A stretch of 64,000 nucleotides of DNA, from positions 248,001 to 312,000 of the forward strand of contig CBFFRP010000296.1 in assembly GCA_965644295.1 (NCBI GenBank), read 5' to 3'. Positions 1-64,000 of the stretch are shown here, one piece after another. A model generated the notes under the pieces. The model was not told the origin of the DNA and searched no databases. It worked only from the letters and a program-made list of their open reading frames with translations. The position numbers and the translations under genes were made by a program. How positions within the stretch are numbered: position 1 is the stretch's first letter; each line of letters opens with the position of its first letter. This stretch comes from Paraphysomonas bandaiensis. Taxonomy: Eukaryota; Protista; Chrysophyceae.

Positions 1-13
1 AGCATGTACTTAC

Positions 14-688
14 TTGTAGTACAACATCAGAACAATCAAGGACTTTGTATAACTCTGCCCAAATCCGCCTCGATTGACCTTTGGCAAACATATCTTCCTT
101 ACGCATCTCACCACCCCTTGTGGCCTCCACCTCAATGTTAGAGTCTTTTGATGAGTTGGAAGCATATAAGTCGGAACGCGCTTCTGCATTTCTCAATAGT
201 GCACTGTAGTCGTTCGAACCATCATCAAGTTTTGGCCGTTTACGCGTCTTCTTGCTACCAAACACGTCATCGAAAGATTCCGTTTCGAGGACATTGACTT
301 TAGCCACTTTGGCAGAATCCTGAAGTAGTGCCATGGGAATCTTCCGGCGCCTAAGAACAACAGAATAGGGATCCGCCGCTTTAGTGGTCATCTCGTCTTT
401 GAATTTGTCGAGCTCAGTTTGGGATATGGTTCTTGTGTTTCCGAACCATCTCCTATCGGGGGCTATTCTCGCATTACCAGTAATAGTCTTCCCTCCAGCT
501 GTGTTATTCATCATCAAATGGCCGCCTACCAGTTCACCGGCCTTGTTTCTAATAGGCTTTCCTCCTTTATACATATTGAGCCTCTGGATAGTGGACTTAT
601 CCCTCTGTCCACTCTTACTAGAGGCCCGATGAGGATTATTCGGATTATTGGATTTCTTCTTCATCTGTTTGACTGCTTTAGGAGGCAT
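14..688 (-). CDS. NOG2: Nucleolar GTP-binding protein 2 (NOG2/GNL2), first exon; the gene runs off the window start
   Basis: Manual translation from ATG 688 (absent from the ORF track): MPPKAVKQ...RDKSTIQRLNMYK...ARIAPDRRWFGNTR...DPYSVVL...FAKGQSRRIWAELYKVLDCSDVVLQ, which is the NGP1NT domain plus the start of the GTPase; GTAAGT donor at 13. Confidence 0.93.
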
Positions 689-988
689 GATGTTGAGGTG
701 ACTTGATGAAAATGAATTCAGCTATTCAACTAATGGACTGTACGTGAGCTTGTCTCCTCTGGTGTGTAGCTCAGGGCGGAGTGGGAAGAAAGATGCATGT
801 ATAACTAAGAAACGAAACATAATAAAAAGAAAATGAATGGCAGAGGGGCAGTCTGCTGCTCGTGACTTCGAAGTATGAGTGGTATGTGGAGTGTATATAT
901 AATATATACGATCCAACCACGAGTGTGCCGTATGAATGGAAATGGTACGCCGCAGAGGGTACTCCAGTACTGCTGCAAGGTATATCGG

Positions 989-1280
989 TACATACATACA
1001 TACATACATACATACATACATACATACATACATACATACATACATACATACATACATACATACATACATACATACATACATACATACATACATACATACA
1101 TACATACATACATACATACATACATGCATACATACATACATACATACATACATACATACATACATACATACATACATACATACATACATACATACATACA
1201 TACATGCATACATACATACATACATACATACATACATACATACATACATACATACATACATACATACATACATACATACA

Positions 1281-1312
<32 letters not shown>

Positions 1313-1323
1313 CATACATATAC
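989..1323 (+). repeat. (TACA)n tetranucleotide array, ~335 bp
   Basis: Directly visible; two TGCA variants; lies between the divergent NOG2 and CNNM starts. Confidence 0.99.
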
Positions 1324-1507
1324 AGGTGTATCATATGATATGGCTTGGTTTCGATCCCAGAAGTAAACTAAGAGCGCATCTCATACTTTAAATCGCCGTA
1401 TTTTAGTCGGGTTATTTTTCCGTTCGAAGCGAACGAGTTCTCTGTGTTGCTGCTCCTCTGTCTTCCTACTGGTCTCTGTATGAATATCTTCATACTTTAA
1501 CAGTATT

Positions 1508-3774
1508 ATGAGTAGCGGATATCTCATATGTTTAGTGGCGACATACGTCTACTCTGTTATTGCGAGTGATGATGATGCCCCTTCTATACCATGCACGGAT
1601 GATGGTGGGGAGTCCTCTGCCTTTGAAGTGCCTGCACCCTTTAACTATATACTCATAATGCTTCTCGTGTGCTTATCTGCTCTGTTCTCTGGATTAACGC
1701 TCGGGTTACTCGGTTTGGATGTTATTGGACTGGAGATAATTATTGGTGGAGATAACGACATACTGAAGAGGTGTGCTAAAGAAATTTTACCTATTCGGAA
1801 GAAAGGAAACTTATTGCTGTGTACTCTTTTGCTTGGTAATGTTGCAACGAATGCTTTACTGTCTATCTTAATGGCTGATATGACTTCCGGACTCGTCGGC
1901 TTTTTATCATCAACTGTTATGATTGTTATTTTTGGTGAGATCATACCACAAGCCACTTGCTCTCGATATGCGCTGCAGATTGGCCGTCGTTCCCTACCAG
2001 TTGTAAAGTTTTTCATCGTTGCGTTGTTTGTAGTAGCCTATCCTCTAAGCGTGATACTCGATTATGCTCTGGGAGAGGAAGTGGGGACTGTTCACACACG
2101 TACAGAGTTATTGACAATGCTCAAAATTCATGAGAGACACCAACAGTTAGACCAGGATACAGTGAATGTTATGAGTGGGGCTATTAACTATCGCGACAAG
2201 AAAGTCGAGGATGTGGTACGTATATTCTGCATTAAGGAATGTACGTTGTATGCTAATATTAGTACGTCGTATATATTATGCTAAAATGTATGTACCCCGT
2301 ATTAGTATTTACTTTTTGTTTATAGATGACACCAGCAGATAAGGTATTCATGATATCAGTCAATGAGAAGCTCAACTACAAGGTCCTTTCCGAGGTTTTT
2401 AAGAGCGGATACAGCCGCATTCCGGTGTATGGACGTGACAGAAATGACATCGTGGGTGTACTTCTGGCCAAGGACCTCATATTCATCGATCCAGAAGATG
2501 AAACTCCAGTACGCAACTTTATCACCCTCTTCGGTCGTCCGTATCAGGTGGTGTGGCACGACAGCAACTTAGGAGAGGTATTGAAGGCTTTTAAACAAGG
2601 CAAGGGACATTTGGCGTTTGCTCGTGCTGTGAAGGAAAATATAGATGTAAGTTACAGAATATTGTCATGTATAGATGTGAACTGTGTTCTTATATGAGAA
2701 TATATCATGATATTGTTACTATTACCTCCATTTGTTTGAGTACTGATTCGTATGTACAGAAAGATAATACGTATGAAATAGTGGGAGTGATTACTCTGGA
2801 GGACATTATCGAAGAAATTTTAGGGGAGGAAATCGAAGATGAAACTGATGATGGTGGGAGATGTGCATTCTTTGCTATTGTGTATCTGGAATTGACAGAT
2901 GTAGTTGTCATTGCTGATATGTTTTTTTGCAGTGGACGCCGCTGGCCCCGCTAGAGACAGGGAGCTTGCCCGATTGATAATGCTCACTGGAAAAGTCGCG
3001 CAGGAGAAGCTTGAAGTAGAGGAAACACAAGCAGTGGCATCCCATCTTCTTACTAACGTCCCTCAGCTGAAGAGTATATTTGAGAGCAACACAGGACGCC
3101 CTGCTCCGAGCATAGAAGATGTTCAGACCATGGTCACCAAGTGCAAGGTGATGCAGCTCAAGCGGCAGTCAACTAATGATATGATTGCAATGAGTGCGCC
3201 GGCAAATGAAGATATCCTTTTCAAGCGAGGGAAGATGTCGAAGGCGTGCGCGCTGATACTGAGTGGGAAAATAACAGTCTTAGCAGGAAAAGATGAATTT
3301 CATTCGGAGCTCGGCCCATGGTCCATAGTCGGTGCCGATGCGGTGAAGTTACCTGAAGGAACATACCTTCCTGACTTTACTGCTTTTGTGTCGTCCGAGA
3401 CTGTCCGGTGTCTGTGGATCACAAAGAGTGAAATTACACAATTGCTGAGTGGTAAACCCGATGGAAACGACCAAGGGAGGTACAGACGTCGGGCGCAGCA
3501 ACAGAGGGCGAAGAGCTCGGTTGAAAGCAAAACTATGGGACAAACGGTGAGAGTATTTATTTCTTTACTTTGTTTCACACGTAGTAACCTTGTGCTATAG
3601 CCTGTTTCACTGGGTTCATCTGATCCGGATACAACTCTGTCACCATTGCATGGCATACTTAAGGGAGGATTAAGTAGTCCCTACCAAGCTTTGGGAGATG
3701 ATACCGCTGATACTTTTGCTGAAGAAAATGGAGTTGAAATGAAAAACAAACTCCGTGGAGACTCCTGGTCATAG
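1508..3774 (+). CDS. CNNM/DUF21-CBS metal (Mg2+) transporter with C-terminal cNMP-binding-like domain; exons 1508-2215, 2326-2646, 2760-2853, 2933-3546, 3601-3774
   Basis: SALFSGLTLGLLGLD, NLLLCTLLLGNV, IFGEIIPQA, GYSRIPVY and GVITLEDIIEEILGEEIEDETD motifs; in-frame GT-AG junctions; TAG at 3772-3774. Confidence 0.92.
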
Positions 3775-4045
3775 CCTCTACTACTTGTAGATTTTTAAAA
3801 TATGAATATTTAGTGTCCACCACAACTCCAACCAATTTGAAACTAATGCATTTTATAGCGTGATGACTGATATCGACAAGGTATTAATAATGATATTCGA
3901 TTCATTTATACGAATACGCATTTTTTTGTTAATAGTGGCAAGTAAGTTAGGAGTATCAAACTCTGGCCAAAATTTAGTGGAAGACAGTGCGCCTTTCTTG
4001 TAATCACGTAGTCACCGAAAATGAATACTGAATTTCCCACTATAT

Positions 4046-4378
4046 TGTTGAGTTCTGCTATATAAGAGCAATGAAAGCTGTAGTTATAAGGTATTTAAAT
4101 TACAGTAGTATTATGCAGTTGTACTCTATTAATCGTACTATGATAATGAATGAAGATAGTATATAGTAGTAAGTAGTAGTGACGATGCAAGTTGTAGTGA
4201 CGAAGTGATGAGTAGAGAGTAGAGAGAGACAACATGAAATTAATCAATGATAAGAGATAGTGATTATAATATATGATTCTCAGCATTGAGTATAAGTTTA
4301 CCTTCTGTTGTTAAGTTACTTCTCATATAATGTCAAACTTTGAAATATTATATATATATATTATGAAGGTGCTTAACA
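4046..4378 (+). mobile_element. Solo LTR of a copia-related family (LTR-A)
   Basis: Starts TGTTGAGTTCTGC and ends CTTAACA; aligns with 23548-23656 plus 27830-28027; no clear TSD. Confidence 0.7.
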
Positions 4379-4604
4379 TTAAGACCCTCAGATATCACAC
4401 TTATAGGCAAGCGTTTCCCGGATAGAGGATAGAGTGTCAGACCAGATCTTTTCTAATATCTTAAGGAGATATTCTTATATATGGCAGAAAAGATCCAGAC
4501 TCTATTAGATATATTATCATAGGTACTGAATGTATGATTATTAGCAATATATGCGTGTCAGAGTCAGAAATAATGTAGCAAAACAAGTTAAATAAGTAGT
4601 GGTT

Positions 4605-4853
4605 AACTCTCTGGTATCCTACTATTTAGCATTACTAAAGCTGCTTTTGGTGCAACCACTTTCGCTCCCTGTCCTCATGGTGAACTAGCCCGAGTGCTTG
4701 ACTTCAGCATGCAGCCCCGTAATACCCCGGATGCCTGTTTATTCGTCAAGACCCACACGTTTACACAAGGACATTAAATAATGTCCCACGTACCACACAA
4801 GCATTCGGCTATGAGTAGGCAGAACAATATTTTCTGACTATATTATATGCCCC
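4605..4853 (-). mobile_element. SINE-like ~270-bp repeat copy sharing the LINE 3' tail
   Basis: Reverse complement aligns with 11275-11537 and the 49341-49610 copy; a partial + copy follows directly at ~4853-4895. Confidence 0.75.
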
Positions 4854-5282
4854 CGGGCTAGTTCACCTTAAGGACAGAGAGCGAGAGTGAACAAAGTTGC
4901 CACAAAGTACCTGTAGAGTTGCATGCACATTGTCGTCTAATACTGTTTAGAGTTTCTTCGGAGTGTAGAGGAGATCTGTATTATCTTAAAACACTCAGTT
5001 CTATATATAGCACTACAGGTCATTAATGGCAGTGCAGTTCCCGGCAACTATAATGGCATTACCATTAACCGTTACTAGGCCCTGTATTATATGTGCGGTA
5101 CTTATTCCCCAGAACACGACTAAAAAGTGCGAGTCCGACGTTAGTAGGTACTTCAAAGTGCATATATCATATTATATGGTACTACTACATGTACGTTGTA
5201 TTAGTGCAAGTAAATTACAAACCAGTATATAAGATTTCATCCCGCTACTGGCCCTCAACAAAATTAGACTCCTACCTTAAGT

Positions 5283-5375
5283 AGTAGTTCACCTTCTTAA
5301 GGACAGAGAGCGAAAGTGTTTGCAGCTTGGTGCGCAAGCAGCTTTCGCAGCCCCAAATAGTAGGATATTAGAGTT
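5283..5375 (+). mobile_element. 5'-truncated copy of the SINE-like/LINE-tail repeat
   Basis: agttcacct..taaggacagagagcgaaagtg...caagcagctttcg...aaatagtaggatattagagtt matches 62790-62862. Confidence 0.75.
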
Positions 5376-5581
5376 ACTCTGGTATATTTTGTCACCGTAG
5401 TGTTATAACAAGCAATGATGACTGAGTGTAATATATGTAAACGTAACCAAGGCATATCACTGGCTTGGAGCTGTAGATTGCCAACTGTTTCTCAATCAGG
5501 TATGTGCCTAACACGATAAGTATAGCCACTCCGAGTAGGTAACAATACATAAAAAATTTCTAAGCTAGATGACGTTATTCT

Positions 5582-7210
5582 TTACAACAACTTCATAACT
5601 TCTCTAGCAACTTCTATGGTATGGGAAATATCTTTTTCAGTATGTGCAAGTGATGTAAATCCAGCCTCGTACTGAGAAGGGGCAAGATAAATGCCCCTAT
5701 CCAACATTAATTTATGCCATTTGGCGAACTTCTTACTGTCTGACTTCTTGGCATCATCAAATGAATTCACCGGGCCTTCGTTAAAGAAAAATCCATACAT
5801 CGCACCGATGTGACCACCACATATACTATGTCCGGCTTCTTTGCCAGCGTTGACTATTCCAGTCACCAATTTCTCCGTAATCTGATTTAGATATTCGTAT
5901 GTGCCAGGGCGTTGTAATATCTCTAACGTTTTGATGCCCGCAGACATAGCTAGAGGATTTCCAGAGAGAGTGCCTGCTTGGTACACTGGACCTGCCGGCG
6001 CAATTAATTCCATAATATCTCGCCTACCCCCGAATGCACCTACAGGGAGCCCACCACCTACAAGTCCAATTTTAATACACACAGCTGAAAGTATCTCCTC
6101 ACAGACCTATCACTTTTCCTAGTGTAGTCAAGTCAGGGGTTATACCAAAGTACTCTTGCGCCCCACCATAAGAAACACGAAACCCAGTCATCACTTCGTC
6201 AAACACTAGCAATGCTCCATGTTTCTTTGTGAGCTCCCTCAAACCTTTTAGAAATTCTTTGGTTGGTGCAATGAACCCAGAGTTTCCGACAACAGGCTCC
6301 AACACAACAGCAGCCACATCATTGTTCTCAAGAAGTTGCTTAACACTCTCCAGATCATTGTAACGGGCAACAAGTGTATTAGATGTCGTATCTTGAGGCA
6401 CTCCAGGGGAGTCAGGGAGGCCAAGAGTGGCAACACCTGGGTATTAGATCACACCACACGACAGCTATACTTGGGAAACGGAACCTACCTGACCCTGCTT
6501 GAACTAAAAAACTGTTATCATGACCGTGGTAACAGCCGTCAAACTTAATAATTTTATTTCTCTTCGTGAAAGCACGTGCAAGACGAAGCATACCCATACA
6601 AGCCTCGGTCCCGCTATTAGTGAATCTGACCATTTCTATGGACGGTACTGCCGCAATAACTAATTTAGCTAACTCATTCTCAAGTGCACATGGTGCCCCA
6701 AAACTGCAACAAACTTAAATCACAAAATTGAAAGGAATGTCACAACAATACCTCGTCCCTTTTGCAAGTGTATCCGACACAGCTTTTAACACTTCACTAT
6801 TCGCATGTCCGGCAATAGCAGGCCCCCTACAAGTCAATGAATGATATCATCCAATCGGATAAATAAAGCACATACCATGATCCCACATAATCAATATACT
6901 TATTCCCATCAACATCATATGCATAAGCGCCCTTAACAGAGTCGAACACTATCGGGTTCCCCCCAACAGAGGAGAAGGCCCTTACAGGAGAGTTAACTCC
7001 CCCCGGCATCAACCCCTATACAGAATATATGACCCTCACTCCTGTGGATGTCTGTGAGGGTATGCATACCTTAGCCTCTCTGAATATCTCATTCGATCTG
7101 CTGTGTCCTCTACGAACAGATGAATAACCGCTAAACACAGACGACACCCCATACAAACTACAAAATAACTGCAGAGATGCAAGAGTGATTACAGAAATAC
7201 TTCGGAACAT
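5582..7210 (-). CDS. hemL: Glutamate-1-semialdehyde 2,1-aminomutase, probably plastid-targeted; exons 7210-7070, 7015-6876, 6826-6752, 6703-6489, 6436-6107, 6057-5582
   Basis: [68 protein letters not shown] and APSQYEAGF motifs; all introns GT-AG and in frame; hydrophobic N-terminal extension. Confidence 0.96.
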
Positions 7211-7265
7211 TATCAAAACATGAACTGCAACTAAAAGAAAGTGGAAACAATACCAAACACACACA

Positions 7266-9068
7266 TGTGTGTATGTATGTATGTATGTATGTATGTATGT
7301 ATGTATGTATGTATGTATGTATGTATGTATGTATGTATGTATGTATGTATGTATGTATGTATGTCTGTATGTATGTATGTATGTATGTCTGTATGTATGT
7401 ATGTATGTATGTATGTATGTCTGTATGTATGTATGTATGTATGTATGTATGTATGTATGTATGTATGTATGTATGTATGTATGTATGTATGTATGTATGT
7501 ATGTATGTATGTATGTATGTATGTATGTATGTATGTATGTATGTATGTATGTATGTATGTATGTATGTATGTATGTATGTATGTATGTATGTATGTATGT
7601 ATGTATGTATGTATGTATGTATGTATGTATGTATGTATGTATGTATGTATGTATGTATGTATGTATGTATGTATGTATGTATGTATGTATGTATGTACTG
7701 TATGTATGTATGTATGTATGTATGTATGTATGTATGTATGTATGTATGTATGTATGTATGTATGTATGTATGTATGTATGTATGTATGTATGTATGTATG
7801 TATGTATGTATGTATGTATGTATGTATGTATGTATGTATGTATGTATGTATGTATGTATGTATGTATGTATGTATGTATGTATGTATGTATGTATGTATG
7901 TATGTATGTATGTATGTATGTATGTATGTATGTATGTATGTATGTATGTATGTATGTATGTATGTATGTATGTATGTATGTATGTATGTATGTATGTATG
8001 TATGTATGTATGTATGTATGTATGTATGTATGTATGTATGTATGTACTGTATGTATGTATGTATGTATGTATGTATGTATGTATGTATGTATGTATGTAT
8101 GTATGTATGTATGTATGTATGTATGTATGTATGTATGTATGTATGTATGTATGTATGTATGTATGTATGTATGTATGTATGTATGTATGTATGTATGTCT
8201 GTATGTATGTATGTATGTATGTATGTATGTATGTAGTATGTATGTATGTATGTATGTATGTATGTATGTATGTATGTAGTATGTATGTATGTATGTATGT
8301 ATGTATGTATGTATGTATGTATGTATGTATGTATGTATGTATGTATGTATGTATGTATGTATGTATGTATGTATGTATGTATGTATGTATGTATGTATGT
8401 ATGTATGTATGTATGTATGTATGTATGTATGTATGTACTGTATGTATGTATGTATGTATGTATGTATGTATGTATGTATGTATGTATGTATGTATGTATG
8501 TATGTATGTATGTATGTATGTATGTATGTATGTATGTATGTATGTATGTATGTATGTATGTATGTATGTATGTATGTATGTATGTATGTATGTATGTATG
8601 TATGTATGTATGTATGTATGTATGTATGTATGTATGTATGTATGTATGTATGTATGTATGTATGTATGTATGTATGTATGTATGTATGTATGTATGTATG
8701 TATGTATGTATGTATGTATGTATGTATGTATGTATGTATGTATGTATGTATGTATGTATGTATGTATGTATGTACTGTATGTATGTATGTATGTATGTAT
8801 GTATGTATGTATGTATGTATGTATGTATGTATGTATGTATGTATGTATGTATGTATGTATGTATGTATGTATGTATGTATGTATGTATGTATGTATGTAT
8901 GTATGTATGTATGTATGTATGTATGTATGTATGTATGTATGTATGTATGTATGTATGTATGTATGTATGTATGTATGTATGTATGTATGTATGTATGTAT
9001 GTATGTATGTGTATGTATGTATGTATGTATGTATGTATGTATGTAGTATGTATGTGTGTGTGTATGTA
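7266..9068 (+). repeat. (TATG)n array of ~1.8 kb (TACA on the minus strand)
   Basis: Directly visible; a few TCTG, TACTG and TAG interruptions; starts ~55 bp upstream of the GSA ATG. Confidence 0.99.
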
Positions 9069-9070
9069 AG

Positions 9071-9190
9071 TGTGTACAGAGGTATATGTGGTGGTATCTT
9101 TTTGCTTGTCCGAAGTTTGGATGTGTGTACAGAGGTATGTAGGTAGGTATGTATGTGTGGTGGTATCTTTTTGTCCGAAGTTTGGATGTG
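9071..9190 (+). repeat. Imperfect tandem duplication (~55-65 bp unit) at the edge of the TATG array
   Basis: tgtgtacagaggtat...gtggtggtatctttt...tgtccgaagtttggatgtg occurs twice. Confidence 0.8.
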
Positions 9191-9250
9191 TTGTATTTGG
9201 TCTTGTAAATGTGAGCATTATTTTAGTTGTAATCCTCAGCAGCGATCCAC

Positions 9251-10000
9251 ATGAAAAGGCTAGCTCTCATTGGCTCAGTAACCTCATTGGGCCTGATCAC
9301 GCACCGCTCAAGTCGATGCGAAAGAAATGAGGTGAATGTGTTGGTGCTTGGTCGCACTGGCACTGGTAAGAGCTCTCTTATAAACGCCGTCGATCCCAGT
9401 GCAGAGGCGAAGACTAATAGCAATCTTACCTCCACAACCATTCAAACCCGAAAGTATACCTCTGTGCACCCCACGGGATATTTTTGGGGTACCAAAATAA
9501 TTAACTTCTACGACACTCCCGGCATATCAGACATACGACCCTCCAAGAAGCTCAGTGATGATGAGATATACGAAGAATTGAAGAGGTATATTGGATCTGG
9601 TGATGTGATAATAGACAAGATCATATTTTGTATGAATGAGAATAAGTTGGATGGATCTCAGTTGAATCAGCTCGCGGAAAGGATGAAAGCGGATGTAAGA
9701 AATAAACATATCGTCGAGATCATATACACGCGACGTGATTTAGAAACTAATTCCGAGCGCGAGGCTATTGCATCAAATGTATTTGAAACACTGACTTTGA
9801 CACGTGAGCCATGCTTGGGAATAATCGGAGATGTTTATGTAGTATCACTTCACCCAAGCAGTGCGTACTATGGCCAAAGTGTCAAAAAAATTAAGAAAAT
9901 GTTACTGGATGGGAAGAGTATCAACAGACCTATTTATGAAATTTTTAAGAGCCACGATCATCCAGTTATATCCAAGTTATTTAATGCGACTAGGAAATGA
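9251..10000 (+). CDS. P-loop GTPase, AIG1/MMR_HSR1-like, intronless
   Basis: G1 VLVLGRTGTGKSSLINA, G2 region TSTT, G3 FYDTPG, G4-like IYTRRD. Confidence 0.8.
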   Translation: MKRLALIGSVTSLGLITHRSSRCERNEVNVLVLGRTGTGKSSLINAVDPSAEAKTNSNLTSTTIQTRKYTSVHPTGYFWGTKIINFYDTPGISDIRPSKKLSDDEIYEELKRYIGSGDVIIDKIIFCMNENKLDGSQLNQLAERMKADVRNKHIVEIIYTRRDLETNSEREAIASNVFETLTLTREPCLGIIGDVYVVSLHPSSAYYGQSVKKIKKMLLDGKSINRPIYEIFKSHDHPVISKLFNATRK

Positions 10001-10169
10001 TGACCTCTTGTATTGTTGAAATTGCTGAACATTGTATTGACGTTCAAAGGATGTTTTGTTAAAGCTATTTAACAGCGTTATGCCTTTCAAATGAATCTAT
10101 GTGATACTAGTTAAAGTTATTTAACAGTGATATGTCTTTCTAATAACTACGTTACACGTTAAAGTTCTG

Positions 10170-11245
10170 ATGAACATCTGTTCTCTAATATATCTGTTTA
10201 TCATAATATTATGTTCACCAGTCACTCTTATATTTTTCATAGTCACGTACATATTATTAATATAATTACTTCCTTGTAACTATACTCACCCGATACACCT
10301 TTGAGTTGATTTCATCTATTGCACACTATTAACTCACTTCAATTGTACTATATATATAAAATCTATATCGTCACATTGCAGAACTCAACACTCCCACTTA
10401 ATTAGATGTAGTTACTTATTCTAAAAGTTATAGTGCACATTGCTATCGGATATACAACTACCGAACCTCTTAGGGCACAGTTGGACATATGTCTCTGCTG
10501 GTATAGCTAGCTTCCACCATACATGCACTCCAAACTAGTAGCAACTATCTCACTTTACCTTGGGTACCTCTGCAATATAGTTGTTCAGTAATCTTAAATT
10601 TCCCCCAACATTTCGCTCCCACTGTTCAATAAAATACTGAGCCACGCAAAGTCTTTATTTGTAAATATATCAGCCATGTCTGTTGTCGACTGTTTACATG
10701 AATAACTTCGCTGTATTAAACTGTTCGGGATCTACATGCTCTCATACTTAATCTCAATAATGTTGTACAATTGATGTTGTTCGACTATTGATGTTGTACT
10801 GGATTTTAAATACACCCTAAGCACTTCCTTCAGATATACTCTGCTGAGCACTTTTGGAGTATTCAGGAATACTGATATGATGGGCTCATCAATTTTTAAC
10901 CCCACTTCTCCTGTCACCCCCCGAGACCATATATGTATCATTTCTTGTAATCCGTTATAATATTCTCTTAATATTATTCATACTCAGCTTGGATAGATAG
11001 TCGATGTAGCTACAGTAGACTGAACACCACCTCCAAACATAACATAAAAACTGCGTATATCCGGCCTTGTATTCATATAGAAGTAAAGTACCGCTTCTAT
11101 TTTAGTGGACGATAAGAGAAGTTGTCAATATACACCGGGGAAACATTATCCACTCCTTTAACTCTACCCCACAACAAAGTCGGACTTGCATCTTTTCGTG
11201 GCGTTCTGGGGGATAAAAATATCGGAGATGATATTTCTCGGGAAA
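10170..11245 (-). mobile_element. Decayed Ty1/copia fragment (RNase H region, PPT and partial 3' LTR), same family as 23657-27824
   Basis: On the minus strand TAAGTGGGAG (PPT) is followed by TGTTGAGTTCTGC at 10390; IWSRGVTGEVGLKIDEP is identical to the 26413 ORF; many indels. Confidence 0.88.
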
Positions 11246-11274
11246 CTAACGTGAGTCGTTATATATTATATATA

Positions 11275-11537
11275 AAGTCAGCAAGATATTGTTTGGCCTA
11301 CGCATATAACCTCATGCTTGTGAGGTAAAAGGGATACTAATTAGTGTCACCTGTGTGTAGAACTCTTTAGGCCCTGACAAATAAGCAGGCATCATCTGGG
11401 AATGGGCTCACCTTAAAGGTATCCGGGGTACTGTTGGGCTGCCTGCTCAAGTCAAGCATCTGGGATAGTTCACCTTAAGGACAGAGAGCGAAAGTGGTTC
11501 CACCTTTTGTGGCGCTGAATAGTAGGATATCAGAGTT
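11275..11537 (+). mobile_element. SINE-like ~270-bp repeat copy
   Basis: Aligns with the 4605-4853 and 49341-49610 copies; ends aatagtaggatatcagagtt. Confidence 0.78.
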
Positions 11538-12052
11538 CAGCAGTAGCTAAAAGTAGCGAATCGTACACACTGGCTGCTACTCTATCTGATGCGACTATTA
11601 TAATGTAGAGGAGTACCATGATTGGTTTATTAGCTATAAGTGATGTATATAATAATTCCATTTTCTATATCTTATGGTTGATATCTTATCTTCAAGAAAA
11701 CAATTTTTTACCCATGAAAGCAAACAGAGAGAACGCCGAACGAATTTTGCCATTTTCAGCAAGTTGAGTTTCCTTTATTCGTTTATGATGGTAGAGAAGT
11801 GTGCTTGTTCGAAGCTATCCTGACACACTCCATTAAAACATAAATAATTATATAAATGTCCATTGACTATATTTTTTCACAAAATCAGAATGTGACCCAC
11901 CACAGCCCCATTACGGGGAACAAACGGCCAAAACCAAAACTTTCGCACTTAACTTAAAAACTCCAACGTCGCCATATTTATTAGGAAAAAATAGAAAACC
12001 AGAGGTGTCTCTGAAGCTAAAGTTCCTTGATATAAAAATAAAATGGCATATA

Positions 12053-14152
12053 TTACGACGCAGCTTTGTCGTTTACAGTCACGGTCATATCAAGTAAGCG
12101 AAAGAGTCTATTCCGCGGCGCCAATTTTAGTTTCGTTAACATACTCCTTGATATTATCTCCAGTCCAACATCCATCAAGTCATCCGCACAATAAATTCCA
12201 AGATCATTATGCAGTTTGATCATACTTTTATATTCACCATCTAATATATACTTTTCATCCTGTAAAATTGACCACGCAGTTTCATACTTCTCCGGACTCA
12301 TTTTCATCAACCAGTCAGTGCGAGGTTTACCCATCGGAGTCGTTGTCAATGAGAGCTGCGTCTCGAGGTGGGGCAATACAGTGCTTTGAGGTCGATTAAT
12401 GGCGGCAGATATCCTGACAATTTCTTTTTTGTCCATTGAGTGAAATACGAATATTTCGTTGCCCTTTTCAGGTCGTGGAATGTAAACGTGCATAACACTC
12501 ACATGTGGGTCACTCTCAATATGCCACCAATCAGGTCGATCCTCTGGCAATTCGGATATAAAATTTACGACGAACACATTAGAAAGGTTAAGTGCCTTTT
12601 TGTAAACAATTGCCTGGTCATTATAATGTTCCCAGAGTTCATTCCGGGACGAATTAGCAACCAATTCATATCCGTATCTACCCCCATTATTTGAAACAAA
12701 AATACTCATTCTTTTTCGACACCCCGAACATGCACTTCTTGCCTCGCTTGTCACACGCCAATTGATTTTTACAGCCATCTGCAGCAAAATACCATACAGC
12801 TGAAAATGGTATGCAAATTCAAACGGAATTCCATCTTTTCCTACGCTCGTCTCTTGAAACAGCAAGTTTCTGTCAAGAAAAGGCAAGCATTGTATTAGCG
12901 TATTGAGCATATGGAGTTCCCGAGTGTGAGAACCAATTAGCGTAATCGATAATGATATTCCCTCGGGAATAGTGCGAATATGTGTCACAAAAGTCGAATA
13001 TAAAGCCAATCGTAGCAGGGGAGCTGCAAACCGTATCGTCTGTTCTGAGCCAGTATTCACGCGAACAATTATTCCTTCTGTTTCCATATAATTTACTGCT
13101 TTGAAGTGATCGACGGAGAGACTAGAAGGATCAGAGATCGATTCCCCACTCAGAAGCGTGCGTGTAATTTCCCTTGCTAGTTCGACGTGTTTCCCAACAC
13201 GCAACAAACTAGCCTTAACGCATTCAACTACCGATGACTGAGCCACCTCGCCATACACAAGACTGCCGCATATATGCGCCACCCAACCGCCAATTGTAAT
13301 AGAATTTAAGCCATTCCTCTGAACCCACTCATTGAGTATTCGACCTAGTAGTGACGTAAACCCTGGGTGGCCATGAGTGCGCCCATATATATCATCGCAG
13401 TATTCCCTCATATCTTTAGAAAGTTGGGCCCCATATTCGTCAAACATCATTCTTACATCTGCAAGTACAGGTTGCTCGAGGCGAATGCACTGTGCTATAT
13501 TGAATGATGAAGATGTATTGGTATTTTCCGGAAGCGCTAACTCTGTGATATGAAAAACACCAATGCCCAGAATTCCACTGATTGCGTACGGTTTACTCGC
13601 ATCACAAGCATTTACTGTCTTTAGCATGCGAAAAGTAGACAGAATTTCGTTACGTTTACTTGAAAGTGATAATATCATATCAAACTCATCCATTACAATT
13701 ATAACTCGGCTGTCGAAATTCGGTGTCTCGAATGCTTTCAAGAAACTGTCGCTTGTCGAAAAGGGTGTATTGATCTTCGCAGAACAAACTGCATGCATTC
13801 TAGCATACAGAGACTCCCAAAACGACGCTTCGTTGATTCCTTGCAATGACACGCTTATCGGTAGAAAGCCTCTGTCCAGTAACAACGATACGATCGGCGC
13901 AATCAAACTAGTTTTCCCTGCCTGACGATGAGCATGAAGCAGTATGTAGGACTCAGCTTCCAGTTTCTGAGCAATATCATCACAAACATCACTGCGGTTG
14001 ATCGCATAGTGCTCCGCCGCATCTATCGGGCCTCCAACATGAAAAGATTTGATTGGATGGCGTTTGAAGTTAGCGTTTGTTCGTTGCCGATTTTTTTTCT
14101 TCTGTTTCGGCGTTAATTTGAAGCTGTCGGTTGATTCCATATACATATACAT
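12053..14152 (-). CDS. P-loop NTPase plus restriction-endonuclease-like domain (Crinkler-like architecture) with a possible C-terminal SAM-like domain; true start uncertain
   Basis: 699-aa intronless ORF; Walker A HAHRQAGKTS, Walker B VIIVMDEFD, RTHGHPG; REase-like EFAYHFQLY..VTSE..RMSI..YELVA; C-terminal LGIYCADDL..LKLAPRNRLFRLL. Confidence 0.65.
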   Translation of the reverse strand: MYMYMESTDSFKLTPKQKKKNRQRTNANFKRHPIKSFHVGGPIDAAEHYAINRSDVCDDIAQKLEAESYILLHAHRQAGKTSLIAPIVSLLLDRGFLPISVSLQGINEASFWESLYARMHAVCSAKINTPFSTSDSFLKAFETPNFDSRVIIVMDEFDMILSLSSKRNEILSTFRMLKTVNACDASKPYAISGILGIGVFHITELALPENTNTSSSFNIAQCIRLEQPVLADVRMMFDEYGAQLSKDMREYCDDIYGRTHGHPGFTSLLGRILNEWVQRNGLNSITIGGWVAHICGSLVYGEVAQSSVVECVKASLLRVGKHVELAREITRTLLSGESISDPSSLSVDHFKAVNYMETEGIIVRVNTGSEQTIRFAAPLLRLALYSTFVTHIRTIPEGISLSITLIGSHTRELHMLNTLIQCLPFLDRNLLFQETSVGKDGIPFEFAYHFQLYGILLQMAVKINWRVTSEARSACSGCRKRMSIFVSNNGGRYGYELVANSSRNELWEHYNDQAIVYKKALNLSNVFVVNFISELPEDRPDWWHIESDPHVSVMHVYIPRPEKGNEIFVFHSMDKKEIVRISAAINRPQSTVLPHLETQLSLTTTPMGKPRTDWLMKMSPEKYETAWSILQDEKYILDGEYKSMIKLHNDLGIYCADDLMDVGLEIISRSMLTKLKLAPRNRLFRLLDMTVTVNDKAAS

Positions 14153-14188
14153 ACATAGATATATATAGATATTAACATGAGCGGCGGA

Positions 14189-14296
14189 CAGCAGTCATCA
14201 GAGTTACAGCCCAGCAGTCATCAGAGCTACAGCCCAGCAGTCATCAGAGTTACAGCCCAGCAGTCATCAGAGCTACAGCCCAGCAGTCTCAGAGGT
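14189..14296 (+). repeat. 23-bp minisatellite, ~4.7 copies (cagcagtcatcagagYtacagcc)
   Basis: Directly visible; the T/C variant alternates, giving a 46-bp period. Confidence 0.95.
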
Positions 14297-15680
14297 CACT
14301 TCATTACTAGGAACATACAGCCATTTAAGTAGGAGGATTTTATTCAAACCTGATGAAAATGTCTAAACTGAAATGTCGTTTAAAGATACCTTTATCAAAA
14401 AATCCAAACACGTGTCCACAAGAGTGGACAACACATAACAGCAGTGAGTGTCAAGCATCAAGCAACAATACTTCAAGCTATATTACAAACCATTTGACGT
14501 AGTAACGTACGTCACGATGGAAGAGTTGTGCTTGGTAGTCCAAGACCAACACGAACGAAATATTCGTCATTCTTTAATGAAAGACTACTTGAGCCGCTAC
14601 CGAACAACGACAAGATTCATTAATGATATTCAGGGATTGCGTGAAGTGGCTCTGGATAGGAAGGAAACACACTACACTAGTCAAAGATGTTATTTAACTG
14701 AAACTTCAGATGTCAGTACAGTCAGCTCATCTTGTTCGCTAAAACAACATACATTAACTAAACCCTGCTGAAAATAAAGTGCCAATTACTGCAAAATATA
14801 AGTCTACCCTAAACTGGTGACATTGTTGCGATCGTTCTGACATGACATAATTGCTTCCCAAGGCCAAAGCGGAAGCCCAAGGAAGACATAGCTGACAAGA
14901 AGAGAGCTGATATTGTGCGACAGAATGAAGAAAAAGAGGCTGCAATCTCAATGGATACTTCGAAATTAATAAGACCCTGTCTACTATTAGAAGTGGTTGA
15001 CATTTAACTCAGCAAGTTTTTATGTAGTCGTGCATGTCACGCATACTGCACTAATGAATTCAATGATTTTTTAACTACGTTGTTGCGTGTACCTTGAATA
15101 CGAATCAAGATATGGTTGTGGAGTAGTCGCGAGTTACTGAATTTGAAACGATTGTGAGGTACTGTTTATACCAAATAAACGTCTCTCAATAGGGTTTGAT
15201 TCCAGATTCATGTACAAAAAAGGGTAGCTACAATAACGTAAATATAAATGCACATAATCCGTAATACATTTGTGATGTTACTATATATTATATATAATAC
15301 TTAGAACATATGATCACCACAAGTCGATGTGGTGTGATTGAAGTTTAATGATCACTAATATTTATTGAAATACAACTACTACGAATAGAATTAGGTGGGC
15401 TCATATGACTTGCTAATTTCCGACTGCTAATACTAATACAATAGATACAATAGCCGTTTTTACCCAACTGGGTGTAGGAATTCCATTTTGCACTATGTAC
15501 GAAGTATATACTAAACACATGGCACACACATTTATAAACACCAACACACATATTATTATCGACATATTTTGTGCATGTCATGGGACTAGAGTTTTACAAC
15601 ACAACTATTTATATGCGCAGCATCTTCCCTATACGATAATCTATTCTAACGAAACGTGTTTCTCTAATAATTTCTACCAA

Positions 15681-17222
15681 TCATGATTTTTTAATTTCTA
15701 CGGCAAATATATTGCATGATTTTGTCGCGTATGTACCAATTATCCTCTTCTCACAACACGATTCGCAGGGGAAAAGCGTACCTTGAGTAAATTCCCTGGA
15801 CTCAAAATCGGTTCCACCAGAATAGTAAGATTTCACAGATGATAAAAATAATTCTAGTGCAGTACTGGGAGTGTACCCATAAGACGATGTGATATTAGTA
15901 AATAGCCCTGAATCGCTGTTAGTAACTGTGTGATGGTAACAAGAATCAATGTACAGGAAGAATGGAATTGACGACACGGCTCTATGTAGCTCCGCTGTCA
16001 TGTTGGCCCCAAAAAGATTTACTTCATTGGTCCAGAAGTCCGACGAAGTCAGATTCGAAAAGTATATTGGTGCACCGAGAATACGGTGTAGCTGCCAGGA
16101 GTCATAAATAGACTGCGCAATACAAGTGTGAGAAAACACTTCCACAAAGTATAATGCAATATATACTATATCATGTAATACTTTCGGTACAAGAATAAAA
16201 CTACAGAATTAGTATACGCATGCACCACTTGATAACCTGGATGATAAATAAAGGCGAAGTCACATATGGTAAAGCCTGAACAGGAAGCATGCATGTGGAG
16301 GGATCATCTATATGGGCATTCGTACATGATTCCAATAGGGACCTTGCCTCAGAGACACCCATTAAATCATAAACACCCCGTAATAAACTAGGAAACTCGC
16401 CGTTAAATCTAGGGTTACCGTAAGAGTATCCATAAAAGTCCATAAAGAAAGACGAGTCTATCAATCCTGATATAGAAAAGACATTCCTCATGGAATAACT
16501 ACGGATCTTTCGTGCGATTAAATCGATACTGTGAATAACAGACAACCCTGAAACATACGCTTAAAAAACGTTTTGGGTGTATATTTTGACTACGCTAGAA
16601 TGATCAAGTTGTATATACATATATACTTCAATATACAAAAACAAAGCAGGACTACCTCCTGCAGAAACGCCAGATACAACAACTTCTTCAGCACTACCTA
16701 AGCCATGAAGATGAATCAGCTCATCCAACACGCTTCGTAGAATCTTTGATCCCCGAAAATATAAAGTTCTATCCTGTAACAATGTGACCCCATCTATAAA
16801 GTATTGAATAAAACTACCTCATATACTCGGTCAGCCATCCCCAGAAACGAACCGCCATCACAATACTTCACAATCACAACGTTGAAATCATGCAACCCAG
16901 GATTTTCACTCGCATCTCGAGAGAAATACGCCGTACTATATTTGAATTCATTTCCACATTCAGGATACTGCGAAGAACTGCCCAGAGAATTACCGGCGCG
17001 GTACTTGCACTCATACAATGAGAAGCACCATCCACCACCTTCAAAATGAATATGCCATTTGTGCTTACCAGCAACACTTTGCCGCACATAATACGATGCA
17101 GGCGTACCGTCCATGCACTTAGCCTCAGTGTCACTCACAGTATATTTCGGAAACTCACATATGTCTCCTTTTGAGAAAACTAACGCACAAAACAACAACA
17201 ACAAACGAGTACTAATCTTCAT
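15681..17222 (-). CDS. Pectin acetylesterase/Notum-family secreted esterase; exons 17222-16818, 16773-16656, 16547-16237, 16112-15681
   Basis: Signal peptide; CMDGTPASYY, FEGGGWC, YCDGGSF, YFRG, GVSAGG nucleophile motif, YDSWQL and DSCYHH. Confidence 0.9.
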
Positions 17223-17727
17223 AACTATTGCTCACAAACACGTATCTCAGTATGATTCAATCTTTCTCTTATTGAATGATACGAACCAGTCAATGTGGAA
17301 CTGCTATTAGTACTGATCGATCTTGTTCTTTGCTGATATCATACCCATAGCGAGATGGCGGTATACTTTGGAATAGTTGGCTTCACAGGTGGTTAAACTT
17401 GACATGCGTATTGCTTTGAGATGGCAATGTGACTATTGCCCCACACTGTTCCTCATGTTGTAACCTCCATGCACCAAACGGTTCACAAGTACAAGTGGTG
17501 TGGGTGCAGTGGAGTCTGCCTGGTATACCATACCGCATACATACATATCCATATACAGGCACAGGCATGCATTGTCGTCCATGCTGTCCATGGTACAGTC
17601 AAGGGTCAGGTGATGGTATACGCTGTATTCCACTGTATACCGGTGGATCTGAATCATCACTCGGACTCGAGGTCGGACACTTTACACAATCAACACTATC
17701 AACGAAGCCAGCATCTCTTCCCCAGTA

Positions 17728-20036
17728 ATGCATCGCTGGAGATTCATCCGGCATAATGTGCTGTCAATACTCCCCCCTCCCTCCCGATACCCAGCTATAA
17801 GACGGTGTGCTTCTCACACACCCCAATTTCCCAATAATGACTACATAAACGATCTTAAGGCCGAATACACGAAGCCTTTACTTAACTTAAACGAGTTCCT
17901 TATAGAGCGACACCATCAGGACTCAACTGCCTTTCTTTTGGACAAAAACGGCAAGGTTGAGGAATTCACTTATGCGGATCTCGATGCATACGCTAACCAT
18001 TTAGCTTCTATACTACAACAAACTGGAGTCCAGACCGGCTCTCGAGTTGCTGTGTTGTTACCGAAGAGCTTTGAAGTTGTAGTGACCGCTCTGGCTGTAT
18101 GGAGACTTGGAGCGACTTATGTCCCTCTATTTACAGCCTTTGGATCGGAGGCTATACACGTGCGTATCAAAGATGCCGCCATTACTGTTATGATTACAGA
18201 TGAACTGAATCGACCCAAGCTAAATCATTTATCTTCTCTTGCTGGAGTTAACATCATGACAGTGTTTTCTTCGAGTAATACATCCAGAGAGGCCTTTGGT
18301 AGTGACGTACCATTCCCCACACAGTTAGAGTTACAACACGCAAGAGAATCAGTATCACTACGACCGCAGTGCGCAGCTGCAGTTGCTCCAGAAGACCCCA
18401 TAGTGATGCTATACACGAGTGGAACTACTGGTATACCTAAAGGTGATGCATGCCCTGTGCAGTATACATTGCGTATGATACATTGCCGTACACTGTATTG
18501 TATGGAGCACAGTATAACAGACCCATATAGGAGTACTGGTCCCAGCATTTGCTCTGGCATCCTTTCAGGTTTGTATATATGTATTTGTACATGGGAGGGT
18601 GTGACTATTGGATACTTTGTCATCTGTCCACGAATACATATGGATAAGTGTGAATATTGCTAGTAGGTGTATATGGAGCTTGGCCTTGGCCTACAATGTG
18701 ACGTTGGTAGTTATGTATCGAGTCGACCACCCTTCGTATGCACTACCAATCAACGGTATCTTTCCATGGCGGACCCTGCGTGGGCGTATGGACTGTACTA
18801 TAATCTCATTGGCCCACTTTTAATTGGAGTACCATTCACTTATCTCGCTGGGGGCTTCACTGCCCAGAGAGCTCTGCGTGCCTTACGAGAGCACCGCATT
18901 ACACATTTCGCCGCAGCTCCTTCTGCATATAGGGCGCTACGAGCATACAAACCCGATAATGATGATGACCTTGCAGAGATATGGGAAGAGTTAAAGCACC
19001 ACCTGGTAGCATGTTCTTCTGCAGGAGAACCACTCAATCCTGAAATAAATGAGTGGTTTTCTGGGTGTATGGGAGGGCGAGTAATTGGGGATCATTTTGG
19101 CCAGAGTGAAGTTGGTATGGTATGCAACTGGCATTGGGGTGATGCCCTGGTCGATTCCACATTGCTGGACACGCCAAAACCTTTGCCGTGGACTCTTCCG
19201 GGTAGCATGGGGCGCAGTATGAACGGAATTCGATGTGTCGTATTGGGTTCAGAAGATAGTCCTGATAGCGAATCGAAAACACTGAATACTTCTAGTTTAA
19301 CCGAACTTGACACAAATATTGTTGGGAATCTTGCTATTGACACACATAACAGCCCACTGATGTGGTTTCGTGGGTACTGGAACAATCCGACGAAGACATC
19401 AGCTTGTACGAGTCCCTGTGGTAGGTACTACCTGACTGGAGACAGTGCGTACAGGACAACTCGCATCTCTCCAGTTACTAAAGAAAGTGAAGATATATTT
19501 TGGTATTCAAGTCGAAATGACGATATAATTAAAACTTCAGGGTATAGAATAGGTCCTTTTGAAGTTGAAAGTTGTCTTTTGGGAGACGAAAGAGTCGTGG
19601 AGGTGGCTGTCACTGGAATTCCAGATCCACAGGATCTGCGAGGGGAGGTGCGCATTGTTGTATTGTTTTTTATTATCAGATGGTGTATTTGTGTCATTAT
19701 TGAAAATGGCCCTAAAATATTTGTGTGCACTTGATGCTGTGTATTGATTTCTTACCTCGATAGTATTAATATTGGTTTGATATTATGACAATGACGTGTT
19801 TGAGTCCTCCCTGTAATATCCTTTTCTGTCAGATCATTGCGGCGTTTATTGTGTTATGTCCTACCGCGTCACCTTCCGAATCTCTTTCCTCCCTGCTTCA
19901 GGAGATCGTCAGTAAAAGACTTGGAAAACACTGCTTTCCACGGAAAATATATTTCGTAGATTCTCTACCTAAGACTCCATCAGGAAAGATACAACGATAC
20001 TTGCTGCGAGAGCAAGTCAAAAGCGGCGTTCTATAA
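17728..20036 (+). CDS. Acyl-CoA synthetase (AMP-forming, AcsA-like) with a probable mitochondrial presequence; exons ~17728-18442, 18531-18568, 18667-19648, 19833-20036
   Basis: YTSGTTGIPKG, ADPAWAYGLY, SAGEPLNPE, FGQSE, YLTGD, RNDDIIKTSGYRIGPFEVES and LPKTPSGKIQR motifs. Confidence 0.92.
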
Positions 20037-20252
20037 GCACATTAATTTTGCGTTGTTGAGTGGTATAATCTCATATTGCGATTCTTACTGTGTATTTCTT
20101 ACTTTCCGTATTATCTGCAATTCTAGTTTTTATCATCTGCATTTAAGTGTTTCTGTATGACTTCATTGGGACGTATGCTTCATATATCAGAATTGTTATT
20201 TTGTAGGTTTGTGTGGACCTATAAACCATTCAGTGCTATTTCTTTCACCGAT

Positions 20253-20490
20253 CCATTGGAGATATCTATTCTGTACGAAACACATGACACTTTACGATTA
20301 GGGTTAAATTAAGCTAGTAACTATTAAATTATCAGTATACTGTTAGGCTGTTAGTTATAGTGGAAACGAAACCATTGGAGATATCTATTTTGTACGAAAC
20401 ACATGACACGTTACGATTAGGGTTAATTTAAGCTAGTAACTATTAACTTATCAGTATACTGTTAGGCTGTTAGTTATAGTGGAAACGAAA
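20253..20490 (+). repeat. 119-bp tandem duplication (2 copies)
   Basis: 20253-20371 and 20372-20490 differ at only about 4 positions. Confidence 0.95.
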
Positions 20491-21675
20491 CCTATCCCAT
20501 GTATTACAGTGGAAAACTAATCACCAAGAACCACGCCGAAACTCAAAATAATACTGCGATACATGAGTCTCTACTTATCCTATGCTAGTGGTATCCTGTG
20601 TGTAACTTTGCGGTTGTAGTTTAGGGCCAGTATTATAGTCTTAAAGAATTATTTGCATAATTATCAAATTAACTCTAACAATAGCACATGAAATAAATGC
20701 CCACACTTTGTAGCTTAGGAGTCCGAATTTACATGGTGTAATTTGAATGAACTGGATTGAATTTATATCATAAATTTAATCACCAAAATTCTTGAGTTCT
20801 CTATCGATCGACGCCTACCACTGGGGGTAAGTGGGATATCAGCACTTCGTCTTGAATATGAAGACGAAGAGTTCTTCCAGGTCTTAACCAAAGCACTGAG
20901 ACAAGAATAAAGTAAGTTGACCCAATTGTCCAGTATTTTCTTGTGATGTTGCCAGTTCAATATCGGAAAGAACTATTGCAACGGCCTGACTACAGTTTGA
21001 TTAGGACTGACAGTCTCATCACACGTATCATACAAAAGAATTGAATGAAGGCTTTTCGTTTAGCTCTAATGTACACGCTGCACTCTATATATGATAACGA
21101 TGATATGATATGTAGAGTTGTGTGTACTTCATATCCGGATATCCATATTTGATGCAATGATGCAGATAGAGCAGCATATGCCCGAATGGTGCGCTAGGAT
21201 GTCCATCATAGCATCGTACTGCAAACTGCACATAGCGGAGATACGGACACATGGGTTGATGGGACAAAATTGTGAGTTGAATGCGATAAACATACATCTC
21301 GCTGTAGCCAATCATAGTGCTTATTTCTTATACCATTGGTAGGTTATAACCAACAAAATCTCCTTATCCACGTAGCCCGTTCATTTCTCACTAATATCCT
21401 ACTGCAACCACACGACGTACCCGTGCCCGGATCACTACCCGCTAACATACATACTCATGACTTGCTTCATTCCATCGTGTGTGTTGAACTTCCCACATCC
21501 CACTGGACTCTTCGAGTGTGCGTCATCCACCTCTCGCGTCAATCCCTAATCACTGATAGTGCCTGCATCATATACATACACACACACACACACATCATAA
21601 ATATCTCCCTGTTCATCGAATAACAGACACCCTCAACTACACAGAGTCCAATTCCAATCCACCTGTCTACGAACC

Positions 21676-23070
21676 ATGGGTGCTGCATCATCCCTGCAAG
21701 AAGCTCTGCCTGAGAAACTAACAAAAGATCAGCTTGAACAGATATGTTCACACCGATACAAAGACGACTTCTTTGAGTCCGTTAAAGACGAAAGAGATCT
21801 TGTTGATAGAGAGAAGTTCATAGCGGTTACATCCAGTCAACAGGAGAAGGAAGTCTTCAAGTTGTTTATGTCGTATTCAGTGTCCGGTCGAATGGACGGC
21901 AGACAGTTTCGTCGATTATGTCGAGACTCGAAACTGTTTAAGAAGAATAACTTTACTGTCGCTGATGCGGATGTTATCTTTGAGAAAGCGAAGGCGGAGA
22001 ACAATCACAGTAAGGCGAATACTCTTCATAAAACTGTGAACTTCCACAAGTTCCGCTACACGATGGTTCCGGAGATTGCTAATAGGAAGAATATCCCTGT
22101 CGATAAGGTGATTTATAAACTCTCTTTGGCGGAAGAAACTCAAGTGTCTCGTATTTCGGGCTCTTTCTGCGGTACATCACTGCCCACAGAACCAATGCTT
22201 GGAAAAGACGAGAACGAATTATCTGTAAACGAACATGTGGCGGCAATTCGACTTCAGACAAAGCAACGGCAGAAGCAAGCCAAACGCGAGGTTGATGCGA
22301 TGAGGGAGGCTAAAAAGGCTGTGGAAGAAGATAAGAGCGAAAACTATCTGGATGCTGTTGAAGATCCTAGTAGTGCGGAAGAAGTTAAGCTTCACGATTT
22401 GTTTGATATGCAATTGAGGGACTCCGAAAACCCAGGTGAGATGGATGGAAAGGAATTCATCCATCTGCTATACGACTGCGAGGTGACCAACGAAAAAACT
22501 TTTACGCGTAAGGATGCTGGAAGGGCTTTCCTCCTTACGAAGGCGCGTGCCTCGTCTAAGTCAATGCCCGAAGATATAAAACGGGGTGTTGTGGTGGACA
22601 AGCGAATAACTTATACTGTTTTTCGTCGAGTGGCCTTGCGGTGCGTTGCTGAGAAGCTATCGAAGACTACTCCAGAAGTTATTGCCAAGTTACTGGCCAT
22701 GCATGCAAAGGACTACGTTGACCCTCAGCCAGATGAATCTCTGCCCATGGAGCAAGAGTTGAATAAGCTGTTCTACAGCTGCTTTTTGCCAGAGGATGAG
22801 CACTATGGAGAGATGGACTCTGATACATTCGTCAATATATGTGTAGATAATGAAGTAATATGTGGGGATCAATTTACTGCTAAAGATGCAGCTGCTGTTT
22901 TCCACCAGGTGCTATCACTATCAAAAAAGGCAACTATACCAGACGCGATTAAAATAGGTGTCATTCACATGAAGCGCATCAATTACACTGTTTTCAGAAG
23001 ATTGGCAATTCCATGTATTGCACAAAAGCGGCACCGCAGTTCTTCCGAAATTATTGAGTTATTTCTCTAA
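21676..23070 (+). CDS. Multi-p25alpha (TPPP-like) protein with an IQ-like motif and N-myristoylation signal
   Basis: MGAASS start; three units resembling MDG..F..LC.D.......FT..DA..IF; AAIRLQTKQRQKQAKR IQ-like segment; intronless 464 aa. Confidence 0.72.
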   Translation: MGAASSLQEALPEKLTKDQLEQICSHRYKDDFFESVKDERDLVDREKFIAVTSSQQEKEVFKLFMSYSVSGRMDGRQFRRLCRDSKLFKKNNFTVADADVIFEKAKAENNHSKANTLHKTVNFHKFRYTMVPEIANRKNIPVDKVIYKLSLAEETQVSRISGSFCGTSLPTEPMLGKDENELSVNEHVAAIRLQTKQRQKQAKREVDAMREAKKAVEEDKSENYLDAVEDPSSAEEVKLHDLFDMQLRDSENPGEMDGKEFIHLLYDCEVTNEKTFTRKDAGRAFLLTKARASSKSMPEDIKRGVVVDKRITYTVFRRVALRCVAEKLSKTTPEVIAKLLAMHAKDYVDPQPDESLPMEQELNKLFYSCFLPEDEHYGEMDSDTFVNICVDNEVICGDQFTAKDAAAVFHQVLSLSKKATIPDAIKIGVIHMKRINYTVFRRLAIPCIAQKRHRSSSEIIELFL

Positions 23071-23547
23071 CCGTATCTATATGAAATTAGGCACAAAATT
23101 TCAAGTGTATTGAACGATACACTATATATAGTAGCATTATGTGGAATGAATCAGCGCTTTTATATGTTTGATGTATTGTTCTTGTAGATAGAACAATGAT
23201 GACAGTGAATATTATCTATAGCGGTTTTCTATTTGGGAAAGTGCTCTGCACAATGATTTAAATATACTGACAACTGAGTATAACCCCGATAATTACCGTT
23301 TAATATTAAAACCCTTATTATGCTGAATATCTAGTCTTTTATCGACAGCTGCCAACAAAGTAGCGACGTATTTTTCATATGTTTCTTGAAAGATCTGTAT
23401 TAAAGTATGGTAAAGATCACTTCATTCTGCATGTATTATGTATAGGTACCTGCAAAGTTATGTTAGAGAAGTGTGATAAAATCATGGCTTCCAAGTATGC
23501 TTCTTACCCCAAGAATCACTTTTTCACATATTATTATCGACGGTATA

Positions 23548-23656
23548 TGTTGAGTTCTGCTATATGAGAGCAATCGAAAGCTGCAGTTATAAGGTATGTA
23601 AATTACAGTAGTATACAGTTGTAGTATTTTAATCGTGCTTCGAGAATGATTGACGT
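23548..23656 (+). mobile_element. LTR-A, 5' part (interrupted by the copia element)
   Basis: Matches 4046-~4150. Confidence 0.75.
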
Positions 23657-26600
23657 TGTTGAGTTCTGCAATATGATGTGATATATATTGTGCAATTGAA
23701 GTGAGTTAACAGTGTGCAATAGGTAAAGTCAACTCATAGGTGTAACGGGTGATTATAGTTACAAAGGAATTAAATTCAGTTACTGATGTGTGACTATACA
23801 AGATATAGAACTGACTGATGAACATATGATAAACAGGTGTTGTTGGGAACAGATGTTTCAACATATGTTACACGAATATGTAGTGAAGTGTTCAGAATAA
23901 TAATTATAATTTCTTACTTGAAAGTGCATTGTGTTCAACAGCAAGGTTACGGTTTACGCGTAGAGCAAAGTTAACTTCAGTGAAATGTCCAAAGCTAACA
24001 TGGTAGCGAGTGGTAGCTCTGATGAGGCGAAGGAGGACAGCAAGGTGCTGAAGTTTGACAAGTGAAACGACACGTGTGTTGTAACGATTTGGGAGGCATG
24101 TGAACATGACGCAGATGTATTGGAGGGTGCCAACCGATACATGGAGGCGACTGCCAGACGATGATCCGAATAAGGAGGTTTTGTCCAATCATATGCTTCA
24201 AACGCTTGTGGATAGGTCTAGGAGTGAGTTGGGAGTAGTACTCGAGAAGACTACAGCGAAATACCAGCTTGTAAATATTGGCCAATGATATGGTCGAAAT
24301 AGAGATTGATAGGCTGAAATGTATTTTCTACTAAAACTGCCTTGTACACTGAGCAGAGCAGCAGAGCAGTGCAGCTGTTCATAGTTAACGAGCAGAGAGT
24401 GCTGAACATACACATGAACAGAGACAGAGACAGAGTTCATCGGCGGAATGGTGCTAATATGAAGATGATGATGTCTCATCTGGAGGGGAGTCCAATATGA
24501 TAGATGGTGAAGTGCTTATGACTGAAACAGTAGACCAACGAGTGTATCTAGGCAGTTGTGCCGGAAAGCAGCTATTCATTGTTGTTAAAGATCATAGAGT
24601 GCTAGAGAAATATGAAGCAGAGCCAGGAGTCATATCTCTGACGAAGAAGGGGTCAGCAATGGAGACTCAAGGAGTAGGAAGCTTTCAACACTGGCAAAAG
24701 AGAAGGCATCAAAGTATGTGAAGATGCGGTGAAGAATATTGTCTCAGGCGGAATGCTGCGGGCACTGGTGTGTGGATTGGAACTACTTAGAGTACCGAGA
24801 ATTGTAGAGTTAAACACTGGTAGAGAGGTGCTGGCTGGAGACTATGATGAGCATGGAGGAATGCCATGGGAGGCACTATATAATATTATGACGTTTTGAA
24901 TTAGCCTATTATTACGTCATCATGCCATCATGTAATGGAGGAAAATGCCAAGGAGGACAGTAAAGTTAGTGGATGTTGCCTTATGAGTGTGTTCCTGGGA
25001 GGAAAGGTGCCCGAGTTATCCTGGTTGAGAGGAAATGGGGGTGCAAGGCGTATGTATTAGTCCCGAAGGCCGATAGACGGAAAGACTGGGAGGAAAAGGC
25101 ACAAACAGGATATTTTGTGGGTTTCCCAACGAGCAGATGGGGTATCAAGTGTTGATAGTAGGAGATACAATAGTCACGTCTGTTCATGTCCTGTTTGATG
25201 TATCAGTGCCCTAGAGATCGGCTGATTACTACCGAGAAATGGACTAAGCCACGGTGGCAGTGGTTCCTCAGGGAGGAGTGTTATCGACAAAACCCATGTG
25301 AAGATGGCGGCCAACTGTACAACAAGACCACGCGAATATAGATTCGGAAAGAGGTCTAACTGTGGGATATAGATCCCTGATGTCAGGTGGTGAGGAGCAA
25401 CTGGAAGTTAAGACTCCTATTCACATCATCGCGGATGAGTGAAGACCTTGTGACAAGAGTATCTGCTAGTTCTGGATCTCGTGACGACGGGACCAGCGGA
25501 CATTTATTACAGCAGTTGACTGGGACGGTTCCATCCCCTTCTGACTTCGTAAGTGCTCCGGGAGAGGAAGCTCCATCAGATCGCTCAACTAGGGGCAGGC
25601 GCACAAGGGCTCCAAGGGTGGTGACGAATGTGTCAGTAGTAGGGGAGAAGCACGTATTACCTTCGTGTGACGAAGTGGAGTGCAGCCTACTAGAGGAGGC
25701 AGATTCCATCTGGTGCTCGTCAGCGGGACCTAAGGTGCCTCAGACATATTCCGAATCCTTGGAGTTGCCGGAACGGAAGCAATGGAGTTCAGCCAGGCTG
25801 AATGTGACGAACTGGAACGAAGGGAAGTAATGGAAGTTAAGCCCATACCTACCCCAGTGTCACTCCATTGACAGCAAGACAGGCTGAGCGTGACAGACTG
25901 GAACGAAGGGAAGTAATGGAAGTTAAGCCCATCATCCCTACCCCAGTGTCACTGCAATTGGAATCCTGAGTATGTCTTTGCTTTGAAACGCAACAAGGAG
26001 GGTGCGATTCCACGATAGAAAGCAAGACTTGTGGTACTTGGATGCGGAGGCCATGAGGTTGGTAGAGCCAACAATTATACTCCAGTGGTAAAAGCGGTAA
26101 CAGTAAGATTGCTATTAGCTATCGCGTTTGTTATGAATATGGTGGTGCATCAACTCGACGTATCTAATGCATTCTTGTATATGCAGATATAAAAGGAGAT
26201 GTGTGTATAAGTATGCAACACCAGCAGATTTCAAATTGCCACCAGGATATTGCTTTAAACTGAAGAAAAGTTTATATGGTCTTCGAAGCTCACCACAGTC
26301 ATGATGATAATATGCTGAGAGCATGTCGAGATACGAATATTATTTTGGAAATTAAGCGACGAGTATGTGAAAGGTTTGATATTACAGATATGAATGAGAG
26401 TGGCCAGTTTTTTTGAACGTGAGAGTGACGAGAACTCCGAATTGTCTCAAACTTGACCAGACAGTGTTCATCAAAAAGATATTGGTGAAGTATGTGGATT
26501 TTCTGGGTGCAAGGGACAAGACGCGGCTATACCCACTACCTAGTGATGTCAAAGTGGGAGTGGAACATGTGCATTCAGCTGAGGAGCAGAAGTTAGTTGA

Positions 26601-27824
26601 TAATTTTCCCTATCGTCCACTCCTAGGAGCGTTACTCTATTTATCTATGAATACAAGGCCGGATATCTCATATGCAGTGGGAGTATTGTCACGATTCTCA
26701 ACGAAAGTTAATATCACTGTATGTAAGCTCCTGATGTATTTAATGCAGTATGTACGAGGTACTACAGATAAAGGCATTCATTATAGAGGGAGAGATTTTG
26801 ATCTTCATATGTTCACTGATGCTGACTGGGCAGGCGATCCGTTGACGAGGAGATCAACTTCAGGTTATGTTATGTTTGGAGCTGGTGGACCACTATCGTG
26901 GGGTTCCAAACTTCAGTCTACTGTAGCTACATCGACTATGCAAGCAGAGTATCAATGCTTATATAATGGATTACAGGAAATGATATGGTCTCGGGGGGTG
27001 ACTGGTGAAGTAGGATTGAAAATTGACGAGCCCACACCATTATTCCTGGATAGTCAAAGTGCTCAGGATATATCGGAAAATCCAGTGCAACATCAACGAT
27101 CGAAACATATTGAGATTAAGTATCATATGATTAGAGAGCATGTGGATCCCGAACAGTTTAATACAGCGAAATTAATTCATGTGAGCAGTCGACAACAGAT
27201 GGCTGATATATATACCAAGGCTTTGAGAGGTCCAATATTCATTGAACAGAGGGAGCGAAATCTTGGGGAAAAATTTAAGACTACTGAACAAATTATCGCA
27301 GAGGTACCCAAGGTAAAGAGAGCTCGTCGTACCTAGTTAGGTGTTACTGAATGGTGGGAGCTAGCTATACCAGCGGAGTCATACGTCCACCAGTGTCCTA
27401 TGAGGTTCGGTGGTTGCGTATCCGATAGCAATGTTCTTCACATATTTTAGAATGGTTAACTACATCCAATTGAGTGGGAGTGTTGAGTTCTGCAATATGA
27501 TGTGATATATATTGTGCAATTGAAGTGAGTTAACAGTGTGCAATAGGTAAAGTCAACTCATAGGTGTAACGGGTGATTATAGTTACAAAGGAATTAAATT
27601 CAGTTACTGATGTGTGACTATACAAGATATAGAACTGACTGATGAACATATGATAAACAGGTGTTGTTGGGAACAGATGTTTCAACATATGTTACACGAA
27701 TATGTAGTGAAGTGTTCAGAATAATAATTATAATTTCTTACTTGAAAGTGCATTGTGTTCAACAGCAAGGTTACGGTTTACGCGTAGAGCAAAGTTAACT
27801 TCAGTGAAATGTCCAAAGCTAACA
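23657..27824 (+). mobile_element. Ty1/copia LTR retrotransposon, non-autonomous; LTRs 23657-24000 and 27481-27824 (344 bp each); TSD GACGT
   Basis: TG...CA LTRs identical by eye; GACGT at 23652-23656 and 27825-27829; PBS TGGTAGCG (tRNAi-Met-like) at 24001; PPT TGAGTGGGAG; integrase remnant WGCKAYVLVP..GYFVG; broken RT. Confidence 0.96.
26413..27336 (+). CDS. Copia RT C-terminus plus RNase H (the only intact pol segment)
   Basis: YRPLLGALLYL, TRPDISYAV, FTDADWAG, RRSTSGY, STMQAEY, DSQSA, RSKHIEIKYH and ADIYTKAL motifs. Confidence 0.88.
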   Translation: MNVRVTRTPNCLKLDQTVFIKKILVKYVDFLGARDKTRLYPLPSDVKVGVEHVHSAEEQKLVDNFPYRPLLGALLYLSMNTRPDISYAVGVLSRFSTKVNITVCKLLMYLMQYVRGTTDKGIHYRGRDFDLHMFTDADWAGDPLTRRSTSGYVMFGAGGPLSWGSKLQSTVATSTMQAEYQCLYNGLQEMIWSRGVTGEVGLKIDEPTPLFLDSQSAQDISENPVQHQRSKHIEIKYHMIREHVDPEQFNTAKLIHVSSRQQMADIYTKALRGPIFIEQRERNLGEKFKTTEQIIAEVPKVKRARRT

Positions 27825-27829
27825 GACGT

Positions 27830-28027
27830 TATAAGTATATAGTGACGATGCAAGTTGTAGAGTTGTAGTGACGGAGTAATATCGTACGAGAAATGAGTGG
27901 TATTAGAGACAACATGAAATTAATCAATGATAAGAAATGTTGGTTATAATTTGTAATTCTCAGCATTGAGCATAAGTTTACCTTCTGTTGTTAAGTTAAT
28001 ACATTTCATATAATATCAAACTTTGAT
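27830..28027 (+). mobile_element. LTR-A, 3' part
   Basis: agtgacgatgcaagttgtag...gagacaacatgaaattaatcaatgataag...aagtttaccttctgttgttaagtta matches ~4178-4343. Confidence 0.78.
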
Positions 28028-28345
28028 AGACTACACAGTGCTCAGTTTCTTACAATTTAAATTACAACACTGTATTTATTTATCCTCGACATAGCTCAAC
28101 CTTTGCACTGCTATAATATAAGGTCGTGTTGCCAAGTACACAGGTAACAAACTATTGCGAAATAGTCACATTAATAAAGTGGAGTATAGCAGACTGCTAT
28201 CGGGAAGACAACTGATACTTAGAAGAAAATAGAAAATTATCTACAAAACAGTAATGCAAAAATAAAATCAATCGATTCACCTCACTACATGCAATCGACA
28301 AGAATGCAGGAGATATCAGCGATTCAGCTAATCACAAGCTGTTCT

Positions 28346-31300
28346 CTATAGCATCACGAACATGACTAGTATAGTGCCAAATAAGTTAGCATACCAAAAT
28401 GCCGACTCAAATATAGTCTGTCATAGGGCGTTATAAATCAAAGAATCAATATTTACGACTGTATACCTTAGGCGCAAAAACAGCCCACATCATTAAATGT
28501 CTACGTAACAGAAACGCGCTCAACATACTTCCACAAAGTATGCACATTCTGTACAGTAGTTGCGACCACACTATCGTTACACATGTCCTTCTTGTTTCTT
28601 CATGCATTAATGAAGCAGAAATCATCGGAACTTTACCAATTGATAAATAACGATATATATCACTAAGAACGGCATGACATACTGCGATACACAAAACAAA
28701 ACAAAGAATGTCGTATCCAAATGTGTTGAGCGACACCATAGCACCACTGTAAACGAAATCAAAACTTTCAGTACCAGTAAAACCTGCCGCAACCTAAATC
28801 AACTGGTTATTGAATTCATAACCTATTTAAAATCGATTAACGTACTTGAACCTTTCCAAAGTCAAACTCATGCCCTGATAGAAAAAATGCAAGTCTTCCT
28901 AAACAGAAGCACTGAAATGACCACCCACATAAGAGAAGCGTGCACTGCAATACTCGAGGCCCATAGCCATCACGCAAATCCGATTTCAACGTTGGATGCG
29001 ATAAAAGTACAATGGTGGCTATAGACCGCGACGCACACACAGAAACAACACAGAGCCCTGCTACCAGGGCAGAAACAAGAAATGTGTCAAGTGAGACAAG
29101 CATAATCACAGTTGACATATGAAGCGATATATGCACAGCATCACAACAAGAAGCACTAATAGTTTCGTTTCTGAATCTACCACAAATGTCTTTCCTAATC
29201 TTTTGAAGTGATACTATTCCCACTCCACATGCACAACAACTCAGCACAACAACTGCACTGATATTTCTCAAGCTATTCTCCCCGTTATCGACACATATAT
29301 ACTGCAACAATGCAGATGTTTCGCCAACTAAGCCTACTCGAGGACATGAGTTGGATGTAAATATATAAATCGCCAAACAAACAGAGCTCCCAACAGCAAA
29401 TAGAACACTGACGAGTCTATACAAGGGTACGTAACGCCCAAGGCGGCCAGCAACATACCACTCAAAACCACAAAATATCGATATTACAACAACAGATGGA
29501 AATACCGAGCGAAGAGCAACAAAAGCATTGGGCTCAATGAAACTATCTGGTGGAACATATGACATCAGTCGCAGAGTGGCCAGAGCAACTATATCTGGAC
29601 CGCATGAAGATAAAAGAGCTCGACTAGATTGTGGTGTAGAACTGTGGCAATAGTTTTTGGCTTTCAGTTGAAGAAAAATCTAAACACAAGTCACTAGTAT
29701 CGCAAAACGCGCCGTAAAATACTCACATGATATGCGCAACGCAACAAGCACAAAGTCTGAACTTCGTAATAATACACATATCTCTCCTGCATGCATACAA
29801 CTTGTTACACGTCATATATAGATATCAACTACTACTTTGTATCAAATGTGCAGGCAGTGAAAACCATAGAGGGCATGACTAAAATATCTTCGACATGAAT
29901 ATGGTGACAACTACACCTTGACTATAAAGGAGTTGGACAAGCTCGAGAGAGAATGAAAAATCAACATGACCGACAAAAACAATATCTGGACCCTCATCAT
30001 ACCGTCACATTGGGAGAGAGCTGTATTCAAATTACTATAAAAACTCACGACACGTCGCAAGACTGTTGAAAAAACTGTTTTCGGTTTACATTCTGCGTGA
30101 GCATCTTCTTCTCCACGTCGTCTAACTTTCTCAAATTTAAAAAAATTCAAAGTCCAAATACTGTGTAGCACAGATATTACACAGTATGCGATACAGAAAG
30201 TACTTGCTATAAGCCCAAGAAGCATCTCTATCACGCCGAATGAAGTCCACTGCAGCCTAAACAAAACAGGAAACACCTTGGTAAGTCTGACACAATAAAG
30301 TTTGTCGTATGTAGTCATGTAAAGCAGATATGCAAGTTTGCAATAAAACTCTTACCTCGCGAAGCGAAGAGTTTCATCGAAAAAACTATAATATGAACTG
30401 ATAACAGCTTCCTGTCCCAAGTTATAGGTCCCAATGCAAGAACTCATGTTGTACGCAATACTGGTAAACGGATCTGCTCCCGAAATGACGGAGCACGTAT
30501 ACTCCACATGAAGGATCAATGATGTTCTGAATAGTTGGTAAAGTTTCCTCACCCCCATCTCACGCGAACCACTGGAAATATCAGTCAGATAGCCGTCAAT
30601 CCCTATGGGCTCTGTCTGGTGGAGATGCGCCACATTGAAGCTGGTCACCTCTTCATGACATGACTCATTAGTTCTACATACGTTTTCCAGAGGCAACTCT
30701 ACGGTTTCATTTAAACAAGAATAACTGTACTAAGGTAATACCACAAATGATTATACACACTTCATTCTTCTTCAATAAATTTGAAACGCTTCTGTCTACG
30801 TTACTTCTAGAAGCAAAATACACCAGCATATAGCGCATTACCTGCTCGAGATGTTTAGATCAACTATGGACACAGTTGTATTCATGTATTATATAATAGC
30901 AAGTCTACAACGCTTATGACTATACTTAAATAGTAATCACCGTTGCGTGATATGTAAATGGTAAGTCGCATTTACCTGCTGTGCATTGGTGAAGAGCATA
31001 TACAACAGAGGGTTGGCACTCAGTGCTGCTGTGCACGTGTGTTCACAGGAATCTCTTGAGTCTGGGGATTTCCTTAACTTGTTATACAAAACATCCACCT
31101 GCGTCGGTGTTCGATAGAAAACCTCTGGTAGTACAGACCCCAGAGATGTAAAGGGCACTGGTAGGCCAGTGAGTGAACTTATGGTAGGAGTCAAATCCAC
31201 CTGGTTAACTACCCTTGGTCGACGTAACGAATTAGCAGAGCTGGCTTCGAGCATGCTACGAGTTGAGGGATCCCATTGAAAAAAAGTAGATGAATCAGAT

Positions 31301-32342
31301 ACAAATGAAGTTTTCGAATACAAAAATAATCCAGAATCAGTCTCCTGCTGAGAATTTCCCCCTGATAGAATGAGATAAAATGATGTTACAAAATGAATAT
31401 GTGTACTACGGAGGGAAAACTAGTGACCTAACTCTGTCAACATATCTTGCGATACGCCATAATATACCAACACAAATAACTACTTACCATGTTCACCATC
31501 GTCCGTCATTCCATGATCGCCCATGATTACAAGCAGAGCATCATCTGGCAATCCTGCAATAACCCTCTGTATTACCTCATTCATGCGACTTAACCGTTCA
31601 CCCATCAGCGGATGATGAGCATTGTAAGTATGCCCAACATGATCAACGGAAAGAAAATGAGCGATCAGAACATCCCAGTCAAGTTTCGATGCATTTTCAT
31701 ATTCTTTCCAAATATGGGAAATAATCCCATCATCGACAGAATCCAGGTCCCTCGTGTTGAAAGAATCAAACGGGAAACTTTTGTGAAAATATTTTCCGAA
31801 AAGCCCTTCCCATGTATCATCGCCCATAAAAAGAACTTTTTTGTTGGCAAGTTTCCATTGCTTCACAATAGAGTCCTCTTGAACTTCTTGGCTGTTGAAA
31901 TTTGAACCAATCTCAACAAATGCTGGAAGTCCGCCTGTAGCAATACCCTTCAACCTCTGAGAGGTAGTTGTAGGCGGATCGGCCCGAAAGCCGTACATCA
32001 CACACTGGCTTGAATTGTTTAGAACAAGAGAGTGTATAGCAGTGAGTTTATTGTGTGATGGGAGCACATGTCCGCTCTCATCGGGCTCTACATAAGTCAT
32101 ATAGTCCAACCTCAATGCATCGATCACTATCAACACCACTCTATTAAACCTCGGCTCCATGTGATACAGTGCCTCCTCAGTGTCATCTGGTACCTGTAAA
32201 GAATGAAAGACATGAGACAAGTCTCTCTACAGCTCTACTGTACATTAATATCAAGTACTTCTGTCTTAGTCAAGAGGAACCCCTTCAGATACACAGACAA
32301 CCACACGCTAACGACAACTACAAAAACACACAGATTGATCAT
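28346..32342 (-). CDS. PIGO: GPI ethanolamine-phosphate transferase 3 (PIG-O/GPI13), multi-exon
   Basis: GFLLTK, VIDALRLD, ADPPTTTSQRLKG, FMGDDTW, DSVDDG, HFLSVDHVGH, VIMGDHGM, QVDLTPTIS, GHEFDFGKVQ, SLNTFG and RRHLMMWAVFAPK motifs; last exon TIFESAF...VML*. Start ATG and internal exon borders are approximate. Confidence 0.9.
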
Positions 32343-32482
32343 GAGGACATTAACGATCGAAGTGCAGAAAATAGTCAACGAGCTTGATTCACCTCAAATC
32401 TGTGACCAAGAAGCTGAGAGAAGAGCCATATCATACATATATACCTACCCTGTACATACATGTACATACATACATACATACA

Positions 32483-32634
32483 CGTATCGGCATCCTTTGT
32501 ATATTTTTGTTCAAAGATGCCTCTACTATTGAGATAACAATTGTATATATTGTAGCCGTAGTTATACTGCAGTTGTATAGAGTTGATTTTGCTTCAATTT
32601 ATTCCCGAAAAATAAGATGCTGACTGCCGATACG
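32483..32634 (+). mobile_element. MITE-like element (~152 bp) with 10-bp TIR CGTATCGGCA...TGCCGATACG
   Basis: Perfect terminal inverted repeat; flanked by CA on both sides within TACA repeats; inverted homologue at 33173-33324. Confidence 0.75.
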
Positions 32635-33151
32635 CATACATACATACATACATACATACATACATACATACATACATACATACATACATACATACATACA
32701 TACATACATACATACATACATACATACATACATACATACATACATACATACATACATACATACATACATACATACATACATACATACATACATACATACA
32801 TACCAACATACAAACATACATACATAAATACATACATACATACATACATACATACATACATACATACATACATACATACATACATACATACATACATACA
32901 TACATACATACATACATACATACATACATACATACATACATACATACATACATGCATACATACATACATACATACATACATACATACATACATACATACA
33001 TACATACATACATACATACATACATACATACATACATACATACATACATACATACATACATACATACATACATACATACATACATACATACATACATACA
33101 TACATACATACATACATACATACATACATACATACATACATACATACATAC
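32635..33151 (+). repeat. (TACA)n array of ~515 bp
   Basis: Directly visible; upstream of the PIG-O start and between two MITE copies. Confidence 0.99.
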
Positions 33152-33172
33152 GTGCAGTACATGCACACAACA

Positions 33173-33324
33173 CGTATTAGCAGTCAGCATCTTATTTTGC
33201 GGAAGTAAATTAAAGCAAATATTCTCTATATTACTGCCATACAACTACGGAAGGAATACAGATAATTGTTGTCTCAATATTGGAGGCATCTTTGAACAAA
33301 AATATACAAAGGATACCGATACGT
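33173..33324 (-). mobile_element. Second MITE copy, inverted relative to 32483-32634
   Basis: Reverse complement cgtatcggtatcctttgtatatttttgttcaaagatgcctc...aaaataagatgctgactgctaatacg aligns end to end with the left copy. Confidence 0.75.
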
Positions 33325-34687
33325 ATACGATGCGTTGAGTTCCTTCTCAGAGCACTGTGGGTGTTGCTTTCTCTTCTTAAAGCTCCCACGTTTGTGTTGT
33401 ACTATCAGCAAGAGATCTGAGAGTCTCAATTCTATCAATGAACTCCTAAGATAGGCATCGTGCTATTGATACGTTATTATGTCTTGCAGGCAGGAGGTGA
33501 CAATTTCAATCAAGGGGGTAATTCAGGGATATGGATTCCAAACCGGCTTCGTTGATATTTTCTCTTAACTAGTAGAGTGAATAGTCGGTCACTGTATAGT
33601 AGGCCTATTCTAGGTATATGGGGATGAACGCTGTTGACGCATGGGTGCAGTAACTACTCCCTTGGCAAGACTCACGGTCGGAATTACTTTATGATGTCAT
33701 ACTGCTTGATTCCGTACATGTGTTGCAAGTGGTCAATGCGGAAGCAAATAGTTAGCTACCAGACATTTACTTGATGTGGGCTTGAAATTAGAGTGGTATG
33801 TGAGAGCATCTCTTACATTAAATTTCAGATATAGTGTTGTATAGTGTCTGTCTATAGTTGTACTTATTTCTTGTTCGCTACTGACGTGTGGAATGTTGGT
33901 ATGCAGTTATCAGGTGTACATTTGTACTTAAAATTAGACTTTATCGTTACCTGCTCATCAAAGTACGTTACGATACGAAAGCTATCTGATCCCACTCACC
34001 ACTCATAATGGTGCGAGTAGTCGTGTACTTTTGAATCATCAATAAAATATTGAAAATGAAAATATTCAATAAGAATATAATTATACAATATATAGAAGTA
34101 AACTTGACTTAGGGCTACGTCGGCTATCACATATTCAAATAATTTACACTCAAGATATGCTTTGGCTGTAAAATTGGCAATCAAAAAGTCAGACTGCTAT
34201 AGCGTCTATACTGTATTTTAGTTATACTAAATAGATTAGGGTTACGGCTGTATAAAATGATGATATTTGATCAATATATCATTCTGTTATGCAAGGTCTC
34301 AACGCCTATTGCTAAATAATTAGACATTCACTATCATTCTGTTAGTGCTTCTTATACCTATTCATCTACAAGGACAGCGCATAAAGTTTCTATTTTCAAT
34401 TTTCATTATATTTAGGATATCGTGCTACAGTTGTATATAACTTATGGCTGTATAAATAGTTCAGAGAAAGAAGCATATTAAAAAATATACAATTTATGAG
34501 AAGGAATACAGGGCTATATAAATATATGAATGTGATTGAGATATGTTATTTACAATAACATCAGGTAAATAATAAGTAACCAGCAGTTTGATGCTATAAA
34601 CCACTTGACATTGTTAAAAGTTACATACGATATTCAAAAATCACATTTCATTCAACTATAAATATGTATGCAGAACTCTAAATAGTG

Positions 34688-35508
34688 CTATCGTTTCAAG
34701 GGGGTCATATGCAGGTGTGACCCGCCGTCCAAGACAAGAGTTTCACCGGTCACTATGTTTTGTTCCGCCGCAAAAAAGTATATTGCATGTGCAACATCCT
34801 CTGGTGTACAGGTTTTACCTAATGGATTCGAGTTCTCAATTTTAGTTTTGATACTTTCGTAATGTTCACTTCCTAGACCTTGCTTGAGCCATTCGCCTTG
34901 AATAAATCCAGGACAAACAGCATTCATTTTAATTGGACCCAGAACTCGTGAGAGAGACTTCGTCATTGTAATTAAAGCACCTTTACTTGCAGCATAAGCT
35001 ACTGAACTTCCAATACCAGATATACCTGCAATAGATGCTACATTTACCACGCTGGGGCACGAAGATTTCAACAAATGAGGCTTGGCAAATTTAATCAAGT
35101 TGTAAGGCCCAACAACATTAGTCGCATATATATACTGAAAGTCTGCGGGAGTTAACGCATCCATTTCACCGTGATCGAATGCGAATTTCGTAGTTGCGGC
35201 ATTGTTCACTAAGACATCCAAGTTTCCAAATGAATTGACTGTTTTTGAGACAAGTTCATCACAGTCCGATTCTTTACTAACATCAGCTTGAATCACAGTC
35301 ACAGCAGAGGCTCCCAGCTTCCTACAATCAGCCGCCACAGATTCGGCACTTTCTATTGATCTCGAGCAGTTAATAGTGATGTTATATCCGTGACTTGAAA
35401 AGAGTTTAGCAGCAGCGGCCCCCACCCCCTGCACTGCCAGTTATAACACAGAGACATGAGATGCAACCTTACCCGACTGGATCCTGTAATGAGAACTGTA
35501 CGTGTCAT
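34688..35508 (-). CDS. Short-chain dehydrogenase/reductase (FabG-like); exons 35508-35473 and 35428-34688
   Basis: Spliced TGSSRGVG, LDVLVNNA, SIAG, YAASK, NAVCPG and VTGETLVLDGG motifs. Confidence 0.92.
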
Positions 35509-35879
35509 TGTGAATGAACGATTACGGTTATCGATAGATAGATAGATCGATAGATAGATATAGATATCCTGCAGTTGACGAGGATGAGTGATATCTATCG
35601 TGTACTGTATGCATGGCTGCATGTGTGTTGGTGTGTTCGTAGTCGTGTACTATATCCATATACGCAGTATAAGGTATACAGTGTATTATTTTAAGCAGTA
35701 CAGTATATACCACAGTATTTCTGTACAGGGTATTTGGTATTCTCAGATATTCCTGACAGTGTATGCACAAAAACCAGAGATTTTTACAGCACCTCTGAAT
35801 AGAGCGAGCATGCATCTTGTGCGTCTCGCCTCTGCGGAACACATGAATCACATCCATCACATCAGCCCCAGCCTTCCCC

Positions 35880-37573
35880 ATGTTCTCCATTGGTTCTACA
35901 GTGCGAGTCACTCTCCCGAGCGGTCACGTGTGTCGCTCTACCATATTATGCGACAACGAAAACGACACTTTTGATGTTTTATACAAAAACAACCCCTCAA
36001 CCCCGTCACATGATGAGCGCACTGTGGACATCAGTCAGATGGCTCCTCTACTTCCCTTTGAGCTCATACCCTTACAGGATACTTCGCCCGAGGAAGCCAA
36101 GAATTATGGGAATATTTTATTCGAAAAGAAAGACTATGATGCTGCCTATGAATACTATAGTCTTGCCAGCAAATCATTCTCAGCCCAAGCCCTCTCTGTG
36201 GGCAGTAGAGTACTAGTGCATATAAGTGAATCAAAGGGGGGCTCAGATGACGGCTCTACATATAGATTCGAAGTCGCAATGGTGTCGAATGTTCGATCCA
36301 ATGGAAATGTTGATGTTATATATGATAACGATGTGAACGGTTCTGACGAAGAAGATGACGTTGATTCGAAGCGTATATTAATTATCGTGCCAGGTTATAC
36401 GTGTATATATGATATGTGAGCACTGTGAATACACTATGTATTAATCCTGTATGTTCAGTACGTTATTAGCATACTATTGACACTATATGAGTGAGGTATT
36501 GTTATTTCTAATAGTGGTATACGAGCGACAATATATATGCCCTCATATGTGTATATATACGTAGGTATCATGTGGCGTCTATGTGTATGGCCCTGCAATC
36601 ATATAACTAGTTATTTCTGCAGAAGATAGAGAGGGGGAGTGCTCTGAATCTCACAAGCTTGAGCTTCAACGAGGCGTCTATATGAATCTCGCCAGGTGCG
36701 CACTTAAGCGAGGTTTGAGAGGCTGGGCTGTGCGGTGGGCACTTATCGCCCAGGCTCTGATCAGAGGTGTGTATATATAATGTTATGAAATTTCATTTGG
36801 TGGTGTATGTATGCTCCCTGTGTAATTATGCAATGCAGGTGAATTTGAGAGGTTTGACAACAACAAACGAACAAAGTACCTAGCCGATGTATATTTTGTC
36901 CTTTCGAAGGCTTTACTTACGGCATGTCGCCCTCATCTCGCCAAGCAGGTGGCTAAAATTAGTTTTGTAATGTGTGTATGGGAAAGTAGTGGTAACGCAT
37001 TTTGCCGTTGTATATTGCACAGTATGTCGTATCACAATAATGGTATCTCGGGTTAAATGACTTATGTGAATAGCTATTGCGTTTTATACTATATGCGTTT
37101 CCGCAGGCTGCTTTAGAATTACAGCAACTAGAGGAATCTACCTTTAATCTGAAACCCAGTGGGAGGGGTCGTGCGTTGCTCAAGGAGGTTGAACAATTCC
37201 GTTTGAAGAGGAGAAAAGACAACCGTGCTCTTGCTAAAAATATTGCAGAATGGGTAGATGTCGCTATGAACACTAGACAGCAAGTGTCCACAGAAGGTAG
37301 CCTATCATTGTCTGATTCCTTATAATATATAATGAGCTGCCGAAGAGACAATGTGATGTTGAAATGTAGTATGTACGTATCGTCACCACTAGATGTATCA
37401 ATATTGCCATGACAGCGATACTTGCAGACGATGCAGCTATGGTTTCATGTGCAACTGATGAATCAAGATCTGCGGGTGTATCACCTTCCTCAGCGCCCGC
37501 GAACTCACAGGACAGTAGCAGTTCTAACAACAGCCAAAATACAGAATCAAATTTCGATTGTATTATTTCCTGA
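35880..37573 (+). CDS. TPR-containing protein with Tudor/SH3-like segments and a predicted C-terminal CaaX box (CIIS); ~5 exons
   Basis: AKNYGNILFEKKDYDAAYEYYSLA TPR helix and YMNLARCALK; a predicted last exon 37428-37573 spliced from a donor at 37297 ends NFDCIIS*. Confidence 0.65.
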
Positions 37574-37884
37574 TATTTGTTCGAATGTGAATATGTTGTC
37601 GATCTTTTTTCCTCAATAATTATTAGTGACTATTTCATTCTTACTAGCAACTAAATTAAATAAACGAATAGCCTACGAGCAGTTAACTATAAAATGAACG
37701 TAGCTGTGCAATGTTGTTAACAATCTCAGTACGTATGATGGGTCCCACAAGATAACCACTAAACAAAAAGTATATAGTATATAACATTGATTAGCGCACA
37801 CGGTGCCCAACATGCAGATCACTGAACGCAGTACGATCTGCCTTCACAATATCAAACTATGACTGCATCTTGCTACTGATATCT

Positions 37885-39846
37885 CTATGTTATAACCTCT
37901 TCGTCGATGTCGCAGTCGTTAGCACTGTCATGCATATTTTCATCGGTCTCTGCATCCGTTTTATCAACTGTATTATTCGTATTTTTATTGGCCCCGCTAT
38001 CATCTCCTATTTCCTCTATAGGAGTGTCGTGGATGGCTTTCTCAGACTCTGCACTTCTCAAAGTGTTATTTTCACTCTTGACAGTATCAAATCTTGTGCC
38101 AACGTCATTTTCTGTTTCATCTACATCAGTATTGACATCGGTACTTTCCAGCCTCTCAGTCTCATTATCACCACTTCCTCTCTCATTCTTCGCAATTTCC
38201 ACAGTATCATTAACTGCAGTATCGACTGCTATATCAGCATTACCAGTTGTTCCGCACAAATCATCCTCAGCGATTGTAGTCTCAACATCAACTGTAGAAT
38301 CTACAGTATTTTCTGTATTCTCAACCGGTGTTCCAGTCCTCTGCTCCACATTGTTCGTATTTACATCCTCTGTAGTGTCGACAGTACGTTCTGTACCTCC
38401 AACAGATGCAGACTCAGGAAAAGCGGAAACGCTTCTCGGTGCCACTTCTTTTTCGTCCTCCTGGACCAGCACATCCTCCAACGCTACTACTTCTGATTCA
38501 TCAGTAAAACGTGCACTTTCAGAGTTCCCGAAAGTGTCATTGGTGTAATCGACAGGGGAATTTTCTTCCTCTGCAGGTAACATAGGGTTCTCTATGTCCT
38601 CAACTGTACTGGAGGCCGGCTGGAAGATTTGTGTCAACCGGGGACGATCCCCTGATATTGGCACCGGCTCGATGACCGACTCAGATTGTACTTTGGCTGC
38701 TTGATTTCGACTGTTTTGTTGTGGTGGTACGTACATTCTGCCGGGCTGATGGGGTACGGGAGACACACGACTCACTCTTCCTTCTTGCTTATCCACCTCA
38801 CGAATATCCCGTGTAGCCGGTTTCGTGTACTTCTCACGTTTAGAGTACTGCTGCGCCTTGGTCTCTTTCAAAGCTGCATTCGGAGGAGGGCCCTCTGGTA
38901 CCTTGTTGACGCGCACTGGAGCGCTCTCTTGTTGAGCACCAGTCCACATAGAAGCCTTATTAGAGGTGGTCGATTCATGCAACCTCGATCCGACATAGTC
39001 ATAAGCATGATTGGTGTGACCTGTATGCTTCTTGACCTCACACCCAGTGGGTACGGGATCAAGAACCTCTCCTACATCATCCTCAGACCCTTCTTGTTTC
39101 TCAGGGGTCCATTGCTGTCTAACAGAAGCTACTGTTGGGTTCAGCAATTTCGACTTCACGTCCTTGTACGCGTTTGGAACAGATGGCTTCGTGTAGTTTG
39201 GAGATTCCTTGTTGTCCGGCTTAGTGTTGGACTTCCAGCCTTGCTCGCGAGGATCTATATTGTGACCGCGCTTTTCTATAACTTTCTGTTTCCTAGTTGC
39301 GGTTAAATCAAATAATCGAGTACCATTCGGTGAAGTTGAAAGTTGTAGAGTTGTAGAGTCGCCACTTCCTCGTCTAGACCGGGATTGTGAGGAGGGACTA
39401 GGCTTAGGTGGCGGGGAGTACTCAGAACAACTAGATGCCTTTGTAGGGGTCAATAAGTGGGAGTTTTCTGGTAATTTTGCAGTAAGTTTCGGCTTCTTAG
39501 GCGATTGCTTCTGATAAGTCCCGCATTCGTATGCTTTCGTCGGTGACAACAGTCGAGAAGATGCAGGTAAAGGGGACACATGCTCCAGTGTCTCTGTCAT
39601 TGATCGAGGGGGCTTCTCAGGCACTTCACGAAACTTTGGATAGAACTGAGCACCTTTGCCTCCACGTTTCTCCCAGAAAGGATCATCGACAGGATTGACC
39701 TCGACTTTCCTGCGCTCTAATTCTTTCTGTGCAGCGATCATACTCTGAGTGGGCGCATAGAGCGATCTTGATTTCTTTTCAGCTGATTTCTTATTCTCAT
39801 GACGATCAGAGAGAGTCAGACCATCCATACTATTCGCTGCATCCAT
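37885..39846 (-). CDS. Uncharacterised, probably disordered protein: basic N-terminal half with (S/R)LLxPTxAS-like repeats and an acidic C-terminal half
   Basis: 653-aa intronless ORF; repeats SLYAPTQS, SRLLSPTKA, SHLLTPTKAS, SKLLNPTVAS and SRLHESTTS. Confidence 0.75.
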   Translation of the reverse strand: MDAANSMDGLTLSDRHENKKSAEKKSRSLYAPTQSMIAAQKELERRKVEVNPVDDPFWEKRGGKGAQFYPKFREVPEKPPRSMTETLEHVSPLPASSRLLSPTKAYECGTYQKQSPKKPKLTAKLPENSHLLTPTKASSCSEYSPPPKPSPSSQSRSRRGSGDSTTLQLSTSPNGTRLFDLTATRKQKVIEKRGHNIDPREQGWKSNTKPDNKESPNYTKPSVPNAYKDVKSKLLNPTVASVRQQWTPEKQEGSEDDVGEVLDPVPTGCEVKKHTGHTNHAYDYVGSRLHESTTSNKASMWTGAQQESAPVRVNKVPEGPPPNAALKETKAQQYSKREKYTKPATRDIREVDKQEGRVSRVSPVPHQPGRMYVPPQQNSRNQAAKVQSESVIEPVPISGDRPRLTQIFQPASSTVEDIENPMLPAEEENSPVDYTNDTFGNSESARFTDESEVVALEDVLVQEDEKEVAPRSVSAFPESASVGGTERTVDTTEDVNTNNVEQRTGTPVENTENTVDSTVDVETTIAEDDLCGTTGNADIAVDTAVNDTVEIAKNERGSGDNETERLESTDVNTDVDETENDVGTRFDTVKSENNTLRSAESEKAIHDTPIEEIGDDSGANKNTNNTVDKTDAETDENMHDSANDCDIDEEVIT

Positions 39847-40494
39847 GAGGGGAAAGAGACAATGATTGAATTAGGTTAAAGGCGGTGCAGGTGAAGGGGA
39901 TCGATAGGGCGTGAGCTCATACGAATAGCGAATAAACTCCGACACATCCAGCAACTCACCACATAGATACATACATACGGTATACTGTACCGGTCTACAT
40001 ATGCAGCAGTAGTAGAGGACAGGACATGAATACCTGTTGGCACGTACCGGTACCGTAGTACTGTATCTCTAACACACACATGCCACTGCGTATACACTTC
40101 AATCACCCATTCACCTATCAACTCCATCTCCGTGCTTTCAATTGGCCAGTAGTTAGTGTATGCAATTACTCCAGTGGTGTTTTTTCGTGACCAAGCATTT
40201 TGCTTCAGAATATGTGTGTATATTTTGTGATTCGAAACTTCAGTGCGATAGAATCAAATGCAGCGACAGTATTTAGACGGCTGTTGGTGGGTGGATACAA
40301 ACATAAAGGGCTGCTGCTAAGCCACCCAGAGAGGACATCGAATATATACCACTCTCCCAATTATTCTTTAATTATTTTGATCTAATAGCAGTGACTAGAT
40401 GAGATATTTAGTTAGATAGAACTAATGGGATGCCGGGTATAGTGTAGAGGGTATTCCGTTGTTTGTAGTTATAGCAACCTTTGTTGCATGAGAA

Positions 40495-41758
40495 ATGGAC
40501 GCATGCAATCTGATTGTCAATTATCTTCCGCCGGATATGGGCGAGAGCGAGCTGAGGGTATGTTTATTGTTTCATTTATAGAATGAATCAGCCAATTAAT
40601 GCATCAGGCGCTGTTTTCACCGCACGGAAAAATCGTTCGTTCAAAAGTTGTGAGGGAGAAAGCGTCTGGAAAAAGTGCGTGTTACGGATTTGTTCTCTTT
40701 AAGAATGAGGCCAGTGCCGCTGAAGCCCTCACAGCAAAGAATGGTATGGTGATCAAGAGTAAAACTCTCAAAGTAAGCATTGCCCGGCCCCGGAAGAAAA
40801 ATGACATATCAAATTCCAAGCTATATATTACTGGTCTACCAGCTTCTTATGCTACAGCAGACGTTGAAGAGTTATTTTCTAAGGTCAGTGGGTTTTGTAT
40901 ATTTCTCATCTAGGAGTGGAAGAGTATTTATGCCCTTTGCAGTATGGCGAAGTAGTCAGTATGCGACTTCTACGGCACAGTGATGGTAGCAGCAAAGGCA
41001 AAGCATTTCTGGAGTATAATGAACCTTCTGAATGTGATGAAGGTATAGGGAATCCGTATTGATTTTATGTTGCTTAATTAACGAGTTTACTGTAAGCAAT
41101 GACCAAATTGCACGGAGTGACACTTCCTGGGTCTAGCGTCGCGCTTTCTGTTTTGATATTCAACCCTAACCACTACGAGAGGAGAAGATTAAGCGAATCG
41201 CTGGAGGAGAGCAATGCACAAAGTGAACTCTCCGCTGGTGCAATCATTGACTGTCCCCTCGCTTCCCAGTCTCCTAAAACCGGGACATTGAGTATTGAGA
41301 CCAAAGGAAATCCACTTCCGACCCCTCCTGTACATGCCGTATCATCCCCTTCATACGGTCAGCACCCTTATCCGGTGTATGCTGCTGCATCTCCTGCCCA
41401 ACCACCTGGTGGGCCTCAAGGATCTATTTTTTGGAACGAATGCCACTCTCATGTGGTTTCCCCAGTGTCCGCCGACGTGGCCAGTTTGCGGTACACTTTC
41501 AAAATATGGGATATTCCCCCATACACTAATATAGGCCATTTGTACCATATATTTTCTCACTACGGTATTGTGTTATCTGCTGCCATAGATGTAGCGTTTT
41601 CATCATCGAATGGCTATGTCGGTGGTTACGTTTGTTCTGGAACGGGCACGGTCGATATGCTCGGGACACCTGGGCTGAAGGACGCTGCTCTTGTTGCTCT
41701 AAATAGTACAATTGTGTTCGAAGGATGGAGTCTCATCAAGGTTGCCATCCTCTGCTGA
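40495..41758 (+). CDS. ELAV/Sex-lethal-like RRM RNA-binding protein (two RRMs plus a degenerate third), multi-exon
   Basis: NLIVNYLP (RNP2), KSACYGFV (RNP1), KTLKVSIARP, KLYITGLP and SKGKAFLEY motifs. Confidence 0.85.
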
Positions 41759-42929
41759 TATCATGGGATAATCGCCATCAGATCATGCACTTATCTTAGT
41801 GATTAGTGAACATGGCGGGCCGGTGTGCGTATGGAGTATCCTTTGATACCAAATATTTTTTTGCAGCTCACATGGATGAGCACTTCAGATTTTTCTTAAT
41901 GACTTTCGCGGTGTTTTTACTGGATAGTGGTTGCCTTCTATATTATCTCTATGTCTACAAGATAGTGCATTTCTGTCTGGTGGGCTCAAATTGAGATATA
42001 TCGAAGTGGCACATAAAAAGGTAGGGAAAATCAATATTGTTTTCTAATGCGCCTCGTCACTCTAACAGGTTACCTTTGCGCAAACCTAAGAATTTTAGAA
42101 TTAGATAGCAACTATTTTATATTTCTTTTGCGTGCCATGAGCAAATAATAGAATTGTAAGTAACAATGTGTTGGTAGCAAAATCAACCAATGCAGCTGCC
42201 GTATAAATCTGCAACTGATGTGAATGAATATAGCAAATAGCAGTGTCTCATTATCGGGATCACTTTACAGTTGTAGTGTACATCTTAGTCTTGTCTATAA
42301 TTTTTGAATATTCCCGAATATAACTATCCAGCACACTACGGATTGCGGAAGCGCGTAAGGGTAGAAGGTAGAACTCATTTACACATTTCAACGATGATGA
42401 ATCAGCTGGTAACCACAATCGTTGTCTTTTGTGGGGTGTATATGGCTACGAACTTAATTTTACCTCTTTGAGAATAGACCTCCTTGGGATGCCGATTGAG
42501 AATAGTACAGTGATTGACGCTACTAATCATCATAAAATCAGATTCATCATTATTAAATTCACCTTATGCTGATTGAACAGTACAACTGTGCCTTCATCAT
42601 TCATCATATATTGCTCGGAGTTCTACTGTTTCATAAACTTGTTTAACTTTGCCATCTCCGTATTTTCAATTAATGCGTCTAAAGCTGATCCCAATACTTC
42701 TAACCTACTATCTAAATGACTACCTGTGTTTTATTGGATATACCGATATATTGCTTAACACACGTACTATATGAAGACTTCTTGTTCCCGATATGTTTTC
42801 GATTTTCAAGATATCTATTAACGTAATCATACTTTGCAATGTGTAGTCCTCAGGTTCAAATATAGCATGCATCACACTGCAGAAACATCCAATACTTTGA
42901 GTGAATCGGCAATAGCACCATATTTAAGT

Positions 42930-45900
42930 TCAGTGCTCTCCATTTACTGGCATATTTAAAAAAGTGTAGTTCCTTCGTGTTTCTTCCGGGTGTAATGACG
43001 AAAATGATTCAACGGTATGTCCATTAGTAGAGGAACTTCTAAGAGTCCATTTGAATGCCAAGAGACCTTCCACACCGACAGGCCCACGAGGGCTGGTCCT
43101 GTTCGTTGACACGCCGACCTCAGCCCCGAGGCCAAATCTAATTAAATTAATTGTCAGTCAGATAATGTGTGATGAAAAACCCACATACCGATAGCCATCA
43201 GAAAACCGCGTCGACGCATTGTGAAACACACAAGCACTGTCTACTTCTCGAAGAAATCGCTCAGCCAATGCCTTGTTCTCCGTCACAATACAATCCGTGT
43301 GAGCACTAATTAATTCTCAGAAAAACATTTTTCCCCAACACGTAGATTACCTTCCGTATTTATGAATATGACGAATGGCGTGGTCAACGGAGTCGACGAC
43401 CTCCATTGATATAACGAGATCGCCATACTCACTGCTGAAATCTTCTACTCGCCTAGTAGTCAGGCCAAGCCCAATGGCAATTTCACCTCTGAGTACCAGT
43501 CAGTACATATACTGAGAGGCTACAAAAATCTTACCCCAACACTTCTACACCTGCATCTCTCAACCCCTTTAGCACTGCCGCAGCAACGCCATTTTCAAGA
43601 GTCTTGCGGTGAAAAAGAACCGTCTCGGCCGCATTGCAGGCTACATCAGATGTCACAGAAGCTTATCACGAAGTTACACATATAGCACCTGAGGGGTAAT
43701 CAATTTTAGAGTCTACCGTGACTGCAACGGCGGTGCTGAGATCAGCAGCCTCGTCCACATATACGTGACATATACCCTCGGCATGACCCATCACCGGGAT
43801 ACGGGTATTATCCTGTCAATAGGTAAACAGTCAGAAATGTCGAGTTAGCACTGACTCACTATCACCTTAATATAGCGGACTAATGACGCAGATCCTCGAG
43901 GTATTACGAGGTCAATGACATCGTCCTGCTTGAGTAAAGGAGGTATGTCTGACCGTGAGGTGACAAGGCCGATTACATTGCCTGGCACTTCACCATTAGA
44001 AGCATCAGAGATAGCACGCGAAACAATAGAATAAAGAATTGCATTGCTCTTCTCTGCTTCACTTCCGCCTACACAATAGTTTAGTGAGTACAAATGATTA
44101 CCTACGTCATCGTATTTCCTACCCTTCAGAACTAGTCCGTTGCCAGATCTGATGGCACATGCTGCAATTTGAGGAAGACAGTCTGGTCTGGATTCAAATA
44201 TGATCAGCAAAACACCTGCGGAGTATTAGGTCAGATACACACTAAGTAATCCTTTGGATACCTATTGGGCATGAAATCTTATCTAGAACAAGCCCATCAG
44301 AAACGCCAACGCGAGAGAGTATCTGACAATCTTGTCACACATTGTACAAAAAAATCTTCATTTCTACCTTCCCTAGTGGTTCTCCTTGTTCCGATATTGA
44401 GCGGATTCCATCCACCAAAGCGTCCATCTTTTGTGAAGTCAATTTAAGCCGTCTAAGCATCTGCTTATTGAGTCCCCTATAAATCAAATCACAACCAAGA
44501 GGAAAGGATACGAAGCTTGAACGTATATACACACTAACCCTTTCTCCGCGGAATCCAGATCCTCCTTGTTAGCTGCCAATATATCCTCTCGGTTCTCATC
44601 AATTTTGCGAGCAACTGTTTTTAACAGATACAGTGTGAGGATAACTTAAAACTGAAGGGGAGTAAATTTATTAGGCACCCACTCTCTAGTAGAATACGGT
44701 CCCGAGTGGCAGAGTCAGCCCTTTGTAGTGCTCGGCTGCCTTCCCGTGCCTGTGATGCAATGACCCTGGCCTGATCCCCAACATCCTTCAAACGGGCTTC
44801 TTCGGGAGTCATATCCGAATCACCGCTCATTTCCATCGTATCCTCAGTAACTTCGTCTTCCTGAGTACTACAAATACGCATTGCATATGGTCAATATTGT
44901 GAGTATACGGTATACGCATAGTACACACGTAAATATGCTTTGCCAAATACATACTTCGATACTCACTTACCCCAAGAAGAGAGTACCCCACTTGTCACCA
45001 CGAAATATCCTAGGGAGAGTATCAGGATGGTCTCCAGCAGCAATAACGACAGCAGGTACACCACGATCAATAGCTCTGAGAAAAATGAGATGACAGAGTA
45101 TTTAAACTGCAACATTACTTGAGTGCAGCATCCACTTTTGCCCCCATGCCTCCACGCCCCTGTGCACTTTTGTCTCCCACTTCGAAACCGGTCTTATGGG
45201 TATAAGTACTGATAATACGCGCTTTCGGGTGGGAAGGTGGACGATCAAATACACCCTCCACGTCCGTCAACAGAACAAGTAGCTATGTCGCAATGTAAGA
45301 ACACTGAACATTACATAAAATAAACTTACATGAGCATTCATACCACCCGCCACTAGGGATGCCAAGGAGTCGTTGTCTGAGAATGTCGTACCGAACAGCT
45401 CATGTCTGTTACACACAGCATAATGAGTGAGTTATACGTATCAGTTTATCCAGCACAACGTACCCTTGGTTAGCGGATACTGCATCATTTTCGTTCAGCA
45501 AAGGCACAATACCCAGACGGAGCAACTGCTCCATAACATTCTGAAATACAATAAATAAATACCTACATCGATAGAAGGTCATTACTCCAATGACCTGTAC
45601 ATTCTGACAACGTTCCGGAGAAGCGAAATCATAGCAAGTAAGCACCAGTTGAGACGTCCGGATATCATGCTGGTCGAACATGGTTGAATACAATGAAATA
45701 AGTCCAAGTTGACCAGCGGCTGCACAGGCTGCATTATAGGATTTGGGACAAAGCATGTCTGGTTCCCCATTGCTATTTAGAGCAGTTTGCCTGTAATACA
45801 GTTCCATAGAACATTACGCAATGAAACATAAAAAGGGTTATATTGATCACCAACAGATCAATACCCAAGGTGTCAAAATAAACAGAACAGAAAGCAAGTG

Positions 45901-46244
45901 TCTCACCCAGAGTAGGCCCCATACTCATCCTGATATCTGAGCTTCTGTTTTCCCACCCCAACCGCTCCAGATGTGACGATAATGACTTGTTTGCCGGCTC
46001 GAACCAAATCAGCAGCCTGTGCAACACATCACACATCAGTTATGGCAGTGATCAGCCCCTTACGTGCTCTACAATGTTCGCTATTCGAGGTAGAGAAGGG
46101 TGTCCCAGAGGAGTCGACACAGTGCTCGTTCCAGCCTTAATAACTAGTAGACGTTACGACCGACACAGCACACAATAACTGTACTGTACCGATTCTCTGC
46201 GCCTGCGAAATGTCTTTCCTGGATGTAATCTTAACCTCTTCCAT
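42930..46244 (-). CDS. P5CS: Delta-1-pyrroline-5-carboxylate synthase (glutamate 5-kinase plus gamma-glutamyl phosphate reductase), many short introns
   Basis: [91 protein letters not shown] and RGPVGVEGL motifs. Confidence 0.94.
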
Positions 46245-46826
46245 GATGTCAATTGATTATTAACTGGTAATGTATAGTTAAGTGTGTGTCGTATGGATAT
46301 ATGCCGCAGTATGCTACAGTGAAGTGAAGTGAGGAAGATGAAGTATGGGCGGCTTATACGTTTGATGGGCGGTGCTGTGTGTTGAGTGATATGGACTGTA
46401 AGGTGTGACTGACTTCCTTGCGAGTACGTACCGTACCGTACATACCATATAGAATTCGTTTGGATGGATTTGTGGTGTGACATGTACGTAGCAGTGTCCG
46501 GTATACAGTTGTATCGGCCGCAGCACAACGAAACATAAAACGCAGATTTTCGATGAAAACTGCCGATTTAAGTGTTTTATTTCTTGAGGCTGTGATATCT
46601 ATCATATACTGCTGTATATCTACTGTATATGTACTGCTGCTGTATGTACCTATTCGATCTACTGTACCTCAATACTTTGTCTACTATACTCTATAGACAG
46701 GTACAGGCAGGTGCTGCATATGCACTCAGATTCACCTAATTGTTAGTATTAAAGCAAATGTTCCTCTAAACGTACGTATACTAAGTCAACTCGAACTAAA
46801 GGTGCCTATCGCTTGAGTCCCTGACA

Positions 46827-48859
46827 ATGATAGTCGCTGACAAGAGAGTCCTCAAGGCTAATCTCGAGAAGGGCTCCATAGCGATACAGTATAAGTTAAT
46901 ATATTTATACTCACAGAACTTAAATGCTCTGGCGACCATATCAGAGCTCATTGCCGGTCTCGCCATGGTTGCCCTCATGGAAACAGAGTACAGCACAGGT
47001 ATCACATGCGACCTATCACGATGGTCTCTCAGCTGTCGATGATGTGGTGTGTTTGCAGGAGAAATACCAGACAGTGTTTTCGGTTATATTTATTACTTCT
47101 TTGCGGCAGTATGCCTGATTGCCGCACTCTTGGCTTATACGACTGCTGGAGTCGAAATTGTATGGGGTCCAATAATGGCGTTAAGTGGTAACAACCAGCA
47201 AGAAGTCAGGGAAGCCACTAGACATATGCGCAGTCAACAGAACGATAGTTTTTTCTGGGGAACCGGTGCGATTGTAACTCTATTTATTGGGACATGGGTA
47301 TTTGAGTTAGCTCAGAGCGGATATTATGTGGGAATCGTCGTTACTATTGTTCTGGCTGTGGCCTTATTTTTCATTATTTACGAAGGGCGTCGGGCCTATG
47401 ATATGTTCGACATAAATAAGCGCGCACGAGGTATTTATTAGCATGCCATGATATTCTTTGCATAATGCTTAAACTTATTGGTGGTATTTTCACGTACTGT
47501 TCAATGTATGTGCGGTAATAGCAAACTAGATATGATTTAATTCTATTATCGTATATCCATACAGATACTAAATTAGTTGAAGTAAATGAAGAGAAGGATG
47601 ATGAGGAAGAGGCAAAGTCCACGAAACATTTCTCTGGGAAATCGGTAGTCAACGCGGCAAACGTTATAATTAGTGGTAGCGTATCGAATTTGAAGGTATA
47701 TGGAAGTGTAGTATATGTGTTGCCTCTAATGTTGTTTTTGGAATTGTTGATTGTCGTTCATGTCGTTATGAAGCAGTTAGGAGTATTTTGTATATACACT
47801 CTACCTGTTATATTGTGAATGTTCACTCTACCTATTATATTTTGCAGTCAAAGTCGGAGGAGCGGTACAAAAAAACTCGCGATAAGCTGCATGCTTTAGA
47901 AGAGGTAATTAATCGTCTTAGACTTTGGTAGAGTTAATGTGTTACGGACTATTAGAAACTGGCTAGTATCAAAGGTCGTGGAATAGTATGGAGTAAGAGC
48001 TTGTACGTGCAGGAAAGAAAAGAGCAAAGTGACTGTTTTCACAAGTGTTTTGCGGTTGTGGAGAATGGAAAGTTAGATTTGTATACCGACGAGGAGGTGG
48101 TTATATGTCCTCTTTGTCCTCCAGGTGTCATTGTTCGTTTCGTTACAGGCATTTAATTTGCACAGGAACTCGTGCAACTCCACTCCTTTCAAACTTCATG
48201 AGTATGAGCTTGAGACAAATACCCGGTAAATATGCTTATCATATTTTATTATATTCCCGCAGTTGTAAAGTTTGGTGTGATTATTGTGCTACTTTGCTAT
48301 TGGCAGAAAGCTGTCGTCTATATCATCGGGGAAATTGTCTGCCACAAGTGCTCTTCGAGGTGCTCTGCTTGGTAACCAGGAGATTTCATTTCAAGATGCA
48401 ATCTCCGCTGACTTTGATGTGCAAGCAGCCGCTCAGAAGTACAAATTTTCGCTTCTTCCAAAGGTGATTATATGTATGGCCTAGGTGCTATTTAATGTGT
48501 TGCCATGTCCATTACTTTTATAATTATCACACTGTTTTATATCTGGTAGTCTTTAGCGCAGTGTAATATGTATATCAGGTGTCCTCGGAGCTCTCACTAC
48601 GTGAAGCTCTTCATTTTATGGCAGAGGATGAGATTGACTACTCGCAATGGTTGAAAGTTCTAAGGGTTGTTATCGCGTAAGATCATTGCATTAGGATTAC
48701 ATCATGTCCTGACTCTTTCTAAATAGGACACTTGATGAAATCGAGGCTATCAAAGAGAGTGATTTCATGGAGACGTGGGTTTAAGTATTTTCTGTTTGCA
48801 ATGTGTAATCTTTTATTGTAGCGGAGGTGCCTCGGACCAAGCCGTTAAATATGCTGTGA
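46827..48859 (+). CDS. Four-TM Orai-like membrane protein fused to a C-terminal PH-like domain, ~10 exons
   Basis: TM1 LATISELIAGLAMVALME resembles Orai TM1 SALLSGFAMVAMVE; three further hydrophobic helices; KCFAVVENGKLDLY and HFMAEDEIDYSQWLKVL are PH-like. Exon borders predicted by eye. Confidence 0.6.
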
Positions 48860-49340
48860 AGTCGGCCTATGAGAAAAGATTATAATGGTTATATATTCCC
48901 TTAGGTAAATAGTATTATATTTAGGTTTTGTAATGGTGAGATGTATATACGGTAATGCTATGGCCAGTTGAGTTGTGATCATGGAAGAGCTATAAATTTG
49001 TTTGGTGCTTGCGAACTGCTTGCGCAATGCATTGTTTAGGGTTAGATATTACTTAAGGTACATCCTTTAAAGGTTTACGTCTGACATGAAGCACATGTGT
49101 TGTGGTCGTTTGGCACACACTACATACATCATGTGGCTGGTTAAAGTTTCAAACGCACTACCGGACCTTTATGCTCATTCTGAAATTAATGAATGCTAGT
49201 GAATGCTCTGTAAGAAATATATTAAAGTCTGTTTATATTAAAAATATTGGCGTTTGTGAGTCAGAACTAGCGTTTGGTAGCTCAATGAAGACTAGTCAAA
49301 GTTAAATATAAGCATAAAACTATCAATAGCAGAGTAGTAT

Positions 49341-49610
49341 AACTCTGATATCCTACTTTATATCGCTACAAAAGTTGCTATGCGTCACCGTAAGTACCAC
49401 CACCATCGCTCTCTGTTCTTAAGGTGAACTACCCCGGATGCTTGATTGAATCAGGTAGCTCAAACCCCGGATGTCCTTGAGGTGGGTCCATTCCCGGATG
49501 CCTGTTTATTTGTGCAGGCCCAAAGACGTCTACACAAGTGACACTTATATTAGTGTGTTATTTGTGCCACACAAGCATTTGGCTATGAGTAGGCAGAGCA
49601 ATATCTGCCC
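49341..49610 (-). mobile_element. SINE-like ~270-bp repeat copy
   Basis: Aligns with 4605-4853 (ccggatgcctgtttatt, ccacacaagcatt.ggctatgagtaggcaga) and with 11275-11537. Confidence 0.8.
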
Positions 49611-50189
49611 CGGTACTCATCCCCCGCTCAATATGGAATGGATGTTAGCCCTTCGGGATCCATGCTCGTTCAGTCAGGGGGACGTCAGTCAGGTAAGGCT
49701 TTGGAGGATTGTGAGGGGTACATGATTCTGTATTATTGTTGTCGAGGCGTAGGCCTAGGTTCTAGATCATCATGAGAAGTTCGCAATTTGGACCTGGGGC
49801 GCAGAAATTCCTTAAGAAAGTTCATTTATGCACAGCACTCGAATAAGAAGATACCAGAGGTGGGGTTCCACATTTGCTATATATAATTGACAGCTATTTG
49901 CTTCTATCTAGAAGTCGAGGTAATACCAAAACCTCCTGGTTTTTGATGTAAAACCTGGTGAAATTTTTGATGATGGTTGGAAAGGGGAATAACTATGCAC
50001 AATAAGTAACTACGAAGATATAATAACACTATGAAAAGTATTATTTATAATATTTTTTACTAATTTCTTCCATAATACTTCGGTTTTACAGCAAAAAAAG
50101 TCACCGACTACACATATATATTACATACAGTTCACAAGTATGAGCTATACCCATCTCACATCTCACTAGATCCGTCAACTGTACCATCT

Positions 50190-52455
50190 ATGCTACATGA
50201 GCAAAGAGAGCAACAGGAACAGAGGGAAGTAATTGCAGTCTCCTTGTCACCGAGAGCTCGACGTCAACTACGGCAGATGAACCCCACGGACCGTCGACAA
50301 CTCAGGCTCCATATGTGCGACATGAGCAGAGTCTATCGCCTCACCCTCAGACCCTCAGCCCTTCGCACACAACAACATATCCCAAGTGATGGATACTGCG
50401 CATACAGCACACTCTATCATCTGCACATTCTTGCTTCAAGCAGGCGACACACTCGCTCCTGTCTGAAATTAGACCTCAAACAACGCAAGGACCGTCACAC
50501 GCTAGCATCTTTTATAAATACATTAGGCACCCAAGCGTTCGACACAATGCAACGGGAGTGCATGGCCCATCACACACTTCAGCCACTACGACATAAGTTG
50601 GATCACGCACAGGCCGCACTTTTAATACCTGCCAAAACAACATACACTACGGAGGACGACATAACTCACTGGCTCTCAGTGCGAGAGGTCCACCTTTTAG
50701 CCTCTACTATCAACCCCTGCACGACGTGGGCGCAAAATGGTAATTATCTCAGCATTGTAGGTATCCCTACTGACAAAGTAGCTTATAACATCGCATGGAA
50801 GGTGGAGGAACTTAGGAACGCTATTCGTGATAACTACTACCATGTCATACTACAAGATGCTCACTACTTCCTCTTAGACCCTGCCGGTCTTTCTACTGCC
50901 CTAGACAACGCCCTACTATCTCTTGAAAACACCTTGGCCACCAGTATACTCTCAACGTCTGACCCCATCGCTCCACCTACACTTCCCGCGGACTCAATCA
51001 CGAACAACAATAGGACATCAAAGACGACCAGCACCAGAACAACCTCGTCCAGCAGCACCAAGTTAGCACGAACAAATCGACAGATTCTGCAGGCTTCAAC
51101 CCCTGGAGCACTACCATCGCACAGGAAGATGCAGTTGAAACACGCCCAAACTGCGTTGACAAGTCGATGCCAGCCAACCCGGAAAGCCAAAAAGGTCGTA
51201 AATTACGATGAAAGTGACCAACCAACGAACCTTCACAACTCACACCAATCCACGACCACACGAACGATCAGACCAACTCCAGCACTTGATACCACCAGCT
51301 GGGACAAGGACTGGTCAAGAAAGTTCTACATTGCGTACGCCGATAACACTGCCAAAGGACTATCCCTTTATGCGAAGAACACATTCCCAGCAGACGTCAT
51401 CATTGCTGAGTACAAAGGCAAACGCTATCCACTAACAAAGCTGAGTCAGTCTGCAAGGCGTTCTGATTACATAGTTCAAGACAGTACTGGTACCTTCGCA
51501 ATAGATGGCTTTGACCAAGTCCGACAATGTGTAACATGCGAAGCTGGGTATATTAATGACCCCCTAGCCACAAACATGGCTAATGTCAAGTTTGTCACGA
51601 AAAATAAACGCCTCTATGTCCGTACAATACGTCCCATTGCTAAGGATGAAGAACTTCTCATCAACTACGGGCATCATTACTGGTGTGATCAACGCTGGCC
51701 ACTTGAGATATTAATCCAAGCCAGGGCTGCGTACGACAGCGACATAGGCGGTGCCAATAAAGCAGTATGGGACAGACTCCTTGCAGACAAGAGTGGAACT
51801 CCTACAGAGACCTCCAGCAGCATCCCCAAGGCTCCCTCGGGAGCAGCCATGGGACTCCGACTCTCCACATGGAACACAAATGGCAATCCGGCATCTCACA
51901 CAGGCAAAGTCCAAGCTATCATCCGACACTTTAAGCGGCAAAAATTGGACGTGCTCCTATTACAGGATGTCCGTCTAACAGAAACTCAGGCCAACTTCTT
52001 CACACGTATCATAGAAGATGCAATCCAGGGATCAAGAATATGCCTCTTCCTCAGCAAGCAGCCAAAACTGACTTCAAGAGACCCACTAATGGGGGGTACA
52101 GTAGTCATAATCAGCGAATACTGGAAGCGCCGTCTCGCCTTCACAAAGGCTGACTTTACGGGACTTGGTTTAGTGAGCCGACTAGAGTTCAAAACGTCGG
52201 TGGCGCACACCCTAGTACTAATAAGCGTCTATCTACCCCCGAAGCCATCCACGCCAGGCTCTTGCACATTATGGAGCAAATTGACCAAGCTAGGGAGAGC
52301 GTCCCGTGGTATCTGTACGGCTGACCCCTACAAGCTCCTATGCAACATCCTTACGAAATGGGTCACTAAAGCCAGAGCCAAGGACCATACTGTCATTGTC
52401 GCCGGCGACTTCAATGGCTCCATGGAGACAAATCCGAAAGGCAGAGACATACGAC
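50190..52455 (+). CDS. LINE ORF, 5' part: OTU-like protease, SET domain, N-terminal part of the APE endonuclease
   Basis: IPSDGYC..WLSVREVHLLA..AHY (OTU); KGLSLYA..IAEYKG..IDG..AGYIND..NVKF..IRPIAKDEELLINYGHHYW (SET); LSTWNTNG, LLLQD, SVYLPP and VAGDFNG (APE). Confidence 0.88.
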
Positions 52456-55400
52456 TGTGGGCTTGCATACATATGTGTATGTGTGCAAAGCAATACCCAA
52501 GTACAGAAGTACAAAATAATGATTATTATCGTATAATGAATCATGAATAATACTGTCTACAATATCAACGGCTAATAATACTGTCTACAATATCAACGGC
52601 TAATAATACTGTCTACAATATCAACGGCTATTGCTAATCCCAACAATCACATTCCCTACAGTTTGTATTCCTAACTACATGGTACACGTATACAATACAG
52701 TACTGTACTACTAATCATATAATACAGGACATGTACACGTATATATTCTATATGTAAGTGGATAGTCCTACACTACCTCCCCTTATAATTGATGTGTTAA
52801 TGTGTTATATTGACACTCAATTCTGTAAACTTTGTTATTAATCTTCTTCATCAGAAGAATAAACCACATTTCGAGGTAGTAAATTTCTTACATTTTCATC
52901 AGGATGTTGAGTTAGGAAATTTTGTAGAGCATACGTTTTTCTAACGTTAGCCCATGGTTCCCATGTAGGTTTTTCATACCCTATCCAATGTACTAGAAAT
53001 TTTATTTGACTTTTCGGACCTTTAGCTCGACCTTTTATTTTTGAAATATGGTCAATAGCATAAAAGTTTCCACCATCTTTACATGCCACTTGTAAGGGGT
53101 CAATAGTAGAGGGATCGTAATTAAATTCCCTTAATTTCTTTATATGATAGTCTTTATTACGTTTAGTAACAATATCTTGAAGAGTATATTTGTCTCCAAT
53201 AACATTGACTACTCGCATTGGACCTTTAAGATATGGTAATAACTTACTTGCCGGTCCAGGACGTAAAGCATTTTGTCTATGCTCAACTAACACATAAGAA
53301 TTTATTGGAAATTCTTTTGTTTGTATATTTGGTGCAGTTGCCATGTGGATTTCATCATGTTTGCGAAGATTTCGTCTTGCAACATCCATAATAGTGGACT
53401 GAACCTTTTGTATTCTATCTATCCAATGTGATAGCTTTTGTTCGTTCCCGTCCAAGTTCTCATTGTGTTCAATGAATAAACTCTTATCTAAATCTACTGC
53501 ATTCCCAAATAGAATACTAGCGGGAGTAACGCCGGTGCTTCTATGTTTAGAAGAATTCATAATTCTTTGTACTAAAGGTAGATACATTGACCAATTATTT
53601 AGTACATTTTTATCAAATATAATATTTCTTAAGTGCCTTAAAATTTCTTTATTAGCACGTTCCACTATAGCATTTTCTTCTTTAGAATACGCCATCGAAA
53701 ATGATTGATTACTTCCAACCATTTCTATCAATGATTTTGTTAAATCATCCACAAATGCTGGTCCAAGATCCGAATGAATCTCAATAGGTGCTCCATATCT
53801 ACCCAGGTGTTGAAGCAATCCCCTTTGCCGCCGCCATGGCAGTGAGATTCTTAGTAGGGATTAATTCTACCCACCTAGAAAAAGAATCGATAATCACTAA
53901 TATATTAGTGTATCCATCCTCATCTGGATGCAGACTCTGAATAAAATCCACTGCTATTCTTTGCATCGGGCCATATGTTGAGACAGTAAAGGGATGAGCA
54001 TTAATTATTGGTTTAATTCTACTCATCTTTTGACAACAAGGACAAGTTTTAATAAATTTTGTCACATGTGCCCCTTGCTTTGACCATTTATGACCATTGT
54101 CTCGTAATTTTTGTATTGTACGATCAATACCATGATGACCTGTAACATTGTTATGAAATCTTTTAATAATTTCCCATTCCTTGTTTGGAACTTTAATATC
54201 GGGAATTAGGGAAGCACATTTTGTTTCCATTTTAGATTCTAATGCACATAGTCTACTAAATGCATCAGCAACAACATTATCAGATCCTTTAATATCACAT
54301 AGATCATAATCATATGCTTGGAAACATTTCAACCATCGCTGAACTTTCTTATCCTTAGCGTAATCAGTTCTCAACTGAGTAATATTTTTATGATCTGTTT
54401 TGATCGTAAAGTATCTATACCTTAATAGGTAGTCCCATTTATCTAAGGCATAGTATATAGCATATCCTTCTTTCTGAGGTGTATCCCAATTCATCATTCT
54501 TTCATCGAATGTTTTACTGAGAAATCCTATTGGACGTTCTACACCATCTACTACTTGGTAGAGGTATGCTCCTATTCCATAATCAGATGCATCGGTCAAT
54601 AAATATATTGGTGACTCGTCATCAATGAAAAATAATGTTGGACATTCATGGATCATCAATTTGATCTTTTCAAATGCTTCATTGGCATCCTCTGTCCATT
54701 GTAGACGTTTACGTCTATGATAGTTGAGAAGCATTTTATTTAACGGTCTCACCACTAAGGAGTGGTTGTGCACGTGATCCCGAAAATAATTTGCCAATCC
54801 GAGGAAAGATTTTAGACCCTTCATAGTTTCAGGCTTTGGGAAATTTAATACACTATCCAGACGTTCTCTAGTAAAGTGTAACCCTTCCTCATTTAGAGTA
54901 TGTCCTACATATTGTACTTCGGACTCTCCTATTTTCACTTTCTCAGGATTAATGTAAACATTGTATTTCCTGAAGCGTTCTAGAACTTTAACGTAATTTT
55001 CAATTAGTTCATCTTCTGTAGAAGCATATATAATCAGGTCATCTAGATATAATTCACATATGAACATAATCAACCCGGCAAGCACAATTGTTGTTAATAC
55101 TCGTTGAAAGTATGATGGAGCACCACTCAAACCCATGGGTAGTCGGAGCCATTCGAATACTCCCCAGAAGGTTATAAATGCCGTCCACTTTCTCGAGTAC
55201 TCTGAAATTTTAGCCTGGTAATAACCAGATACTAAATCCAGAATTATGAAGTATTTGGGTTTCTTAGACCCAATACGTTCTAACATTTCTTTGATGTTAG
55301 GTATTGGCCAACGTTCCCTCTGTGTGTGCTTGTTTAGACCTTTATAGTCTACACAGAATCGCCATTTATCATTTGGTTTGGGAACTAATAATACCTGGCT

Positions 55401-58040
55401 ATAATAAGGAGCCGTACTTGGTTGTATTATTCCATGCTCCACAAATGTATCGATTTGCTTTTTACAAGCATACTGTCGTACTCGATCCATCTTTCGTGGC
55501 GGACCACAATGTTTTGGTTGTTCCCAAGCATCCCTATCTACCTCTAATTCAAAAGGTGGAACATCCATTGGCATATCCGACACTGTGGTTTTAAATCTAT
55601 CCTTATAGATTTCATGGATTTCTCTCACCCTCCTTTGTAAAGATTCGGGACCAGAGATTTTAGTTGGTAACGTAGTACCTTCTACTTTTTCCTGAGTATT
55701 TGTAACTATTTCTTCTGGGATTGACTCCAGATAGTTATCTCTAATCTCGCCTATATCTTCCTTTTCATATGCACTTATACGCATGGATGATATTGGAGGT
55801 GAATACATAGTACTAACCAAGCTATTACTTGTAAGTAAATTATTATTATAACTAAGGTGTTCCTTAGCTTGGCGCCTTAATGTTTCCATGTTATTATAAC
55901 ATGTGGCTCTCTCACTAATATGTTCCGAGAGAAGCTGAGTCTTCTCAGCATGGCCCGCGGCCGTAGCTAGCATTTTCCCTGCTAACTCTCTTTCCATAAA
56001 GTGAGATGGAAAATGATCAACTAATCTATATTTCTTGATAGTTTCTCTACCAATTATGATATCAAAGGTGCTATCTATTATCAAACATTGCAACTCAATA
56101 TCAAGAGTATTGTTATACTCATCAGTTAATCTTATAGTTATTATCATATATTGCTTGCTACTACAACAAGCATTATCAAGCGCACTACAAATTTTAATGT
56201 TACACTCGTGCAATGGAATATTATACCTAGCAACTAACATATCAGCAAGTTCTTGGTTAATGAAATTATTCCCAGTAGCCCCCGTGTCCAATAAGGCTTT
56301 AGCCCTTAGATTTTCCTTTACCTGTTGTACATTGACATCAGCTTTAGGACATACAAAGACATCGAGCATATCATTATTCATGTCAATAGCATTTATATAT
56401 AAACACTTAGGGCATGATAACTTACTTGTTTTCGATCTCGGAGGACCATCAGGATTCTCCACATAAGGGCAGGTACTCCAACCCATAGCCGCATATTTTT
56501 TGCCCTGTGTGGAATCTTTCCATGGCTTCTTTTCATGGTTAGCCCATGCACAGGTTTTGCGGGTGCAGTCACCTTTATGAAGATTACCGCATATCCAACA
56601 TGCTTCCTTAGTATCAGTTGTTGCTTTAGTACTTGAGGATGAGCTGGAGGATGAAGTTTTTGTAGTCTTAGACTTGTTAGACTTAGACGTTTCTTTGGAA
56701 TCCAATTTAGTTTCCATCCTCTTTACTTTTCTCACAGCTTGACTATAGTCATTGTTAAGCTCTCGCACCTTTCTACAGAATGCTCCGAAATCTTTTGGTG
56801 CAGATTGACCTTGGCCTATATCCGCTATAAATTTCTCTTTGGCATCCTTTCTGAAGGAATGTCCGCCCACAAGTTTAATGTTTTTCTTGAGGGTTTTGAC
56901 TATGGTATCCGAGGCTACCTCTGTGAGACTTGCCTCCGGAATGAGCTTATAAAGCTCATTCAGACGTCCATATTCTTTTAAGAATACTTTAGGAACATGA
57001 ATATCCACCTTAACCTTTGGTCCAATGATATTATCTATGAACCTAGGAAGAGGCTCCAATGTATCAGAGTATCGCTCCTCTTCCTCTAGAAAGGCTTGCT
57101 TTAACCACTGAATCAATTCCTCAGTAGTTACAATGTTTGGATCTAGCCAGTCCTCGTCAGACTCATCTCCAAAATCCTGCTGTCGCTGAAACTGAAGCAT
57201 ATCACGCACTGTTGGTGCCATGATTTCTGACCTTATGAATTTTGTCCCTTTAGGATCTCTTTTCGAGAGATTTTCACAAAATTCGATGATATCCTCATCT
57301 TGCACACTACCTAAGTAGGGAATAGAGTCGGTATTGATTACTTCATGTGGAGTGGATTCCGTCGCAATGACTTCATTCAAGTCAATGCGCTCACTCCTGT
57401 TGGGGTGCGGATCTCCACTCCTTTGCTTCTTTCTCTTTGGTTGAGAAGAAGAGAGCTCACGAAATGATACTCCACTCAATTCTCCTTCCGCCTCTACTGA
57501 TGTTTCAGTTTGAGGAGAAGATTGCATTTGAGATGATGTTGTTGCATCTCTTGCTCGTTTTCGAGAGGATTCTCTCTCTCTTTTCGTCTTTTTAGACGAA
57601 GAACCCGAAGCAGCTAACAATTCCTCTATTTGAGGAGCTGCTTTTATTTTGCTTCTCTTACTTTCCCCCATAATATTGTTATATCACAGAGATTGAGTAC
57701 TACTTATTAAGTAATATTACTGTGGGCTTGCATACATATGTGTATGTGTGCAAAGCAATACCCAAGTACAGAAGTACAAAATAATGATTATTATCGTATA
57801 ATGAATCATGAATAATACTGTCTACAATATCAACGGCTAATAATACTGTCTACAATATCAACGGCTAATAATACTGTCTACAATATCAACGGCTAATGCT
57901 AATCCCAACAACAATCACCTTCCCTACAGTTTGTATTCCTAACTACATGGTACACGTATACAATACAGTACTGTACTACTAATCATATAATACAGGACAT
58001 GTACACGTATATATTCTATATGTAAGTGGATAGTCCTACA
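52456..58040 (-). mobile_element. Ty3/gypsy chromovirus; LTRs 52456-52772 and 57721-58040; TSD CGAC
   Basis: TG...CA LTRs differ by 2 substitutions and a 3-bp indel; CGAC at 52452-52455 and 58041-58044; PPT GGGGAGGTAG on the minus strand next to 52772; each LTR has 3 x 28-bp repeats (52546-52629, 57811-57894). Confidence 0.97.
52838..57671 (-). CDS. Gypsy gag-pol (Zn knuckle, protease, RT, RNase H, integrase, chromodomain) with a single 1-nt frameshift at ~53820
   Basis: CWICGNLHKGDC, LLDTGA, WRFCVDYK, YLDD, TDASDYGIG, H..GHHG..CPCCQ, VDFI/SDLG/VERAN (DDE), GPMRV, and FLVHWIGYEKPTWEP (chromodomain). Confidence 0.95.
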
Positions 58041-58044
58041 CGAC

Positions 58045-61000
58045 CACTTGCCGACAAACTCCAACTGGCTGCACCACTCCATGAGCTTCTCCTACCCAGG
58101 AAAACATATCATACCTTCCACAGATTAGACAAAGGAATATCGCGGATCGATCATATTCTACACACGCCGTTACTTCCGAACATGTCTGTTACGGACACTG
58201 GCTGCCTTGACTCCCCCTCACTACTCGCAGCAGCCTTCGATCATCGACCGGTCTGGGTCGGTTTCACTGTACCAGTCAATCTTGACCCTCGACCACCTGA
58301 GTCGCACCTCCGAATCCCCCCCCGTCTCAATGTAAACCCGAAGGACTCCAAGGAAGTACAGGCATACACCGCAAGACTCCTCCAACTTCATGCACAACTA
58401 CCACATTTAGACAACGGATCGTCTGCCATACTCCCTCCTGAGGTGGCAGCCAACAGACTAGCGGCCATCCATCACATAACCCTCCAGGCTTCGCTTGAAG
58501 CGAAGCGTCCTGCATGTACTTATAGCACACGACTACACGAACGTTGTCAGCGCAAACGCTCAAAGTTCAAGAATGGCTTTTCCCCGGAAATGAGAGTAAT
58601 ACAAGAAGGAATGATCATGGTTTTGCGGATTATCCAAAAGATGTTCAATTCTGCCGGATACAAACGGCTTGGATGGCGCGGCCCCCCGGCAACCACCCCC
58701 ACCCACGAAATCATCACTGCATGGTTCATCCGATGGGACTCCTATCTCAGGAGTTCTCAGGGTCACATCAAAGGCATATCAGACATCAACTTCTGGTGCA
58801 GCCATCGCAACGCGGACCCACGAGTAATCCTGGGTTGGAACGAAAAGCAAGCCACCAAGAAAAACCTTCTCCGAATTGCCTTGCGACTGAGAGGACTTCT
58901 TCATGGAAGAGCCAGGACAGAAATGCGGACTAGACTCACGGCTCGCACCAATCAGATGGAGGCACTGCTACAGCAGAAAAGACTTCAAGCAATTCTTCAG
59001 AAAATTGGTCTCAAGGTCAAAACACCACTCCGACTTACCACGGTGAAAACAACTGACGGACACATCCTCACAACACCGCAAGACATTCATGAAGGCATTA
59101 ATGCGCACTTCCGTGAACATCATGCCAAACCTCCTGGACTTGACCCTGTAGCACAACAGCTCCAGGATGACCCTACATGGTGGAAATCCCTTCTTGATCC
59201 GGGCTCAGCGACATGCCAGGAACCACTCCACCCCCGCTCGAAAATCCCTCTTCCCCTGCAACTGGGGTTACGACGGGCCCTTTGTACCAAGACCACTCCG
59301 GCCATGGCAGCCACACTCAAATCTACTCTTGCAAAAGACATCACCCAGGATGAATTCTACTGCACACTTCACTCTCTCTCCTTCAACCGCGCGCCTGGAC
59401 CCTCAATGGTCTCCTCCAACATGGTCAAATCCTGGCCACCGGTAGTTCAGCGAGAGGCTTACATCCTCACCAGATCTCTCTGGAAACATAAACATGTGCC
59501 CATTTGGTGGAGAGACAGGGTAATGTCTCCCATTCTCAAGAAACCAGGAGAATCCTCCCTCAATAATCTCCGACCGATTGGTCTGCTTGAAGTCAGTAGG
59601 AAAATATTAACAAGGATAATCACTCATAGAATTCTTACCGTATGGGAGGAACAGAAAGTTTTGCATCCGTCCCAGCATGGTTATCGCTGGAGGAACGGGA
59701 CGGACACAGCGATACTAAGGGTACTCGCGGCTGCAGAAGAAGCAAGACGAAAAGGCGACCAGCATATATGTACACTCTGGGACTTCAAGAAGGCCTTCGA
59801 CTCAATTGCGCCTAACCTCATGCGTCTCGCGTGGGCACGACTGGGCGTTCCGGACGATGTAGTTGACTGGTTTGGCAACTTAGATGCCGGCGGTCTAACA
59901 TTTCCCTGGACACCATTCATGGCAAACAACATAGAGCCACGTTCTCTCCTTGACCTCCTGTCCGCAGACGGCCACTTCATTGCACTATTCAGTCTGGGTT
60001 TCGAAGCCGAAAGGGGTATCACCCAAGGGGGCACAGAATCCACATGCGCCTGGGTGGCACTCTACGACATCCTTCTCACGTGGCTGGACATTGAACTGTC
60101 AACAACGAGTCCAACGTTACCAACTATTCAACTCACGACTCCGACTACCGGCGAAATAAAGATCTCCTTCGCGGATGATCTTAACACAATAGCTAAATCC
60201 ATACACGCTGCCCAACTCATTGCCCAACAAATATCTGCGTTCTGCGTACTTTCGGGAATGGAACTCTCTATCCCCAAAGTAGTTTGCACAGTGTTTCCGA
60301 TCCTACAAGATTCCAACAAGTCCTCCGACCCCATTGGCTACATCATTCTCTACGACTGGTCGTGGCGTCCACACCCAGTCCCTATCCAAACATCACTAGA
60401 GTCGATACATTACCTCGGAGCAGACCTTCCTCTCACAATCACAGACAAGGCCTCCCATGATTGGTGTCTAAAATACCTGAAAGTCGTGACCACACACCTA
60501 GGGATTAAACAGGCCTCAGCCGGCTGTAAAGTCATGGTTATCGAGACCCAAATCATACCGACTTTGCTCTATAGAGCCACCAAAGCTTCATGGCCGCTAC
60601 ACTGGTACAGAGAAATTGACGCTGCTTGCGCAACCCTCTACAGAAAGGCCCTCAGTCTAGGCCCTGGATACCCCACGGAACTGATCTACCTCTCACTCAA
60701 GCACAACGGATTAGGTATGAAACGTTTCTCAGACTCGGCGCAGGAGCAAAAATGGGGATCTCTACAGCGCGCAATAACCCTCGGGGGAGAAGCAGGTCAA
60801 GCAGCACATTTTCTACTCACTCAGACAACAGAGCCACAGCCCCAATACCACCACTATGTTCTCAGCCTCAGGGAATGGGGAACGGAATTGGGCCTTACCC
60901 TTCAGCAACCTGAGCCCCCCGAACCACAGGATGAACACATGCTGACCAATCTAAAACAAGAACTCGGCCTTAATAGCGTCCAACCAGATACTTTCAAGGC

Positions 61001-62738
61001 AATCTTCACAGATGGATCATACACAGCCAGTGCGCTCTCCACGCGTCGCCTCACTCATGTCAATCCGCGAACACGATGGACACACCGAGGAGGTGCAGCG
61101 GTCGTCTACTTACCCCCAGAAAATGCCTGGGAAGATGGTACAACCATAATACTACGACTAGATACACCCTTTCGTGATGTGCCAGGTTTGGACTCATACG
61201 CATATGAACTCATAGGCACAGCCATGGGGCTTATACTCTCAACACGCATTCCCGAACACATAAGAAGCCACACAGACTGTCAGGCAGTGTGCACCCGTAC
61301 TGAGGAAGCACTCTCCACAAGACGCAGAGCTCTCGGTCACCGTGCAAAAGGGGTACTACTCGAAAGCATCGCGGCCAGTAGAGATTGCAAACGACAGGTG
61401 ACCTGGGTGAGGTCCCATCCCGAACGACGTACCACAGATGAAACGGAGTGGACGTTTGAGGACAAGGGCATCTATATTGCGGACGCAGTCGCGGGTGAAG
61501 ACTGGCATGAAGTCGATCGCATCCTTGGAAAAAATAACTACACTGTCTGTACAATTGCGATTGACAGTGCCATTGAACGCTTACTAACCGCTGGATTATG
61601 GCACTGGCGTTTGCACAGTACAAGACGGCCATACTACTCTAGCCCACTCCTTACTGATTTCCAAGATCTCTGCGACCTAAGGACACTTGAGAACTACACT
61701 TCAACCAGAGATCAACGCTACGGAAACAATCCTGATCGAGCGCCTGGCTACTGGACCAATAGCGGAGTACACCTCCCGCGCAAACTAGCTCAAGCGGATG
61801 GCAGTGCATCCAAAGACAAACTCAGCTCAAATCTACGCCAAAGAATTCTCAACACGGCACTGACATGGGACAAATCTTTCTGCATAGGGAGGAACCGGGC
61901 CAAAACCAAACAGGGGCTTGACCTGACCAAAGCCGCATGCTCTGACTGCGGGTTTCGACTAGATTCCCTAAAACATATGTGCCTCGACTGCACACATGAA
62001 TCCATCACCCAAATAAGGGAAACTGCATTTCAATCGCATAAAAATGTGCTACACGAAATACAGAGAACTCAGACCTTACCCAACTGGATCACATCTGCAC
62101 TACGGAGACTCTCCAGCAGAGCCTGGAATCCCTCCATCCCACAGGTCGAGAGATACTGGACTGGAACCATCACAGCAGCCCAACTGGAAACGGTCTTCGG
62201 AGATGACATACACAACCACCTGACGGCTCACAGTCTACGGAACCTAGAAACAGTGGTTATTAATCTCCTGCAACCGCTTTACACTGCAGCGAAGCTTATG
62301 TTACAGGATCGCGGTTGTCGCTATATCACCATGTCCAAAAGGCCGCCCAGGCTACTCCCGAGACCCCGTCCGAAACGCAGTCAGTCAAGACAACGTCCGA
62401 GAGTCCTTCGACTACTAGGGGTCCAACGAAGACCCCCCACAGCGTATCCGACTCCAGACACACGTGCACACCTCACAGGTCCTACCCGACAGAGCACTGG
62501 ACTGCCCAGACCTCCACAACGCCGACGGCTTCGACAACTCTATCTACACCCGCGGCCCCACAGGAGCACAGTAACACATACTACAAACCCAACTCCTCCT
62601 CCCAACAATCCCCACCACTCCCAACCCACACATCTGGAACTAGGTGCACTCAGGACCCTAATTCAGAATGCTGAGCCCCCTCCAAAACCAATGGAGACCC
62701 ATCCCAAAGGGAGACCCCCAGATCAAAAGCGCCGGTGA
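58045..62738 (+). CDS. LINE ORF, 3' part: APE C-terminus, reverse transcriptase, RNase H, CCHC finger, Arg/Pro-rich tail
   Basis: SRIDHI and FDHRPV (APE); APGP, LRPIGLL, QHGYR, DFKKAFDSI, GITQG, FADD and YLG (RT); FTDGS, YELIG, TDCQAV, WVRSH and ADAVA (RNase H); CSDC..DSLKHMCLDC. Confidence 0.93.
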
Positions 62739-62926
62739 GTCCACGGACACACGATAAAGGCGAATTTCATATCACACAAAAAGAACGGAAGTGGTTGCAC
62801 CTTGGTGCTTGCGGCGACGCACAAGCAGCTTTCGTAGCGTTAAATAGTAGGATAAAAGAGTTTGTATTGATTAGTTACGGGTAGTGGTCTAACTAGTATG
62901 ACTAGCATTCTTCTAGCCACTAATTG

Positions 62927-62971
62927 ATGCAAGGTCTCAACGCCTATTGCTAAATAATCAGACATTCACTA
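62927..62971 (+). repeat. 45-bp dispersed repeat, second copy at 34289-34333
   Basis: atgcaaggtctcaacgcctattgctaaataatYagacattcacta is present at both loci. Confidence 0.85.
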
Positions 62972-63109
62972 CTTCACTAGATCCTGATGTGCCAGTGGAG
63001 AACGAGAAGTAGTTACGATTCTTAGTCTATTACTTCACTAACTTAGTAATTAAGGGAGTACTACACTACATATAACTTCTATCAGCGGTATTATCTACTT
63101 AGGTATTAA

Positions 63110-63300
63110 TGAGCCATTGTAATTGCCGGGGCATTTTTGAAAAATGCCATTATAATTGTCGGGAACTGGACTACCAACGGGCCATTAATGGTTACCAGGC
63201 CTTGATTGGCGCTACCATTAATGGTAATTTATGACTATTATCTATTATAATTTTGCGGGGAACTTTCACCAATGGGCCACTAACGGTTGCCAGGCCCTGG
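63110..63300. repeat. Internally repetitive/palindromic dispersed repeat related to ~5020-5085
   Basis: tgccattataattgtcgggaactg matches the reverse complement of cagttcccggcaactataatggca at ~5035; ccattaatggttaccaggcc-like motifs recur. Confidence 0.6.
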
Positions 63301-64000
63301 CTCAAACCTTGAAAGGACTGGGCGCTGTTTTGCTCCAAATATGTCCCTTCATCTTCAGCATCATTCGTCAGACCAAATTAATTCAACCAAATTGACTAGA
63401 TCCAATAATAATACCCAGGCAAAATAGGGATAAAAACTACTAGTATGTATCGAGTATAAGAGTTGTATACAGTATACAGAATTATAAAAGTAGATGCAAC
63501 AATGATGTCAGAAATTAATGGTTTCGGCTCTAATAGTCAAGTTCGAGGATTTATCTTTGCCCTATCGATTGGGCACCCAATGTGAAGAACTCGAGAAGTG
63601 TGCATTACAAGACGCTATATATTCCAAAGTGTATCACAAATCAGCGTGGGAACACCAATGGTGGTTTGTCTATAATAACAGAGAGCACCAACAAAAAAAC
63701 TACTTTGGTCGGAGAAGTTGTCGTTGCGTTGGCTGTCATCACAGCACACTGCAACTATAAATGTCTTCTCGCGCCAAATTGTTTAACGGACGTGACGTGA
63801 ACTATTATAACTCTGTTAGCATAGTACGGCTACAAACACTACACTAATTAATGTGTAAAGTACACCGTTTTCACGTCATCTTGACCAAACTTTTCACCAC
63901 ACGCAGGACATTTTCGGTTCCTACTGCGGAGATTCTCATCAATGCATTCCTTGCAAAACATATGAAAACACCGAGTAATTGCCACTTGTTTAAATCTATC

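What the first reader, a model, noticed from the sequence alone, without database searches (positions are those of the whole stretch)
50190..62738. LINE retrotransposon whose polyprotein carries an OTU-like protease and a SET methyltransferase domain
Seen: the 786-aa and 1570-aa ORFs are two halves of one gene. Deleting the gypsy element plus one CGAC copy joins ...GRDIR|PLADKLQ... in frame. This restores a stop-free 2319-aa protein in the order OTU - linker - SET - APE - RT - RNase H - CCHC, with the APE motifs split across the insertion. Established: APE-RT-RNase H LINEs are common, and protease cargo is known in some non-LTR clades (Ulp1 in NeSL, Josephin-like in Dualen/RandI). I do not know of a LINE with both OTU and SET fused to APE-RT, but I cannot search to confirm novelty. 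Inference: the element may bring its own deubiquitinase and lysine methyltransferase to the insertion site, to counter or shape host silencing. The intact frame suggests the fusion was under selection until the gypsy insertion.
Basis: partly seen in the sequence, partly recalled or inferred. Interest (0 to 1): 0.95.

Follow-up and report, generated by a model that had tools for sequence, protein, structure and literature searches.

The report
Broken LINE copy carrying SET domain
This is a young, head-truncated copy of a jumping gene (a LINE) from a marine microbial eukaryote, later split by a second jumping gene. Its giant protein carries a lysine-methyltransferase (SET) domain and a probable OTU-type protease ahead of the usual cutting and copying enzymes, a combination I found described in no paper I could search.

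Summary
Removing the gypsy element (52456-58040) and one CGAC copy joins the two ORFs in frame. Eighteen natural copies elsewhere in the genome, and RNA-library contigs, carry exactly that uninterrupted junction.

- **Domains:** The order is confirmed. SET, APE and RT are found by Pfam. RNase H is supported by predicted fold and by its D-E-D-H-D residues. The CCHC knuckle is supported by motif.
- **OTU:** This is only "OTU-like, probable". Pfam finds nothing. The fold matches are weak but consistent, and the Cys and His boxes are invariant.
- **Correction:** The 2319-aa protein is not the whole gene. This copy is 5'-truncated at about 50172, with an 11-bp target duplication. Full-length copies continue at least 500 codons upstream (open frame about 3021 aa). 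The copy was therefore already incomplete before the gypsy insertion.
- **Family:** SET and the OTU-like domain are kept in three own-genome lineages (37-100% identity) with constraint similar to APE and RT. Diverged metagenome relatives also keep SET. Two of them place Pfam-grade OTU, SET and Ulp1 after the RT. All SET-bearing elements form one well-supported RT clade.

Biochemical function is untested. The scan has already reported this family from other pieces of the same genome. I could not check Repbase or Dfam.

The parts
50163..50173 (+). Left copy of the LINE target-site duplication TCACTAGAT(CC). The last two bases could equally be element sequence.
   Evidence: The same 11-mer occurs at 62974-62984. 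Homology to other copies starts at about 50170-50172. RNA-library contigs diverge from the window before 50172.
50172..52455 (+). LINE piece A, 5'-truncated. It has 6 element codons, then the internal Met at 50190, then 755 codons up to the break.
   Evidence: 99.8-99.96% nt identity to at least 12 other copies. Those copies continue upstream with an open frame of at least 500 aa.
50229..50939 (+). OTU-like cysteine-protease module (aa 14-250). The Cys box IPSDGYCAY has Cys70 at 50397-50399. The His box AHYFLL has His225 at 50862-50864.
   Evidence: Both boxes are invariant in lineages down to 37% identity. AF2 model: pLDDT 69. Nearly all of the top 50 Foldseek hits are OTU proteases, but with E >= 0.02. 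VIA-align Z 5.0-5.4 over 135-145 residues. Top Atlas hit is Otubain. No Pfam hit.
50940..51299 (+). Fast-evolving Ser/Thr/Pro-rich linker that ends in a conserved RCQPxRKAK..NY patch.
   Evidence: Alignment A1. dN 0.65, against about 0.2 in the domains.
51300..51794 (+). SET domain. The Pfam core is aa 390-494 (51357-51671). A conserved helical extension follows it. Motifs: KGLSLYA, YINDP (in place of NHS), EELLINYGHHYW.
   Evidence: Pfam SET E 1.7e-9, 38.5 bits against a cut-off of 22.4. Weak matches to MLL3/4 and to the PBCV-1 vSET in the PDB. Conserved signature across 10 relatives.
51867..52454 (+). APE endonuclease, N-terminal part.
   Evidence: Pfam Exo_endo_phos aa 560-743. In the intact copy L031 the same domain runs 560-797, across the break.
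52452..52455 (.). CGAC, left copy of the gypsy target-site duplication.
52456..58040 (-). Ty3/gypsy chromovirus-type LTR retrotransposon. LTRs at 52456-52772 and 57721-58040. pol runs in two overlapping frames, 57671-53799 and 53818-52838.
   Evidence: Pfam RVT_1, RT_RNaseH, Integrase_H2C2, partial rve and a weak Chromo hit. LTR pair. Absent from 18 other copies of the LINE.
58041..58044 (.). CGAC, right copy of the gypsy target-site duplication.
58045..62973 (+). LINE piece B. It is in frame from 58047 (1563 codons), with the stop at 62736-62738 and a 3' UTR at 62739-62973. It ends ...CATTCACTACT with no poly(A).
   Evidence: 99.92% nt identity to L032. The 3' boundary is shared by at least 40 copies.
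58047..58271 (+). APE endonuclease, C-terminal part, including the FDHRP motif.
59559..60440 (+). Reverse transcriptase core.
   Evidence: Pfam RVT_1 E 4e-15. The best PDB sequence match is human LINE-1 ORF2p, E 9e-10, followed by R2.
60993..61496 (+). RNase H domain. Catalytic candidates in piece B: D989, E1054, D1077, H1124, D1146.
   Evidence: These residues are invariant in alignment A3. AF2 pTM 0.71. Top Foldseek hits are RNase H domains, E 5.7e-5, probability 1.00. No Pfam or PDB sequence hit.
61938..61991 (+). CCHC zinc knuckle, CX2CX8HX4C.
   Evidence: Motif at piece B residues 1298-1315. It aligns to the same motif in P0039, a relative at 26% identity.
62974..62984 (+). Right copy of the LINE target-site duplication.

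Best explanation
The stretch is one insertion of a young, multi-copy, APE-type non-LTR retrotransposon (LINE) of a marine microbial eukaryote. It arrived by target-primed reverse transcription. It was cut short at its 5' end, so it lacks at least 500 N-terminal codons and any promoter, and it made an 11-bp target duplication. A chromovirus-type gypsy element later landed inside its endonuclease domain in the opposite orientation. The family encodes a single giant polyprotein of about 3000 aa. The part present here reads OTU-like cysteine-protease module, linker, non-canonical SET domain, APE, RT, RNase H, CCHC knuckle. Shown: the anatomy, the mobility hallmarks, the domain identities (OTU-like only as probable), and retention of SET and the OTU-like module under purifying constraint. 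Also shown: they are kept across a deep LINE clade whose other members carry bona fide OTU, SET and Ulp1 domains in a different order. Inferred: APE nicks the target, RT copies the RNA and RNase H removes the template. Inferred: the OTU-like modules cut the giant polyprotein and/or remove ubiquitin-like tags. Inferred: the SET domain, tethered about 30 residues ahead of the nuclease, methylates a lysine on a chromatin protein or another factor at the integration site, to the element's benefit.
For: - Junctions and the natural empty site. RNA-library contigs with the uninterrupted join.
- 5' truncation and target duplication. A second insertion of only 43 bp with a 12-bp duplication lies at 34290-34332.
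- Copy number and youth.
- Domains: Pfam SET, APE, RT; RNase H fold; CCHC; OTU-like.
- Constraint: between lineages at 62% identity, dN is 0.24 for the OTU-like module and 0.24 for SET, against 0.17 for APE, 0.19 for RT and 0.65 for the linker. dS is saturated. Whole-ORF dN/dS is 0.19-0.21 between young subfamilies.
- Relatives: P0008/L043 and L044 have SET, then APE, then RT. P0027 and P0039 have RNase H, APE, RT, OTU, SET, Ulp1.
- All SET-bearing elements form one RT clade with 100/100 support.
Against: - No biochemical evidence exists for any domain.
- Pfam OTU does not match. Fold scores (Z about 5, TM under 0.5) are in the range where chance arrangements occur, and only one of five AF2 models was confident.
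- The SET domain lacks the canonical NH(S/C) motif (it reads ND) and has a GxS variant of the GxG motif, so catalysis is not assured.
- The young-subfamily dN/dS for SET alone (0.46-0.83) rests on only 8 substitutions.
- RNA-library contigs cannot exclude DNA carry-over.
Confidence: 0.8

Rival explanations
1. The SET module is a catalytically dead or non-enzymatic domain. It may be kept as a binding or targeting module, for example to dock on histone tails or nucleosomes and guide the endonuclease, rather than as a methyltransferase.
For: The canonical NHS/C motif is replaced by IND in every member. The first Gly-rich motif reads GLS in this lineage. The Pfam PR-domain model also matches, though below its cut-off.
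Against: The catalytic-type Tyr in the EELxxxYG..YW motif and several cofactor-pocket positions are invariant across relatives at about 30% identity, including stand-alone proteins. Constraint equals that of APE and RT. From my own knowledge, active PR/SET enzymes also lack NH.
Confidence: 0.25
2. The N-terminal module is not an OTU protease. It would be a lineage-specific domain of another function, whose Cys and His are conserved for other reasons.
For: No Pfam hit. An exhaustive profile search of 1.84 billion proteins found only same-species fragments for this part. Z about 5 is tied with unrelated helical hits.
Against: OTU proteases are the only hits that cover the whole module, 123-145 residues. 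Nearly all of the top 50 Foldseek hits are OTU proteases. hhalign pairs its Cys box with the DGNC box of a Pfam-grade OTU in relative P0039. BLASTP pairs the His boxes, and the OTU-then-SET order is collinear.
Confidence: 0.25
3. This is a one-off chimera: a host SET or OTU gene fused to this LINE copy by transduction, mis-assembly or read-through.
For: None found.
Against: At least 22 copies carry the whole N-terminal part at 97% identity or more. Three further lineages at 63%, 43% and 37% keep it. Independent metagenome contigs also keep SET ahead of APE and RT.
Confidence: 0.02
4. The architecture is already catalogued, for example in Repbase or Dfam, and is therefore not new.
For: I could not search those libraries. 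Giant LINEs of protists are poorly covered in papers.
Against: Six full-text searches of about 8.4 million papers and preprints gave no retrotransposon with a SET domain. Two reviews of accessory domains do not list it.
Confidence: 0.3

Closest known systems
RNase H-bearing APE LINEs of the I/R1/LOA type (nearest named hits, e.g. 'R1DM-type' proteins P0013-P0020)
   Same: APE, then RT, then RNase H, then a C-terminal CCHC knuckle. Target-primed insertion with target duplications and 5' truncation.
   Different: RT similarity is only about 30% over a fifth of the query. The SET-bearing elements form a separate clade on a long stem. They have one giant ORF with an OTU-like module and SET ahead of APE, and no poly(A) tail.
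Metagenome elements P0039 (3532 aa) and P0027 (3923 aa)
   Same: Same RT clade (RT 26% identical, E 1e-62). They have APE, RNase H, the same CCHC knuckle, the same SET subfamily with its C-terminal helix, and an OTU domain next to SET.
   Different: In P0039 the order is RNase H, APE, RT, then OTU, SET, Ulp1. In P0027 the last three run SET, OTU, Ulp1. Their OTU domain is recognised by Pfam, and they add a Ulp1 (C48) protease.
Protease-carrying non-LTR elements (NeSL/Utopia with Ulp1, Dualen/RandI).
   Same: A cysteine protease of the ubiquitin-like-tag world sits inside a non-LTR polyprotein.
   Different: By the abstract of PMC4640811 the Utopia lineage belongs to the elements that use a restriction-like endonuclease. 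None is reported with a SET domain.
Retrotransposons that captured cytosine DNA methyltransferases (PMC5890265)
   Same: A retroelement carrying an epigenetic 'writer' enzyme, in protist or algal lineages.
   Different: There the enzyme is a DNA C5-methyltransferase. Here it is a protein-lysine (SET) domain, in a LINE.
PBCV-1 vSET (PDB 1N3J), a minimal viral SET enzyme
   Same: A small SET core without pre- or post-SET zinc clusters, encoded by a genetic parasite. The C-terminal EE(I/L)xIxYGxxYW motif is alike.
   Different: vSET is a stand-alone 119-aa protein. Similarity is weak (E 0.017). The cofactor motif here reads IND.

Membership tests
APE-type non-LTR retrotransposon (LINE) | APE-like endonuclease N-terminal to a LINE-type RT in one ORF | tested here: met
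   Pfam Exo_endo_phos and RVT_1. The best PDB match of the RT is LINE-1 ORF2p.
APE-type non-LTR retrotransposon (LINE) | Target-site duplication, variable 5' truncation, fixed 3' end, no LTRs, many copies | tested here: met
   11-bp duplication. 5' ends differ among copies. A 43-bp copy has a 12-bp duplication. The 3' end is shared by at least 40 copies.
SET-domain lysine methyltransferase (PF00856) | Match to the family profile above the curated cut-off | tested here: met
   38.5 bits against 22.4, E 1.7e-9, full profile 1-105. The same holds in three lineages and in relatives.
SET-domain lysine methyltransferase (PF00856) | Canonical cofactor motif NH(S/C)xxPN | tested here: not met
   It reads YINDPLATN. 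The N is invariant, but D (E in one relative, L044) replaces H in all 10 aligned relatives.
SET-domain lysine methyltransferase (PF00856) | Catalytic Tyr in the ELxxxY motif | tested here: met
   EELLINYGHHYW, with Tyr invariant in all 10 aligned sequences.
SET-domain lysine methyltransferase (PF00856) | Methyl transfer to lysine | not testable with these tools
   Needs an enzyme assay.
OTU cysteine protease (PF02338) | Match to the family profile | tested here: not met
   No hit even at E 10, in four lineages.
OTU cysteine protease (PF02338) | OTU fold | tested here: inconclusive
   Model pLDDT 69. OTU proteases dominate the Foldseek list but with E >= 0.02. Z 5.0-5.4 with 135-145 residues aligned. 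Otubain is the top Atlas hit, TM 0.31/0.48.
OTU cysteine protease (PF02338) | Catalytic Cys box (D-G-x-C) and His box | tested here: met
   (D/N)GYC and AH(Y/F) are invariant. The Cys box aligns to the DGNC of a Pfam-grade OTU, and the His boxes align as well.
RNase H type 1 | RNase H fold with D-E-D-(H)-D residues | tested here: met
   Top Foldseek hits are RNase H domains, E 5.7e-5, probability 1.00. The residues are invariant in A3. Pfam itself does not match.
Named LINE clades (I, R1, LOA, Tad1, L1, Dualen, Ambal and others) | RT groups inside the clade in a tree with reference sequences | not testable with these tools
   No reference set was on hand. Against the nearest named hits, the element falls outside them in a separate clade with 100/100 support.
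Ty3/gypsy chromovirus (the inserted element) | LTR pair, 4-bp duplication, RT-RNase H-integrase order, chromodomain | tested here: met
   The chromodomain match is weak (E 0.004).

The most novel reading that the evidence does not exclude
A deep clade of marine-protist LINEs carries its own chromatin-type toolkit: a SET lysine methyltransferase with OTU and/or Ulp1 proteases. The toolkit has been shuffled between the N- and C-terminal sides of the APE-RT core. The SET domain is an active enzyme that marks histones or other chromatin proteins at the site being nicked. That would make it the first retrotransposon-encoded histone-type methyltransferase, a protein-level counterpart of the DNA methyltransferases captured by other retrotransposons.
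Probability: 0.3. Interest if true: 0.9.

Novelty: new variant of a known kind. Interest (0 to 1): 0.7.

Why it matters
Transposons are usually seen as targets of chromatin silencing. An element family that keeps a SET domain and ubiquitin-family proteases under selection, tethered to its nuclease, suggests the element may itself write or erase protein marks where it lands. That can be tested directly with recombinant domains. It would extend the known capture of DNA methyltransferases by retrotransposons to histone-type enzymes. The movable OTU/SET/Ulp1 block within one RT clade also gives a natural case of domain shuffling in LINEs. This particular copy is a dead fragment. Its value is as a clean, dated example: a LINE insertion followed by a gypsy insertion.

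Tried and rejected
- **Word-based protein search** of the N-terminal 850 residues of a natural long copy: no hit.
- **OTU-like part:** Pfam at E 10 and a PDB sequence search gave nothing useful. The one PDB hit was a 32-residue low-complexity match to a lectin.
- **RNase H and C-terminal part:** PDB sequence and profile searches gave nothing. The fold search then settled RNase H.
- **Upstream modules:** the 500 upstream residues of full-length copies have no Pfam family and no significant similarity to the OTU-like module. Only weak His-box-like repeats appear. I therefore neither confirm nor reject the extra OTU modules claimed in earlier notes.
- **Host identification:** a p25-alpha gene from the window found nothing, and run names are coded. 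The host stays 'marine microbial eukaryote'.
- **3' UTR:** the fold is not better than shuffles (z -1.7). Rfam has no match at 49500-64000.
- **One-off fusion and assembly artefact:** rejected.
- All whole-gene work used natural uninterrupted copies by reference.
- **Limit reached:** after no more genome letters could be fetched, so the first ~200 codons and the 5' UTR of the full-length element were not read.
Full report
**What is in the sequence**

Two long plus-strand ORFs (50190-52550 and 58026-62738) flank two minus-strand ORFs. The minus-strand ORFs carry the RT, RNase H, integrase zinc-finger and partial integrase-core domains, plus a weak chromodomain match, of a Ty3/gypsy element.

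Direct repeats of about 320 bp bound that element. Read base by base, the LTRs are 52456-52772 and 57721-58040. They begin TG and end CA, and are flanked by CGAC on both sides. They differ by 2 mismatches and one 3-nt gap.

The plus-strand frame before 52455 and after 58045 is the same. The break falls inside a codon, between ...GRDIR and LADKLQ....

**The join, checked without building it**

Instead I looked for natural uninterrupted copies.

- The window's genome (62.5 Mb, 669 contigs) holds at least 22 places with the complete 755-residue first piece at 97-100% identity.
- In 18 fetched copies, the 20 nt ending at 52455 are followed at once by the 20 nt of 58045-58064.
- Natural intact ORFs (L031, 2316 aa; L032; L033) align to piece A up to residue 755 and to piece B from residue 757.
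- Contigs from a culture run (labelled RNA only as a guess) and a poly(A) metatranscriptome run also continue from 52455 into the 58045 sequence.

The gypsy element plus one CGAC is therefore a later insertion into a previously continuous gene.

**Correction: the copy is 5'-truncated**

Homology to other copies starts at about 50170-50172. In those copies the sequence upstream of that point is conserved, not flank. Their reading frame stays open for at least 500 further codons. One locus has a 3021-aa open frame.

RNA-library contigs likewise leave the window at 50172 and run into that upstream element sequence. The 11-mer TCACTAGATCC stands at 50163-50173 and again at 62974-62984, directly after the shared 3' end ...CATTCACTACT.

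So the LINE insertion spans about 50172-62973 (7.2 kb without the gypsy). It has a 9-11-bp target duplication, no poly(A) and a 235-nt 3' UTR. It lacks roughly the first quarter of the coding region.

The ATG at 50190 is an internal methionine. The 2319 aa are a fragment of a polyprotein of about 3000 aa. This copy was incomplete on arrival. Its clean frame reflects its youth: 99.8-99.96% nt identity to other copies.

A second insertion of the same family at 34290-34332 is only 43 bp long and has a 12-bp duplication. This shows the same insertion mechanism at work.

**Domains**

- **SET, APE, RT:** Pfam finds SET (aa 390-494, 38.5 bits against a cut-off of 22.4), Exo_endo_phos (from aa 560) and RVT_1. 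In intact copies the APE match runs across the break. The RT's best solved relatives are LINE-1 ORF2p, then R2.
- **RNase H:** Pfam and PDB sequence searches missed it. An alignment with relatives at 27-38% identity keeps D, E, D, H, D in the expected order. The AF2 model (pTM 0.71) hits RNase H domains first in Foldseek (E 5.7e-5, probability 1.00).
- **CCHC:** A CX2CX8HX4C knuckle follows. It aligns with the same motif in a relative at 26% identity.

**The OTU-like module**

Pfam does not recognise it, in any of four lineages. An exhaustive profile search of 1.84 billion proteins found only same-species fragments for this part.

The following evidence speaks for an OTU fold:

- The boxes (D/N)GYC (Cys70) and AH(Y/F) (His225) are invariant down to 37% identity.
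- An AF2 model of moderate quality was obtained (pLDDT 69; only one of five models was good).
- Nearly all of its first 50 Foldseek matches are OTU deubiquitinases, though with E >= 0.02.
- VIA-align gives Z 5.0-5.4 over 135-145 residues, covering nearly whole viral and cellular OTU domains.
- In an unbiased scan of 48,161 chains, OTU proteins are the only hits spanning the whole module. Their Z is tied with short helical matches.
- Otubain is the first ESM Atlas structure hit.
- hhalign pairs the Cys box with the DGNC box of a Pfam-grade OTU in relative P0039. BLASTP pairs the His boxes.

I rate 'OTU-like protease fold' at about 0.75.

**The SET domain**

It is non-canonical. It reads KGLSLYA for the Gly-rich motif and YINDP where most SET enzymes have NHS. 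The EELLINYGHHYW motif, with its invariant Tyr, resembles that of the viral vSET and MLL enzymes.

Ten relatives at about 30% identity share this signature and a helical extension after the core. They include stand-alone metagenome proteins. This is a distinct, conserved SET subfamily, not a decaying fragment.

**Is it part of the element?**

Yes.

- Own-genome lineages at 62-71% and 37-43% protein identity (L035, L038) keep the OTU-like module, SET, APE and RT in the same order.
- Between lineages, dS is saturated. dN is 0.24 for the OTU-like module and 0.24 for SET, close to APE (0.17) and RT (0.19), and far below the linker (0.65).
- Between young subfamilies the whole ORF has dN/dS 0.19-0.21.
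- Metagenome contigs from other sources, with proteins only 32-39% identical, again have SET before APE and RT.

**A wider clade with a movable toolkit**

The nearest large relatives of the SET part are two giant metagenome proteins, P0027 and P0039. Both begin with RNase H and RT and carry Pfam-significant OTU, SET and Ulp1 domains after the RT, with OTU before SET in P0039 and after it in P0027. BLASTP against the window finds an APE-like stretch ahead of the RT in P0039 (P0027 was not compared).

The RT of P0039 is 26% identical to the window's (E 1e-62), and P0039 has the same CCHC knuckle. In P0039, OTU then SET is collinear with the window's N-terminal block.

In an RT tree, all SET-bearing elements form one clade (100/100) on a long stem. 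They stand apart from the nearest named hits, which are R1/I-like elements with RNase H. Branching inside the clade is unresolved, so one acquisition followed by shuffling is plausible but not shown.

**Expression and habitat**

Many marine and seawater DNA runs hold the stretch, as do two poly(A) metatranscriptome runs. Contigs from those runs cover parts of the OTU-like, SET and APE regions at 99% identity or more. Contigs cannot exclude DNA carry-over.

The host could not be named. A host-gene search found nothing, and run names are coded.

**Novelty**

Six full-text searches and two reviews gave no retrotransposon with a SET domain. The nearest concept is the capture of DNA methyltransferases by retrotransposons (PMC5890265). 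Repbase and Dfam could not be searched.

Earlier follow-ups of this scan reported the same family from other pieces of this genome. I treated them as leads only.

**Verdict**

It is wrong in treating 2319 aa as the whole protein, and in reading selection from this copy's intact frame. The family is a new variant of a known kind. Its biochemical function remains inference.

Noticed in passing
window 34278-34344: A 43-bp 3'-terminal fragment of the same LINE (34290-34332) flanked by a perfect 12-bp duplication, ATCATTCTGTTA. It is an extreme 5'-truncated insertion.
   Followed up: yes
window 62779-62971; also 5307-5375 and 4609-4649; genome C668:79019-79213, C143:106670-106858: Short dispersed sequences share only the LINE's 3' tail (71-91% identity).
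   Followed up: partly
window 52838-57671 (minus strand): The gypsy pol is read in two overlapping frames that change inside the integrase core (53799-53818). This copy may carry a frameshift there.
   Followed up: no
window 52546-52629 and 57811-57894: Each LTR holds three tandem copies of a 28-nt unit.
   Followed up: no
L007:3766-5265 (minus strand), L036, L037 upstream parts: The N-terminal extension of full-length copies, absent from the window, has no Pfam family. It repeats His-box-like motifs (DHFFL, HGFHIL, HYFLL) and, in one lineage, a GRGFC box. These are possible extra, degenerate OTU-like modules.
   Followed up: partly
L046 (ENA ERZ19571717), 144-14026: A relative with a 1094-aa first ORF abutting a 3532-aa ORF that carries RNase H, APE, RT, OTU, SET and Ulp1. 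It is a giant LINE of about 14 kb.
   Followed up: partly
window 17728-19734: An AMP-binding (acyl-CoA-synthetase-like) gene is read as two ORFs in the same frame, separated by TAG TAG at 18661-18666. This could be a short intron, a pseudogene or a sequencing error.
   Followed up: no
window 7158-10000: Many overlapping ORFs on both strands and a strong GC skew (0.49). This is probably a low-complexity or repeat region.
   Followed up: no

Follow-up and report, generated by a model that had tools for sequence, protein, structure and literature searches.

The locus described here raises the question of whether a retrotransposon of Paraphysomonas bandaiensis carries a true SET domain as part of its own protein and, if so, what such a domain would do for the element. 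In the 64,000-nucleotide stretch of DNA that was analyzed (the window), a sequence-only reading had placed a SET domain at 51330-51690, inside the retrotransposon. Both points hold: the Pfam SET match (PF00856) lies within that span, at 51357-51671, and it falls in the ORF of a LINE, where it is continuous with the AP endonuclease (APE) and the reverse transcriptase (RT) in an intact copy.

Organization of the LINE

The LINE copy in the window, a member of the family here called A, spans 50172-62973 on the forward strand, as do the other features described below except where indicated. It is 5'-truncated and is split by a Ty3/gypsy element with a chromodomain integrase, recognized by its ORFs and LTRs, that lies on the reverse strand at 52456-58040. 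The gypsy LTRs are about 310 bp long and 98.4% identical, the insertion is flanked by the target-site duplication CGAC (52452-52455 and 58041-58044), and LINE joins uninterrupted by the gypsy element are seen in contigs from public runs. The 5' part of the LINE copy occupies 50172-52455; contigs of four public runs extend upstream of 50172 with the sequence of the full-length element, and intact copies carry about 700 more N-terminal codons than the window copy. A 9-bp target-site duplication, TCACTAGAT, is found at 50163-50171 and again at 62974-62982, directly after the LINE 3' end. The 3' UTR and 3' end (62739-62973) are without a poly-A tail, and the end, ...CATTCACTACT, is common to the copies on C440 and C433. 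With APE and RT in one ORF, 5' truncation, a target-site duplication and dispersed copies, the element is an APE-type LINE.

The intact LINE copy has a single ORF of 3021 aa, continuous through SET, APE and RT. It begins with a long N-terminal region, which contains an OTU-like module, and continues with the SET, the AP endonuclease, the reverse transcriptase and a C-terminal knuckle. About 1080 aa of this ORF precede the SET, which is N-terminal to the endonuclease, and the numbering of aa 375-505 proposed earlier holds for the ORF of the 5'-truncated copy. In the window the APE is cut by the gypsy insertion into an N-terminal part (51855-52455, ORF residues 560-743, PF03372) and a C-terminal part in the sequence beyond it (58041-58265); Pfam finds the domain complete in the intact copy. 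The RT follows at 59382-60437, identified through the RVT_1 match (PF00078) in an identical intact copy. A putative RNase H-like region at 60996-61496 is suggested at the motif level by TDGS ... D motifs only and gave no Pfam match in the intact copy, while a C-terminal Cys/His knuckle (CxxC...HxxxxC), read from the translation at 61938-61991, is conserved in families A-C. Poly-A metatranscriptome contigs cover 51163-51539, in the SET region, with matches of 99% or better, though these come from RNA libraries, which can hold DNA.

Two regions precede the SET in the window copy. The first, at 50232-50891, is a conserved module that is weakly OTU-like (DGYC ... AHY), modelled by AF2 with a pLDDT of about 65-85. 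It has no Pfam match, even at E 10. Its best VIA structure match is a viral OTU protease (Z 5.8, 140 aligned residues), and OTU proteases, the best match and five more, are the only VIA matches that span the whole module; their Z scores of 4.8-5.8 do not rise above the tool's stated noise range. BLASTP against the true OTU of P0113 gives E values of 0.003-0.01, and hhalign aligned only 15 columns with two true OTU domains at E 0.05; the assignment of the module as OTU-like is tentative. The second region, at 50958-51302, is a low-complexity, disordered linker (AF2 pLDDT <50 at ORF residues 257-380) that is poorly conserved between families.

The SET domain

In the ORF of the window copy (786 aa, 50190-52550), the full PF00856 model (1-105/105) was matched at residues 390-494 with 38.5 bits and an E value of 1.7e-9, the Pfam cut-off for SET being 22.4 bits; matches above the cut-off are also found in LINE families A, B and C. 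The AF2 model of window positions 51270-51740 has a mean pLDDT of 90 and a pTM of 0.85, with secondary structure over residues 13-155. The model and Foldseek place the folded extent at 51303-51737, somewhat wider than the Pfam match because a C-terminal helix, WPLEILIQARAAY, at 51696-51734 is part of the fold. Foldseek matched the model to SET enzymes at E of about 2e-8, with 366 PDB matches at E<=0.001; 50 of 50 among the top PDB matches listed are SET or PR domains, led by the active SET enzymes LegAS4 of Legionella, SET7/9, SETD8 and MLL3/4 and by PRDM PR domains. Since C327, C447, C450 and C499 are the only cysteines in ORF residues 320-560, the domain is without a pre-SET or post-SET cysteine cluster, as had been claimed. 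A complex prediction of the SET with SAM and host H3(1-45) scored 0.00, giving no answer either way.

The match is far beyond chance, for the domain recurs in 86 matches in the genome and in four diverged LINE families (A-D). The stretch encodes a genuine SET-fold domain within the LINE polyprotein. The SET being a neighbouring host gene was also considered, and was rejected because the ORF is continuous through SET, APE and RT in the intact copy.

Motifs and the N-D clade

The sequence-only reading had listed three motifs, GLS, YINDP and EELLINYG..YW, and all read as it stated. Motif I, at 51357-51365, has G-L-S in place of GxG; it is G-L-S in families A and B and G-N-A in C and D, the first glycine being invariant. 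The second-position glycine of GxG is present in 123 of the 157 aligned SETs (150 hits plus 7 from this genome), and the departure specific to the LINEs is that second glycine only (Ser in the window copy, Ala in C and D). A Y-x-G motif (Y-K-G; Y48, G50) at 51411-51419 is nearly invariant in a 147-sequence alignment (at least 90% conserved). At 51555-51563, N-D-P replaces N-H-S/C and aligns with the NH of MLL3/4; throughout the clade described below the asparagine is kept and the histidine has become aspartate, and N-D-P is invariant across all seven of the seven transposable-element SETs of this genome. The C-terminal motif (E128, Y133, G134, Y137, W138) lies at 51648-51683, with EELLINYG at 51648-51671 and YW at 51678-51683; EELLINY aligns with EELTYDY of MLL4, and the motif also aligns with EEITISYGDDYW of vSET. 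The catalytic-position tyrosine, Y133, is invariant in 147 of 147 sequences, and at least 90% of them keep N96, E128, G134 and W138. In classical SETs the histidine of the NH motif and the second glycine of GxG both contact SAM.

YINDP, which had been called non-canonical, is not peculiar to this element. "N-D" and "YGxxYW" occur in almost every one of the 150 best among 8209 hits and mark, by sequence comparison, a large SET clade that numbers thousands of members; they are not a sign of decay. Members of this clade are compact and not flanked by Zn clusters; the N-H of classical SETs is N-D in them, and their YGxxYW is followed by a helix. They include other LINEs, Ty3/gypsy Pol proteins and giant-virus proteins; small relatives of the N-D type, some of them stand-alone, are encoded on giant-virus MAG contigs. 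No biochemical data on members of the clade were found in the literature.

Relatives and origin

SETs fused to APE and RT are also found in metagenomic LINEs, on contigs of other organisms, and in metagenomic relatives a true OTU domain (deubiquitinase) and a Ulp1 domain (deSUMOylase) stand next to the SET. By cluster look-up, the relatives are metagenomic, except for a partial protein of Symbiodinium microadriaticum that belongs to the gypsy-type clade. A homologue search with the SET region of the 786-aa ORF, in a length-filtered database without this genome's transposable-element proteins, returned one match, P0164. Within this genome, SETs related to that of the LINE sit between RNase H and integrase in three gypsy families. 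The same genome has at least seven silicon-transporter loci.

In trees, one branch sets the LINE-borne SETs apart and another the gypsy-borne SETs, and ten IMG/VR SETs fall outside both clades (FastTree, with weakly supported deep branches). The suggestion that the domain is of a viral-like type holds in part. The best sequence match among solved structures is the C-terminus of the chlorovirus protein vSET, and N-D relatives occur in giant-virus MAGs; on the other side, viral SETs are not nested with the LINE SETs in these trees, and by fold the domain matches cellular SETs (SET7/9, SETD8, MLL3/4, PRDM) and Legionella LegAS4 as well as it does viral ones. A direct giant-virus origin of the LINE SET was rejected as unsupported by the trees.

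Copies, families and selection

At least 30 LINE copies are 97-100% identical, and the family is young and multi-copy. Three diverged families keep the SET at 49-68% identity; its amino acid identity between families is 0.70 (A/B) and 0.73 (C/D), compared with 0.75 for APE, 0.76-0.84 for RT and only 0.37-0.39 for the linker adjoining the SET. The dN/dS of the SET is about 0.13 (A/B) and 0.06 (C/D), values that are rough because synonymous sites are near saturation. By these comparisons the SET is about as conserved as APE and RT and is under purifying selection; this argues against the neutral decay of the SET motifs across copies that had been raised earlier. Among young family-A copies, with changes polarised by majority state, the shared changes in the SET are 4 non-synonymous and 3 synonymous, too few to inform on selection, and singleton changes show only mild constraint (ratio 0.53).

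Possible roles of the SET

The reading that we favour, with somewhat better than even confidence, is that the SET is a selected lysine-methyltransferase module, integral to the polyprotein of an active LINE family, that acts in cis on chromatin near the insertion. It is best read as a selected and probably active lysine methyltransferase module, and since it is well folded and evolutionarily protected, an enzyme that marks proteins or chromatin is probably supplied by the element itself. We infer that the SET would bind SAM and methylate a lysine. Its target, in the likeliest case a histone tail, would be a chromatin protein at the site of insertion or close to it; such action in cis appears most likely because the SET adjoins the endonuclease, which engages chromosomal DNA during target-primed reverse transcription. 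The local mark could then favour the element, whether it blocks silencing by the host or sets up a form of chromatin that is tolerated.

One alternative is that the module only binds, the SET fold serving as a non-catalytic adaptor by which the LINE protein docks, for targeting or tethering, on a partner with a lysine, such as a histone tail. This would fit the departure of two SAM-contacting motifs from the classical form (G-L-S and N-D-P), as well as a weak secondary match of the window copy to the PR-domain profile PRDM2_PR (PF21549), which scores 23.3 bits, below the cut-off of 27 (family C reaches 29.1 and one gypsy SET 31.5); many members of the PR-domain family are poor enzymes, and purifying selection alone cannot tell binding from catalysis. 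We nevertheless consider it unlikely, as the invariance of the tyrosine (147/147) and the conservation of Y-x-G, Asn and Glu in at least 90% match the needs of catalysis and go beyond those of a docking surface, and N-D is common to thousands of proteins, including stand-alone viral SETs.

A second possibility, to which we give a similarly small weight, is an active enzyme that promotes retrotransposition by methylating a non-histone substrate. This could be a host factor of repair or defence, or the polyprotein or RNP of the element itself. The fold resembles those of SET7/9 and SETD8, which also methylate non-histone proteins, and the OTU and Ulp1 domains that stand beside the SET in metagenomic relatives suggest a toolkit for editing protein modifications in general; the location of the SET, which adjoins the DNA-engaging endonuclease in the LINE and is flanked by RNase H and integrase in the gypsy elements, is at least equally compatible with a chromatin target. 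That the SET is a decaying passenger, a host or viral fragment captured once and drifting neutrally or a neighbouring gene misjoined to the LINE, would agree with the mild constraint on family-A singletons, as expected of dead copies, but is very improbable given an ORF continuous through SET, APE and RT in intact copies of four families with saturated synonymous sites, conservation of the SET equal to that of RT and APE, and the same fusion in contigs of other organisms.

A broader form of the favoured reading, action of the SET in cis on chromatin, is put forward only tentatively: marine-protist retrotransposons may carry a portable chromatin-modification kit, in which the SET would be an active histone lysine methyltransferase marking nucleosomes at a new insertion so as to escape or steer silencing. 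The N-D SET would have been taken up separately by LINEs, Ty3/gypsy elements and giant viruses, accompanied by the OTU-like module here and by true OTU and Ulp1 domains in the metagenomic relatives. If true, a LINE with a lysine methyltransferase beside its endonuclease would deliver a writer directly to the integration site. A young multi-copy LINE in a small genome, together with the related gypsy SETs, would make it practicable to ask whether the chromatin state of mobile elements is set by the elements themselves, and the finding points to a large, biochemically uncharacterised N-D SET clade common to transposons and giant viruses.

Relationships to known systems

The chlorovirus protein vSET (PBCV-1 A612L) is a minimal H3K27 methyltransferase. 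Like the LINE SET, it is compact and has a Zn cluster on neither side of the SET core, and the C-terminal motif, EE-I/L-x-I-x-YG-xx-YW, is nearly identical. The vSET protein, however, stands alone, is 119 residues long, and keeps the classical NHS and GxG motifs, whereas the LINE SET forms part of a 3021-aa polyprotein, has N-D-P and G-L-S at these positions, and carries an additional helix at its C-terminus. SET7/9 (SETD7) and SETD8 (KMT5A) are among the best fold matches of the LINE SET, and instead of a Zn post-SET they likewise have a segment or helix with aromatic residues on the C-terminal side of the domain. Both are host enzymes that carry NH motifs and share only 17-21% sequence identity with the LINE SET, and the N-terminal MORN-like domain of SET7/9 is absent from the LINE.

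SymbioLINE-Dnmt is a marine-protist LINE that carries a writer domain, under purifying selection across many copies and with some transcription (de Mendoza et al. 2018, PMC5890265). It and other DNMT-carrying retrotransposons resemble the present LINE in carrying an epigenetic-writer domain kept under purifying selection; in sequence terms, here too the writer domain lies within the element and is conserved by purifying selection across lineages. In SymbioLINE-Dnmt a separate ORF1 encodes the writer, a C5 cytosine DNA methyltransferase, while here a predicted SET protein-lysine methyltransferase is fused in frame upstream of the endonuclease.

SET methyltransferases were counted among 823 TE-fusion gene models in the survey of Grau-Bove et al. 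2022 (bioRxiv 10.1101/2021.11.30.470311), in which SETMAR is the sole SET fusion discussed in the text; its supplementary table has one Symbiodinium microadriaticum model, 'SET RVT_1 DnaJ', LINE-like and in a SETD7/PRDM-related orthogroup. That model differs from the present element in being a single multi-exon table entry, without an endonuclease, a description, or an analysis of copies or selection. In the literature we found no account of the present family, nor of a SET domain within the polyprotein of any LINE or gypsy element, this one supplementary-table row being the sole trace.

Chromoviruses (Ty3/gypsy elements with a chromodomain integrase), one of which is inserted in the window LINE copy, likewise have a chromatin-interacting module on a retrotransposon protein. 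Transposons are usually regarded as targets of histone methylation, and the exceptions known to us among them carry readers (chromodomains, MBD) or DNA methyltransferases. The chromovirus chromodomain reads methyl-lysine, whereas the SET of the LINE would write it.

SET domain and its host element

The 786-aa ORF at 50190-52550 gives a full-length match to the Pfam SET model PF00856 (residues 390-494, model positions 1-105 of 105) that scores 38.5 bits, above the cut-off of 22.4, at E 1.7e-9 and is followed in the same frame by an Exo_endo_phos match at residues 560-743; a PRDM2_PR match is sub-threshold. The SET match, window positions 51357-51671, falls within the 51330-51690 at which a sequence-only reading had placed a minimal domain, and the motifs then read are all found in the translation: G-L-S at the GxG position (51357-51365), YINDP (its N-D-P at 51555-51563), EELLINYG (51648-51671) and YW (51678-51683), along with Y-K-G at 51411-51419. 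Pre- and post-SET cysteine clusters are absent, as had been stated, residues 320-560 of the ORF holding just four scattered cysteines. Given a 147-sequence alignment, AlphaFold2 models 51270-51740 with confidence (mean pLDDT 90, pTM 0.85) and adds a C-terminal helix, residues 145-155, so that the folded domain spans about 51303-51737. The top fold matches of the domain (E about 2e-8, TM 0.53-0.68) are LegAS4, SET7/9, SETD8, MLL3/4 and PRDM1/3/5, with viral SETs matching about equally well. Profile and pairwise alignments with MLL3/4 place G-L-S on GLG, YINDP on YINHS and EELLINY on EELTYDY, while the best sequence match among solved structures is the C-terminus of chlorovirus vSET.

The domain belongs to the frame of a LINE and is no separate gene. 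An intact copy (contig C440, 4173-13235, minus strand) has a 3021-aa open frame encoding about 1080 N-terminal residues with zero Pfam matches, then the SET, an AP endonuclease and a reverse transcriptase, with a Cys/His knuckle at its C-terminal end. The window copy is truncated at 50172, upstream of which contigs from four public runs carry on as the full-length element. Its 3' UTR (62739-62973) ends without a poly-A tail in ...CATTCACTACT, an ending common to other copies, and a 9-bp duplication, TCACTAGAT, flanks the copy. Its endonuclease is interrupted at 52456-58040 by a minus-strand Ty3/gypsy element whose integrase has a chromodomain at its C-terminus. This insertion has 98.4% identical LTRs of about 310 bp, the TSD CGAC and a pol split over two frames (53799-57671 and 52838-53818); the LINE join lacking it is visible in run contigs. 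The stretch 60996-61496, as read from its motifs, may be RNase H-like; Pfam makes no RNase H call there.

A conserved pre-SET module lies at 50232-50891, with the motifs IPSDGYCAY and QDAHY (a DGYC...AHY pair) and an AlphaFold2 model of pLDDT about 65-85. Viral OTU proteases are its best VIA matches (Z 5.8, 140 aligned residues) and the sole ones to cover it whole. An OTU domain was confirmed neither by Pfam, which found nothing, nor by hhalign, and the module is weakly OTU-like.

Copies, selection and transcription

Searched with 120 aa of the SET, the 62.6-Mb genome yields 86 matches, 13 of them protein-identical and about thirty 97-100% identical, the near-identical ones sitting mostly in long open frames; compared as DNA over 2.3 kb, 30 copies share 97.1-100% identity. 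Besides family A, to which the window copy belongs, three diverged LINE families have kept the SET: B (C143, 2795-aa frame; 68% amino-acid identity), C (C644, 3731 aa; 51%) and D (C426; 49%). In codon alignments of whole ORFs the SET equals the core enzymes in conservation, with amino-acid identities (A/B and C/D) of 0.70 and 0.73 for the SET, 0.75 and 0.75 for APE and 0.76 and 0.84 for RT; those of the SET-APE linker are 0.37 and 0.39 and those of the pre-SET region 0.56 and 0.51. SET dN/dS by Nei-Gojobori is about 0.13 (A/B) and 0.06 (C/D), rough values because synonymous sites are near saturation, and among young copies the changes in the SET are too few for a selection test. This conservation argues against neutral decay of the motifs, named at the outset as part of a refuting outcome. 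The domain is genuine and not in decay, and a folded SET in frame with the adjoining endonuclease is shown to be selected in several LINE lineages.

The 3731-aa family C ORF, whose SET lies at C644:7658-7972, has a second one near its N-terminus (C644:3665-4036, locus L047:1-1299; 24.0 bits versus a cut-off of 22.4), and an N-terminal extra SET likewise occurs at C566:348-719. Near the end of contig C505 (locus L050) a SET-containing family C segment stands in tandem with a period of 2178 bp, at 58045, 60223 and 62401.

In poly-A-selected marine metatranscriptome runs 33-37% of sampled words are present, and segments of the SET region (51163-51539) are matched by their contigs at 99% or more. 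This suggests that the region is transcribed, though RNA-library contigs can contain DNA; for expression, the multi-copy LINE and its single-copy flank allow no fair comparison.

Clade signature and distribution

A profile of seven transposon SETs from this genome, scored against 1.84 billion representative proteins, matched 8209 at E<=0.001 and 1067 at E<=1e-10. When the best 150 of the 8209 are aligned with those seven, the NH position is N-D in nearly all 157 rows (NDP 69, NDA 18, NDS 13, and others) and NHS in just 2; the catalytic-position Tyr is kept in 155 and a C-terminal YG-xx-YW in 132. Y133, this Tyr, is the sole fully invariant column of the 147-sequence alignment, where conservation also reaches at least 90% at each of G32, Y48, G50, Y67, N96, D97, N105, E128, G134 and W138. 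Judged from these alignments, the N-D form is a clade signature. Of the 157 rows, 123 have a canonical GxG, which leaves replacement of its second Gly -- by Ser in families A and B, by Ala in C and D -- as the one departure peculiar to these LINEs. The label "non-canonical", given earlier to the domain, holds for the second position of G-L-S, YINDP being of the clade-wide type.

Six of the best 150 matches also hold this LINE's endonuclease domain (P0003, P0009, P0030, P0061, P0113, P0119), P0061 and P0113 additionally matching its RT, and seven hold gypsy RT/RNase H or integrase (P0008, P0019, P0025, P0032, P0064, P0086, P0148); P0164, from an ENA metagenome, combines SET and endonuclease and is 68% identical. 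P0061 (3923 aa) and P0113 (3532 aa) are single giant LINE-type ORFs with RNase H and RT from ENA metagenome contigs (L072:2001-12599), and in them the SET adjoins a true OTU domain and a Ulp1/C48 protease domain -- three protein-modification-editing modules within one retrotransposon protein. Three gypsy families of this genome carry a SET between RNase H and integrase: those of C476 (L034) and C654 (L037), and a third (C119; L048:1178-5755), ordered RT, RNase H, SET, integrase, with at least 8 copies having 1526-aa Pol frames.

A maximum-likelihood tree has a branch (SH-aLRT 89) with the 11 LINE-borne SETs all to one side of it, and a 20-row clade (support 99) that contains the 8 gypsy-borne ones. 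Among giant-virus MAG contigs of IMG/VR, some (loci L052-L054, L062, L066) code for small stand-alone SETs with N-D and YGxxYW, others (L055, L057) for NH-type vSET-like proteins. The viral likeness proposed from the sequence has some backing in the vSET match and in these N-D proteins. In a FastTree phylogeny with weakly supported deep branches, ten giant-virus SETs fall outside both transposon clades, one being 59% identical to a "no-context" match.

Elsewhere in the genome three SET domains, together scoring 97.5 bits, follow one another in an 822-aa frame (C71:45013-47478; L049:1014-3479), and similar triplets lie at C132:52273-55468. Silicon-transporter (PF03842) loci, a gene set suggestive of a diatom, number at least seven: C348:104740, C406:325451, C398:55702, C150:402264, C149:227907, C298:538687 and C298:56663.

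Possible function and relation to known systems

The most conserved columns are those that catalysis would require -- the Tyr of ELxxxY, YxG, the Asn, the Glu and the C-flank aromatic -- and the domain would bind SAM and methylate lysine. Since the LINE polyprotein would engage chromosomal DNA during target-primed reverse transcription, the likeliest substrate would be the tail of a nucleosomal histone close to the insertion, and activity on histones is tentatively predicted. Activity on another protein is predicted as an unlikely alternative. The OTU and Ulp1 domains that accompany the SET in relatives suggest a toolkit with which host protein modifications in general would be edited. That the SET serves only in binding is similarly improbable. 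In classical SETs the NH His and the GxG Gly contact SAM; the NHxC motif is missing from active PR/SET enzymes such as PRDM9, and His-to-Asp therefore need not abolish activity.

A full-text literature search found no published description of a SET within a LINE or gypsy polyprotein. Grau-Bove et al. counted SET among 823 transposon-fusion gene models, and their supplementary table has one LINE-like "SET RVT_1 DnaJ" model, from S. microadriaticum, in a SETD7/PRDM-related orthogroup (bioRxiv 10.1101/2021.11.30.470311). Retrotransposon capture of chromodomains, MBD and DNMTs is established, including a Symbiodinium LINE (PMC5890265). Like that DNMT-carrying LINE, the SET-LINE is a retrotransposon with a captured epigenetic module, and with its predicted writer role it is a new form of a known phenomenon, the transposon with an epigenetic-writer domain.
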